Below are positions 1-64,000 of a stretch of 64,000 bases of DNA, in pieces (the stretch's first letter is position 1; each line of letters starts with the position of its first letter). The translations under genes were made by a program, and so were the position numbers. The stretch lies in contig CM075990.1 in NCBI GenBank assembly GCA_038087875.1, positions 372,001 to 436,000 on the forward strand, read 5' to 3'. The DNA is from Malacoraja senta. Its lineage: Eukaryota. The notes beneath the pieces were generated by a model. That model saw only the letters and a list, made by a program, of their open reading frames with translations, did no database searches and was not told the DNA's origin.

Positions 1-570
1 TATTGAGTGTAGAAGTTGGGAGGTCATGTTGCAGTAGTATAAGAGATTGGTGATTTTGGTGGCATTTAGAATATTGTGTTCAGTTCTGGGCAGGGTTCAG
101 AAAAGATTTATGAGGATGTTGCCAGGACTAGAGGGTGTGAGCTATTGGGATAGGGTTGAGTAGGCTGGGTCTCTATTCAATGGAGCGCAGGAGGATGAGG
201 GGTGATCTTATAGAGGTGTACAAAATCATGAGAGGAATAGATCGGGTAGATGCACAGAGTCTCTTGTCCAGAGTAGGGGAATCTAGGACCAGAGGACATA
301 CAGTGGGTTAAAGGTGAAGGGGAAAAGATTTAATAAGAATATGAGGGGTAACTTATTCACACAAAGGCTGGTGGGTGTATGCCAGAATAGGTAGTTGAGG
401 CTGGGACTATCCCAACGTTTAAGAACAGTTAGACAGGTACATGGATAGGACAGATTTGGAGGGACATGGACCAAACGCAGTCAAGTGGGACTAGTGTAGC
501 TGGGACATGTTGGCTGGTGTATGCAAGATGGGCTGAAGGACCTGTTTCCACACTCTATGACTCTATCACT
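1..570 (+). mobile_element. CR1-clade LINE 3' fragment (degenerate ORF2 end and 3' UTR)
   Basis: Similar to the 3' end of the CR1 ORF2 at 44095-46596 (LEYCVQFW region); ends in a cctgtttcca...ctatgactctat tail. Confidence 0.85.
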
Positions 571-668
571 AACTCTCCTTCCCACTTTCGCATAGACTGT
601 ATGTCATCAGTCTTCTCCAATGCCACAGAGGGCCCAAACTAAATTGGAAGAATAATAGCTTACAAACA

Positions 669-957
669 GGTGGCGCAGCAGTAGAATTGCTGCCTTACAG
701 CGCCAGAGACCCCAGTTCCATCTTGTCTGTACGGAGTCTGTACGTTCTCCCCATGACCTGTTTGGCTTTTCTCCGGATGCTTCGATTTCCTCCCACACCA
801 CAAAGACATACAGGTTTGTAGGTTAATTGGCTTGGTATAATTGTAAATTGTCCCTTGTGTGTGTAGATAGCGTTAATGTGCGGGGATCGCTAGTCGGCAT
901 GTACTTGGTGGGCTGAAGGGCCTGTTTCCACGCTGTATCTCTAAACTAAACTAAACT
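669..957 (+). mobile_element. tRNA-derived V-SINE (HE1-like)
   Basis: tRNA-like head GGTGGCGCAGC, V-type core GTACGTTCTCCCC...TTCCTCCCAC, CR1-like tail GAAGGGCCTGTTTCC, (CTAAA)n end. Confidence 0.85.
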
Positions 958-1239
958 GCTGCAGCTGAGTCCTTCCACGTCCTTTTGTGTTCCTCATTCC
1001 AACACATGGAATCTGTTTTGTTTTCGTTAAACGTTCACTATCATCTTTTGAGGTCTGTTGTCAAAATATAGTCTTATGATGTTGAAAAAGTTCAAACTTT
1101 GGAAGAAACCAAATGTGAGGATGTTGTTAAAAAACAATTGTTGTTTATAATTTCAATTATAAATGAATAGCCCCTTATTCTGTAGTAATACTTCTTGTTT
1201 GTGACTCTCCCACATGTGGAAACATAGATTCACTGTTAT

Positions 1240-1495
1240 ATCATACAGAAATATGCCGTTCAACCCAATTTGTCCACATAAACCAAGATGCCCCTATTTC
1301 TCTGCTTTTGGCCCGTATCCACTGTCCTATCCATGCACCTGCCTAAATACCTTTTAAACAATGTAATTGTACCCAACACTACCACTTCCTCTGGCAGCTT
1401 GTTTCATATTTCCACCATCCTCTCCTTCAGATTTCCTTTAAATAATTCCTCTCATACCTTAAACCTGTGCCCTCTAGTTCTATACTCCCCTATCC
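1240..1495 (-). mobile_element. Degenerate CR1 3' fragment
   Basis: Reverse-complement similarity to the CR1 3' region at 290-560. Confidence 0.6.
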
Positions 1496-2172
1496 TCATT
1501 ACTCATGACAAATCTAAAATAGCCTGTTCTCATGTATTTTCAACAATATACTGTTATAAAAAAAGCAATTCCCAAGGCACTCTGCAAATTCTTCATCTTT
1601 GATATCTTTACCATTTTTGTACAACCATTCAATATGTAGAGTAAAACCTTAATGCTTACTGTGCATGTTTCATGGTATTTCAAAAAATGGTGCTGAAAAG
1701 CAGATACATTATGTCTCTCCATCCTCCTTAATATTGATGGCTGTAGTCTCCTTGATGCATTTGATTTTGTTGGACCAGCAGGATCTCCTAAACAACATCA
1801 TGTTAACTGACCCTTATGTGCAAGCAATATACAAGTTAATTCATGTTATGCCTCATTCTGGTCAATTAACATTTTCTTATTGCTCACCAGCCTAGCTTGC
1901 ATCGCTTTATAATAAATGTTCAATGATGCTTATAACAGGAGAGATATATCCATTCACTTATCTCAAGAAACCAGGAAGAAAAATAAACTGATAATTGAAC
2001 CAGTTGACTGTCGTAAGATGCAAAATGACACGAGGAGTAATAACACCTTGAATCGTGATATACAGTAGATCAGCCTTGCTACTACATGAAATTTGCTCAT
2101 GTAAGGTATGTTCCAGTGAGACAGCTCAAATTAATCCATTGTTGAAAAATCGAGGGCTTTGTGGTGAAATGA

Positions 2173-4065
2173 AAATCAAAATAAATCTAAATCAACCTTT
2201 ATTGTCATCTTGCAAGCAACAGTTGTACAGTGCAAAATGAAAAGACGTTTCCCAGGGGATACCGGAGCATCACACATGAAATTTAAAACATTTCACACAT
2301 AATAACACTAAAAACAATCCAGTCCCTGATGGAACAGTATAAATAGTTAAAAAGTAGGTAAAAACAACATTAAAATACAGTAAAACCAATCATAAACATG
2401 TCCGGGGCAACTGATTTGAGTGGCCAGTGTCAGTTATTGAAGTGTCCGTGCCAAGCCGCAGAATCAGGTGACTGTGAGTAGAGAGTGGCTGTTTAGCAGC
2501 CTCACAGCATATGGCAGGAAGCTGTTTAGCAGTCTTGTAGTCCGGGCTTTGATGCTGCGATATCTCTTGCCTGATGGCAGGAGATCCAAGTGTATGTGGA
2601 GGGGGTGCAATTTGTCCTTAGCAATTCTCTGAGCTTTTTTCAGACAGCGGCTCTGGAACAGTTCTTGTACCGAGGGTAGGGAGACGCCAATGATCCTCTC
2701 TGCTCCCCTCACTACCCTCTGCAGAGCCTTCCTGTCCGAGCAGTTGCAGGTGGAGTACTACGTATTTATGCAGTACGTGAGTACAGACTCCACCGTACCC
2801 TTGTAGAAAGTCCTGAGGATGTTTGTGGGGAGTGAGGCCTGTTTTAGTTTCCTCAGGAAGTGCAGTCGCTGATGGGCCCGTTTGACGGTCCCAGTGGTGT
2901 TCCTGGACCAGGTGAGGCTGTCTGTAATTTGCACCCCGAGGAACGTTATGCTCTCCACTCTCTCCACTGTGGCGCCACTGATGTTAAGGGGTGTATGCTT
3001 TGGCTGCACCCTCCTGAAGTCGACAACCATCTCCTTTGTTTTGTCGACATTTCATTCTAGATTATCTTTGCCGCACCAGTCCACTAGTTGTTTTACTTCC
3101 TCCCTGTACATTGATTCATCATCTCCGCTGATGAGTCCCACCACTGTTGTGTCATCTGCAAATTTTATGAACTTATTGTCCCTGAATCTGGCAGCACAGT
3201 CATGTGTGAGCAATGTGAACAACTGCGGGCTGAGCACACAGCCTTGAGGGAGCCGGTGCTCAGCATGATCGAGCCTGAAGTGTTCTTGCCAACACGGACT
3301 GACTGCGGTCTCTCTGTCAGAAAGTCCAAGATCCAGTGACACAGGGAGGTGTTGAGGCCCAGCAGGGTTAGTTTCTCCACAAGTCTCTGTGGGATGATGG
3401 TGTTGAACGCTGAGCTGAAGTCAATGTACAGGATTCTGGCGTATGTGTTTCTGTTTTCCAGATGCGTGAGCACTGTGTGCAGCGTGGTAGAGATGGCATC
3501 CTCTGTAGAACGGTTGGGGCGATAGGCAAACTGGAGGGGGTCTAACGATGAGGGGAGGCTGGCAGTAATGTGGGGTTTCGCCAGGCGTTCAAAACACTTC
3601 ATTATTATTGGGGTCAGGGCGACATGGCGGTAGTCATTTAGGCAGGCAACGACTGGTTTCTTCGCTATGGGTATTATTGTAGACGTTTTGAGGCATGTGG
3701 GGACAATGGCTTGACTGAGGGAGATGTTATAGATGTCTGTTAGCACATGTGCTAACTCCTCAGCACTTTCCTTAAGCACACGTCCTGGGATGTTATCGGG
3801 TCCGACTGCTTTCCACGGGTTGACCTTAGACAGGATTCTCCGTGTGTCCATCGGGTCTATGGTCAGGACTGGCTGGTCGGTTTGTAAGCAGGGGCTGGCT
3901 CTCCTCTTGGGTGTGTTGTTTGCTGCATCAAAACGAGCGAAGAAGTTGTTCAGTTCATCTGGGAGAGAAGTATCCGTGTCAGTTACCTGCTGCCTTGCCT
4001 TGTACCCCGTCAGTGTTTGGATTCCCTTCCACATCCTCCTGGTGTCTCCTGTGTCACAGAGGTGA
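2173..4065 (-). mobile_element. Rex1/Babar-type LINE, 5'-truncated, frameshifted RT
   Basis: ORFs 3165-4076, 3052-3342, 2758-3030 and 2464-2712 carry [27 protein letters not shown] and KFADDTTVVGLI; AATAAA plus short-repeat tail near 2173-2200. Confidence 0.9.
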
Positions 4066-4294
4066 CACCAATGCATCTTTGCATCAATGCATCTTTGTTA
4101 GTTTTAGTTTAAACTTATTTGGACTTCATCACTCCATTATTCATCTTGCAGATTCAACATCCCTACACTATTCCAAGTGTATCGTGCTTTGTTGAAAATA
4201 CTAGATTAAATCTTCAACCTGTGTTTGGAAAAATAATCGAAAGTCTGACAAGAGTGAAGCAAAGGTGGAAGACAGGTGATCTTGTAAAAGTGTG

Positions 4295-4565
4295 AAAGAT
4301 CATGAGAGGAATAGACGCACAGAGTCTCTTGCTCAGAGTTGGGGAATTGAACACCAGAAGACATAGGTTTAAGGTGAGGGGAAAAAGATTTAGTATGAAT
4401 CTGAGGGGTAACTTTTTCACACAAAGGGTGGCGGGTGTATTGAACAAGCTGCCAGAGGAGGTAGTTGAGGCTGGGTCTATCCCAACATTTAAGAAACAGT
4501 GAGACAGGTACATGGATAGGACAGGTTTGGAGGGACATGGACCAAATGCGGGCAGGTGGGACTAG
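4295..4565 (+). mobile_element. CR1 3' fragment
   Basis: ORF 4302-4502 (TRRHRFKVRG...NFFTQRV); same family as 1-570. Confidence 0.8.
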
Positions 4566-4576
4566 CGCAGACTTTT

Positions 4577-5221
4577 CATAGAAACAAAGAAACATAGAAA
4601 ATAGGTGCAGGAGTAGGCCATTCGGCCCTTCGAGCCTGCACCGCCATTCATTATGATCATGGCTGATCATCCAACTCAGTATCCCGTACCTGCCTTCTCT
4701 CCATACCCCCTGATCCCTTTAGCCACAAGGGCCACATCTAACTCCCTCTTAAATATAGCCAATGAATTGGCCTCAACTACCTTCTGTGGCAGAGAATTCC
4801 ACAGATTCACCACTCTCTGTGTGAAAAATGATTTTCTCATCTCGGTCCTAAAAGACTTCCCCCTTATCCTTAAACTGTGACCCCTTGTTCTGGATTTCCC
4901 CAACATCGGGAACAATCTTCCTGTATCTAGCCTGTCCAACCCCTTAAGAATCTTGTAAGTTTCTATAAGATCCCCCCTCAATCTTCTAAATTCTAGCGAG
5001 TACAAGCCGAGTCTATCCAGTCTTTCTTCATATGAAAGTCCTGCCATCCCAGGAATCAGTCTGGTGAACCTTCTCTGTACTCCCTCTATGGCAAGAATGT
5101 CTTTCCTCAGATTTGGTGACCAAAACTGTACGCAATACTCCAGGTGTGGCCTCACCAAGACCCTGTACAACTGCAGTAGAACCTCCCTGCTCTTATACTC
5201 AAATCCTTTTGCTATGAACAT
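4577..5221 (-). mobile_element. Young 5'-truncated CR1 LINE
   Basis: ORF 4676-5221 is almost identical to the C-terminus of the 44095-46596 ORF2; (TTCTATGT)-type tail. Confidence 0.95.
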
Positions 5222-5639
5222 TCATATGCGGCATTCATGTTGGAATGCCGCATTAAGTTCAATTAGATATACTTCAAAATGTACATTATTTTTTTTAAAT
5301 CTAAGTACTATGTACTAACTTCAAGAAAATGAAAAAAAATTGTTAATTCTAAAGTTAACTAACCTTTTAATGACTTTGTTGTAACTGCTTTCTGGAGTCT
5401 AGAGTCGCATTAGAACTAAATCATGAACATAACAGGTGGTATGTGGCCATTTTAAAACACAATAGCCCTCATGACTTACTAATGTTTTAATTGTTGCCGT
5501 CAGTCGGGGAGGATTATTTCGTTGAATCTTCTTTTACTCTTTGCTATTTAAAATACGATCATTTTAAGATTAAAATAAAAATAATAAAAGACAAACAAAA
5601 ACGTATTAATAAAAGGATTTGTTCTACAAAATTTGGATT

Positions 5640-5710
5640 CATTCAAAAGGCCGCACTTAATGGCCTAGAAGGCTGCATGCAGCCTTAAGGCTGCAGGTTC
5701 CCCACCCTTG
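5640..5710. mobile_element. Possible end of a hAT-like DNA transposon remnant
   Basis: Ends in GTTCCCCACCCTTG, resembling a CAGGGGTGGGGAAC-type TIR; partner end not found. Confidence 0.3.
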
Positions 5711-5794
5711 GTCTAGTGTAACTGGCCAGTGTGGGCCAGTTGGGCCTAAGGGCCTTGTTTCCACGCTGCATCACTGTGACTCTATGACTCTATG

Positions 5795-7628
5795 ACAAAC
5801 GATTCATCTACACAAAGAATTAACCCTGCACCCTCTCCTCCCCATTCACCACTTCACACCTTCTTAAGGTAAGACTCCAGTATGAAAAGAATGGACCATT
5901 TCCCACCTCAACCAACACTTCACACCCACTCACAGCCTGACCTCATTCTGCAAAGACTGGGCCCTTCTACACCCACCCCCCTCCAATCACCACTTCACAC
6001 CCAATCATCCACACCCTCCGAGCTGCAAAACATCACTTCTCCATCATCAACAATAAAAATAGGAGGTGGAGAGGCTTTTCAGAGGACAAAAAAGCCGGAA
6101 ATCTCCAGGACCTGCCAATGTTTCCCCCTCTACTCTTAAGCTCTGTGCCAAACAGCTGGCACCGGTATATACAGACATTTTTAACCAGTCCCTGCAACCA
6201 TGTACTGTTCCTGCCTGCTTCAAAGTCTCCACGATTGTCCCTGTACCCAAAAAGGCAAGGATTACTTGTCTTAATGATACAGGCCTGTCGCACTGACCTC
6301 TGTAGTCATGAAGACACTCGAAAGGCTTGTGCTCGCCAAGTTGAAAAATATCACAAACTCCCTGCTGGACCCTCTGCAGTTTGCATATTGGGCCAATAGA
6401 TCTGTGGATGATGCAGTCAACCAGGGCATGCACTTCATCCTACAGCACCTGGACCGCCAGGGGACCTATGCGAGGATCCTGTTTGTTGATTTTAGCTCTG
6501 CATTCAACACCATTGTGCCAGAGCTACTACACTCCAAACTTTCCGTGTTGACTGTGCCTGAACCCCTCTGTCGGTGGATCATCAACTTCCTGACAGACAG
6601 GAAGCAGCACGTGAGGCTGGGAAAGCACATCTCGGATGCGCAAACGCTCAGCATAGGAGCACCACAAGGCTGCGTACTCTCTCCTCTCCTCTACTCTCTC
6701 TACACCAACGACTGCACCTCCACAGACACCTCTGTCAAGCTTCTCAAGTTTGTGAACGACATAACCCTGATTGGACTGATCCAAGATGGGGAGGAATCTG
6801 CCTACAGACAGGAAGTGTCACAGCTGGCGTCCTGGTGCCATCGCAACAACCTGGAGCTCAACGCTCTTAAGACAGTGGAATTGATTGTAGACTTTAGGAG
6901 AGCTCCCCCACACCATCAACAACACCACAGTCACATTTGTGGAGTCTTTTAAGTTCCTGGGAACCATCATCTCCAAGGACCTTAAGTGGGGGGCTACCAC
7001 CGACTCCACAGTCAAAAAGGCACAACAGAGGATGTACTTCCTACGGCAGCTGAGGAAGCACAATCTGCCACAGGCAATGATGGTCCAATTCTACACGGCC
7101 ATTGTAGAGTCTGTTCTCACCTTCTCTATCATGGTCTGGTTTGGCTCAGCCACAAAGCACGACACCTGGAGGCTGCAGCGAATCGTCCGATCAGCAGAGA
7201 AAGTTATTGGCGGCAACCTTCCCTCCATTGATGAACTGTACACTGCAAGGGCCAGGAAGCGAGCAGGCAAGATCATCTCTGACCCCTCTCACCCTGGCCA
7301 CAAACTCTTTGAATGACTTCGCTCAGGAAGGGGACTCCGGACTGTCAAAGCTGCCACAGCCAGACATAAAAACAGTTTTTATCCACGAGTAGTTGCTCTA
7401 CTCAACAGCCAAAAATCTGTAGCCTCCCTTTGATCTGGTATTTTGTTGGTTCACATGCTTGATCAATGGTGTTTTATCATTAATGTTTTATTATTATTAA
7501 TGTTTAGTGTTTTCTGAGTGATTCGTAACTGTCACTGTATGTCATGTTGTTACTTTTGGGCAGAGCACCAAGGCAAATTCCTTGTATGTGAATACTTGGT
7601 CAATAAACTTACTTACTTACTTACTTAC
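5795..7628 (+). mobile_element. Rex1/Babar-type LINE, 5'-truncated
   Basis: ORFs 6066-6296, 6308-6952 and 6939-7316 with RT motifs ([18 protein letters not shown], decayed KFVND); AATAAA followed by (CTTA)n tail. Confidence 0.9.
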
Positions 7629-7778
7629 ACTGACATGCTGTGTAAAGTTCTCTACCAACTGTGAAAAGCCAGCAGAGAAAGAACATCCCCTGTATGTGTG
7701 TCATGTTTTTGTTTGATCACTTTTATTTATTTGTATGTGAAATTTTCACTTCCATTTGGACCTACCCATCACAAGTCA

Positions 7779-8100
7779 TGGTGGCGCAGCGGTGGAGTTG
7801 CTGCCTTACAGTGAATGCAGCACCGGAGACCCGGGTTCGATCCCGACTACAGATGCTGTCTGTACGGAGTTTGTACGTTCTCCCCATGATCTGCATGGGT
7901 TTTCTCAGAGATCTTTGGTTTCCTCACACACTCCAAAGACGTACAGGCGTGTAGGTTAATTGGCTTGGTAAATGTAAAAATTGTCCCTAGTGGGTGTAGG
8001 ATGGTGTTAATGTGCGGGGATCGCTGGTCGGCGCGGACCCGGTGGGCCGAAGGGCCTGTTTCCGCCCTGTATCTCTAAACTAAACTAAACTAAACTAAAC
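7779..8100 (+). mobile_element. V-SINE (HE1-like), full length
   Basis: A box TGGCGCAGCGG, B box GGTTCGATCC, V core, (CTAAA)n tail. Confidence 0.9.
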
Positions 8101-8649
8101 ATAGAATTACAAATCTAACTAGAAAAACTGCATTATGTATCGTACTTGCTGTAATAGGTGGCTACTCAGTAAGCATATCCATATATTTTTGTGCATCTTT
8201 TATTTCTGTTTTGGAAAATTATTTTCCTGTCCCTTATTTCTGTTCGTCTTTGTAATTTCTATCCAGAGGTATGAGGTACCAAGTAATTTCTCTTGATTAA
8301 GTGAAGTGGAGGAATCCCATAAATTATGTCGTTGATGCCACAAAGCCTGCTGAATCAGAAAGAGCATCTGGCAGGAATTGCTCACTGTACTCAAATCTCA
8401 TTCAGATTCAGAATAGATTGTAACGTCTTGTGAAATGTTCAGAAAATCATTGGAAATTTGGTAAGTATAGTTAAAATGCAACTTTTTGTTCGTTTATGGA
8501 ATTTGGAATCACAAGCATGGCTGGCATTTATTCTCCTTGAGTAAGCATCCTGGACTGCGCTTCGGTAGGCAGTTCCAGGCTTGAGAGACAGCAAGGGTGA
8601 AGGGATGGGTGGGTTTACAGCTGCAACCTATGATGGGATGTGGATAGGC

Positions 8650-8950
8650 ACACACAAAATGCTGGAGTAACTCAGCGGGACAGGCAGCATCTCTGAACAG
8701 AAGGAATGGGTGACGTTTCGTCAGACTGAGAGTCAGGAGAGAGGGAGACACTGAGATAAGGTTGGGTGAGGTGTGAAAATGAGACATCAAAAGAGATGTG
8801 GTTCAAGGAAAACGTAGAATAGATCATTGTTAGGGGAAGGTGACAACAAAGCAAACAGAGATAAACTGTAATCAGGGTATGTAGTCAATGTGGTCAGTGG
8901 TCAGTGAACTGGGAAGGGGGAGGAGTGGCTCTCAGTCTGAAGAAGGGTCT
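8650..8950 (-). mobile_element. Penelope-like element terminal fragments
   Basis: Same family as 50955-51450 and 60220-60555 (CACAAAATGCTGGAGTAACTCAGCGGG). Confidence 0.65.
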
Positions 8951-9509
8951 CATTAAAGACATGCTATCAATCTGGCCAAGGGGAAGCGGGGGGTGAAAGC
9001 AGATGCACAGGAAATCAGGAAGGGCCTGTCTCCATGCTGTATCACTTGATGACTCTAGGACTCTAAATCAGCTGTAGCAGCCCAAAATGTAGTTGAGGCT
9101 CGGAAAGTGGGACCCTCTGGAAATGGATCAGCACACCAAAAGACAAAGCAGCCCAGACATACTGGAAGCTAAAACGTAGGGTTCCAGGAGGCCATAGACC
9201 TCAGCGAGAACAGCGACTGCATGTTTTAATGTTGGCTCTTTTACAGTTGAGATGGTTTGAGCAAAACTTGGTATTTATGTCAGATCAGGTCTGTTTGTCA
9301 ACTCCCACTGCTGGTGAGTTTTGTGTTCCACCTCGGTTTATTTCATTTTTGAGTATTTACTTTCACTTTTCATTCTGCCATGTAAAATGATTTGGTGTGA
9401 CGAATCCCTGTGGGAAAGATTAGAGTCTTGAGGGGAGATAAAAAATTGAATGCGATTAGATTATATATTTGTGTATTAGAGTAATACAGTAATGAGTTGA
9501 CCCAGGAGC

Positions 9510-9875
9510 TGGACTGCACACAAAGCCCAGCCGGCGGGCCAGCTGAGGAGTCCGACACCCCATCCAAATCATGAACTGATGATCGGCCATGAGAAGGAGG
9601 GGTTGTGTTGTCGGCGGTAAGCGAAGGTCCGAAGGTCGGACAGCTGGCCGGGTTGCCGACCGACGGGGCCACAGGCGAGGCGCTGCTGCTGCACTCCATG
9701 GGCTGCACTACATCGGGATGGGTGAGACAGGGCTGGACGCGGCACTCCGGCCCGACAGTCCCTTCGACCCGAATAGTAGCAGTCAAATATGGGACAAGGA
9801 TGGTCCCATATGGGACAAACCAATTTAGCCCAATATGTGGCATATCCCGGCTAATACGGGTAGTTGGCAACCCTA
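9510..9875. mobile_element. GC-rich hAT-like non-autonomous element, one end preserved
   Basis: Ends in GTTGGCAACCCTA, the reverse complement of a TAGGGTTGCCA hAT-type TIR, with subterminal ATATGGGACA repeats; left TIR absent. Confidence 0.55.
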
Positions 9876-10103
9876 GTGCCGGTGTCAGTACTCCATGTAG
9901 CAGGTTCCATCTTGTAAACACTCTGAATGATGAAACAACAGTCTTACTTACTGGATCTATTGATGCTCTAGGATTGGACACAAGAAGTGGAAATGTTTTA
10001 TTTACTTTATTTTATTTAAGTCAAGTCAAGTCAAGTCACATTTATTTATATAGCACATTTAAAAACCAACTCTCGTTGGCCAAAGTGCTTTACATTTGTT
10101 AAG

Positions 10104-10572
10104 GGCGGCACGGTGGTTCAGAGGTAACAGTTGTTGCCTCACAGCACCAGAGACCCGGGTTCAAACCTGACTACGGTGCTGTCTTCACGGAGTATGTACG
10201 TTCTCCCATTAAGGCAAATAGTTCTCCAACACATCTCAGTAGGTTAATATCCAGATACTTGATGCTGTCCAAGATTAGGGCAGCACGGTGGCACAGCGGT
10301 TGAGTTGTTACCTCATAGAGCCAGAGACCCAGGTTCCATCCTGACTACAGGTGCCGTATGTGCAGAGTTTGTACGTTCTCCCCGTGACCGGGTATGTTTC
10401 CTCCGAGATCGGTTTCCTCCCACAGGCCAAAAGAGATACAGGTTTGTAGATTAATTGGCTTGGTATAAATGTAAATTGTCCCCAGTGTGTGAAGGGTAGT
10501 GTTAATATGTGGGGATCACTGGTCGGTGTGGACTCGGTGGGTCGAAGGGCCTGTATCTCGATACTAAACTAA
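10104..10572 (+). mobile_element. Two V-SINE copies (partial 10104-10210; full 10278-10572)
   Basis: tRNA-like heads and V core as in 7779-8100. Confidence 0.8.
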
Positions 10573-11000
10573 AAAATAATTCAAAATCTCTCACAGACGA
10601 ATTGAATGCCAAGTTCTATTTACTTTGGCTGTCGTAGACATTGACAAAAGCTTTTGGTAGTTTCTCCACACTCCCTATTGATTTTGTTCGTGAGAGCATG
10701 TTAATTAGGATCAAGGGAATTACTCCAGTTCTTGTTCATCCTTTCAGATTAATGTGAAGCCCATCCTGGTACAATCGGGTTTTCAGTGAATCCATTGCTT
10801 GAGTCTTTTGCAATGATATGTGAAAGTCCAATGCATCTAATAATACAAAGGAAATGTTAGCTTCGAATTGGGGGGTTTTCTGACCTAACCTGCTACTCCC
10901 AGACATGAGGTATGCCCTTTGTACAGTGAACTGGTAGAATATGCAGAGTTCCCAGCAGAGGGAGGGCAGGAGGCAGGATAGCAGTCTCACCTGACAGCGG

Positions 11001-11294
11001 TTTAGTCTAATTTAGTTTAGAGATACAGCGCGGAAACAGGCCCTTCAGACCAGCGATCCCCGCACATTAACACTACCCTACATACACGAAGGCCAATTTT
11101 ACATTTACATCAAGCCAATTAACCCTCAAGCCTGTACGTCTTTGGAGTGTGGGTGGAATCCAAAGATCTCTGAGAAAACCCACGCAGGTCATGGGGAGAG
11201 CGTATAAACTGTGTACAGACAGCGCCCGTAGTCAGGATCAAACCCGGGTCTCTGGCGCTGTAAGGCAGCAATTCTACCGCTGCACCACCGTGCC
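11001..11294 (-). mobile_element. V-SINE
   Basis: Reverse complement of the 7779-8100 family. Confidence 0.85.
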
Positions 11295-11549
11295 ACAGTA
11301 CAGCGGTGTGTACACCAGGTGCAATTGTCTCCTGTATGAACCTTGGCAAAGAACAAAGTGGGAGACATCTGTGCTAGAGTAAGGAAATGCAAATAACTAA
11401 TACCATCTGCTGCAACCATCAGTCTTCTTCTGAGCTGAGTGATCAGTGCCAGGGAAGGTGAACCTGGCAATGAACATGGATGTTTCAATTTTGTATATCA
11501 TTAGCTCACAGGATATAGACATCACCAGCCATGTTAAGCAGTTACTTAA

Positions 11550-11763
11550 TAGGAATCTGAGGGACAAACTGCCAGAGGAGGTAGTTGAGGCTGGGACTAT
11601 CCCAACGTTTAAGAACCAATTAGACAGGTACATGGATAGATCAGGTTTGGAGGGATATGGACCAAACACCAGCAGGTGGGACTAGTGTAGCTGGGACACG
11701 TTGGCCGTTATGGGCAAGTTGGGCTGAAGGGCGTGGTTCCACTCTGTATCACTCTATGACTCT
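11550..11763 (+). mobile_element. CR1 3' end
   Basis: KLPEEVVEAGTIPTFK peptide and 3' UTR as in 1-570. Confidence 0.8.
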
Positions 11764-11927
11764 TACTGCCCACCCTTACCCCAGAACTGAGGATCAAAGT
11801 TATTGATCAAATACATTGCTAGAACTGGAATCACAAATAGACAGATGGGGTGAGGAGAGCGGTTTCCTTCTTCAAAAGCTATTATTGAATCAGATAGGAT
11901 TTTATAACAACTCAGCTGTCCTACTGC

Positions 11928-12243
11928 TTAGTTTAGTTTAGTTTAGAGATACAGCATGGAAACAGGCCCTTCGGCCCACCGGGTCCGCGCCGACCAGCAT
12001 TCCCACATATTAACACTATCCTACACCCACTAGGGACAATTTTCACATTTACCAAGTTAATTAACCTACAAACCTGTACCTCTTTGGAATGTGGGAGGAA
12101 ACCGAAGATCTCGAAGAAAACCCATGCAGGTTACGGGGAGAACGTACAAACTCCGTACAGACAGCACTTGTAGTCTGGATTGAATCTGGGTCTCCGGCAC
12201 TGCATTCGCTGTAAGGCAGCAACTTTACCGCTACGCCATCGTG
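11928..12243 (-). mobile_element. V-SINE
   Basis: Reverse complement of the SINE family with (TTTAG)n tail. Confidence 0.85.
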
Positions 12244-12394
12244 ACTGCCCACTGCTGTGGGGATCTGTGCTGCTGTGGTCCCAGTCTTGCTGTGAGGATA
12301 GTGCCGCGAACAGACCCAGACTAGGGTGCTGACATGGTCTCCAGAAGCATCATTGACCTTCATCGATGGCACCCTACACTTAACAACATCATTA

Positions 12395-12775
12395 GTTCAG
12401 TTTACTTTATTGTCAAGTGTACCGAGGTACAGTTAAAAGCTTTTGATGCGTGCTAACCAGTCAGGGGAAAGACAATACATGTTTACAATTGTGCTATTTA
12501 CAGTGTATAGTAACATGATAATGGTATAACGTTTAGTGCAAGGTAAAACCAGCAAAGTCCGATCAAAGACAGTCCGAGGGTCAACAAGGAGGTAGATAGT
12601 AGTTCAGCACTGCTCTCTGGTTGTGGGAGGATGGTTTATTTGCCTGATAAAAGCTGGGAAGAAACTGTCCCTGAATCTGGAGGTGTGTGTTTTCACACTT
12701 CTATACCTTTTGCCTGATGGGAGAGGGGAGATGAGGGAGTGACCAGGGTGCGACCGGTCCTTGATTATGCTGCTC
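12395..12775 (-). mobile_element. Rex1-type LINE 3' fragment
   Basis: Reverse complement of the 21450-21825 3' region. Confidence 0.75.
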
Positions 12776-13029
12776 ACGGGTCTTTGGTCGTGGTAGAGAG
12801 ATCCACATATGAGAGAACTGTTGTGTGACCTTGTTTCTGGAAGCCCTGACTGATCTGATCACCTGACTGGATCGCATGTGACAAATGGTGCAAAGAAGGT
12901 GAATGAGAGCAACAAATTGTCATGATCTCTAGTTCCCTCTGCCAACCAAGTTTCTGATTGCCAGCATTCTCTCCTTCATTGTGTTCACGAACAAAATAAG
13001 CAGCTTAGTGGCACAGCTGGTAGACCTGG

Positions 13030-13465
13030 TGGAGCATGTGATGAGTGTTTGACGGCACTGGGCCTGTACTCACTGGAGTTTAGAAGAATGAAGGGGGGAC
13101 CTCATTGAAATATGCCGAATTGTGAAAGGCTTGTGAAAAAAATGTTTCCACTGGTGGGAGAATCTAGGACTAGAGGGCATAGCCTCAGAATTAAAGGATG
13201 TTTCTTTAGGAAGGAGATGATGAGGAATTTTGTTGGGAAGAGGGTGGTGAATCGGTGGAATTATTTTCCACAGAAGGCTGCGGAATTCGTCAATGTATAT
13301 TTTTAAGGCAGAGATAGATAGATTCTTGATTAGTGCGGGTGTCAGGGGTTATGGGGAGAAGAAAGGAGAATGGGGTTAGGAGGGAGAGATAGAGCAGCCA
13401 TAATTGAATGGCAGTGTAGACTTGATAGGCCGAATGGCCTCATTCTGTTCCTATCACATGACCTG
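13030..13465 (+). mobile_element. CR1 3' fragment inserted into an old SINE head
   Basis: ORF 13112-13306 (ESRTRGHSLRIKG); the SINE head starts near 13005 and resumes near 13470. Confidence 0.75.
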
Positions 13466-13469
13466 ATAA

Positions 13470-13950
13470 CTGGTGCCTCACAGCACTAGTGACCCAGGTT
13501 TGATCCTGACCTCTGTTGCGGTCAGTGTGAAGTTTATACATTTTACCCTGTGACCATATGGGATTTCCCCAGGGGCTGCGGTTTCCTCCCACATCCTAAA
13601 GATGTTTGAGTTGGCAGGTTAATTGGACATTATAGATTGTTGGCGAGTATTAGAATATGGGAGGAGTTAAGGGCCTGCCCCACTTGGGCGTCATTTGCGC
13701 GTCATTTACGCGACATCATTTACGCATCATGATGCACAGCGTGCGCGTCGTGATGCGTGCATGGCTGCGCGGCGCCCCAGGATTTTGAGTCTCACAAAAT
13801 CTTCGCACGCCACCTGCGTGAAGCGCAAATGACGCCCAAGTGGAACAGGCCCTTTAGTTGTCATGTGAGGGGGTTATAAAACTGAGTTCGCATAGAATTA
13901 GGATGAAATGGGTGCCTGAAGGGCCTGTTGCAGTACCGTATCTATCTAGG
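13470..13950 (+). mobile_element. Old V-SINE body split by a MITE
   Basis: Diverged V core and GAAGGGCCTGTT tail on either side of 13670-13853. Confidence 0.65.
13670..13853. mobile_element. PIF/Harbinger-type MITE (184 bp)
   Basis: About 31-bp TIRs AGGGCCTGCCCCACTTGGGCGTCATTTGCGC / GCGCAAATGACGCCCAAGTGGAACAGGCCCT; TTA TSD at 13667-13669 and 13854-13856. Confidence 0.9.
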
Positions 13951-14233
13951 ATTCTGTGTAGGATTAATCTGACACAGCTGAATAGCTCAAGATGAGTGGG
14001 AGTAGCAGAGCAGTGTAAATGCTGAGGTGTGATTTGCTGCAGACTTCCACCAGGTACATGAGAACGAGGCATAGAAACAGGAAGATTAATCAGGACAGTG
14101 AAATTAGTCAGAGAACAAGGACGGGGGAGGAACGGAGAGAGAGGGAAAGCAAGGGTATTCATACTGTTGGCTTGTGAGCTGTGCAAGCAAAATATGAGGT
14201 GCTGTTCCTCCACTTTGCGTTTGGCCTCACTCT

Positions 14234-14378
14234 TCTTCTTCTTCTTCTGGCGCATGACGTGCACAGCCTAAAGTTGTAGGACAACTTGTTCTATTTGATC
14301 TTATTTGATTGTGCACACCGGGTTGGTTGCATTCGTCGAAACAGGGTGGACCACATGAAGGTTGCAATCTCCCACCCC
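14234..14378 (-). mobile_element. 145-nt non-autonomous retroposon with 5' HDV-like ribozyme and (GAA)n tail
   Basis: 11-bp TSD GGCCTCACTCT (14223-14233, 14379-14389); (TCT)n at the left end; no coding capacity or tRNA head. Confidence 0.85.
14325..14378 (-). ncRNA. Predicted minimal HDV-like self-cleaving ribozyme
   Basis: Manual fold: P1 GGGGUGG/CCACCCU (G1-U wobble), P2 UUGCA/UGCAA, P3 ACC/GGU, L3 UUCAUGU, vestigial P4, J4/2 CGAA. Confidence 0.75.
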
Positions 14379-14739
14379 GGCCTCACTCTGATAATGGAGG
14401 AGGCCCAGAACAGGAAGGTCAGTGTGGGAATAGGAAGGGGAGTTAAAGTGTTCACAACCGGGAGATCGCATAGGCCCAGGCAGACTGAGCGGATGTGTTC
14501 AGTGAAACGTTCGCCCAGTATGCGCTTGATCTCGCTGATACATAGAGTCCACACCTGTAACAGCAGATACAGTACATGAGGTTGGAGGAGCTGCACGTGA
14601 ACCTCTATCTCATCTAAAAATAATGTCCTTGGACAGAGTCGAGGGAGGAGCTACAGGGACAGGTATTGCATCTCCTGTGGTTGCAGGGGAAAATATTTCA
14701 AATACTTCAAAAGGTTACTGGACTAGGTCTTTGTGACAA

Positions 14740-15330
14740 TATAGCACTGGAACAGACCCTTCAGCCCACCATGTCCGTGCCAACTATAAAGCCATTTAAA
14801 CTCATCCCATCTGCAGATGATCCATATCCTCTTCCCTTCCTGTTCATACATCTATCCAAATGTCATGAATGTTCCTATTCTATCTGTTTCTTCCACCTCC
14901 TTTGGCAGCCTATTCCAGGTACTACTCTCTGTGAATAATAATTGCTTCGTAAATCTTCTTTAAACTTTCCCATTCTCACCAAAATCCTTTGGTATTTGCC
15001 ATTTTTACCCAAGGAGAAATATTCAAATTGTCTATCTATTCAATGCCTCCCTTAATGTTATGTACCTCTATAAAGTCATCCCTCAGCCTCCGACACTCCA
15101 GAGAAAGCAATCCTAGTTTGTCCAACCTCTCAATATAGCAACCTCTCCGTATTAGTGATAATACTGCCTAATCCAGGCAACAGATTGGTGAACCTCTTCT
15201 GCATCCTCCCCAAAGTGTCAAAATCATTCATATGATGTGGCAACCAAAGATGTCCTATCATTTGACATCCCAAACCGCAACACCTCACACATGTCCAGTT
15301 TAAACTCCAATGGCCATTTCTCTGCCCAGA
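14740..15330 (-). mobile_element. Old CR1 fragments
   Basis: ORF 15224-15454 WAEKWPLEFKLDMCEVLRFG matches the CR1 RT C-terminal region. Confidence 0.65.
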
Positions 15331-15429
15331 TGTTCAGTTTAGTTTTGAGTTGGGAAGAGGATTCAAAAATCAGAGATGCAAAGGAACTTGGGAGTGCTGG
15401 TGCAGCATTCCCAAATAGTTCATTTCCAA

Positions 15430-16085
15430 GTTGAATCGATAGTAAGGAAGACAAATGTAATGTTAGTATTCATTTCGAGAGGACTAGAATTAAAATCATG
15501 GATGTAATGCTGAGGCTTCATAAGGCAATAGTCAGACCGCATTTAAAGTATTGTGAGTGGTTTTGGGCCCCATATCTGAGGAGGGATGTGCTGGCTTTGG
15601 AGAGGATCCAGAGGAGGTTTGATCCCGGGGATGATGTGGTTAACATATGATGAGCGTTTGATGGCTATGGGCCTATGCTCACTGGTGTATAAAAGGATGA
15701 GGGGAGACCTCATTGAAACTGAATAATGGAAGGTCTGGATAGAGTGGATCTGGAGAGCATTTTCCACTGGTGGAGGGCCTAGGACCAGAGGGCACAGTTT
15801 CAGATTTAAAGGACATTAGAAAGGAGATGAGGAGGAATTTATACAGCCCGAGGGTGGTGAATCTGTGAAATTCATTGTTACAGACGGCTGTGGAGGCCAA
15901 GTATTGGGTATTTTTAAAGCAGAGATTACTAAGTTCTTGATTAGTACGGGTGTCTGGGGTTATGGGGAGAAGGCAGGAGAATGGGGTTGAGAGGGAAAGA
16001 TAGATCAGCCATGATTGAAATGGCGGAGTAGACGCGATGGGCTGGATGGCCTAATTCTGCTCCCATGATATATGAACATGAACAT
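15430..16085 (+). mobile_element. CR1 3' fragment
   Basis: Degenerate homolog of 46020-46690 ending in an (ATGAAC)n tail. Confidence 0.8.
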
Positions 16086-16687
16086 ATTGTTATAAAATGT
16101 AATAAAAATGAACCGCAGATGCTGATTTATACCCAAGATAGACACAAAATACTGTAGTGACTCAGGAGGTCTGGGAGCAATATTGTTCCTTTGTTCAAGA
16201 AGGGAAGTAGAGAGAATGCAGAGAATTATAAGGTGGTGAGCCTCACGTCAGTGGTAGGAAACCTATTTGAGAGGATGTGGAAACATCAACTGCAGCTGCT
16301 GGTTTACCAAAAAAGGACACAAAGTGCTGGAGTAATTCAGTGGGTCAGGCAGCATCTCTGGAGAACATAGTCTGATAACAATGATGGAGTTGAAGAAGGA
16401 GGCATAGGGATGGGTGTTATATCTCCAGTGGTTGCAGGGGAAAAAAACTCAAGTCGCACATAGAAGGTCCGCTCGGAACCCTTGATGGAGGTGAGGGAGG
16501 AGGTATCACTGGTACATCTCCTGCAGCTGGTACATCTCCTCCAACATCTTTCAATGGCTGTCATATGTCTGATGTGGATTTTAACTTTAAACAGCCGCTC
16601 TCAGCCACTTCATACTTACACTTACAATTCGCCTTCCCCATAATTTGGCAATTCCACCTGAGGACCAGTCCCATCAGACCACCAGGG

Positions 16688-17431
16688 AGATGGCAGCCCT
16701 GCTGGCAGTCTGTTCGTTTTTTCATCTTTTTGTTATTTTTGGCGTTTGTTAAAAGTTTGTTTTAATGTACTTCGGTTTGTTTTATGTGGGGGGAGGGGGG
16801 AGGGGATCGGGGATCGGGGGAAACTTTTTTTCAAGTTCCTACCTTCTCGGAGATGTGATCAATTTTTCGGATCACATTCTCCAGGCTCTGCGGCCTACCA
16901 TCGCTGGAGCTGGAAGCCTCCTCGGACTGTCGTGAGCCCCACCGCGAGGAGCAGACTTAACATCGGAGCGGATCCCTTGCCTGGGATCGCTCCCACCGTG
17001 GCCTGCGGACTTAACATCTCGGGCTCGCAGTCTCGGGAGAAGCTAGTCGGGAGCTCAACGCTGCAGAAGGTTCGACCAGCCCTGATGCAAGGTTCGATCG
17101 CCCGGCGCAGGGGAGCTGACAACCGCCCGATGCAGGAGTTGAATGCTCAACGCAGAGGGCCCAAACGCCGCCGGCTATGGGAGTCAAAACCATCCTGTCA
17201 ACGGAGGGCTTGAGGCCCCCGACCGAGGAAGAACAAAAGGAAGGACTTGAAGTTTATTTCGCCTTCCATCACAGTGAGGAATGTGTAGGAGTCACTGTGG
17301 TGGATGTTCATGTTACAATGTGTTTTTGAGTCTGTTGCTTTTAATTGTATGACTGACCTGGCCAGTGAAATTCCTCATATGTTGCAAAACATACTTGCCG
17401 AATAAAATCTGATTCTGATTCTGATTCTGAT
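16688..17431 (+). mobile_element. Non-coding LINE-derived element (probably Rex1-related) with GC-rich body and (TCTGAT)n tail
   Basis: AAATTCCT...ATACTTG..AATAAA 3' end resembles the Rex1 tail at 7575-7607; no RT ORF. Confidence 0.55.
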
Positions 17432-17769
17432 CATTATTCATACCTAGGTTGAAGCTTACAGAATTATAATCACTGTTTCCAAAATGCTATCCCACTGAAT
17501 CGTGATTCCCCTTCTCTGCATTTACCAGATCCACTCCCCTCATGATTTTATACACCTCTATAAGATCACTCCTCAACTTCCTGCTCTGTCAGGAATAAAT
17601 TCCTCGCCTTGCTCAAGCAGAAAAGGTTCAAGCTACTCACTCGCCAGGCTTTGTCCTTCCTGCACTTCCATTCCCCCACCCCATCACAATTAGGCTGAAG
17701 AAAGGTCCCAATCCGAAACATCACCTATGTATGTTCTCTTGAGATGGTGCCTGTACCGTTCAATGTTCC

Positions 17770-17940
17770 AAGCTCATAAATTTGTGTGATAGGAGCAGAA
17801 TGAGGCCATTCAGCCCATCAAGTCTATTCTGCCATTCAATTATGGCTGATCTATCCCTCCCTCCTAACCCCATTCTCTAATCAAGAACCTCTGTCTTACA
17901 AATATTCATTGACTTGGCCTCCACACCCTTCTGTGGCCTT
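17770..17940 (-). mobile_element. CR1 3' tail
   Basis: Reverse complement of the 13300-13460 tail. Confidence 0.65.
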
Positions 17941-18514
17941 CTGTGTTTTTATGAATGAGAGGTAATCACATTGAAATATGTAAAATTACTTTGGGCCTGA
18001 CAGGCTAGATATAGGGTGATGTTTCTCTGACTGGTGTACTGAGAGCTGGAGAATACAATACCCTGTGTCTGGGATGAGACTGTTAAATCATGGTTAAATT
18101 CTTTGTTAATTATGGCCCCTGGCACTCTTTGCTTATTCTAATCATGCACTCTGTCATCAACTGCATTATCAGTTCCTTCATTTCACGGCATGTGCAATGT
18201 TTTCCTCCCCATCTCTAATCTGCTTGCTTTGTTATATGTTCGATTGTGATGAGATGGTAATGAGACAAGGACCCGTTGTGCATTTGTTTCGGAATGAACT
18301 GCAGGTGCTGGTTTAAATCGAAGATAGACACAAAATGCTGAAGTCTGATGAGGGGTCTCAACCCAAAATGTCAACCATTCCTTCTCTCCAGTCCCTGCCT
18401 GTCCCACTGAGTTACTCCAGGCATTTTGGGTCTATTCCGTTGTGCATGAATTCAGTTTCCTACATTGTGGTGCAAGAAATAGAATTCATCAATGCTCAAA
18501 GATGATATGAGTTA

Positions 18515-19729
18515 CTAGACTAAGTGGGACCCGTTGGGTCCCAGCATCACACGGGAGGGCTGGTCCCCAACCCAATATTCCACCTCTTCACCAATTCTGG
18601 AGCACTACTATGGTGTTGTGGGCTGAAGGGACTGGTTTCCAAAGGGCTAGTATGGACATTGTGGGCCAAATGGATTATTGGGCTAGCGGCTCAGTCACTC
18701 AGGCCTGTTGAGCTGGCAGCTCACTCACTCACTCACGGCTGGTGGGCTGGCAGTTGACTCACGGTTATTCCTTGAAATTCCTTTTCAAGCAGGGTGCCCG
18801 GCCACCAAATTCATGCAGTTTCATACCATTTCAAGCAGGGTGCAAGGTCACTAAAGACAGCGAGTCATGACCTCTCCCTCCTCCACCTTGCAGAGACTGA
18901 GCCATGCCCACACTTCTGGGTTTTATAGTCTTCCCCTCCCACCAGAAGGGGCCTTCATGGCGTGATTGACAGGAGAGAGAATCTCAAAAAAATTTAAACA
19001 CTAATAACTCTTTTATTTTTAATTGATGAGAAAAATCCTCGGCACCTGATGAGCGGAGGCGGTCTCTGAGTATGATGGCCAAAAATCGCAGCTGTACTTG
19101 GTAGCGTTTTTTCTAAAATCAATTTAAAGCTCAAGGCAACTTTAATAAGGCAAGGCAACTAATTTAGGCAAGGGAACTTTAATTAGGCAAGGCAACTTTA
19201 ATTTGGCAACACAGCTTTAGCATTTCCAAACCAAAGGCAACACAGCTTTAGCATTTCCATACAAAAGGCAACACAGCTTTAGTATTTCCAAACCAAAGGC
19301 AACACAGCTTGAGCATTTCCAAACCAAAGGCAACACAGCTTTAGCATTTCCAAACTATATTTTCAAACCACATTAAGGTCAGTAAAACCACTCACAGTTT
19401 AGTAGACATGTGTTCAGTGTTATTCACAGCTCAGACTGAGAGACATGACCCTCTCGCTCCCCCATCTTTCAGAGACTGAGGCAGTCAACACTTCTGGGTT
19501 TCATAGTCCCTCCAGAAGGGGCGTGGTCTTCAGGAGAGAGAATCTCAACATTTTTTAAACACTAATAACTCTTTTATTTTTCATCGATGGGAAAAATCCT
19601 CTTGTCCTGCGCAGCTGAGGGGAACTCTGAGTAAGATGGCCAAAAATCACAGCCGTTAGTGGCAGCATTTTTTCTAAAATCAATATACAGAACAGGAAGT
19701 GGTCAAGATCAGACTTTTAGTAATATAGA
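18515..19729 (-). mobile_element. Non-autonomous Helitron (1215 bp)
   Basis: On the - strand: A|TCTATATTACTAAAAG ... hairpin GGGACCC-AAC-GGGTCCC, then ACTTAGTCTAG|T; inserted between A and T with no TSD. Confidence 0.9.
19206..19355. repeat. 31-bp minisatellite inside the Helitron (about 5 copies)
   Basis: Unit GGCAACACAGCTTTAGCATTTCCAAACCAAA. Confidence 0.9.
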
Positions 19730-19823
19730 TTTGTGTTCAATCAGCACAATTTATACTTTTAACTTGAAAGGAATAGTCAATTCATTGGAATTCATAGATA
19801 TAGACAGGGTTAGTGGGCAGGTG

Positions 19824-20243
19824 CTATAGACCTGCACGGGAAGGTAATGCTCCCGACCGCATAAGTCTCGGGCAGATGGGGCTCGTCAGCCTGGGAAGAC
19901 AGTCCATCGAGGAGAGGGAAAACTCTGATTTAAAACCACCACTGCCTTGTGGCCATATCCAGTCATGGAAAAGGCTCCAGGAGTAAACCTCAAGAAAATC
20001 CGGAGTCGGGGCCCCTAAAGCAGTTCGTCGTTGTCTACAACCTCGCTCTGGCAGCTCCTGCGACGGCGCTGGTGCCAAACTGTAATGGCCCTGCTGTTCC
20101 TTTGGATCAATCAGCGACCAGCAGAGGGGGGGGGGGGGGGAGACGTGCTGCATGGGCAACAGTCTGTCCTCCATATGACTTTGCCCAGGCTTGCATACGA
20201 CCAGGATGCATCACCCATGGTCAGTCATGACCGAGGGGGGCCT
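19824..20243 (+). mobile_element. Probable RTE-clade 5'UTR-derived short element
   Basis: Motif GGCTCGTCAGCCTGGGAAG..AGTCCATC.AGGAGAGGGAAAACTCTGATTTAAAACC resembles RTE/Expander 5' UTRs; no ORF. Confidence 0.45.
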
Positions 20244-20523
20244 AGAAATGACGGGGTTACCTCTGTTATTTTCCATCAGAGATAGCAAAACAGAGCATGA
20301 ACATTTGGCCGTGAAATCTTTCCTTAAATAATTAGTTCTTTAAAGCTGGTTAACATGACAGTAAGGGTTGGTGAAGTCCTCGGGTTTGTAAGAAAGTCTC
20401 CTGTAAATCCAATGCTGGCGATTCAACGTCTACTCTGTCCAGGGATCCAAGGCAAAGGAACAGATGAAGCCAGTCAACTCCAAGGTTAATGGCTGGACAA
20501 GATTCTTGCTGTCCTCCAAGACC

Positions 20524-20830
20524 GGCACAGTGGCGCAGCGGTAGAGTTGCTGCCTTACAGCGCCTGCAGCGCCAGTGACCCAGGTTCGATCCTGACTATG
20601 GGTGCTGTCTGTACGGAGTTTGTACGTTCTCCCCGTGACCTGTGTGGATTTTGACCGAGATCTTCGATTTCCTCCTACACTCCAAAGACGTACAGGTTTG
20701 TAGGTTAATTGGCTTGGTTTGAATGTAAATTATCCCTAGTGTGTGTTAATGTGCGGGGATCGTTGGGCGGCACAGGCTCAGTGGGCCGAAGGGCCTGTTT
20801 CCGCTCTGTATCTCTAAACTAAACTAAACT
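20524..20830 (+). mobile_element. V-SINE
   Basis: Full head, core and (CTAAA)n tail. Confidence 0.9.
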
Positions 20831-21039
20831 GTGATAGAGGGCAGGAAGGTCTAGGATGGCTTTTCTGTCATGCTGACCGGCATATCCCCAATATGTTTGT
20901 CAAGAAGGATGTTGTTGTGACCCACACTCTTCCTTAAGGCGATGGTTCACAAAGCTCTCCCTGTGGACCTGTTCGAAGTAGCCTGACCACGTCTATTCCT
21001 GTTCCAAGGTGCAAACTCTGGATCAGAAGAAAATCTTGG

Positions 21040-21825
21040 AAGACAAAGGAGATAATGATCCACTTCAGGAAGCAAAGAACACGTACCCCAGTTTGCACTG
21101 AAGGCACCGAAGTAGCGATGGTTGAAAACTTCAAATTCTTAGGAGTCAATTTCACCAACAACTTCTCCTGGACCCCCATATTGAAGAAACGACCAAGAAA
21201 ACACACCAACGACTCTACTTCCTTGGAAGGCTTTGGAAGTTTGGCATGTCCCTAACAACTCTCACCAACTTCTACAGATGCACCATAGAAAACAGTTTTT
21301 CAGGATGCATCACAGCTTAGTTTGGGAAAAGCTCCATCCAAGACCGCAAGAAATTGCAGCAAATTGTGGACGCAGCCCAGACCATCACACAAACCAACCT
21401 CCCTTCCATTGACTCCATTTATACCTCACGCAAGGCCAGCAGCATAATCAAGGACGAGTCGCACCCTGGCCAATCCCTCTTCTCCCCTTTCCCATCAAGC
21501 AAAAGGTATAGAAGTGTGAAAACATACACCTCCGGATTCAGGGACAGTTTCTTCCCAGCTGTTATCAGGCAACTGAATCATCCTACCACAACCAGAGAGC
21601 AGTGCTGAACTATATACCTCTTTGATGATCCTCAGACTATCCTTGATCAGACTTTGCTGGTTTTACCTTGCTCTAAACGTTATTCCCTTATCATGTATTT
21701 ATACACTATAAGTGACAATTGTAATCATGTATTGTCTTTCTGCTGACTGGATAGCATGCAGCAAGGGTTTTTCTCTGTACCTCGGTACATGTGACAATAA
21801 GCAAACCTGAAACTGAAACTGAAAA
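21040..21825 (+). mobile_element. Rex1-type LINE 3' fragment
   Basis: ORFs 21055-21255 (VENFKFLGV) and 21354-21608 (RDSFFPAVIRQLN); (CTGAAA)n tail. Confidence 0.85.
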
Positions 21826-22048
21826 TTTCTGAGTCAAAGAACATGGCTTGCCTGCTCTTCACCACTCAGAGTTCCTCTCTCACATCCACCCCTTTCGACT
21901 TGAGAAGGAGGAGTTTGAGTTCCGGTAACGTCACCATCCTGAATGGCAGCAAAAGATAACAGCTCCTCTGAAAAATACTTATTTAGCCCTGTTAGTTTGT
22001 CAAATATAACATTTATTGAGAATAACTGACCTGATGAAAGGGGCAAGA

Positions 22049-23042
22049 ATGGGAAGATGAGATGCAAACAAGAAAAGCGCCGCTGAACAACCCGAAAACA
22101 AAGAAAACACGACGGCTCACCTACAAAGGTACAAGATGGCGGAGCTAGCAACAACCTGCACCAGAAAGACGTAGGGCTACGTTTAGCCACTGGTTTGGAG
22201 GAGATACGGGACTTTTGCAAAGACACAAAAGAACAGCTAATCGATATTAAGGGCGAACTCACCAATGTTAATCGAAAAATAGCGGTGGCGGAGACACGGC
22301 TGGAAAGGGTGGAAGACCGTATGTTAAACATGGAGTAGGTGCTAGCTAAGATTATAAAAGTGATAAATCAGCAAGAAAACAAGCTACACGACCTAGAAGG
22401 GCGATCCAGACGGGAGAATATAATGTTCCAGAAGGAGCTGAGGGGTCATCTATGGTGGACTTTGTGGATAAGCTATTGCGGGACACGCTTGAACTTCCAC
22501 CCACCATGGAGTTTCACATTGAGAGAGCGCATCGATCGCTCGCCCCGAAACCCCCTGGAGACCCAGGAGATAAACCACAATCCATAATAATCAGTTTTCT
22601 CCGCTACAAAACGAAAGAGAAGATTTTGTGCAAGGCCTGGGGAAAGAAACAAGTGTTTTTGAACGGGAGACTAATATACTTCGATCAAGACTACGCTCCA
22701 GCAGTGCTACAGAAGCGAAAAGAATATTCTGAGGCAAAACGGGTGTTAAAGCAGAACAAGATCCGCTTTCAGATTCCGTTCCCCGCCAAGTTACAAGTAT
22801 TTTACAATGACGTGACACGACTGTACCAGACGGTGGATGAGGCGACCACTGACATGAGGAACAGAGGACTGCCCGTCAGAGTGACCACATCGAAAGAGAG
22901 CCTGGCTGAGCAACTGTCCCGCACTGCATGGGAGATGGTGGGAAGATCAAGACCGCAGGGGATGGGTGAGGAGCGAGAGAAGGACATCGTGGAGAGACTA
23001 CGGGTCTTCAGAAGACAGCCCTCATCTTCAGAAGAGTTTTAA
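22049..23042 (+). pseudogene. L1 ORF1 (coiled coil, RRM, CTD), disrupted
   Basis: LEGRSRRENI, IERAHRS and YFDQDY motifs in ORFs 22339-22587 and 22452-23042; start approximate. Confidence 0.85.
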
Positions 23043-23431
23043 GTTATGGATAACTTTAAAAATATAGGTGAGCTGAACAGAACTTAAAAGTCGACGGTCC
23101 ATTATTTCATTTGTTATGTTCAACTGTTTTCCCCTATTTAAATGAAGATAAATACCAGGGAGGAATGCACAGGGAAGTGTGTTCTGCATTATGGACGGAG
23201 TTTTTTTTCTTTTTGGATGCTGCAGTGGGGGCCCTCAGCTCACAGATGAGAGAGGCTCTCCCCCACAACTAGGCTTTTCCTCAAGCCAAGCCCAGGGTCA
23301 TCCACAGGAGACCCCTACCTTGGAATCACGCATTTGTTTTTTCATATGTTCTTTTGATCTTGTCTGTTCAGGGAGTAGATCTGTTATGTCTTATTTCACC
23401 ATGTAACTGATACACAGAAAGTTAAATACAA

Positions 23432-23548
23432 ATGGCTAATGGCAAGGTAAAATTCATCTCTTTTAATGTGAATGGACTGTTAAACCCATTCAAACGCAGC
23501 AAAATTCTAACTAAAATAAGGAAAGAACAAGCCCATATAGTATACTTA
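23432..23548 (+). pseudogene. L1 ORF2 N-terminus (APE endonuclease)
   Basis: MANGKVKFISFNVNGL...AHIVYL. Confidence 0.9.
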
Positions 23549-23589
23549 TGCTTGTCTGAAGAAGGGTTTCGGCCCGAAACGTTACCTAT

Positions 23590-23794
23590 TGTAAAGAGGC
23601 GTCATAACACACTGTGTCATTACTACTGTTTATTCATGATACACATACTTTACTGCCCTAGCTGTTCGTGGTCTGTCACCGGAACCAGAGAGAGCGAGCA
23701 CTGGGTGGGAAGGTTGTAATTATACTAGTGATGTGGGGAGTGGTTAGTAGTGGTGAGGTCACTGTGTTAAAGGTACATGCACATGTCATCTACA
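23590..23794 (-). repeat. 3' LTR of the Gypsy element
   Basis: Direct repeat of 28016-28220 with 2 mismatches by manual comparison. Confidence 0.95.
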
Positions 23795-23875
23795 TCCTTC
23801 CCCTTGGAAATAAAAAGCAATACAGTAGTGACAAGGCGACCACGTCTCATACGCTACGAGCAGGTGAGCAAACAG

Positions 23876-26800
23876 TTAAGCAAAATCACCATAACGGACA
23901 GGCGGCCTGACCACCCGCCCGGACCGGGTACGCAGCTCGCCATTTCCCCCCTCTGCAGGAGGAACTTGAGTAGGTGCAGGCGTGGGTGAGAGAACCGGGG
24001 AACCGGGAGGAGAAAGAGAAAGCGGAGACGGAGCAGGGGAAGCAGGAGCAGTAGCGGGAAGACGGGCAGGTGAGGGAGGACTGGCTGGTGGAGGGGCAGG
24101 CAATGTGGCAGACAGTGGGGGGGAAAAGGGGTCTGCAGGCGGCGGCGGTGGCTCGTTAACAAGCCGCAGATGTTGGCGGGACCGGCGGTAAATAGTACCG
24201 TCATGGTCGACTAGATAGGACCGCGGCGAACCAGCAGTACCGACGACGATGGCAAGCCTGGGATGACCGGAGGGGGACTGCATCCGGACGACTTGGCCAG
24301 GGAACAGAGGCGGGAGGGGACGGCAGGACTGGTCGTGGGAGCGCTTTTGGATTTCTTGCTTGAGGGCAATGGGCTCCTGGACAGCAGCGGGCTGGAGAAC
24401 AGAGGGAACGAGGGACCGCTGGGTCACCGGGATCGGAGGTCTCGTAGTGCGAGACATCAGCCGTTGTGCAGGGGAACCCAATGCAGTGTCGCGGCAAATG
24501 TTCCGAAGGTTGAGGAGGACCAGGTAAAAGTCAGAATGGGACAGCCTACAATGTTCCAGCAAGTCCTTAGCACTGCGGATAGCGCGCTCTGCCAAGCCGT
24601 TGCTTTGTGGGTACTCTGGGCTGCTGGTATAGTGTCGGAAGTTCCAGCCGGCAGCGAAAGGCCGAAATTCGGTACTCGAGAACTGGCTGCCGTTGTCCGT
24701 TGTCCGATTGAAGACTTGCCGGGGTGCCAAAGGTTCCGAAGTGTTGGTGCAGCTTCCCGATAACGGCCGAAGAGGTGAGGGAGTGCAGCCGGTCAACCTC
24801 GAACCAGCTGGAGTACGAGTCCACAAGAACCAGGAAGTGCTTGCCACGCCACTCAAAAATGTCAGCGGCGACGGTCATCCAGGGCAGCTCGGGGGCAGGC
24901 TGTTGCAGAAGCGGCTGCCGTTGCTGATGGGGAGCGAGGCTATTGCAGACAGAGCAAGCGGAGACCCTCTCCCGGATGTCTTGGGCCATGCTGGGCCAGT
25001 AGAACAAACTCGGGGCCTGGGATAGGGTGGCCTCGGCCCCAGGATGGCTGCGATGGGCGGTCTGAAAGTATTGGTCACGCAGGGCAGCAGGCACGATGAC
25101 CTTGTGTCCCTTCACGACCACGCCGTCGTGCAGCACGAGTTCGTCACGGACCAGGAAGTAGGGCACGACTCCAGGCGGCAAGGATGAACGACGGTCTGGC
25201 CAGCCCTGCCTGATGACGTCGGCAAGCTGCTGCAGGGCAGGATCCTTGGCAGTGTTGCTGACCAGGGACTGCATCTGCTGGGAAGGCACAATGTTGACAT
25301 TGAGCACCATCAGGTCAGACGATTCATATGGATGGCGATCGGTGGACGTTAGCAGTGCGCGGGACAGCGTGTCGGCCACAAACATGTCCTTGCCCTTGCG
25401 ATATACAATTTTGAACATAAAACGCTGGAGCTGCAACATCATGCGCTGCAAACGGGATGAGGCAACGTGGATCGGCTTGTTGAGGATAGAGACCAGCGGC
25501 TGATGGTCGGTCTCGATCGTGAAGCTGTTTCCCAGAATATAATCCTTGAACTTGGAGCAGGCAAACACGACAGCAAGCAGCTCCTTCTCTGTCTGAGCAT
25601 AGCACTGCTCGGCAGGGGTCATGGTGCTGGAAGCGTAGGAAACAGGCAGCTGCAGGCCATCGTGGAGCTGCAGGCAAGCAGCACCAAGACCGAACTTGGA
25701 GGCGTCGCAAGTAAGAACAATGGGACGCTGCAGATCGAAGAATTGGAGAGTGGGGGTACTGGCCTGCCTGGACTTCAGAATGTCGAAAGCTTTCTGGTGA
25801 TGCGGGAGCCAGGCCCAGGCAGTGTCCTTCTTGATCAACTCCCTCAGGGGCGCGCTCAGCTCGCTGAGGTCGGGGATGAACTTCCCCAGGTAAATAACCA
25901 TGCCCAGGAAACGCTGCAGGCTGGGCACGTCGGTGGGCGAAGACATACCGGAGACCGCGGTCGTCTTCTGCGGGTCAGGCTTCAGCTCCGATGCGGTAAA
26001 GACGTGGCCCACATAGGTGACCTGCGGGACGCGGAAACGGCACTTTTTTGGATTTAGTTTGAGGTTGATTTCACGGGCCCGGTCCAGGACTTGACGGAGG
26101 TGGAGATCGTGCTCAGCAACGTCCTTACCGTAGACCAGGATGTCGTCAACGATGATAGCACACGGCAGACCGGCGAACAGCTGCTCCATCGTCCGCTGGA
26201 AGACCTCGCTGGCAGAGTTGATCCCGAATGGCATGCGGAGGAATCGGAACCTGCCGAAGGGCGTGCTGAAGGTAGTCAGGTAGGAGGACCGCTCGTCCAG
26301 CGGTATCTGCCAGAAGGAGCTCTTGGCATTGAGAACCGAAAAGACAGTGGCCGGGCCAACCTTTGCAGCGACGTCCTCCACTGTTCGCATGAGGTAATGA
26401 GGGCGTCTGATGGCAAGGTTCAGGTCTTTGGGGTTGATGCAAATGCGAATTTCACTTTTGTCCTTTTTCGCAGCAACAACCATGGTGTAGACCCACCGGG
26501 TGGGTTCGCTCACCTCCTTTAGGATGCCCATGGTAACCATGTTGACCAGCGTTGATTCCACCTTGTCCTTCATGGCGAAGGAGACGCGGTGCGGTGGACG
26601 GACCGTAGGTTCAACACTGGGGTCGACAACGATCTTGTAGCTGCAGGGCAGCTTGCCCAGCTTGTCATCAAAATGGTCAGGGTATTCGCGCAGGGGGTCC
26701 ATAAGGGTCCGCACCTGGTGGATATCACGGTGGAAAGAGACCAAGCCGAGGTCCTGGCATGCCCGGGCACCCAACAGGGTGATGTTGTTTGTATCCAGTA

Positions 26801-27927
26801 GATAAAAAGTGAGGGGCCGAGAGGCACGCAGTACCTTGCAGTGCAGGGTAGCCCTCCCCACCGGAACGAGAACGCCTCCCCCGTAGGCATGCAACAGGGA
26901 GTGATCGGGAGTAACTTTCTCAACAGTCCTTATCTTCCTGAAGAGGCCTATTGACATTACATTGGTCACGGCCCCCGTGTCGAGTTTGGCGTTGAAGGTC
27001 GAACCGTTGACAGTAACGTGAACCGAAGGGTCCGTTATCAGTGCAGGTGCATCCAACACTGAAAATATGCTGGTCTCCCCCTGGGAGGAACTTGTATCAG
27101 ACAAAGGGAGTTCATCAGGCTGGAACTGTGAAGCAAACGCGCTAGGTTGTTTAACATTCGGCGTGGAGCAGGAACTGGCTTCCCACGAGGCTGCAGAGAA
27201 ATGGTTCAATTTCCTGCAAAAATTGCACGTTTTTCCCAGTGCAGGGCACACATTAGACTGATGGGAGGTAAAGTTGCAGTTGGGGCACCGCTGTGGGCTG
27301 CTACCCCCGGGTGCAGGGGACCCCTGTTGCCGTTGCGGGCCAGCGTTCCGCCGGCGGCCAGCAACACTGGTAAAGTTAATGTCATGATCAGCAGACGACA
27401 CCGCCGAGGCGACAGCCTCAGCCATGCGGGAGGCGTGCAGAGCATCGGCTAAAGACAGGTCATGCTTCCGCAGAAGTTCAGCCCTTAGTTTTTCATCTTG
27501 AAGACCATACACTAAAATGTCCCGGGTCAGTTGATCGGGGGTCAGCATGTCCAGGCTTCAACGCCTGGCCAGGTGATGCAACGCGGCGATATAGTTATCG
27601 ATTGACTCTCCAGAGATCTGATGCCGGGTGAACATTTTAAAACGCTCTAGAATGCAGTTAGTGGGGATGTCGCACATAGCCCGTAAACTTAGCCATAAGA
27701 CATACCGGGTCCTGAGCATCTTCACCTGCACCATAGACAAACGACTCAGCCCGTTCCAGGGCATCAGGACCAGCCAGGTTGAGAAGCAGAGAAGCCCGTG
27801 TAGCAGGGGTGGCAGCAGGATGGGCGATCGTGGCGTAGTGTTGAAAGTCACGTCTAAAGACACCCCACCGATGGGCAATGTCCGAGTCGAAGACAAGCAT
27901 GTCGGGTTTGCGGCAAGAAGTAGCCAT
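23876..27927 (-). pseudogene. Gypsy gag-pol, frameshifted
   Basis: CCHC-like knuckles, protease LDTGA, RT IIVDD (first catalytic Asp appears as N in VLNAKSS), RNase H TCDAS, integrase HHCC and D-D-E; a 7-bp duplication near 24690 shifts the integrase frame. Confidence 0.93.
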
Positions 27928-28015
27928 GGCATGGGAGGTAAAGAAAATGGGGAAACGGGTCCAAAGTAAAGAAAAAACGATAAACTGGAGGCGCAAAGGT
28001 ACGAAGCTGACACCA

Positions 28016-28220
28016 TGTAAAGAGGCGTCATAACACACTGTGTCTTTACTACTGTTTATTCATGATACACATACTTTACTGCCCTAGCTGTTCGTGGTCT
28101 GTCACCGGAACCAGAGAGAGCGAGCACTGGGTGGGAAGGTTGTAATTATACTAGTGATGTGGGGAGTGGTTAGTAGTGGTGAGGTCACTATGTTAAAGGT
28201 ACATGCACATGTCATCTACA
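28016..28220 (-). repeat. 5' LTR of the Gypsy element
   Basis: Direct repeat of 23590-23794, adjacent to the PBS. Confidence 0.95.
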
Positions 28221-31200
28221 CCTATTTCCTTCGCTCCATAGATGCTGCTGCACCCGCTGAGTTTCTCCAGCATTTTTGTGTACCTTCGATTTTCCAGCAT
28301 CTGCAGTTCCTTCTTAAACACATAGTATACTTATGCCCCTGTCCCACTTAGGAAACCTGAACGGAAACCTCTGGTGACCTTGCGCCCCACCCAAGGGTTC
28401 CATGAGTCGTCAGAGGTTTTGTTCACTCGCCTGGAAAGCCTCGACCGAAGAGTGAGCTGCATCTACCGACCAAAGATCCTACAGATCTTTGCTACCGACC
28501 GCACACACACACACACACACACAAACACATCGCTTAGGTGGGGCCCAGGGACAGCGCAGGAGCGCTGTCAGCGCAATGAAGAGGAAGGTAAACGGCTGCC
28601 ACAGAGTACGGTAAGTCCTTTAGAAAGCGCGGGAGGGGGGGAGAGAAGGGAAGAGAAGGGGAGAGAAGGGGGAGAGAAGGGTGAGTGAAGGGGGAGAGAA
28701 GGGGGAGAGAACGGGAGAGAAGGGGGGAGAAGGGGAGAGAAAGGGGGAGATGGGGGGAGAAGGAGAGGGAAGGGGGGAGAAGGAGTGGAGACAGTTTTAA
28801 GAAGTTTAATAAAGTTAGCGGCATTTTCCCTTCAGGCGGATCTTCTAGGTCCTGAAAACTCCAATGAGCCAATCAAAATTGCCGGTCAGCGAAGGAGATT
28901 GCCTTCGACTACCTATAACTAAACAGCAACCCCACTCCACTGGCTTCGACCAAACGGCAACCTAGTTTTAGTCAAGGCCGGCTTTGATTTTACTTCGGAG
29001 TCACGTGAGTGACTACGTGAAGAACCCGTCCAGCACGCATGCGCGACATTAGCGTTCACGCAGTGCAACAGCGACGACCGGGAGTACAGGCGCTCCCGCT
29101 ACACGTCGGTGAAAACTAAACAGCGGACCATCAGGTAAGTCTTACACTGAGGTCGTAATCAGCAAGCTGTGCTCTGCTCTCTATTCCAGAGGAACTGGGA
29201 ACATGAGCAGCACGGCAAAGGAAGAAAACCGCCCCCCGTTCGACTCCAACAGAACGGGAGTGTTCCATCAGTGGGGGGCGAGAGGCGGCACCTGGACCGT
29301 ATATGCGGCGGTCCACCCTCATCGAGTCCGAGCCGAGCCCAGTACCGCTAGCGCAGCCTGATGAGCGGCAGCGGGCTGGAGGAAACGTTTAAAAAAAAAC
29401 AACAAAAAACCGGCCGGTTATGTCTGACTCCGATGAGGAGGGTCCGCCTTAGAGCGGCAGAGCTAGCCGCCTGAGCCGAATGGAAAGGCTCATGGAGCAA
29501 CTGCTCCAGCGAGACTTGCTTCAGGAGCTAGAGCAGTCTCGCCAGGGGGATCAGGCACTCCCACAGCAGTGCTCTACAATGCACTGGCCATCGCTTTCCC
29601 CTCAAAGCAGGGCAGCGTTGGCGACCAGGGCTGGGCTGGTCAGGAACAGGGGTCATTGGCTGAAGATGTCGGGAGTACGCTTGGGGTACAGGATCAGGAA
29701 GAGCTGCTGGGTGTGGAGATTCGCTACGTGGTTTCACCACGAGCAGGGCGGCCATTGGAGCCAAAACTGGCGGCCAGCATCAACCACCTGTCCCTCAAAC
29801 CCCTACAAGACAGGTACTTAATGAGGCACTAGAGCTGGAAAACTGCAGTTCGCTCAATGTACCGGCTGTTAACAGCCAAATCTGGGGGGGGGGGGACAGA
29901 GTATCCGGAACCAGGAGCTAAAATCCTCAAGCTCCTGACGACAGGGATAATAGCCTATGCTCGTTCCGTGGATGGGGTGGATATGACCACAAACCAGCAA
30001 GACACTCTGGCTCTGCTGTGCTACACCCAATATGAGATAAATAACCTCCGCAAGGAGAGAATAAGACCTGCCCTCAATCCCAGGTTTGCAGGACTGTGTA
30101 AAACACCGGCCTCAGAGCCGCAGATCCTGTTATTTGGAAGGACAAGTGAAAGACCTGGAGGAAGAGTCGAAAGCATTTGGCCTCATGAGGGCAGGCCTCG
30201 GAACGAGCAGACCCACACAAAAAACAGACGGCAGTACCCCACCGCGTCCACCAGTCAAGGTCAAATTTATGTAACTGGTGAAAGCTCGGGGTCCGCATAC
30301 TATCCACGAAAGCCTTTTTAGGCCAGGGCCCAGAGCGGACTCCATGGAAAATGCGCCACCCCTAATCAGCAGTACATCAGCAGTACATCCAGCAGTATAA
30401 CGACGGATGAACAAACGGAAGAAAGGAACACTACCATAACTATGGAGGTAGGTGGGTCTGGTTCCTACCAGCATGTAAATGGGGAACTGTACTAACAGGA
30501 GGTGTCTCATGAATGATAGTTATATACTTAACAGTATTCGGGGATACAAAATAGAGTTCATTCAAGAAAACATGCCACCAGTTCAGCACGTACCCCAAAG
30601 GGTCTTTACCCTCTCAGTCAAAGAGAACTAGAGGCTCAAGCAGAACTGGTGAGGTTACTTACAAAGGGTGTCATTGAGAAATCCAGACATGATCCTTTCG
30701 AATTTGTCTCAAATATATTTACCAAAAGCAAAAAAGATGGTGGATGTCGCATCATCATTGACTTAACCTCACTAAATACCTTTGTTAAGTATGTACATTT
30801 CAAAATGGAAACATTTGTAACTGCTAAACAACTGATTTCCAAAGGATACTTTATGGCAAGCATTGATTTAAAAGATGCCTACTATTCAGTACCCATTCAC
30901 AAGGGTCATCGCAGATACCTGAAAATTTACCTGGATGGGGCAACTATGGCAGTATAAAGTGTTGCCTAATGGGTTGACATCAGCCTTAGACTATTTACCA
31001 AGATATTAAAACCAGCCTTGGCAACATTAACGAAACAAAGACATATTGTCATGGCGTATCTTGATGATATCCTAATAGTTGGCAAAACCATGGAGTTGGC
31101 TAAATCAGCTGTATTAGCTACCAAACAATTGTTTGAAACCCTGGGTTTGTCATACATCCAGATAAATCTAAGTTGACGCCATTCACAACTATGGACTATC

Positions 31201-32436
31201 TGGGATTCACAATTAACTCAATCTACATGTCTGTAACGTTGCCAAAAGGTAAAGCAGCAGAATTGGCACAGATGTGCAACAATTTAATGATAAGCAATCG
31301 ACCAACCATCCGACAAGTGGCAAGAGTAATTGACAAAATGGTAGCAGCATTTTCAGCTACACAATTTGGACTCCTGCACTATCAGCACCTACAAAGGGCA
31401 AAAGTACAGGCGTTGAAACGACATGCAGGTCACTTTAACAGATCCATGAAACTACCCATTGAAGCAATATCAGAGTTACAATGGTGGATATAACACATTT
31501 GGCATAGTTCCAGCCCTATCATCATCAATAACCCAACGTTAACTATACAAACAGATGCCAGTGCTCAAGGCTGGGGAGCAACTAATACCATATCCAGCAC
31601 AGGTGGTAGATGGACTAACCTAGACTCGTCTTTACTACAAACACTGGGCATTAATTATTTGGAAATGTTGGGTGCGTTTTATGGTTTTAAAGCATATTCT
31701 AGGAATATGCACAACTTGCATGTTCATTTACAAATTGATAATATCACGGTGGTGGCCTATATTAACCATATGACCGGAATAAAATCGATATCATGTGACA
31801 ATTGGGTCAACACAATCTGGTAATGGTGGGTCGATAGACATATTTGGCTATCAGCAACTTACCTACCAGGTAAGCTAAATACAGTGCCAGGTCACGCAAA
31901 TTCAATGATAAACACCGAATGGATGTTAAATCCTAGAGCTTTTGCTAAAATTACAAACCAATATGGCACACCAGATATCGATCTCTTTGCATCCAGACTA
32001 AAACACCACGTACCAATGTATGTCCCTTGGGAACCACACCCTGAGGCAGCAGCGATAGATGCATTCGCGCTGAACTGGGGGACTGATTTCTTCTATGCTT
32101 TTTCCCCTTCTGCCTTAATCTGTAGGGTACTACGCAAAATACAGATGGACTCTGCTTCAGGTATTTTGATAGTACCAACTGGCCTACACAGCCATGGTTC
32201 CCAGTGGTCCTCGACATGGTCATCGAAACTCCTATGACCTTTCCCAGTAGCCCAGATCTATTGACGCACCCTGTATCAGGCATAAGTCATCCATGCCATG
32301 GCAAAATTAACCTACTGGGTTGCAGATTATCAAAAGACCACTGCTGGGACTGGGATTGTCTGACAGGACCATCAACATGATGACACCGTATGTCCACCAG
32401 GAAACAATACCTATCGAGCATCAGGAAGTGGGAAAG

Positions 32437-33287
32437 CAGTGGCCAAACCGTTGCTTTGCGGGTACTCCGGGCTGCTGGTGAAATGGCGGAAGTTCCATCT
32501 GGAAGCGAACGCTTTAAACTCGGAGCTCGTGAACTGGCTGCCATTGTCCGACTGCAGGCTTGCCGGGGGGCCAAAAGTGCCAAAATGAGGGTACAACTTA
32601 TCGATGACGGCCGAAGAGGTTATGGAATGCAGCCGGTCGACCACAAACCAGCTGGAGTAGGAGTGAACGAGAACCAGGAAATGTTTGCCCCGCCACTCGA
32701 AAATGTCAGCGGCAAGCGCCATCCAGGGCAGTTCGGGCGCGGGCTGCCGCAGAAGCGGCTGACGCTGCTGGTGGGGGGCGAGGCTGTTGCAGGTGGAACA
32801 CGAGGAGACCCTCTCCCGGATGTATTTGGCCATATCCGGCCAATAGAACTGGCTCCTGGCGAGAGACACGGTGGCTTCGGCCCCAGGATGACCGCGGTGA
32901 GCGACTTGAAAATAGTGGTCGTGCAGCGCCGCGGGCACGACCACCTTGTGACCCTTCACCACCACGCCGTCGTGCAGTACGAGCTCGTCCCGGACCAGGA
33001 AGTAGGGCACGCGACCAGCCGGCAGTGCCGAACGACGGTCAGGCCAATTGGAGGCGTGGGTTCGAATCCCACTTCTGACACCATGTAAAGAGTGTATAAC
33101 GAGGCATCGTTACTTTACTATCTTTATTCATACTGGAGCATTACACATTGCACTAGCTGTACGTGGTCTGTCACAGGAACTAGAGAGCGATCTGTGGGTG
33201 GGGAGGTTGTAGATATACTTGTGATATGGGGAGTGGTTAGTAGGTATGAGGTCACTATGTTAAAGGCACATGCATATCTCATCTACA
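32437..33287 (-). mobile_element. Aberrant Gypsy fragment: single LTR, tRNA-Leu segment and integrase piece
   Basis: LTR 33084-33287 related to 28016-28220; ORF 32411-33010 is an integrase HHCC/core piece; splits the DIRS YR frame KWE|RYC with no 5-bp TSD. Confidence 0.9.
33044..33083 (+). other. 3' portion of mature tRNA-Leu(CAA-like) including CCA (extended primer-binding site, not a tRNA gene)
   Basis: TGGAGGCGTGGGTTCGAATCCCACTTCTGACACCA matches vertebrate tRNA-Leu variable arm, T arm, acceptor strand and CCA. Confidence 0.88.
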
Positions 33288-34826
33288 GATACTGCTCGAC
33301 TACTGGGACAACGTACTCATCTGCAACCATAACCAATGTACTGGAGTTCCTGGGGGGCCTTCACCATAATGAAGGATTGAGCTACAGCGCCATCAATACT
33401 GCCAGACGTGCGCTGTCAGCCTACTTAAAACAGGTGCCAGGACAACAGGCCATAGGGTCTCACCCGCTGGTGATCAAACTCATGAGGAGTATCGTCAACT
33501 CCAACCCTCTTAGACCTAGGTATACACAAATCTGGGATGTCAGTGTGGTCCTGACATACCTAAGGGGATGGTCCCCAGCCAGGTCTCTCACCCTGGAAAA
33601 GCTAACCCTGAAAACGGTCATGCTGATGCCACTAGTCTCAGCACAAAGAGTCCAGTCCCTCCACTTACTGCGACTGGACAACATGGTTATAACACCAGAC
33701 CGGGTCTCATTCACCATTCAGGAGCTGCTAAAGCAGAGCAAGCCAGGAACTTGAGTCCTAGTTATGGATTTCCGGGCATACCCACCTGACCTACGGTTGT
33801 GTGTCATGACTCACTTATTCGCTTACATCAACACAACAAAAGATTCTCGAGGGAGAAAGGAAAAAAAAAAAATAATGATAATAATAAATAAATAAATAAA
33901 AAAGCCTTATGGGTCAGCCACAAGAAACCTCATGGTTGGGTGTCGAGCCAAACCATCTCGAGATGGCTCAAGCAGGTACTGGGAGCTGCTGGAGTAGATA
34001 CTGATGTATATACATCTCACTCCACCAGGGCAGCATCCACATCGGCGGCTAAAAGAATGAACATGGAGAAAACGTTCCAAACGTTCTACCACAAGCCGCT
34101 AGCAGAACCTGTGTTATTTGCAGAAAGAGTTTTTAAAATCTGCAAATATATATAATTTAAGCCCGGGGGAGCATTTTGTCTTTTGTTATTGTTTAATAGA
34201 TACCATTATTGTTTACAAACAGATTATGGTTGATTACGATAACATACTTCCTCCCTTGAATGACTTCGGCAGCGAGTGAAGTATGAACTGTTACACGGTT
34301 TGAAATCACAGAGCTTTAAAATCTTCACGTAGTCACTCACGTGACTCCGAAGTAAAATAGTAAGATTAAACGAGAACTTACCAGTTTGAAGTTTGATCTG
34401 TATTTTATGAGGAGTTACGATGAGGGATTACGTGCCCTCCGCTCCCACCCTCAAATATATAGATCAACAGGTATCTTAGTTCTCCTTTTCTTTACTATGT
34501 TTATTTCAATTATTGTGTTTCCTGTGATTCCACACCGCTGCTTTGAAGAATGTCGCGCATGCGTGCTGGACGGGTTCTTCACGTAATCCCTCATCGTAAC
34601 TCCTCATAAAATACAGATCAAACTTCAAACTGGTAAGTTCTCGTTTAATCTTACTATTTTGTTGAAATAATCGAAGGAACATAGAAGAAGCCTCGACCAC
34701 GCGGAAACCACTTTCGACCATTAGGGAGAGTGACCAAAACCTCCGGGAACCTCATGGAAACATTGGGTGGGGCGCAAGGTCACCAGAGGTTTCCGTTCAG
34801 GTTTCCTAAGTGGGACAGGGGCATAA

Positions 34827-36733
34827 CAGGAAACCCATCTAAATGACAAAGAACACGAAAAACTTAAAGGAATGGGTTTGACTAACCTCTTTTTCTCCTC
34901 ATATATATCGGGAAGTAGGAGAGGAGTCGCTACTCTCATCTCAAGCAAGTTACATTTTGAGAAAGTATTTGAAATGAGTGATAAGGAGGGTAGATTTATT
35001 TTAGAAAAGGGGAATATAGATGGGAATCAAGTTACGTTGCTGAATGTATATGCACCTCCTGGAAGTGATTTTAATTTCTTCCAGAGAATTATTAATATCA
35101 TGATAATGAAACGGAATGCTTTATTATTTGTGGGGGAGACCTAAATATACATTTACAACCAGAGCTAGACTCGTCCAGTAAAAAAACTCATGATACAAAG
35201 TTTACATAAGAAAGTCAAAACTCTTTTTAAAGAGGTCGGTTTAATTGATATATGGCGGGACCTTTTCCTTAATAGAAGGGATTACACCCATTACTCGGCC
35301 CCACACTCTCTGTACACAAGAATAGACTATTTTATAATATTTGGAAAGGATAAAGATGAAATACACACCTGTGGAATTGGAACAATAGACTTAAGTGACC
35401 ATGCACGTATTTACCTATCTATTGATTTAGACCTACGTCCAAAAAATGCTACATGGAAACTGAACTCGAGCCTACTCAATGATCTTAACTTTAAGGAACA
35501 AATTAAAAAGGAGATAAGTCTTTATTTAGAACTCAATGATAACGGAGAGGTCTCTCCCCCTATTTTGTGGGATGATTTGAAGGCTGTTCTAAGAGGAAAA
35601 ATTATAGCAATATCTTCATATAAGAAAAAAATAAGGAATAAAACATTTGATGATTTGCAAAATAAGCTGAAGGAACTAGAAAGGAAACACAAATTGACGT
35701 TAGCGTGGAATACATTGGAGGAAATTAGGAATACTAGGAATGAAATCAACAATCTGGCTGCATAAGAAATCAAGAAAAAGTTAATGTTCCTTAAACAGAG
35801 GCACTATGAAAGTGGTTCTAAATCTATGAGAGTACTGGTGTGGTAACTGAAAAAAAAGATGGCTGAAAATACAGTTCACAGAATCAGAGACCCAAGAACA
35901 AAAATATTGAAAAGTAAATTAAGTGACATTCAGGAAGCCTTTGAAGTATTCTACAGAACTCTGTATTGTGAAGTTCCAGGAGGTAGCCAAACTCAAGTAG
36001 ACACCTTTCTGAATTCCATAGATTTGCCCACCTTAAATGAAGATCAAAACAAGACAATGACTGGAGACATAACAGAGGGTGAATTAAAAATTGCAATTAG
36101 TAGGCTCAAGCTGAGCAAATCACCAGGTTATACGGCAGAATGGTATAAGGAATTTAAAGATGACTTAACACCTCTTATACTCCGTACATTAAACTGGGTT
36201 TAAAAAAAGGCACAAACACCACCGAGCTGGAGGGAGGCAATTATCTCTGCTATACCAACAGGAGGTAAAGATAAAACAGAGTGTGGGTCATTTAGACCAA
36301 TATCAGTTCTTAATGTAGATTATAAATTATTCACTTCTATCATGGCCAAACGGTTAGAACAATTCTTGCCTAAATTAATACCAGACAGGTTTTATTCGGC
36401 AATGTCAAACACAGGACAATATACGACGGACACTAGATATTGTGGACTACAATCAAAAAAATAAAATGGAAGCAATAGTGACAAGTGTGGATGCTGAAAA
36501 GGCATTCGACTCTGTGAACTGGAATTTTCTCTATCGAGTTCTACATAGATTTGGCCTGCATCACACTATTATTAAAACCATACAGGCACTATATAATAAG
36601 CCCACTGCTAGAATTAAAGTTAACCGGTATTTATCAAAGAGTTTTTCTCTACAAAGGGGTTCAAGACAGGGATGTGCGTGGTCACCATTACTCTTTGCAT
36701 TATATTTGGAACCACTAGCTCAATATATAAGAC
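34827..36733 (+). pseudogene. L1 ORF2 middle part (APE remainder, RT N-half)
   Basis: QETHL, NVYAP, RIDY, LSDH, VDAEKAFD, GSRQGCAWSPLLF. Confidence 0.92.
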
Positions 36734-39700
36734 AAAATAGTAAGATTAAACGAGAACTTACCAGTTTGAAGTTTGATCTGTATTTTATGAGGAGTTACGA
36801 TGAGGGATTACGTGAAGAACCCGCTCAGTGCGCAGGCGCGGCATACTTCCAAGCAGCGGTGTGGAATCACAGATAGACACAAGTATTTGAAGTAAACATA
36901 GTAAAGAAAAGGAGACATCAATTTATTAGTTTGATCCATATAATGAGGGTGGGAGCGGAGGGCACGTAATCCCTCATCGTAACTCCTCATAAAATACAGA
37001 TCAAACTTCAAACTGGTAAGTTCTCGTTTAATCTTACTATTTTACTTCGGAGTCACGTGAGTGACTACGTGAAGATTTCAAAGCTCTGTGATTTCAAACC
37101 GTGTAACAGTTTTATTTCACTCACTGCCGAAAGTTCTTGAGGGAGGAAGTGTTATCGTAATCAACCAATGAATCTGTTTCTCAAGAAACAAAAAAGGTAT
37201 TTATTAACAATAACAAAATTAAAGTGCTCCCCCGGGCTTAAATTAAATATTTGCAGCTTGTAATATTTTCTCTGCAAATAAATCAGGTTTCATCAACGGC
37301 TTATTATAAAAGTTCTGAATGTCGTTTCCCTCGACCATCCTGCTGTATTCAGAATATGGTCAACCGGTACGTCCATTCTGTCGGCCGTTGATGCTGCCCT
37401 AGTGGAATAAGATTTAAATGTATTAGTATCTATTCCGGCAGCCTTCAGTACCTGTTTGAGCCATCTTGAAATGGTTTGGCTCGTTACCCGGCCATGAGGT
37501 TACTTGTGGCTGACCCATAAGGCTTTTTCACTCCCTCTGATATTGTGGGTTGTGTCTATGTAATGTTGTAGATGGGTCACGACACACAACCGTGGCTCTT
37601 GTGGGTAGGCCCAGAATACCACCAGTGGATTAGCTGTTCCTGGCCTGCTTTGCTTCACCAGACCCTGTATGATGAATGTGATCTGATCTGGGGTGGTCAC
37701 CATGTTGTCCAGCCTTAACTTGTGTAGTGACTGGACCCTCTGAGCGGATACGAGTGCCATCAACATGAGCGTCTTTAGTGTAGATTGCTCGAGGCTGAGG
37801 GATCTGGCTGGTGGCCATTCCCTGAGGTATGTCAGGACCACACTGATATACCAAATATGGGTATACCTGGGTTTAGGGCTTTATATCATAAATGCCCTTC
37901 ATCAGTTTTACCACCAGTGGATGGGATCCCATTGCCTGTTGTCCTGCTGGTTTGAGATAAGCAGAAAGAGCACTTCGCGCTGTGTTGATGGCACTGTAAC
38001 TGATCCCTTCATCATGGTGTAGATGGGCCAGGAATTCCAGTACGTTGGTGGCTGTGGCTGTTGCATACGTTGTCCCTGTTTCCTGGCAGTACTTCTCCCA
38101 TTTTCTTATGCTGATTCAGTACTGCCTCTTGGTGGATGTTCAAAGGGATGCCGACATGGTGGTGATGGTTCGTTCGGACAATCCCTGTTCCAGATAAGGT
38201 CTATTCAAAACCTGCAACCCAGGAGTTTAATTTTCTCATGGCATGGGTGGCTTATGCCTGATACTGGGTGAGTTAATAATCCTGGATCACTGGGAAAGAC
38301 CATTGGTGACTCAACCACCATGTCATGTAGAACCGGGAACCATGGCTGTGTAGGCCAGTCGGGCACCATCAAAATTCCAGAAGCAGAGTCCATCTGTATT
38401 TTGCGAAGTACCCGACTGATGAGGCAGAAGGGAGGGAAAGCATAGAAGAAGACATTTCCCCAATCCAGCGTGATGGCATGTATCGCTGCTGCCTCTGGAT
38501 CTGGTTCCCAAGCGACATATATAGGTAACTGGTGATTTCGTCTTGATGCAAATACATCGATATCTGGCATTCCATACTGCTTAATAACTTTAGCAAATAC
38601 TTTAGGGTTTAACATCCATTCGATGTTATCATTGAATTTGCATGAGCTGGTGTCTGCCACTGTGTTTAGCTTACCTGGTAGATAAGTAGCTGATAGCCAA
38701 ATATGTCTTTCGACACACCATAGCCAAATCACATTGACCAATTTGTCGCATGATAATGATTTTATGCCGCCGATATGGTTAATATAAGCCACCACCGTAG
38801 TATTATCAATCTGTACCCGAACATGCAAGTGCTGCATATTAGATACATATGCTTTTAACCCATAAAAGGCGCCGAACATCTCTAGATAGTTAATGCCCAG
38901 TGTCAGTAGTAATGATGACTCTAGGTTAGTCCATCTACCACCTGTGCTGGATATGGAGTTAGTTGCTCCCCAGCCTTGAGCACTGGCATCTGTCTGAAGA
39001 ACTAAAGTAAGGTTGGTGATGATGATAGAGCTGAAACTATGCCAAACATTTTCTGCCCACCACTGTAGCTGATATTGCTTCAGTGGGTAATTACATGACA
39101 CGAACATCGTGACCTGTATGTCGTTTTAGTGCCTGTACCTTTGCTGTTTGTAAATTTTGATAGTGCAAAGGTCCGCATTGTGTAGCTGGAAATGCTGCTA
39201 CCATTTTCCCAATCACTCTTGGGACTTGTCGAATAGTTGGTCGTTTGTTGACCATTAAATAGTTGCATGATTGTGCTAATGCAACCATTTAAAAAAAAAA
39301 AATCTTTTATTTATTTATTTATTTAAAAATAAAAAAATATATATTTATTTATTTATTTTTATTTTCCTTTTGGCAAGGTAACAGTCATATGGACTGAGTT
39401 AATTGTGAAGCCCAGGTAGTCCATAATAGTGGATGGCTTCAACTTAGATTTATCTGGATGTAGGACGAACCCCAGAGTTCCGAGGAGCTATTTTGTAGCT
39501 GATACTGCTGCCACAGCCAATTCCATCGTTTTCCCTACTATCTGAATATCATCCAGGTATGCCATGACAATATGTGTTTGTTTCTTAGTCTTGCCATGGC
39601 TATTTTCAATATTTTGATGAATAATCTTGGGGCTGAAGTTAGCCCATTGGGCAATGCTTTGTACTGCCTCAGCTGCCCCAACCAGATAAATTGTAGGTAT

Positions 39701-41517
39701 CTGCAATGATCCTTGTGTATGGGTATTAGATAGTAAGCATCTTTCAGATCAATGCTTGCCATGAAGTATCCTTTGGAAATCAGTTGTTTGGCAGTAACAA
39801 CTGTCTCCATTTTGAAATGTATATACTCAACAAACTTATTTAGTGATGTTAAGTCAATGATGATGCGACATCCACCATCTTTTTTGGTTTTATTTGATAC
39901 AAATTCCAAAGGTTCATGTTTGGTCTTTTGGATGACCTCTCCACTAATGCTGTTGAGTATATACTTGTCACACGTGACAGTAACCCATGCTTCTTTGAAC
40001 CAGTGTAATCTCCCCTCTGTTAGTAAAGCACCCTTATTCTCTATATGCTGGCAGGAACCAGACCCACCTACCTCCATGTTCATTGGTGTTTCTTTTGTTT
40101 CCTGATGTTTTTGTAGGTTTTGCTTGTCTGACGTGCTGGCGATGTTGGGGGGTGGCGCATTTTCCATGGGGTCCGCTGTGGGCCCTGATCTAAAAAAGAT
40201 CTTTGGGGATAAAATGCGGTCCCCGAGCTTTCACCAGTCCCATATTGAGGACGTCGACTGGTGGATGCCATGGGGTGCTGCCGCTTGGGTATTGTAGCTC
40301 TTGGTTTGCTCGTCCCAGGGCCTGCCCTCATGAGGCCGAAAGATGTCGCTGCTTCCTCCATGTCCCTCAGTTTTGTTGTTGAGGTCTTTCCCAAATAACA
40401 GAGCGTCCGTCTCTGCAGCTGGGGCTCTGCACAACCCAGCAAATTTGGGATTGAGGGCAGGTCTTATGTTTCCCCGCCGGAGATTGTGTATCTCAAATTG
40501 TGTGTTGCACATCAGTGCCAGCACATCCTGCTGGCACGTATCCATCTCCGTACCTTGCACAGAACGAGCAAAGGCTGTAATGGCCGACGTCAGGAGCCTT
40601 AGGATCCGCTGTAGCTTGATTTCATGGTTACGCATGTTTGACCCCACGTGACCCCAGATCTGGCTGTTCACAGTCTTCACTCTGAGGCCTCACAGTTCTC
40701 TGGTGCTGTGTAAAATTCAAGCGCCTCAAGAAGTACCTTCTCCTGCAAGGGCTTATTTGACAGATGATTGATGCTGGCCGCCATTTTTGGTTCCAGCGGT
40801 CTTCCAGCACGTGGGGTTGTTACATAGCGGTCCACGACACCCAGCAGCTCTTCCTGCTCCTGCACCCCTTGCATACTGCCGAATTCTTCTGCCAGCCCCT
40901 GTTCCAGACCAGCCCAACCCTGGTCACCCATGCTAGCCTCCAGTAATGAGGGAGCAGAGGGCAGTGCACAAGACACTGTGGAGGAGGTGCCTGACCTACC
41001 TCCGCGAGAACGCTCCTTCTGCGTAGCTCGCTGGAGCATCTGCTCCAAGAGCTGTTGTAAGCTCTGGCGGCTGTCTCTCCTCCGTGTAGGTGGAGACATG
41101 TCCCCATCCGACAAATCAGACATTACCGGCCGGTTGCTCTCATGGCTTTCCTCCCTGTCCGCTGTGCAGGCATTAGCGGGACTGGGCTCGGCTCGGTCTC
41201 GGGGATAGCGGAGCGCTCATGAGCGGTCCTGCTGCCTGTTGCTGCCCCCCTGAGATTAAACGCTCCTCTGGTGGAGTTGAGCTGGGGGCAGTTCTGTTGG
41301 AGAGTCTTCTCGTGAGTGTACTTATTTGCTAAGAACACCCACACTCTCTTTCTCTGTTAGACTAGTTGAATATACTCACCCAACGGTCCGTTTTTTTCAA
41401 AATGCAGCCGGAGCGCCTTCCTCCAGCTGCCGCCGCTGTTGCACTGCTGGCGTAATGCCGCGCCTGCGCACTGAGCGGGTTCTTCACGTAGTCACTCACG
41501 TGACTCCGAAGTAAAAT
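36734..41517 (-). mobile_element. DIRS1-type retrotransposon, copy 2
   Basis: Same termini and ICR as copy 1 in reverse orientation; ORFs 39538-40167 (RT), 38205-39107 (RNase H, MT-like YAFPPF), 37500-37841 (YR), 40231-41123 (gag-like). Confidence 0.95.
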
Positions 41518-42410
41518 TAAGAAATAAAAGGTATTACTATTCAAGGGACCGAACATAAATTGGCCTGTTATGCAGATGACATTTTGATTTATTTGGGGCA
41601 ACCAACAAACAAAACTCTCTACCTAAATTGATGCAATCACTCGAACAATACGGTCAACTATCAGGATACAAGATGAACATAGGTAAAACACAACTGCTTA
41701 CATACAATTACAGCCCATCAGGAGAAGTCAGAAGTAGGTACCCTCTGGCATGGGAAGCAGAACATCTCAAATATTTGGGCATCATTATACCAAGGGATCT
41801 TACAGAACTATCAGAATGCAACTATTCACCTATACACCAAAAAATTAAGGAAGATATAGCTAGATGGAACCTAATTCCTTTCTTAAGTCTCAGCTCGAGA
41901 ATTGAATCTATTAAAATGAACATATTGCCAAGACTGTTATATTTATTTCAGACTCTACCAATAGAGATTAATCAAAAACAATTTAATGAATGGGACAAAA
42001 TATTGTCAAGATATATATGGCAAGGTAAAAGGCGTCTTAAAACATTACAGTTAACAAAAGAAAAGGGGGAATTGGGTCTACCCTCTCTCAAAGACTAATA
42101 TCAGGCAGCACAGTTAAGACCTATGATATGCTGGTGCAACCCAACGTATGATGCTCAATGGAAAAATATTGAAGAGAGAACACTCGCCATTCCTGTACGA
42201 ACGATCATAGCTGACAGCAACCTACAAGACAATATACATGCTATGGAAAATCCTTGGGTAAAATTGACTCTTGAAATATGGAAACAATTATAACAGAGTA
42301 TAATTTAGAGGAAGACATTACAATCCTTAAATGGTGTGCATATGACACAGACTTTACTCCTAATAAATTAGATAGTAGGTTAAAGAGTGGACAGTTGAAG
42401 GCATAACTTA
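41518..42410 (+). pseudogene. L1 ORF2 RT C-half
   Basis: CYADDILI, SGYKMN, KYLGI, IKMNILPRLLYLFQ. Confidence 0.9.
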
Positions 42411-43442
42411 TTTGGAGGCATGAATATTTGGAGAATTTCCATTGAATGATTCTTCATTAGGATCATTGGTTCCTTTACAGGTAAGCACCAAAATTCTGTA
42501 TTGGCTCATAATAGAGCATCCAGTATTTATCTTCATGATGATTTTATTGATCATTGAATCCTGAGCCTTCAGTTTAGTTTGGTGATACAGTGTGGAAACA
42601 GGCCGTTCGGCCCACTGAGTGCAGGAACGTGTAGCTGGGACAGGTTGGCCAGTGTGGGCAAGTTGGGCCGAAATGCCTGCTTCCTCACTGTATGACTCTA
42701 TGATTCTATGACTCTACTAAACTAAGTGGGACCCATTGGGTCCCAGCATCACGCGGGAGGACTGGTCACCCAACACAATATTCCACCTCTTCACCAATTC
42801 CAATATTGCTGGCCAGTGGGGGGGGGGGCTGCCTGTTGCGCTAGTATGGGTGTTGTGGGCCAAAGGGTCTGGTTTCCAGAGGGATAGTTAGGATATTGTG
42901 GGCTGAATGGATTCTTGGGCTGGCAGCTCAATCACTGAGGCCTGGCAGTATAGTCACTCAGACCTCGCAGGCTGGCAGCTGAGAAACTGCCAGAAATTGT
43001 GCCCAAAATAGGTGACAGACTCTGTGAGAGAGAAGGGGGAGAGGGTGGACTGAATGGATTCATGGGCTGGCAGTTCAGTGAGTCATGGCTGGATGGCTGA
43101 CAGTTCACTTACTCAGGGCTGGTGGGCTGGCAGGCTGGCAGTGCAGTCACTCATGGCTGGTGGGCTGGCAGTTCAGTCACTTACAGCTGGTGGGCTGGCA
43201 GTGCAGTCACTCATGGCTGGTGTGGTGGCAGTTCATTCAGTCACACCTCCTCCCTTCATCCCCCTACTCTGCTCCTTGCCCTTCCCCTCCACCCCACGCA
43301 TTCAGTCCATCTCCCCACAACCTCCCCCCATGCACTCTTAGCGGCTCTCCCACAGAGCAGCCATCCCTGCCTATTAGGTTCCCATTGTGGCTCATAATAG
43401 AGCATCCAGTATTTATCTTCATGATGATTTTATTGATCATTG

Positions 43443-46400
43443 GCGGGGAGATCTGCAAAGGCTACTGGGGAGACTTTAAACTAGAATGGTTGGGGGGAGG
43501 GACTCAAATAGAGAATGCTATTAGACAGTGTGTGAGGCAGGAGGCAGAGAAGGAAAGCACTCAGACCCAACATGTAGGGGGGAAAGAAGAAAACAATAAT
43601 AAACAGAGAATAAGAGGTGGTGGGGTTCTTAAATGGGTGAGCAGAGAAACAGAGGGGTGCAAAATGCGGGCGGAAGCAATAGGTAGCAAGGTGAAAAGTA
43701 AAAGTGGCAGGCAGACAAATCCAGGGCAAAAATCAAAAAGAGCCACGTTCCAACATAATTGTATAAGGGGTAAGAGCGTTGTAAAAACAAGCCTGAAGGC
43801 TTTGTGTCTCAATGCAAGGAGCATTCGTAATAAGGTCGATGAGTTGAACGTGCAGATAGCAATTAATGATTATGATATAGTTGGGATCACGGAGACATGG
43901 CTCCAGGGTGACCAAGGCTGGGAGCTGAACATCCAGGGATATTCAATATTCAGGATAGAGAGAAAGGAAAAGGAGGTGGGGTAGCGTTGCTGGTTAGAGA
44001 GGAGATTAACGCAGTGGAAAGGAAGGACATTAGCTTGGAGGATGTGGAATCGGTATAGGTAGAGCTACGAAATACTAAGGGGCAGAAAACGCTGGTGGGT
44101 GTTGTGTACAGGCCACCTAGCAGTAGTAGTGAAGTTGGGGATGGCATCAAACAGGAAATTAGAAATGCGTGCAACAAAGGCAAAACAGTTATAATGGGTG
44201 ACTTCAATCTACATATAGATTGGGTGAATCAAATTGGCAGGGGTGCTGAGGAAGAGGATTTCTTGGAATGTATGAGGGATAGTTATCTAAACCAACATGT
44301 AGAGGAACCAACGAGAGAGCAGGCTATTCTAGACTGGGTATTGAGTAATGAGGAAGGGTTAGTTAGCAGACTTGTTGTGCGTGCCCCCTTGGGCAAGAGT
44401 GACCATAATATGGTTGAGTTCTTCATTAGGATGGAGAGTGACATTGTTAATTCAGAAACAACGGTTCTGAACTTAAAGAAAGGTAACTTTGAGGATATGA
44501 GACGTGAATTGGCCAAGATTGACTGGCAATTAGTTCTAAAAGGGTTGACGGTGGATATGCAATGGAAGGCATTTAAAGACTGCATGGATGAACTACATAA
44601 AATGTTCATCCCAGTTTGGCAAAAGAATAAATCAGGGAAGGTAGTGCATCCGTGGATAACAAGGGAAATCAGGGATAGTATCAAAGCAAAAGATGTTGCG
44701 TACAAATTAGCCAGAAAAAGCAGCATACCAGAGGACTGGGAGAAATTCAGAGACCAGCAGAGGAGGACAAAGGGCTTAATTAGGAAAGGGAAAATAGATT
44801 ATGAAAGGAAACTGGCAGGGAACATAAAAACTGACTGCAAAAGTTTTTATAGATATGTGAAGAGAAAGAGATTAGTTAAAACAAATGTAGGTCCCTTGCA
44901 GTCAGAAACAGGTGAATTGATCATGGGGAACAAGGATATGGCGGACCAATTGAATAACTACTTTGGTTCCGTCTTCACTAAGGAAGACATAAATAATCTG
45001 CTGGAAATAGCAGGGGGCCGCGGGTCAAAGGAGATGGAGGAACTGAGTGAATTCCAGGTTAGTCGGGAAGAGGTGTTGGGTAAATTGAATGGATTAAAGG
45101 CTGATAAATCACCAGGGCCAGATAGGCTGCATCCCAGAGTACTTAAGGAAGTAGCTCCAGAAATAGTGGATGCATTAGTGATAATTTTTCAAAATTCTTT
45201 AGATTCTGGAGTAGTTCCTGAGGATTGGAGGGTAGCAAACGTAACCCCACTTTTTAAGAAGGGAGGGAGAGAGAAAACGGGGAATTACAGACCAGTTAGT
45301 CTAACATCGGTAGTGGGGAAACTGCTAGAGTCAGTTATTAAAGATGGGATAGCACCACATTTTGAAAATGGTGAAATCATTGGACAAAGTCAGCATGGAT
45401 TTACGAAAGGTAAATCGTGTCTGACGAATCTTATAGAATTTTTCGAGGATGTAACTAGTAGAGTGGATAGGGGAGAACCAGTGGATGTGTTGTATCTGGA
45501 CTTTCAGAAGGCTTTCGACAAGGTACCACATAAGAGATTAGGATACAAGCTTAAATCACACGGTATTGGGGGTTCAGTATTGATGTGGATAGAGAACTGG
45601 CTGGCAAACAGGAAGCAAAGAGTAGGAGTAAACGGGTCCTTTTCACAATGGCAGGCAGTGACTAGTGGGGTACCGCAAGGCTCAGTGCTGGGACCCCAGC
45701 TATTTACAATTTATATTAATGATCTGGACGAGGGAATTGAAAGCAACATCTCCAAGTTTGCGGATGACACTAAGCTGGGGGGCAGTGTTAGCTGTGAGGA
45801 GGATGCTAGGAGACTGCAAGGTGACTTGGATAGGCTGGGGGAGTGGGCAAATGTTTGGCAGATGCAGTATAATGTGGATAAATGTGAGGTTATCCACTTT
45901 GGTGGCAAAAACGGGAAGGCAGACTATTATCTAAATGGTGGCCGATTAGGAAATGGGGAGGTGCAGCGAGACCTGGGTGTCATGGTACACCAGTCATTGA
46001 AAGTAGGCATGCAGGTGCAGCAGGCAGTGAAGAAAGCGAATGGTATGTTGGCCTTCATAGCAAGAGGATTTGAGTATAGGAGCAGGGAGGTTCTACTGCA
46101 GTTGTACAGGGTCTTGGTGAGACCACACCTGGAGTATTGCGTACAGTTTTGGTCTCCAAATCTGAGGAAGGACATTATAGCCATAGAGGGAGTGCAGAGA
46201 AGGTTCACCAGACTGATTCCTGGGATGTCAGGACTTTCATATGAAGAAAGACTGGATAGACTTGGCTTATACTCGCTAGAATTTAGGAGATTGAGAGGGG
46301 ATCTTATAGAAACATACAAAATTCTTATGGGGTTGGACAGGCTAGATGCAGGAAGATTGTTCCCGATGTTGGGGAAGTCCAGGACAAGGGGTCACAGCTT

Positions 46401-46695
46401 AAGGATAAGGGGGAAATCCTTTAAGACCGAGATGAGGAAAAACTTTTTCACACAGAGAGTGGTGAATCTCTGGAACTCTCTGCCACAGAGGGTAGTTGAC
46501 GCCAGTTCATTGGCTATATTTAAGAGGGAGTTAGATGTGGCCCTTGTGGCTAAAGGGATCAGGGGGTATGGAGAGAAGGCAGGTGTGGGATACTGAGTTG
46601 GATGATCAGCCATGATCATATTGAATGGCGGTGCAGGCTCGAAGGGCCGAATGGCCTACTCCTGCACCTATTTTCTATGTATCTATGTATCTATG
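43443..46695 (+). mobile_element. Young CR1 LINE: end of ORF1, ORF2 and 3' UTR
   Basis: APE start LCLNARSIRNK...ITETW, one frameshift near 43955, then a long open frame; (CTATGTAT)n tail. Confidence 0.97.
44095..46596 (+). CDS. CR1 ORF2 endonuclease/reverse transcriptase (833-aa open segment; N-terminus frameshifted)
   Basis: MGDFN, KSDH, YRPVSLTS, LDFQKAFD, GVPQGSVLGP, KFADDTK. Confidence 0.9.
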   Translation: MGVVYRPPSSSSEVGDGIKQEIRNACNKGKTVIMGDFNLHIDWVNQIGRGAEEEDFLECMRDSYLNQHVEEPTREQAILDWVLSNEEGLVSRLVVRAPLGKSDHNMVEFFIRMESDIVNSETTVLNLKKGNFEDMRRELAKIDWQLVLKGLTVDMQWKAFKDCMDELHKMFIPVWQKNKSGKVVHPWITREIRDSIKAKDVAYKLARKSSIPEDWEKFRDQQRRTKGLIRKGKIDYERKLAGNIKTDCKSFYRYVKRKRLVKTNVGPLQSETGELIMGNKDMADQLNNYFGSVFTKEDINNLLEIAGGRGSKEMEELSEFQVSREEVLGKLNGLKADKSPGPDRLHPRVLKEVAPEIVDALVIIFQNSLDSGVVPEDWRVANVTPLFKKGGREKTGNYRPVSLTSVVGKLLESVIKDGIAPHFENGEIIGQSQHGFTKGKSCLTNLIEFFEDVTSRVDRGEPVDVLYLDFQKAFDKVPHKRLGYKLKSHGIGGSVLMWIENWLANRKQRVGVNGSFSQWQAVTSGVPQGSVLGPQLFTIYINDLDEGIESNISKFADDTKLGGSVSCEEDARRLQGDLDRLGEWANVWQMQYNVDKCEVIHFGGKNGKADYYLNGGRLGNGEVQRDLGVMVHQSLKVGMQVQQAVKKANGMLAFIARGFEYRSREVLLQLYRVLVRPHLEYCVQFWSPNLRKDIIAIEGVQRRFTRLIPGMSGLSYEERLDRLGLYSLEFRRLRGDLIETYKILMGLDRLDAGRLFPMLGKSRTRGHSLRIRGKSFKTEMRKNFFTQRVVNLWNSLPQRVVDASSLAIFKRELDVALVAKGIRGYGEKAGVGY

Positions 46696-47364
46696 AAGAA
46701 CACGCAGGCATGAAAAGTGGAAAAAGGATTTATTAAATTTTAAGTTGTGAATGACTCTTAAAATATAAGAATAAATTAAATGTTAAAGATGAGAATTATT
46801 ACGTTCTTTCTTGTTGTGTCTCTTGTTGTGTTCTGCTGCTCACTGCCTCTTGATGGCTATTTGCTGTTAATAAAAAAAAGAGACAATTTTAATATAGAGA
46901 GATTGAGCGGTTGTAATTTGTTGTAATTCTCAATCCTCTGGATTCACTGAAGAATTTGTGAATCCAGCGGGTGATGGGGGCGGCTTCAGGAGGGGGAGCA
47001 TCCTAAAGTCAGGCGGAGGGCAGCGTCTTGAGGTGGCGATGCCAGTGGGGGGGGGGGCAGTGAGCGACCCACTCATGGCCTCTGGACTTACTGCCTTGGG
47101 AATAACTCATGGTCTCTGGACTGACTGACTCACTCATGGCCTCTGGACTGACAGACTGAATCACGGCTTGTAGACTGACTGACATGCCCGCATACTGGAG
47201 TCACGTCCGACATTTGTAAACTGAAAACTGTAACATCCACATTGAGGAACAGCTTCTTCCTAACAGCCATCAGGCTATTAAACTAACGAATAAGCTCTGA
47301 ACTATGAAAGACTATATTATTTGTACTATTTGTTATTTGTTGATCACAAACACACCCTCCACCT

Positions 47365-47473
47365 CACAGACACTCACGCACACATTTACACACACAGACT
47401 CTCACACACACACACAGACTCTCAGACACGCACACACACCCACACACACATATTCTCAGACACACACACACAG

Positions 47474-47504
<31 letters not shown>

Positions 47505-47578
47505 CACATATACACACATACACTCACTCATACACACACACAGACTCACACACACACAGACTCACACACACACTCACA
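47365..47578. repeat. Imperfect (CA)n microsatellite
   Basis: Directly visible. Confidence 0.95.
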
Positions 47579-47964
47579 ACCAATACTAAAATGCCAAGTA
47601 AGTTCAGAACATGGTAAACATACTGTGTGTAAATCGAATGATTCAAACGTTTAAAGCCTCTTGCTGAAGCAAAAATGTGCTTTAAATAACGTCCAACAAA
47701 GACATTCACCATAGACAGAGCAGTCAGCTCTCTTGAATTATTCAACGATGTCTTCACTATGCCTTCTGCAGTCAGCGCCATCTTGCCATGAACCGGAAAT
47801 GACGCAGCAAGCGCCATCTTGACGCCAACCAGAAATGACGTCATCGGCGCCATCTTGCCACTAAGCGAAAGTCATGGAATGAGCGCCAATTTTGCAATTC
47901 AACACAGTCCTGATCTAATAAAATGTTTATTCACGCTTTATCCATCCGAAAACTGTTGCAAAGA

Positions 47965-48153
47965 TTTTAAAAGGCAAGGCAAACAATTTGGCAGCAGCCA
48001 CTTCACAGCCAACCCACTTTGTGAACACAAACGTTTTTTAAAAGGCAAGGCAAACAATTTGGCAGCAGCCACTTCACAGCCAACCCACTTTGTGAACACA
48101 AATGTTTTTTAACAGGCAAGGCAAACAATTTGGCAGCAGCCACTTCACAGCCA
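47965..48153. repeat. 71-bp tandem repeat (about 2.6 copies) inside the Helitron
   Basis: AGGCAAGGCAAACAATTTGGCAGCAGCC recurs at 71-bp spacing. Confidence 0.9.
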
Positions 48154-48933
48154 CATCAAGGGGACTCACCGTCGAGTAGACGTGCGTTCAGTGTTATACG
48201 CAGCACAGAGAGCAGTGACCCTCTCGCTTCCTCCGTCTGGCAGAGACTGAGTGAGGCACAACACTTCCGGGTTTTATAATCCCTCCCCCCTGCCGCCAGC
48301 GGGGGCAGCAGAGAGAATGGGGACATTTTTTAAAACATTAATATATCTCTGATTTTTCATCGATGGCAAAAATCCTCCAGTCCAGTCTGGCGGAGGCGGG
48401 CTCTGAGCGAGGTGTCCAAAAATGACGCCATTAGGTGGTGGTGTTCTCTCCGAAATCACAGCATAGCGAGTCAAAAGCGGTCAAGATCTTACTTTTAGTA
48501 ATATAGATGAACACAAATGGGTGTTCTGGAAACATCTACTGGAAGAAACTTTGAACTCAATGTAGATTGAGGTTGAGTACTCTTTAAGCAGAAAGATAAG
48601 AGAAAATAATTAAATATTGTTTCAATAGTCACAATTACAGTTCACAGTTTAATAGTCACAATTACAGTGGTGAGCAAGCAGAATTACACATTTACAATGA
48701 GAGCACATCTCACATACAAGAACAGTTCAGATTATTCAAATGCCTGTTGGGAATTCACGCACCCAAAATTCTTCTTTCCCACTGTAGACACAAGAGATTG
48801 CAGGTGCTGGAATCTTGAGCAGTAATCAAACTGCTGGAGTAACTCGATGGGTCAAGCAGCATCTGTGGAAGAAAATGGAAATTATCCATTTCCCTTCACA
48901 GTTACTGCCTGACCTACTGAGTTCCTACTACAG

Positions 48934-50325
48934 TTTAGTTTAGAGGTATAGCATGGAAACATGCCTTTTGGCCCACCAAGTCCGCGCAACTTGCGATCCC
49001 TGCATAAGGAATCCTACACAAGGGCCAATTTTTACATTTATACTTGGATGTACGTCTTTGGAGTGCGGGAGGAAACTGAAGTTCTCGGAGAAAACCAACG
49101 TAGGTCACGGGGAGAACGTACAAACTCTGTACCGACAGCACCCATAGCCAGGATCGAACCCATGTCTCTGGCGCTGTAAGTGCTGTAAGGGAACAACTCT
49201 ACCGCTGCACCACTACGTTTGTATTTTTCCCAGTGCAATGAGAGATGAATCTCTCAGCAGCCAATGGTGTGCTTTTGTGCAGTTATCTTGACCAAACTTG
49301 AAGTGCATTAATTGGCTCCTACTCACATAATTTCTGAAGGATATAGCATGCCTGACTATTTAGTTTTGTTTAGAAATACAGCGCGGATTTGGCCGTTCGG
49401 CCCACCGAGTCCGCGCTGACCAGCGATTCCCGCACATTAACACTATCCTGCACTAGGGCCAAATTTTACTTTTATACTAAGCCAATTTACCTACAAACCT
49501 ACAAACCTGTATGTCTTTGGAGTGTGGGAGGAAACCGAAGATCTCGGAGAAAACCCATGCAGATACAGGGAGAACGTACAAACTCCATACTGGCGGCACC
49601 TGTAGCCAGGATCAAACCTGGGTCTCTGGCACTGAAGGCGCTGTAAGGCAGCAACTCTACCGCTGCGCCACTATGCCGCCCTGCAGCAACAATGATATTT
49701 ATGTCTTCCAGATTCCCTTCCCCTCTCTGCCACGTAAAAAATGCTTGTATTCTCACTTTACTGATTCTGATGAGAGGTCATTGGCCTGAAATATTGACTT
49801 TCCACAAATGCTGCCCCACCTGCTGGGTATCTCCAGAATGGTCTCTTTATTCTTGGCTCAGTTCACTTGGGATGGTGCTGGTGCAAACCTCTGTACTGCT
49901 GTGGCAACTGTAATATTCCATTCATCTTTTGGCATTTTAGGAGTCTTAAGAAAATATCTAAGCAGATGGGGTTTAGATGCAGGAGAATTGAAAGAGCTCT
50001 CACAGGTTTTTTTCAGTTTAGAGATACAGCACGGAAACAGGCCCTTCAGCCCACCGAGTCCACACCGACTGGTGATCCCCCACACATTAACACTATCCTG
50101 CACACACTAGAGGTTAATTTACATTTACACCAAGTCAATTAACCTACAAACCTGTGCGTCTTTGGAGTGGGGGAGGAAACCGAAGATCTCGGAGAAAACC
50201 CACACGGTCATGGGGAGAACCTACAAACTCCGTACAGATAGCACTCATAGTCGGGATCAAACCCGGGTCTCTGGTGCTGCAAGCGATGTAAGGCAGCAAC
50301 TCTACTGCTGCGCCACCGTGCCGCC
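48934..50325 (-). mobile_element. Three V-SINE copies (48934-49213, 49358-49680, 50014-50325)
   Basis: Reverse complements of the SINE family. Confidence 0.85.
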
Positions 50326-50408
50326 TTGATAGTTACATGGTTCAGCATAGACTAAGCAAATTATGTCAGAATAAATTTGAAAAGCTATAGTTGGCATACC
50401 ACTTGTTA

Positions 50409-50727
50409 AGGGGCTGTCCCACTGTACAAGCTAATCAAGAGCTCTCCCGAGTTAAAAAAAAAATCAAACTCGTGGTAAGCACGTATAATGTATGTAGCGA
50501 GTACGTCAGAGTTCGGGATGTCTCTTAGTGGCTCGTAACGCTAACAGCAGGTACTCAGGAATAGCGGTAAGCTCGGGAAGACTCGTGAAGATTTTTCAAC
50601 ATGTTGAAAAATGTCCACGAGAGGCCCGAGTACATACAAGCGGCTATTACCGAATTCTCCGAGTTCGAATCAGGGGATACTCGGGAGAATTAGCTTGTGA
50701 ATTAGCTCGTACAGTGGGACAGCCCCA
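50409..50727. mobile_element. Harbinger-type MITE
   Basis: TIRs GGGGCTGTCCCACTGTAC(A/G)AGCTAAT; TTA/TAA flanks. Confidence 0.85.
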
Positions 50728-50954
50728 TAACATTGTCTTTAGGTGATAAGCCCTTTTTTATTCTAGTTGGAACACTACATTTGTCCTGATGGAACAAAGA
50801 AAAGTATTTCAATTTCACTACATTATATCTTTTTGCAACATTTTGCCGAGCATATTCATCAGAGATTTCTGATCAGCAAGTGAAAGCAACTGTCCTCATA
50901 CCTTTGAAATGTATTTAAATTTCACCAACCACGGATGTGTTGGATCTGAAATGT

Positions 50955-51450
50955 GTAGGAAGGAACTGCAGATCCTGGTTTACACCGAAGATAGACACAA
51001 AATTCTGGAGTAATTCAGTGGGACAGGCAGTATCTCTGGAGAAAAGGAACAGGTGACGTTTCGGGTCGAGACCCTTCTTCATATTGAGAGTTAGGGGAGA
51101 AGGAGACATAAGGATATGGAAGGATAAGGTGTGAAAACACAGATCAAAGGGGACGATGATCAAGGAAAATGTAGAATGGTTCATTGCCAGCTGAGGGGAA
51201 GGTGGCAATGAGGCGCACAATAAGAAAAATGTAATCAGGAGGACAGTGAAACTAGTCGTAGAACTAGGATCGGGGAGGGGTGGAGAGAGAGGTAAAGTCA
51301 GGGTTACTTGAAGTTAGAGAAATCAATATTCAAACCACTGGGAATATTTTCCCAAGCGAAATAGGAGGTGCTGTTCCTCTAATTTGCCTTGGGCCTCACT
51401 CTGACAGTGGAGGAATGGGAGGGGGGAGTCCAAGTGTTTGACAACCAGGA
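50955..51450 (-). mobile_element. Penelope-like 3' fragment
   Basis: GIY-YIG C-terminal remnant plus terminal region with hammerhead-like motif. Confidence 0.75.
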
Positions 51451-51593
51451 AATCACATAAACCTTCACAGATCTGAAATGCATTTCAATGTGTCATGTTG
51501 CATTGCTGTGAGAATGAGCATTTGAAAATATTAAAATATAAATATAAAGTATGTGCAGTTCAGTGGATAGAAAAATTGGTTTGCAACTTAGAG

Positions 51594-52530
51594 TTTAGTT
51601 TAGTTTAGAGATAGAGAGATAAAGTGCAGAAACAGGCCCTTCGGCCCACTGAATCCACGCCGACCTGCAATCCCCGCAAATTAACATTATCCTACACTCT
51701 AGGGACAATTTTACATTTACCAAGCCAATTAACCTACTGTAATCTTTGGAGTATGGGAGGATACCAAAGATCTCGGATAAAACCCACACTGGTCATGGGG
51801 AGAACGTACAAACTCTGTAACAGACAGAACCCGTAGTAGGGATCGAACCTGGGTCCCCGTCGCTGCAAGCGCTGCAAGGCGACAACTCTACCGTGGCGCA
51901 ACCGTGCCGCTCCGAAAGCACTGTTTGCGAACAAGCAGTATTTTGCTTGTTATATATATATTTTTTACCAGCCCTTTGGCCCACCATGTAAATACTGGCT
52001 GTCACGTACCCAACTGTAGAAATGACCCCTGCTCCTACTGTTTGCTCCTGAACGTTAAAGGAAGAGGAGATATGTGCCCTCATTGAGTTTGGAGTTTGGG
52101 TGATCTCCTAGTAAGCAACAAACCATTAGATATGGACCAAAAATACGTTTGTGCTGATGCTCTGAACAACAGGGAAAACTGATTGTTCGGACAACCAATA
52201 AGAAGATTCAGACACAGTTTTGGTACTGCTCTATTAGTTCAGAAAAACAGCTCGGAAACGGGCCCTTCGACCCACTGAGTCCACACCGACCAGCAATTCC
52301 CGTGCATTATCATTATCCTACTCACCAGGGACAATTTACAATCATACCAAGCTCAATTGACCTACATACCTGTACGTCTTTGGAGTGTAGGAGGAATCCG
52401 AAGATCCCAGAGAAAACCTACGCAGGTCATGGGGAGATCGTACAAACTCCGTACAGACAGCACCTGTAGTCAGGATTGAACCTGGGTCTCAGGCACTGTA
52501 AGTCAGCAACTCTAGTGCTGTGCCACCTTG
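51594..52530 (-). mobile_element. Two V-SINE copies (51594-51909, 52235-52530)
   Basis: Reverse complements of the SINE family. Confidence 0.85.
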
Positions 52531-52774
52531 CTGCTATTGCTGACATTGTTTCAGGAAGTGGTGATGCTAACAAAATGCTGAAGGTCAGGGGTCAAACTTC
52601 CCACTAGGTACCAGTAGACCGAGGAATGGGTAGAACAGTGCTCCATAGTGGGTTAAGTTAATATACATCTGCGCAGAACCATTTCCTTGGATTTGTATGA
52701 AAGTGTTTCTTGGCCACTGTTTCTAACCTTGCCTCACTTCACATGCTGAAAGACTGTTTTTCAAGGGCAGCATC

Positions 52775-53080
52775 GCAAGTGGCACAGCTGGTAGAGCTAC
52801 AGCCTCACAGCTCCAGGGACACGGTTTGATCCTGACCTCAGCTGTTGTCTGAGTGGAGTTTGCATGTTCTACCTGTGATCGCACGGGTATCTTTCTTTTT
52901 CCTTCCTCATCTCAAAGACATGTGTTTATCGGTTAATTGGCCTGTGTAAATTGCCCTTAGAATGTAGGGAGTGGATTAGAAAGTGGGCTAACATAGAACT
53001 CGTGTGAATACATGGTTGGCCTGGACTCAATGGGCTGAAGAGCCCGTTTCCATGCAGAACTACACTAAACTAAACTAAAC
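52775..53080 (+). mobile_element. Older V-SINE
   Basis: Diverged head and core, (CTAAA)n tail. Confidence 0.75.
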
Positions 53081-53145
53081 TGTGTTACCTCTAACCCTTC
53101 ACCTCCCCCCTCTACTCCATTCAAGGACCCAAGCAGTCATTCCAG

Positions 53146-53472
53146 GTGCGACAGAGGTTCACCTGCATCTCTTCCAACCTCATCTATTGCATTCGCTGCT
53201 CTAGATGCCAGCTGATCTACATCGGTGAGACCAAGCGGAGGCTTGGCGATCGTTTCGCCGAACACCTCCGGTCGGTCCGCAATAACCAACCTGAACTCCC
53301 GGTGGCTCAGCACTTCAACTCCCCCTCCCATTCCGTATCTGACCTCTCTGTCCTGGGTCTCCTCCATGGCCACAGCGAGCAACACCGTAAATTGGAGGAA
53401 ATGCACCTCATATTCCGCTTGGGCAGTCTACATCCTGGGGGCTTGAACATTGAATTCTCCCAATTCTGCTAG
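53146..53472 (+). pseudogene. Penelope-like GIY-YIG endonuclease domain (truncated ORF)
   Basis: NLIYCIRCSRCQLIYIGETKRRLGDRFAEH...HF...H...E...GLN. Confidence 0.92.
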
Positions 53473-53585
53473 CCCTTGCTGTCCCCTCCCCTTCATCAGC
53501 CATCTGGTTTCCTCCCCCCCTCCCCAGCCCTCGGGCTCCTCCTCCGCCTTTTTCCTTTTTTCCTTTCTTCTCCCCACCCCCTATC

Positions 53586-53619
53586 AGTCTGAAGAAGGGT
53601 TTCGGCCCGAAACGTTACC
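53586..53619 (+). ncRNA. Minimal hammerhead-ribozyme-like motif of the Penelope-like element
   Basis: CUGAAGA-A-GGGU(UUCG)GCCC-GAAACGUU core with palindromic ACGU. Confidence 0.6.
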
Positions 53620-53949
53620 TATTTCCTTCGCTCCATAGATGCTGCTGCACCCGCTGAGTTTCCCCAGCATTTTTGTGTACCTGTGTTACCTCTAAACTGT
53701 TTTAACATAGAGCCTTCTTGGCTGGCCTCATGACCAACACCCTAGTTCATATTTAGTTAATTCAATGTTCCTCATCGTCATTCACACTAGGTCCTATTCA
53801 CCCACCATGCTTCTCCCCTCTTGATCTTTTGATCCAGTAAAGATTGATTTATAAATTCTCATGCTTGCTTTAAAATCACACCATGATCCACCCATCTCTC
53901 TAATTTCATGTAGACCTTTCCGTATTGGTCTACTGAGTACCTTGTAATT

Positions 53950-54225
53950 CAAGTCGTTCAAAGTCGTCTTGTTGAGTCTCATTGTCTGTAACTTATTCTC
54001 ACCTAGCGCACAGCTAACAAAGGCCTGTTTCCTTTGTCTTTGTTAATTTTTTGCTTATCTTTCATTCATTTCTTCTGTATCTCTCTGCATCACCATCTAC
54101 ATCTCTCGTTTCTCTTTCCCCTGACTCTCAGTCTGAAGAAGGGTCTCGACGTGAAACTTCACCTATTCCTTTTCTCCAAAGTTGCTGTCTGACCCGCTGA
54201 GTTACTCCAGCTTTTTGTGTGTATA
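53950..54225 (+). mobile_element. Penelope-like terminal fragment
   Basis: Reverse complement of the 60220-60555 family. Confidence 0.75.
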
Positions 54226-54395
54226 CCCTGTATTCCCATTGATCCACCTCTGGTGGCTCTGTCTTCAAAGACTTCACCTTTGCTATATTTTCCATCCCTC
54301 CACCTCGCTCTAACTTTAATATGATCCCAAAATCCAACTTCTGACCTGCTTAAAGATGTCCATCTGTGCGTTAATATCTCATGTTGCTATTACTA

Positions 54396-57050
54396 GGGTG
54401 GGACAGTGGAGCAGCTGTAGAGTAGCTGCCTTACAGCCACAGAGACTCAGGTTCAATCCTGAATACGGGTGCTGTCTGTACAGAGTTTGTATGTTCTCCC
54501 TGTCACTGTGTGGGTTCACTCTGGGTGCTCTGATTTCCTCCCACTTTACAAAGTGTACAAAGATATCAACTGTACACGTCGTTGGTGATACCACATTTGG
54601 AGTACTGTGTGCAGTTCTGGTTGCCCAGCCGTAGGAAGAATGTCATTAAACTGGAAAGGGTGCCAAAGAGATTCATTACAATATTATCTGGACTTGCGGC
54701 CTTGAGTTTGGGCTGGGAATGCGGGAAACTTTTTCTGTGGAACATGGAAGGCAGAGGGATAGCTTTATTCAGGTATACAAAATCAGCTCTCAGGATTTCT
54801 CTGCGAGAACGGGAACAATTAAAAAAGGCCAGTCTTGCAGGTTGGCTCATAGGCTGAAGAAGAGTGTCGACCCAAAACGTCACCTATTCCTTTTCTCCAG
54901 AGATGCTGCCTGACCCGCTGAGTTACTCCAGTATTTTGTGCCTATCTTCCATACATTTTATGATTGCTTTGAATAGGGACAGATTTGGATTTTGGGGGAA
55001 GGTACTTATTTGGGGAAAGGAAAATTACAATGTCATTAGGCAGGAGCTAAGGAGGATAGATTGGGATCAGTTGTTATTTGGTAATTCCACAGATGACAAG
55101 TGGGAGTTGTTTAAAGGCCAGCTGATCAAAGTGCTGGCCTTTAAACAATGTTTCACCATGTTTCAGTAAGGAAGAGGGATAAGGATGGCAAGGTAAGGGA
55201 ATGATGGATAACCAAGGAGGTTGTAAACTTGTCAGGAAGAGAAAGGAAGCGTATGTCAGGTTTAAAAGGTGACATCAAACGGGGCTGATGAGAAATATAA
55301 CGCAAGTAGGAAAGAACTCAAGCAAGCAATTAGAATGGCCAGAAGGGGCCATGAAATATCATTGGCAAGTCAGATTAAGAAAAATCCCAAGGCTTTTTAT
55401 ACCTACATTAAAAATAAGGAGACAGTTTTTACTCCCATTTGGAAGATAAAACCAGCACGGCTTTGTACCATCAGATTGTATTGTACTAACTAGACTGAGT
55501 TTAGTGAAGAGGTGTTGAAGGAGATTGATAAAGGTAGGTCGGTAGATGATACAGTATATAAATGGATTTTAGTAAGGCTTTTGAGAAAGTCCCTCGTGGT
55601 AGGCAGATCCAGAAGATGGCACAGTGGTAGAGCTGCTGCCTCAGAGCTCCAGAAACTCGGGTTTGATTCTGACTATGGGGCTATCTGTGCAGAGTTTGTA
55701 CATTCTCCCTGTCATCCTGTAGGTTTTCTCCGGGTGCTCCAGTTTCCTTCCACATTCCAAGGACGTGCAGATTTGTAGGGTGATTGGATTCTGTAAATTG
55801 CTCCCGGTGTGTAGGATGCGAATGTGGGATAACATGGAACCAGTTAATTTGAGGAAGGACATTATTGCTATTGAGGGAGTGCAGCATAGGTTTACAAGGT
55901 TAATTCCTGGGATGGCGGGACTGTCATATGCTGAGAGAAGGGAGCGGCTGGGCTTGTATACTCTGGAGTTTAGAAGGATGAGAGGGTATCTTATTGAAAC
56001 ATACAAGATTATTAAGGGTTTGGACACGCTAGAGGCAGGAAACATGTTCCCGATGTTGGGGGAGTCCAGAACCAGGGGCCACAGTTTAAGAATAAGGAGT
56101 AAGTCATTTAGAACGGAGACGAGAAAACACTTTTTCTCACAGAGAGTGGTGAGTCTGTGGAATTCTCTGCCTCAGAGGGCGGTGGAGGCCGATTCTCTGG
56201 ATACTTTCAAGAGAGAGCTAGATGAGGCTCTTAAAGATAGCAGAGTCATGGGATATGGGGAGAAGGCAGGTACGGGGTACTGATTGGGGATGATCAGCCA
56301 TGATCACATTGAATGGGGGTGCTGGCTCGAAGGGCCTAATGGCCTACTCCTGCACCTATTGTCTATTGTCTATTGTCTAATGTGTATGAGTGATCAATGG
56401 TCAGAATGGACTAGGTGGACTGAAGGGCCTGCTTCCGTACTGTATCTCCAAACTGAACTAATTAAGATATACGGGACTCATGGTTTTGTATTCGTATGGA
56501 TTCAGAACTGTTATGGGGGAAAGTGAATATTCTGGCTGGTGGACTGTGACCAGTGGAGTTCTGCAGGGATCTGTGCTGGGAACTCTGTTGTTGGTGATAC
56601 AAGACCTAGACATAAACGTGGACGTTGGTGAGTAAGTTTGCTGACATCATAAAAATTGGAGGAGTTGCAGGAAGTGGGGAATTCTATCAGGAGATACTGC
56701 TGCAGAAATGGGTGGAGAAATGGCAGATGGAGTTTAACCCAAGCAAGTGTGAGGTGTTGCATTTAGGGAGGTCGAATATAAGGAAAGAGTATACAGTTAA
56801 TGGCAAGACCCTTAACAGCATAAATATGCAGAGGAATCTTGGTGTCCAAGTTCATAACTCACTAATGGTGGCAGCACAAGTAAATGTGGTGGTATTGAAG
56901 GCAGACAGTACATGGATAGGACAGGTTTAGAGGGTTATGGACCAAACGCAGGCAGGTGGGACTAGTGTAGCTGAGACATGTTGACCGGTGTGGGCCAGTT
57001 GGGCTGAAGGGCCTGTTTCCACGCTGTATCACTCTATGACTCTATGTCTC
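54396..57050 (+). mobile_element. Cluster of old CR1 fragments, SINE pieces and a young CR1 3' end (55845-56380) nested in a SINE (55615-56460)
   Basis: ORFs 54582-54857, 55269-55493, 55765-56283 and 56625-56930 resemble parts of CR1 ORF2. Confidence 0.75.
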
Positions 57051-57208
57051 TCTTACAGGAGAAAATGTGTTGTGCATGTACAAAAAGATGAACAATTACC
57101 GTAACCAACTGGAAATTTTGTGCAGGAAAGGAAAGGAAGGTACGGTAACAGATACACCCATGTTCATAAGATCATAAGTGATAGGAGTAGAGTTAGGCCA
57201 TTCGGCCC

Positions 57209-58032
57209 ATGCAGTATAATATAGATAAATGTGAGGATATCCACTTTGGCGGCAAAAACAAGGGGGCAGATTTTAATCTCAATGGGGTTAGGTTAGGTAA
57301 GGGGGTGGTACAGCGAGACCTGTGTGTCCTTGTACACTGGTCAATGAAAGTTGGCGTGCAGGTACAGCAGGCAGTGAAGAAAGCTAATGGAATGTTGGCC
57401 TTCATAACAAGAGGATTTCAGTATAGGAGTAAAGAGGTTCTTCTGCAGTTGTATAGGGCTCTGGTGAGACAACATCTGGAGTATTGTGTACAGTTTTGGT
57501 CTCCTAATTTGAGGAAGGACATCCTTGTGATTGAGGCAGTGCAGTGTAGGTTCACGAGATTGATCCCTGGGATGGCGGGACTGTCATATGAGGAAAGATT
57601 GAAAAGACTAGGCTTGTATTCACTGGAGTTTAGAAAGATGAGGGGAGATCTTATAGAAACATATAAAATTATAAAAGGACTGGACAAGCTAGATGCAGGA
57701 AATGTTTTCCCAATGTTGGGCGAGTCCAGAACCAGGGGCCACAGTCTTAGAATAAAGGGGAGGTCATTTAATACTGAGGTGAGAAAAAACTTTTTCACCC
57801 AGAGAGTTGTGAATTTATGGAATTCCCTGCCACAGAGGGCAGTGGAGACCAAGTCACTGGATGGATTTAAGAGAGAGTTAGATAGAGCTCTAGGGGCTAG
57901 TGGTGTCAAGGGATATGGGGAGAAGGCAGGCACGGGTTATTGATAGGGAACGATCAGCCATGATCACAATGAATGGCGGTGCTGGCTCGAAGGGCCGAAT
58001 GGCCTCCTCCTGCACCTATTTTCTATGTTTCT
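57209..58032 (+). mobile_element. 5'-truncated CR1 inserted into an opposite-strand CR1 tail (57163-58110)
   Basis: ORF 57209-57943 is the CR1 ORF2 C-terminus; flanks rejoin as CCATTCGGCCCAT|AAGTCTACTCCGCC. Confidence 0.9.
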
Positions 58033-58592
58033 AAGTCTACTCCGCCATTCAATCATGGCTGATCTATATCTCCCTCCTAACCCCATTCTCCTGCCTTCTC
58101 CCCATAACCTCTCACACTTTCAGTTAATCTTCTAGTGACTCAACAACTGTTTGAGATTCAGGGCAGATTTCTAAAGAATGAGGATATGTATGCAGCATGA
58201 AGAAGAGAATAAGGGACCTGATGAAAGCATCCATTTCCTGAAAACTATTAGAGAAAAAGTATTAATACCCATTAGAATTTCAGCTTTGAGGAGAGATAAT
58301 CTGATACTGCATGTAATGATGAATATATTTGGAAGAGAATGCAATCATAATTCAAATCAATCTTTCAAGGGCCTACGTACATTATTATATACGCTCAAAA
58401 GAAGAGGCGAAAAGTATTGATCTGCCTCAAAGTTATATAACCTGTGAATTTGGAGAACTAACAAATCACCAAAGAGTGTGAGAGAGGACTCTAAGAGAAC
58501 TGAGAGAGTGGGACTGTGAGAACAATGGATCCACTCTGGCAGAAGCTAGGAAGAAAATCCCCCAAAAATCAATGAAACGCATATATGGAGCT

Positions 58593-58684
58593 CCTTTGCT
58601 CCATAGATGCTGCTGCACCCGCTGAGTTTCTCCAGCATTTTTGTGTACCTTCGATTTTCCAGCATCTGCAGTTCCTTCTTAAAC
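58593..58684 (+). mobile_element. Very short Penelope-like terminal insertion
   Basis: Matches 28227-28320; flanked by about 14-bp duplication GCATATAT(G/A)GAGCT. Confidence 0.8.
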
Positions 58685-59069
58685 GCATATATAGAGCTGT
58701 TTCAGAACAGGAACTTTAAAAAAAAAAATCCAAAAATAAACTTTCAGAATATACAAAATAAAACAAAACTGCACAAAACCTTTTCACAAATTTTCAGTGT
58801 CTGTGCTTTCAATAGTTTCATACTCAGTACTGTTTGCACCTATCCTTAATCAGAAAACCACTGCCATTGATGTAGCCCCCCCCTTGGTAATACCAACATT
58901 CAACTAGTTTCTCAACACCTCTACTCTCTCAGTCTTCCCTCCATCCATACCATGTAAACTTCCATCTGTTTCTATCAATGTAGGTACTCCAGTCAGTATC
59001 TAGCAATGCGAAGGGGGTGGAAGAGGTTGAGACTAGTTCTGGGGAGTCCAACTATGGTTATAGTTAAGT

Positions 59070-59380
59070 CCATCCAAGACCGAAATAAATTGCAGAGAAT
59101 TGTGGACGCAGCCCAGACCATCACAAAAACCTACCTCCTTTCTATTGACTCCATTTATACCTCACGCTGCCTCGGCAAGGCCACCAACATAATCAAGTAC
59201 GAGTCGCACCCTGGCCTCTCCCTGTTCTCCCCTCTCCCATCAGGCAAAAGGTAAAGAAGTGTGAAAATGCACACCTTCAGAATCAGGGACAGTTTCTTCC
59301 CAGCTGTTATCAAGCAACTGAACCATCCAGCAGCCCTCAACTACTATCTATCTCATTGGAGACCCTAGGACTATACTTGA
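59070..59380 (+). mobile_element. Rex1-type 3' fragment
   Basis: Homologous to 21333-21650. Confidence 0.8.
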
Positions 59381-59403
59381 CCACGCAGCACACATGGAGA
59401 CAA

Positions 59404-59692
59404 AGATACAGCACGGAAACAGGCCCTTCTGCCCACCGAGTCCTTGCCGACCAGCGATCCCCGCACGTTAACACTACCCTACACACACTAGGGACAATTT
59501 ACACTTATACCAAGCCAATTAACTGACAAACCTGTACGTCTTTGGAGTGTGGGAGGAAACCGAAGATCTTGGAGAAAACCCACGCGGTCACGGGCAGAAC
59601 GTACAAACTCCATACAGACAGCAACCGTAGTCGGGATCGCACCCAGTGCTGCAAACGCTGTAAGACAGCATCTCTACCGCTGCGCCACCGTG
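59404..59692 (-). mobile_element. V-SINE
   Basis: Reverse complement of the SINE family. Confidence 0.85.
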
Positions 59693-60219
59693 CAGTCCTT
59701 GACCTTCACCTGACCCATCTGATCTCCAGACCATCATCACCACCCACCTCTTTTCAACTCCACCCAATCTGCCTAATTTCCAGTCTCTCCCCGTAACTGC
59801 TGTGACAAATGATTATCTCTATGTGAAATCAACTGTATGCTGCCTGAAGACATAGTTGGAGGAAAGATGTACAGCACATTACTGTTCCATGGAGAATAAT
59901 AACGTGCCACAGCAATGACTGGGTACCAAGCTGCTACAGACACTGTTAATCAATATCTTTGCACACTGCGTTCAATTACTAATACCTTTAACTTTGACTG
60001 TTAAAGGTTCTAATAGATTGATGGATCTTTGCATCTAACTGCTGCATTTATGGAATCGTTGATTCATAAGGAGTGTTAGAGCACAAAGTATTTGATTTGA
60101 AACTGCTAAGTATAACCCAGAATTGCTGTCCTTTCTCTATTGTGGCAGGTAGCTCTAATTCAAAAGCTAATAAAGCAGAGCAAGAGAAAACCATGACAGA
60201 GCAGAGGGTAAGAAATCCT

Positions 60220-61110
60220 GTGTAGGAAGGAACCTGCAGATGCTGGTTTAAACCTAAGATAGACACAAAAAGCTGGAGTAACTCAGCGGATCAGGCACCA
60301 TCTCTGGAGGAAAGGAATAGGTGACGTTTTGGGTCGAGACCCTTCTGCAGACTGAGATTCAGGGGACAGGGAATCGAGACATATAGACGATGATAGAGAG
60401 ATATAGAACAAATGAATGAAAGATATGCAAAAAAAGTAGCAATGATAAAGGAAACATACCATTGTTAGCTGTGGGCTAGGTGAAAAAGAGTTACAGACAA
60501 TGAGACTCAACAAGACGACTTTAAAGCTGGTAGAATAACTTGAGCAGGGGAGGGACGCCTACTGGGGTGACACCACCACTATAAACCTTCTCCTGGAATT
60601 GGGTTTGGTTTATAGCTGTCACCTATGCCGAGATACAGTGAACAATTTTTTCTGCAGGCGATCCAGGTAAATGACACTACAGATAGACAGAAAATTCTGG
60701 AGTATCTCAGCGGGACAGGCAGCATCTCTGGAGAGAAGGAATGGGTGACGTTTTGGGTCGAGACCCTTCTTCACACCGAATCGAGGAGCAGGAGGAATCA
60801 CAGAGGGGGAGTAGCGAGAGAGGATGTTGGAGATCTCTCGTCAGAGAGAGGAAGAGAACATCTTCAAAGTAGACATACCTTGGGGAGATTTTGCATTGGA
60901 GCAGCAATAATGTGGTAGAAACGCCCTGCAGATGCAGGTTTAAACTGAAGATGGACATAAAATGCTGGAGTAACTCAGTGAGACAGGTCTGAAGAAGAGT
61001 CGCGACCCGAAACACCATCTATTCCTTCTATCCAGAGATGCTGCCTGTCACGCTGAGTTACTCTGAGATTTTGTGTCTATCTTCGGTTTAAACCAGCATC
61101 TGCAGTTCCT
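60220..61110. mobile_element. Cluster of Penelope-like terminal fragments in both orientations
   Basis: Minus copies at 60220-60555, 60680-60775 and 60925-60985; plus copy at 60987-61110. Confidence 0.75.
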
Positions 61111-61115
61111 ACTAA

Positions 61116-64000
61116 ATTTTACTTCGGAGTCACGTGAGTGACTTCGTGAGGAAGGCAGTCAGCCCGCATGCGCATCATTACATCTAACGCATTGCGCAAC
61201 GACTGACTGGCAGGCGCGTTGCTCCTTCCAGCGGTAAGTTTACACCTGCAGGTAAGTTTTAAACTTATTTCCAGGTTCTGTTTTTTGTCTGGCAGGAAGC
61301 TCTGTTACACAGTTTTCCTGCTGGATACAATTTTGGGGCGAAGTCCGCACGGGCCGCGGGGAAACCAGTTATGGACCGTGGGGAGATCCCGGTCCGGACT
61401 GCGGAAGCGCGGGTAGCTGGCGGCCGTCGGGTTCGCTACCTAAGTCGCTGACAATGGGGTCAGCGGCTCCCAGACCGCTGTGGTTCCCCAGAAAGGGGGT
61501 AAAGCCAAGAGTAAGTCGGTCTCGCCACCCGAGTCGCTGACAGTGTGGTCAGCGGGTCCCAGACCGCTATGGCTCCCCAGAAAGGGGGTAAAACCAAGAA
61601 TAAGTCGGTCAGGCCTATGGACTCGGACGAGTCAGGTCAGGAGGCTTCCCCTCCGACATACCTGGGTACGTCCTCGGATGTTTAACCCACATGGAGCATG
61701 GATAGCGCCTTCGGGCGTTTATCCCACTAATGTGATGCTCCTGATATAGGTCCGTAGGAGGGGCCATATCAGCGCAGGTATCCCCAGGGGCCTGCGGCAA
61801 CACCTGTTTTCAGGGCTGCCAATGAATCTTCCTCTCTGTGGAGGGGAGTGCGAGTGGTCAGTGTGTAACTGACTTCAAATTCGAAAGTATGTCCGTGGAA
61901 CATACTGGAGCACATGCATATGGCTTCAAGGAAATACTCGCAAACGAAGGGATTGCTGCCGGAAGAGTTGGTTCCAGCCGTTAGCAGAAAACCCGGAAGG
62001 GGCCACAGTTCCCCTCACGCTACAAGTGCTGGCAGTGAACAGTGCTATCAGGGGTGACATTGGAGGGGGCATGAAATCCAGAGAAATGAAACCAGCTGCT
62101 GAATCTTCTCTTCAGGTAAGACTTATCCAACAGGTAATACCTGGATGAGGAAGCATAAGCTGTCAGACTAATCAAGGTACCGACGACGACACACCCCACA
62201 CCTTCATCGGCAGTAAGCAGTTCACTGAAGCTGGTGGCAGCTTGAAAGCTGGGCAGAGGTCTTTCAGATCAAGGTCCAAGCCGGTCTCAGGAAAAATATG
62301 GAATCCACGCACCCTACCAGTCCTACTCTCCAATCAAGGAAGGAAATATAACCTGCATCAGGGGCCTTTGGGCTTACCATAAGACCACAGTTAACCATGG
62401 AGGTAGGTGGGTCTGGTTCTTGCGAAACATGGGGTATGTGGACCATTTACAAGTTGGTAATATTTACACTTGTTTTATGTACAAATGACAATGATAACAT
62501 GAGATTCAGATCCGTTTATAAACTAAAATGCTAACATGTGATTGGTTTATTCTACACAGTATACAAGGGTTCCAAGCATGGCTTGGAATTGGGGCCAGAG
62601 TTGTCTTTCGAGGTAGGCTCAATATTACGGCCAGGATTGCCTTCCGAGACAAGCTCGGAAATATGGCCAGAGTTGTCTTTCATGGCAGGCTCAGAATTAT
62701 GGCCAGAGTTGTCTTTCAAGGCAGGCCCAGTATTATGGCCAGGATTGCCTTTCAAGACAGGCTCAGAAATAAGGCCAGAGTTGTCTTTCGAGGCAGGCTC
62801 AGAATTATGGCCAGAGTTGTCTTTCGAGGCAGGCTCAGTATTATGGCCAGGATTACCTTTCGAGACAGGTTCGGGAACCTGGGCAGAGTTGTCGTTCAAG
62901 GCAGGCACGGAATTATGGCAGGCCTGGCCTGTTCATTGTGAAAGATGGAGGATGTCGGTTCATCCTTGATTTAACTCGCATGTGCAATATAGACTTTTCA
63001 GGATATGGAACTCCGTTACTGTCTAACAACTGATTTTCATAGGATCTTTATTGCATGCATCGATCTCAAAGATGCATACTATTCAGGTCCCATTCACAGG
63101 GATCACCTGAGACATTTGAAATTTATCTGGATGGGGCAATGCTAACAATTAATGCGTTGCAATATGGGCTAACTTCAGCTCCCAGGTAATTTACCAAATT
63201 ACTAAACCAGTGCTTGGACTGCTCAGAGCTCAAAAACACTTGTTATGGCTTAACTGGATGATATTCTAAACGCTGTATTTTGCTAAAATCAACTGTTTCA
63301 GCCACAAACTATATTTGAGAAATTGAGGTTCCTCATCCATCCAGTTAAATTTTTGTTGATACCAACTAGAGTTATTGATTATTCGGATTTACCTTTAACT
63401 ATTAATTTGTCTGTGACTCCGCCCTGGGGCAAGAGATTGGAATTAATAGAACCCTGTAACAACCTTGTTGTTATGAAGCAACCTTCTATTCATCAAGTGT
63501 AATTGGCAATATAGTAGCTGTGTTTCAGCTGTGCAAATTGGGTCTTTGCCTTATCAGAACTTACAATGTGCAATGTAGTAACCTCTCAAGTGCCACGTAG
63601 GTCATTGTTAACAGACCTATGCTATTACCAGCTGAAGCTACCAAAGTCACAATGGTGGACGAACAGTATTCAGCATTGCTCCAGTAGTTTTTGGTCAGTA
63701 AATCTTCAGTTATTTTACAAACTGATGCTAGTGCTCAAAGATGGAAAATTACGAATGCCATCTCTAGTTACGGAGGCGGATGGGATTTGCATGAGTTACC
63801 AATTCTTCAGTTATTGGTATCAACTACCTATAGACACTAGGTGCATTCTATGGGTTAAAGGGTTGTTGTGCGAATATGCATAATCTGCATGCTCAATTCC
63901 AAGTTGATACACTGTGGTGGTGGCATATGTTAGTCACATGGGTGCAATCAAGTCAAAGTATCCTGTCATAATTTACCTAACCTCATATGGCGCTGGTGTA
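61116..64000 (+). mobile_element. DIRS1-type retrotransposon, copy 3 (old, runs off the window)
   Basis: Same left terminus ATTTTACTTCGGAGTCACGTGAGTGACT; remnants of KDGGCR, IDLKDAYY, LDDIL and QTDASAQ. Confidence 0.85.
62593..62916. repeat. 36-bp tandem repeat, 9 copies, with 108-bp higher-order pattern
   Basis: Unit GGCCAGAGTTGTCTTTCGAGGCAGGCTCAGAATTAT; variants ordered A-B-A-A-B-A-A-B-A. Confidence 0.93.

What the first reader, a model, noticed from the sequence alone, without database searches (positions are those of the whole stretch)
32437..33287. Fossil of aberrant reverse transcription: LTR, 35-40 nt of tRNA-Leu, then a jump into integrase
Seen: a single LTR (33084-33287) adjoins CCAATTGGAGGCGTGGGTTCGAATCCCACTTCTGACACCA, the 3' part of a mature CCA-bearing tRNA-Leu covering the T arm and variable arm. 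It is fused at a CCA microhomology to pol sequence equivalent to about 25200 of the complete element, skipping gag, PR, RT and RH. The intact relative has only about 9 nt of matching PBS. The other end is ragged with no TSD. Known: plus-strand strong-stop synthesis normally halts at m1A58 after about 18 nt of primer. Inference: RT read through the primer tRNA, mis-transferred to an internal site, and the product integrated with one normal end.
Basis: partly seen in the sequence, partly recalled or inferred. Interest (0 to 1): 0.72.

Follow-up and report, generated by a model that had tools for sequence, protein, structure and literature searches.

The report
Retrotransposon copy that overcopied its primer
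This is a dead fragment of a gypsy-type jumping gene whose copying enzyme most likely ran 40 letters into its tRNA primer instead of stopping at about 18 and then jumped to the integrase gene, an accident already described in HIV-1 and seen here also in other genomes.

Summary
The anatomy is real. One 204-nt LTR is followed by 40 nt complementary to the 3' end of CCA-bearing tRNA-Leu, joined through 3 shared bases to 600 nt of Ty3/gypsy integrase, 2.8 kb downstream in the neighbouring element. The far end has a 5-nt filler and at most 1 nt of target duplication. Two corrections: the neighbour is a different, broken subfamily, and behind its 9-nt PBS lies a decayed tRNA-like extension. A metagenome scan gave 22 independent loci with LTR plus 34-60 nt of tRNA-Leu complement. 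Within one LTR family each copy ends elsewhere and joins gag, the end of pol, the LTR end or host DNA; one has two LTRs and a 5-bp target duplication. Ends avoid the T-arm and gather before G37. The mechanism is published for HIV-1 (44 proviruses, PMC12657518). I found no description of it as a recurrent germline class in retrotransposons.

The parts
33084..33287 (-). Single LTR of a Ty3/gypsy element, 204 nt, normal TG...CA ends; its outer end is a clean integrase-type joint to host DNA
   Evidence: 87% to neighbour's 5' LTR
33066..33083 (-). Canonical 18-nt primer-binding site, complementary to the 3' end of mature tRNA-Leu including CCA
   Evidence: the same 18-mer stands behind an LTR-like end in 3 of 3 viral-collection loci and stops there
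33044..33065 (-). 22-nt over-extension: complement of tRNA-Leu from A58 through the T-arm into the variable arm; the last 3 nt (33044-33046) are shared with pol
   Evidence: 39 of 40 identical to L038/L043 over the whole 40 nt; microhomology 3 nt
32442..33043 (-). Integrase fragment (zinc-binding H2C2 domain and part of the rve core), open frame of 200 codons, equivalent to 25199-24591 of the neighbour
   Evidence: 79.7% nt; 106 identical, 59 synonymous, 34 non-synonymous of 199 codons
32437..32441 (.). 5-nt filler at the ragged end; with the next host base it is the inverted copy of a 6-mer 15-20 nt further on in the neighbour's integrase (about 1.5% by chance), as in templated end joining
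29001..34662 (+). Host element that received the insertion (DIRS-like by recall of its layout; RT hit in its paralog). Paralog at 36732-41503 (-) gives the empty site: no loss, 0-1 nt duplicated
23590..28220 (-). Neighbouring near-full-length Ty3/gypsy element of a sister subfamily: two 205-nt LTRs 99% identical, 5-bp target duplication, gag-PR-RT-RH-IN with frame breaks in gag and integrase
27980..28015 (-). Neighbour's leader: 9-nt PBS plus a decayed tRNA-Leu-like extension of about the same reach (to nt 38)

Best explanation
A defective Ty3/gypsy (Mag-like) cDNA made by delayed, misdirected second-strand transfer and fixed in the germline. (1) Minus-strand synthesis was primed by mature tRNA-Leu (inferred from the CCA-ended PBS). 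(2) Plus-strand synthesis from the PPT copied the LTR and, instead of stopping before A58, went on 19-22 nt into the variable arm of the attached primer (shown as sequence; templating inferred). (3) The over-long end could not pair at the PBS and re-primed through 3 shared bases on minus-strand DNA at the start of integrase, dropping 2.8 kb (junction shown; timing inferred). (4) Integrase joined the LTR end normally. The other end was unfinished or unusable and was joined by end-joining repair with a short filler and at most 1 nt of target duplication (inferred, weakest step). The copy is dead and has no function. It records one reverse-transcription accident of a kind that recurs in tRNA-Leu-primed elements.
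For: The junction falls exactly where tRNA likeness ends, although the 3-nt word occurs 51 times in the 2,791-nt skipped span. Nt 19-35 are unchanged while third positions of integrase differ at 75 of 199 from the neighbour; no change in 17 nt has probability 0.03 at 19% drift per lineage. 44 metagenome loci reduce to 22 independent ones; three LTR families have 6, 6 and 3 copies, each ending at a different tRNA position and joining a different partner. L014 is the complete predicted product: 5-bp duplication, LTR, 46 nt tRNA, end of pol, PPT, LTR, duplication. L038 jumps from nt 57 into the gag zinc knuckle and runs on through pol. Of 23 ends none lies at nt 24-33, 8 lie at 46-50, and 3 at nt 49, just before G37; L008 and L022 share exactly 49 nt and then part. 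HIV-1 proviruses with tRNA inserts of 7-54 nt at deletion junctions are published (PMC12657518, passages).
Against: The neighbour's leader carries a decayed tRNA-like extension of nearly the same reach, and L029 (copia, frame open for at least 700 codons) and L004 (gypsy, UTR and gag start) carry long tRNA stretches in front of gag, so long leaders can be inherited. At only 6.5% drift an inherited stretch would stay unchanged with probability 0.32. The metagenome pattern demanded at least 24 tRNA bases, so it gives no frequency and could not show a misread at A58. The model needs a second accident for the ragged end. No second copy of this subfamily was found.
Confidence: 0.7

Rival explanations
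1. Read-through-adapted lineage. This gypsy lineage normally carries a long (about 38-40 nt) tRNA-complementary leader, like an enlarged lentiviral primer over-extension sequence. Its reverse transcriptase often passes A58 and refreshes the leader, and this copy is a mis-transfer from the usual, late plus-strand stop. The junction still arises by the reader's mechanism, but the long tRNA stretch is a family trait.
For: The neighbour's relic extension ends at nt 38, close to this copy's nt 37-40. L004 and L029 have long tRNA stretches in front of gag. Lentiviruses have a short conserved over-extension sequence behind the PBS (PMC13191261, passages).
Against: The neighbour's extension has decayed although its LTRs are 99% identical, so it was not being refreshed. 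In three metagenome families no two copies share an end and continuation. A review states that Ty1 and Ty3 inherit their PBS and not the primer's sequence (PMC7472051, passage).
Confidence: 0.18
2. Inherited long leader, then ordinary deletions. The parent had a long tRNA-like leader from an old capture; a minus-strand jump or a later DNA deletion removed gag to RNase H, and a second deletion removed the 3' part.
For: Decayed extension in the neighbour; 3-nt microhomology is also typical of DNA repair deletions.
Against: Two coincidences are needed: one breakpoint inside a stretch of at most about 40 nt out of 2.8 kb (1 of 51 possible 3-nt sites), the other inside the 5-bp target duplication without loss of host DNA. 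The stretch is unmutated.
Confidence: 0.07
3. The tRNA piece came by another route (template switch of RT onto a second, co-packaged tRNA or 3' tRNA fragment during minus-strand synthesis, or repair patching with tRNA cDNA), or the join is an assembly chimera.
For: Tandem tRNA copies exist (L015; Culex cqgypsy_1, PMC3286476). Read support for this junction was not obtained.
Against: Register and orientation are exactly those of the primer at the PBS. The host element is in register on both sides of the insert, which a chimera would not give.
Confidence: 0.05

Closest known systems
Delayed (aberrant) second-strand transfer in defective HIV-1 proviruses, Hardy et al. 2025, PMC12657518 (passages of Results, Fig. 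4e/5b legends and Discussion seen)
   Same: LTR, PBS, further primer-tRNA complement (7-54 nt beyond the PBS there, 19-22 nt here), then a jump to a downstream site with internal deletion; explained by missed m1A58/m5U54 stops.
   Different: There: somatic proviruses, tRNA-Lys3, 44 sequences. Here: a germline-fixed Ty3/gypsy retrotransposon with tRNA-Leu, and a second abnormal end without LTR or target duplication.
Plus-strand strong-stop at m1A58 and later stops at positions 55, 54 and 37 (PMC8599865 and PMC13191261, passages seen)
   Same: The normal 18-nt stop and the known minor read-through products; loss of m1A58 lets RT continue.
   Different: PMC8599865 expects products that pass position 54 not to integrate; here and in 22 other loci they are integrated. 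This copy ends in the variable arm, not at a stop named in those passages.
Culex cqgypsy_1 (Osvaldo lineage) with a tRNA dimer at the PBS flanked by a 26-nt duplication of the LTR end, PMC3286476 (passages seen)
   Same: Mature CCA-bearing tRNA built in behind a gypsy 5' LTR; the return to the LTR end matches L021, L025, L032, L012 and L015.
   Different: Whole tRNAs in a single element, read by the authors as an insertion after reverse transcription, not as primer read-through; no internal deletion.
Mag lineage of Ty3/gypsy (PMC3286476, Table 1 and Mag section passages)
   Same: tRNA-Leu or tRNA-Ser PBS, LTRs of about 120-300 bp, mostly 5-bp target duplication, 4.5-5 kb, no env; double zinc-knuckle gag (recalled as Mag-type).
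   Different: Placement by RT phylogeny was not done; ordinary members are listed with an ordinary PBS.
Strong-stop DNA model for the origin of tRNA-derived SINEs (Ohshima and Okada 1993; recalled, not read)
   Same: tRNA 3' part with CCA fused head-to-tail to the antisense LTR end.
   Different: Only 40 nt of tRNA, no A box, so no Pol III promoter; no sign of amplification was obtainable.

Membership tests
Ty3/gypsy LTR retrotransposon (Metaviridae) | pol order PR-RT-RH-IN, RT closest to Ty3, no env | tested here: met
   Neighbour pol: RVT_1, RT_RNaseH, Integrase_H2C2 in this order; best solved match Ty3 Gag-Pol E 1.9e-68; the fragment is 80% identical to it.
Ty3/gypsy LTR retrotransposon (Metaviridae) | Two TG...CA LTRs, PBS, PPT and target-site duplication | tested here: not met
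   Met by the neighbour. The finding itself has one LTR, no PPT or 3' LTR and 0-1 nt duplication: it is a defective derivative.
Mag lineage | Leu/Ser PBS, short LTR, 5-bp duplication | tested here: met
   against the table in PMC3286476
Mag lineage | RT groups with reference Mag elements in a tree | not tested
   No named reference RT set was fetched.
Delayed second-strand-transfer products (as in HIV-1) | Primer-tRNA complement continues beyond nt 18 in register with the PBS | tested here: met
   40 nt, 39 of 40 identical to L038/L043; CAA anticodon in the longer copy L004.
Delayed second-strand-transfer products (as in HIV-1) | The tRNA stretch defines the deletion junction to a downstream internal site | tested here: met
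   3-nt shared join to pol, 2,791 nt skipped.
Delayed second-strand-transfer products (as in HIV-1) | The parent element lacks the extension (normal PBS of 18 nt or less) | tested here: inconclusive
   No copy of the same subfamily found; the sister subfamily has 9 nt plus a decayed extension.
Delayed second-strand-transfer products (as in HIV-1) | Both LTRs present, normal integration | tested here: not met
   Only one LTR here; met by the parallel locus L014.
tRNA gene or tRNA-derived SINE | Full cloverleaf with A and B boxes | tested here: not met
   ARAGORN 0 genes in the window and in 44 of 44 loci; no Rfam tRNA match.

The most novel reading that the evidence does not exclude
Primer read-through is a routine by-product of tRNA-Leu-primed LTR retrotransposons of both gypsy and copia type. 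The integrated ends map the RT-blocking modifications of the germline primer tRNA (skipped A58, stops before G37 and position 26), so genomes hold a readable fossil record of tRNA modification. Some products rejoin the leader and go on replicating with a captured tRNA extension (L004, L029, and the decayed relic in the neighbouring element), against the textbook view that Ty-type elements do not inherit primer sequence. This is also a direct route to tRNA-LTR chimeras of the kind once proposed as SINE ancestors.
Probability: 0.35. Interest if true: 0.62.

Novelty: new member of a known kind. Interest (0 to 1): 0.36.

Why it matters
The single locus is a dead copy and matters little. As a class, such copies show that over-extended plus strands, which are expected to be dead ends, do reach the germline. 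If the ends track m1G37 and m2,2G26, a genome-wide census would read out primer-tRNA modification and RT behaviour in germ cells of animals where no experiment is possible. It would also test whether gypsy and copia elements can inherit primer sequence. For annotation, very long PBS calls behind solo LTRs should be read as reverse-transcription accidents and not as tRNA genes or SINEs.

Tried and rejected
No whole genome is held for this window, so PBS length across the subfamily could not be measured. Read support for the two junctions was not obtained (one search gave no result); one search lists 19 runs, 2 with more than half of the words, none laid, so they are not used as evidence. Searches for relatives of pol or integrase found none in viral contigs or prokaryote genomes. 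LTR motifs gave 0 hits in prokaryote genomes and 4 hits in viral contigs that match only 17-21 nt and are chance. Rfam gave only sub-threshold chance matches. Rejected: insertion of the element into a tRNA gene (no 5' half of a tRNA beyond the insert, CCA present, host is a retroelement). Rejected: SINE origin of the tRNA piece (no A box; register fixed to the LTR end). Rows dropped before counts: 44 loci to 23 junction groups; L035 merged with L045 (99.5% over 2.97 kb). End points were entered by hand: L004 set to 60 because nt 58-60 close the anticodon stem (57 by comparison with other copies); L017 and L038 set to 57; L029 left at 34, a lower bound, since by recall it follows another tRNA-Leu isoacceptor up to the base before G37. 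No duplication was seen next to the junction in L046, L047, L039 and L040; the exact one in L009 lies in A-rich DNA and may be chance. Paper searches for a description in retrotransposons: (0 papers); only PMC12657518 and PMC3286476 bear on it. Older subscription papers on tRNA inserts in retroviral DNA and Ty1 cDNA ends (recalled: Colicelli and Goff 1986, Pulsinelli and Temin 1991, Mules et al. 1998) are not in the library and were not read; supplements were not opened.

Full report
The observation. On the minus strand, 33287-33084 is a 204-nt LTR with TG...CA ends, 87% identical over ungapped columns to the 5' LTR of an element at 23590-28220. Directly behind it, 33083-33044 is complementary to the last 40 nt of a CCA-ended tRNA. 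On the plus strand the T-arm hairpin folds. No tRNA gene is called in the window and Rfam does not score so short a piece. The Leu(CAA) label comes from a longer natural copy of the same stretch (L004) with a CAA anticodon loop, from 39 of 40 identity to L038/L043, and from recall. Then 602 nt match the neighbour's pol at 79.7% and carry Integrase_H2C2 and rve. The join shares 3 nt with pol and skips 2,791 nt.

The far end. Homology ends at 32442. A 5-nt filler follows; with the next base it is the inverted copy of a 6-mer 15-20 nt further on in the neighbour's integrase (about 1.5% by chance). The insert sits in another retroelement whose paralog at 36732-41503 shows the empty site: no host base is lost and 0-1 nt is duplicated. 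The neighbour has a 5-bp duplication. The far joint therefore lies inside the footprint of the integrase cut. That fits one-ended integration with repair better than a later deletion, but this step is inference.

The neighbour. It is a Ty3/gypsy element (RT, RNase H, integrase in that order; best solved match Ty3 Gag-Pol). Its LTRs are 99% identical, yet its frames break in gag and integrase, so it is not intact. It is a sister subfamily: 75 of 199 third codon positions differ from the fragment. Its features fit the Mag lineage as tabulated in PMC3286476 (passages); no tree was made. Its PBS is 9 nt, but a decayed continuation aligns with nt 19-38 of the tRNA stretch. An end-to-end score as high was found at 2 of 310 start points in the element body and 0 of 1500 window points. 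In a looser local test 8 of 20000 shuffles, 3 of 103 body 40-mers and 8 of 3188 window 40-mers reached it. It cuts both ways: tRNA extensions occur in this lineage, but an inherited one decays, while the fragment's nt 19-35 are unchanged (probability 0.03 at 19% drift, 0.32 at 6.5%).

Parallels. An 18-nt PBS scan of viral contigs gave 3 loci, all stopping at nt 18. A scan of metagenome contigs for LTR end plus 24 tRNA bases gave 44 loci, 23 junction groups, 22 after merging two alleles. None is a tRNA gene (0 of 44). Three LTR families hold 6, 6 and 3 of them, and within a family each copy ends at a different tRNA position and joins something else. L014 is 5-bp duplication, LTR, 46 nt of tRNA, the end of pol, PPT, LTR, duplication. 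L038 jumps at nt 57 into the gag zinc knuckle and continues through a pol related to the window's. L021, L025, L032, L012, L045 and L015 return to the last bases of the LTR; the first five are followed by a 4-of-5 or better match to the upstream flank, and L015 by a second tRNA copy. L009 and L017 show the flank 5-mer 1 and 10 nt after the tRNA; L046, L047, L039 and L040 show none next to the junction. L004 has tRNA, a 20-nt UTR and the gag start; L029 is a copia element whose frame is open for at least 700 codons behind such a stretch.

End points. Of 23 ends (34-60 nt), none lies at nt 24-33 (0.0007 under a uniform model), 8 lie at 46-50, none at 51-56, and 3 at nt 49 (0.023; values entered by hand). 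L008 and L022 are identical for exactly 49 nt. Nt 49 is the base before G37 and nt 60 (L004) the base before position 26. m1G37 and m2,2G26 are widespread tRNA modifications (PMC10275265, passages); that they block RT and occur in tRNA-Leu is recalled. The scan was selected for long matches, so it gives no frequency and cannot show misreads at A58. The hosts of these contigs were not determined.

Mechanism. Shown: the parts, the junction, the lack of target duplication, and the recurrence. Inferred: plus-strand synthesis passed A58 and T54, stopped or was trimmed in the variable arm, re-primed on minus-strand DNA at the start of integrase through 3 bases, and the product was joined by integrase at the LTR end and by repair at the other. 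I give 0.70 to this happening at the birth of this copy and 0.18 to a parent that already carried a long, refreshed leader (same junction mechanism). I give 0.07 to an inherited leader with plain deletions, which needs one breakpoint at 1 of 51 equal sites and another inside the target duplication, and 0.05 to other routes or an assembly chimera.

What is known. The 18-nt stop at m1A58, the second stop at 54 and later minor stops are established for retroviruses (PMC8599865, PMC13191261; passages). PMC12657518 (passages) describes exactly this product in HIV-1: deferred second-strand transfer with tRNA-Lys3 inserts of 7-54 nt at deletion junctions in 44 proviruses. PMC3286476 (passages) reports one mosquito gypsy element with mature tRNAs at the PBS between duplicated LTR ends. 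A review states that Ty1 and Ty3 inherit their PBS rather than the primer's sequence (PMC7472051, passage). Searches showed no account of this as a recurrent class in retrotransposons; older subscription papers are not in the library.

Verdict. The finding works like, and in its defining junction is, a delayed second-strand-transfer product. It fails membership only in lacking the second LTR, and the parent's PBS length is untested. The locus is a new member of a known kind, interest 0.36. The wider reading, that such fossils chart primer-tRNA modification and that captured extensions can be inherited, is not excluded (probability 0.35, interest 0.62).

Noticed in passing
window 27980-28015 (-): The young neighbouring gypsy element (LTRs 99% identical) has only a 9-nt PBS followed by a decayed tRNA-Leu-like extension; too many changes to have arisen after insertion, so its parent replicated with this leader.
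   Followed up: partly
window 29001-34662 (+) and 36732-41503 (-): Two related retroelement copies (65-82% identical, DIRS-like by recall) face each other; their ends share near-identical 81-168-nt repeats in both orientations (34286-34662, 36732-37111). Further pieces at about 61116-61180 and 62941-63973.
   Followed up: partly
L029, from about 60 nt behind the LTR end (1196-2962, - strand, and beyond): A Ty1/copia element with a gag-pol frame open for at least 700 codons behind a long tRNA-Leu-like stretch, apparently of another isoacceptor (recalled): read-through capture is not limited to gypsy.
   Followed up: partly
L015:415-540: LTR end, 49 nt of tRNA complement, a few LTR-end bases, then a second 42-nt tRNA copy: looks like two rounds of read-through and jump-back.
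   Followed up: no
L032:2945-3080: An LTR-like unit of only about 55 nt, then tRNA complement, then its last 33 nt repeated exactly and a 4-5-nt target duplication: a possible miniature element.
   Followed up: no
L004:3860-4830: The gypsy gag is cut off by a LINE-type endonuclease frame (Exo_endo_phos_2).
   Followed up: no
window, many places (for example 7781-7997, 11116-11293, 49032-49209, 44059-46596): Abundant tRNA-derived SINE-like repeats and a LINE with endonuclease and RT; the repeat landscape recalls cartilaginous fishes (recalled, not tested).
   Followed up: no
window 21834-23042: Coding-like stretch next to the gypsy element that resembles an L1-type ORF1 by recall; no Pfam hit in the one frame tested.
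   Followed up: no
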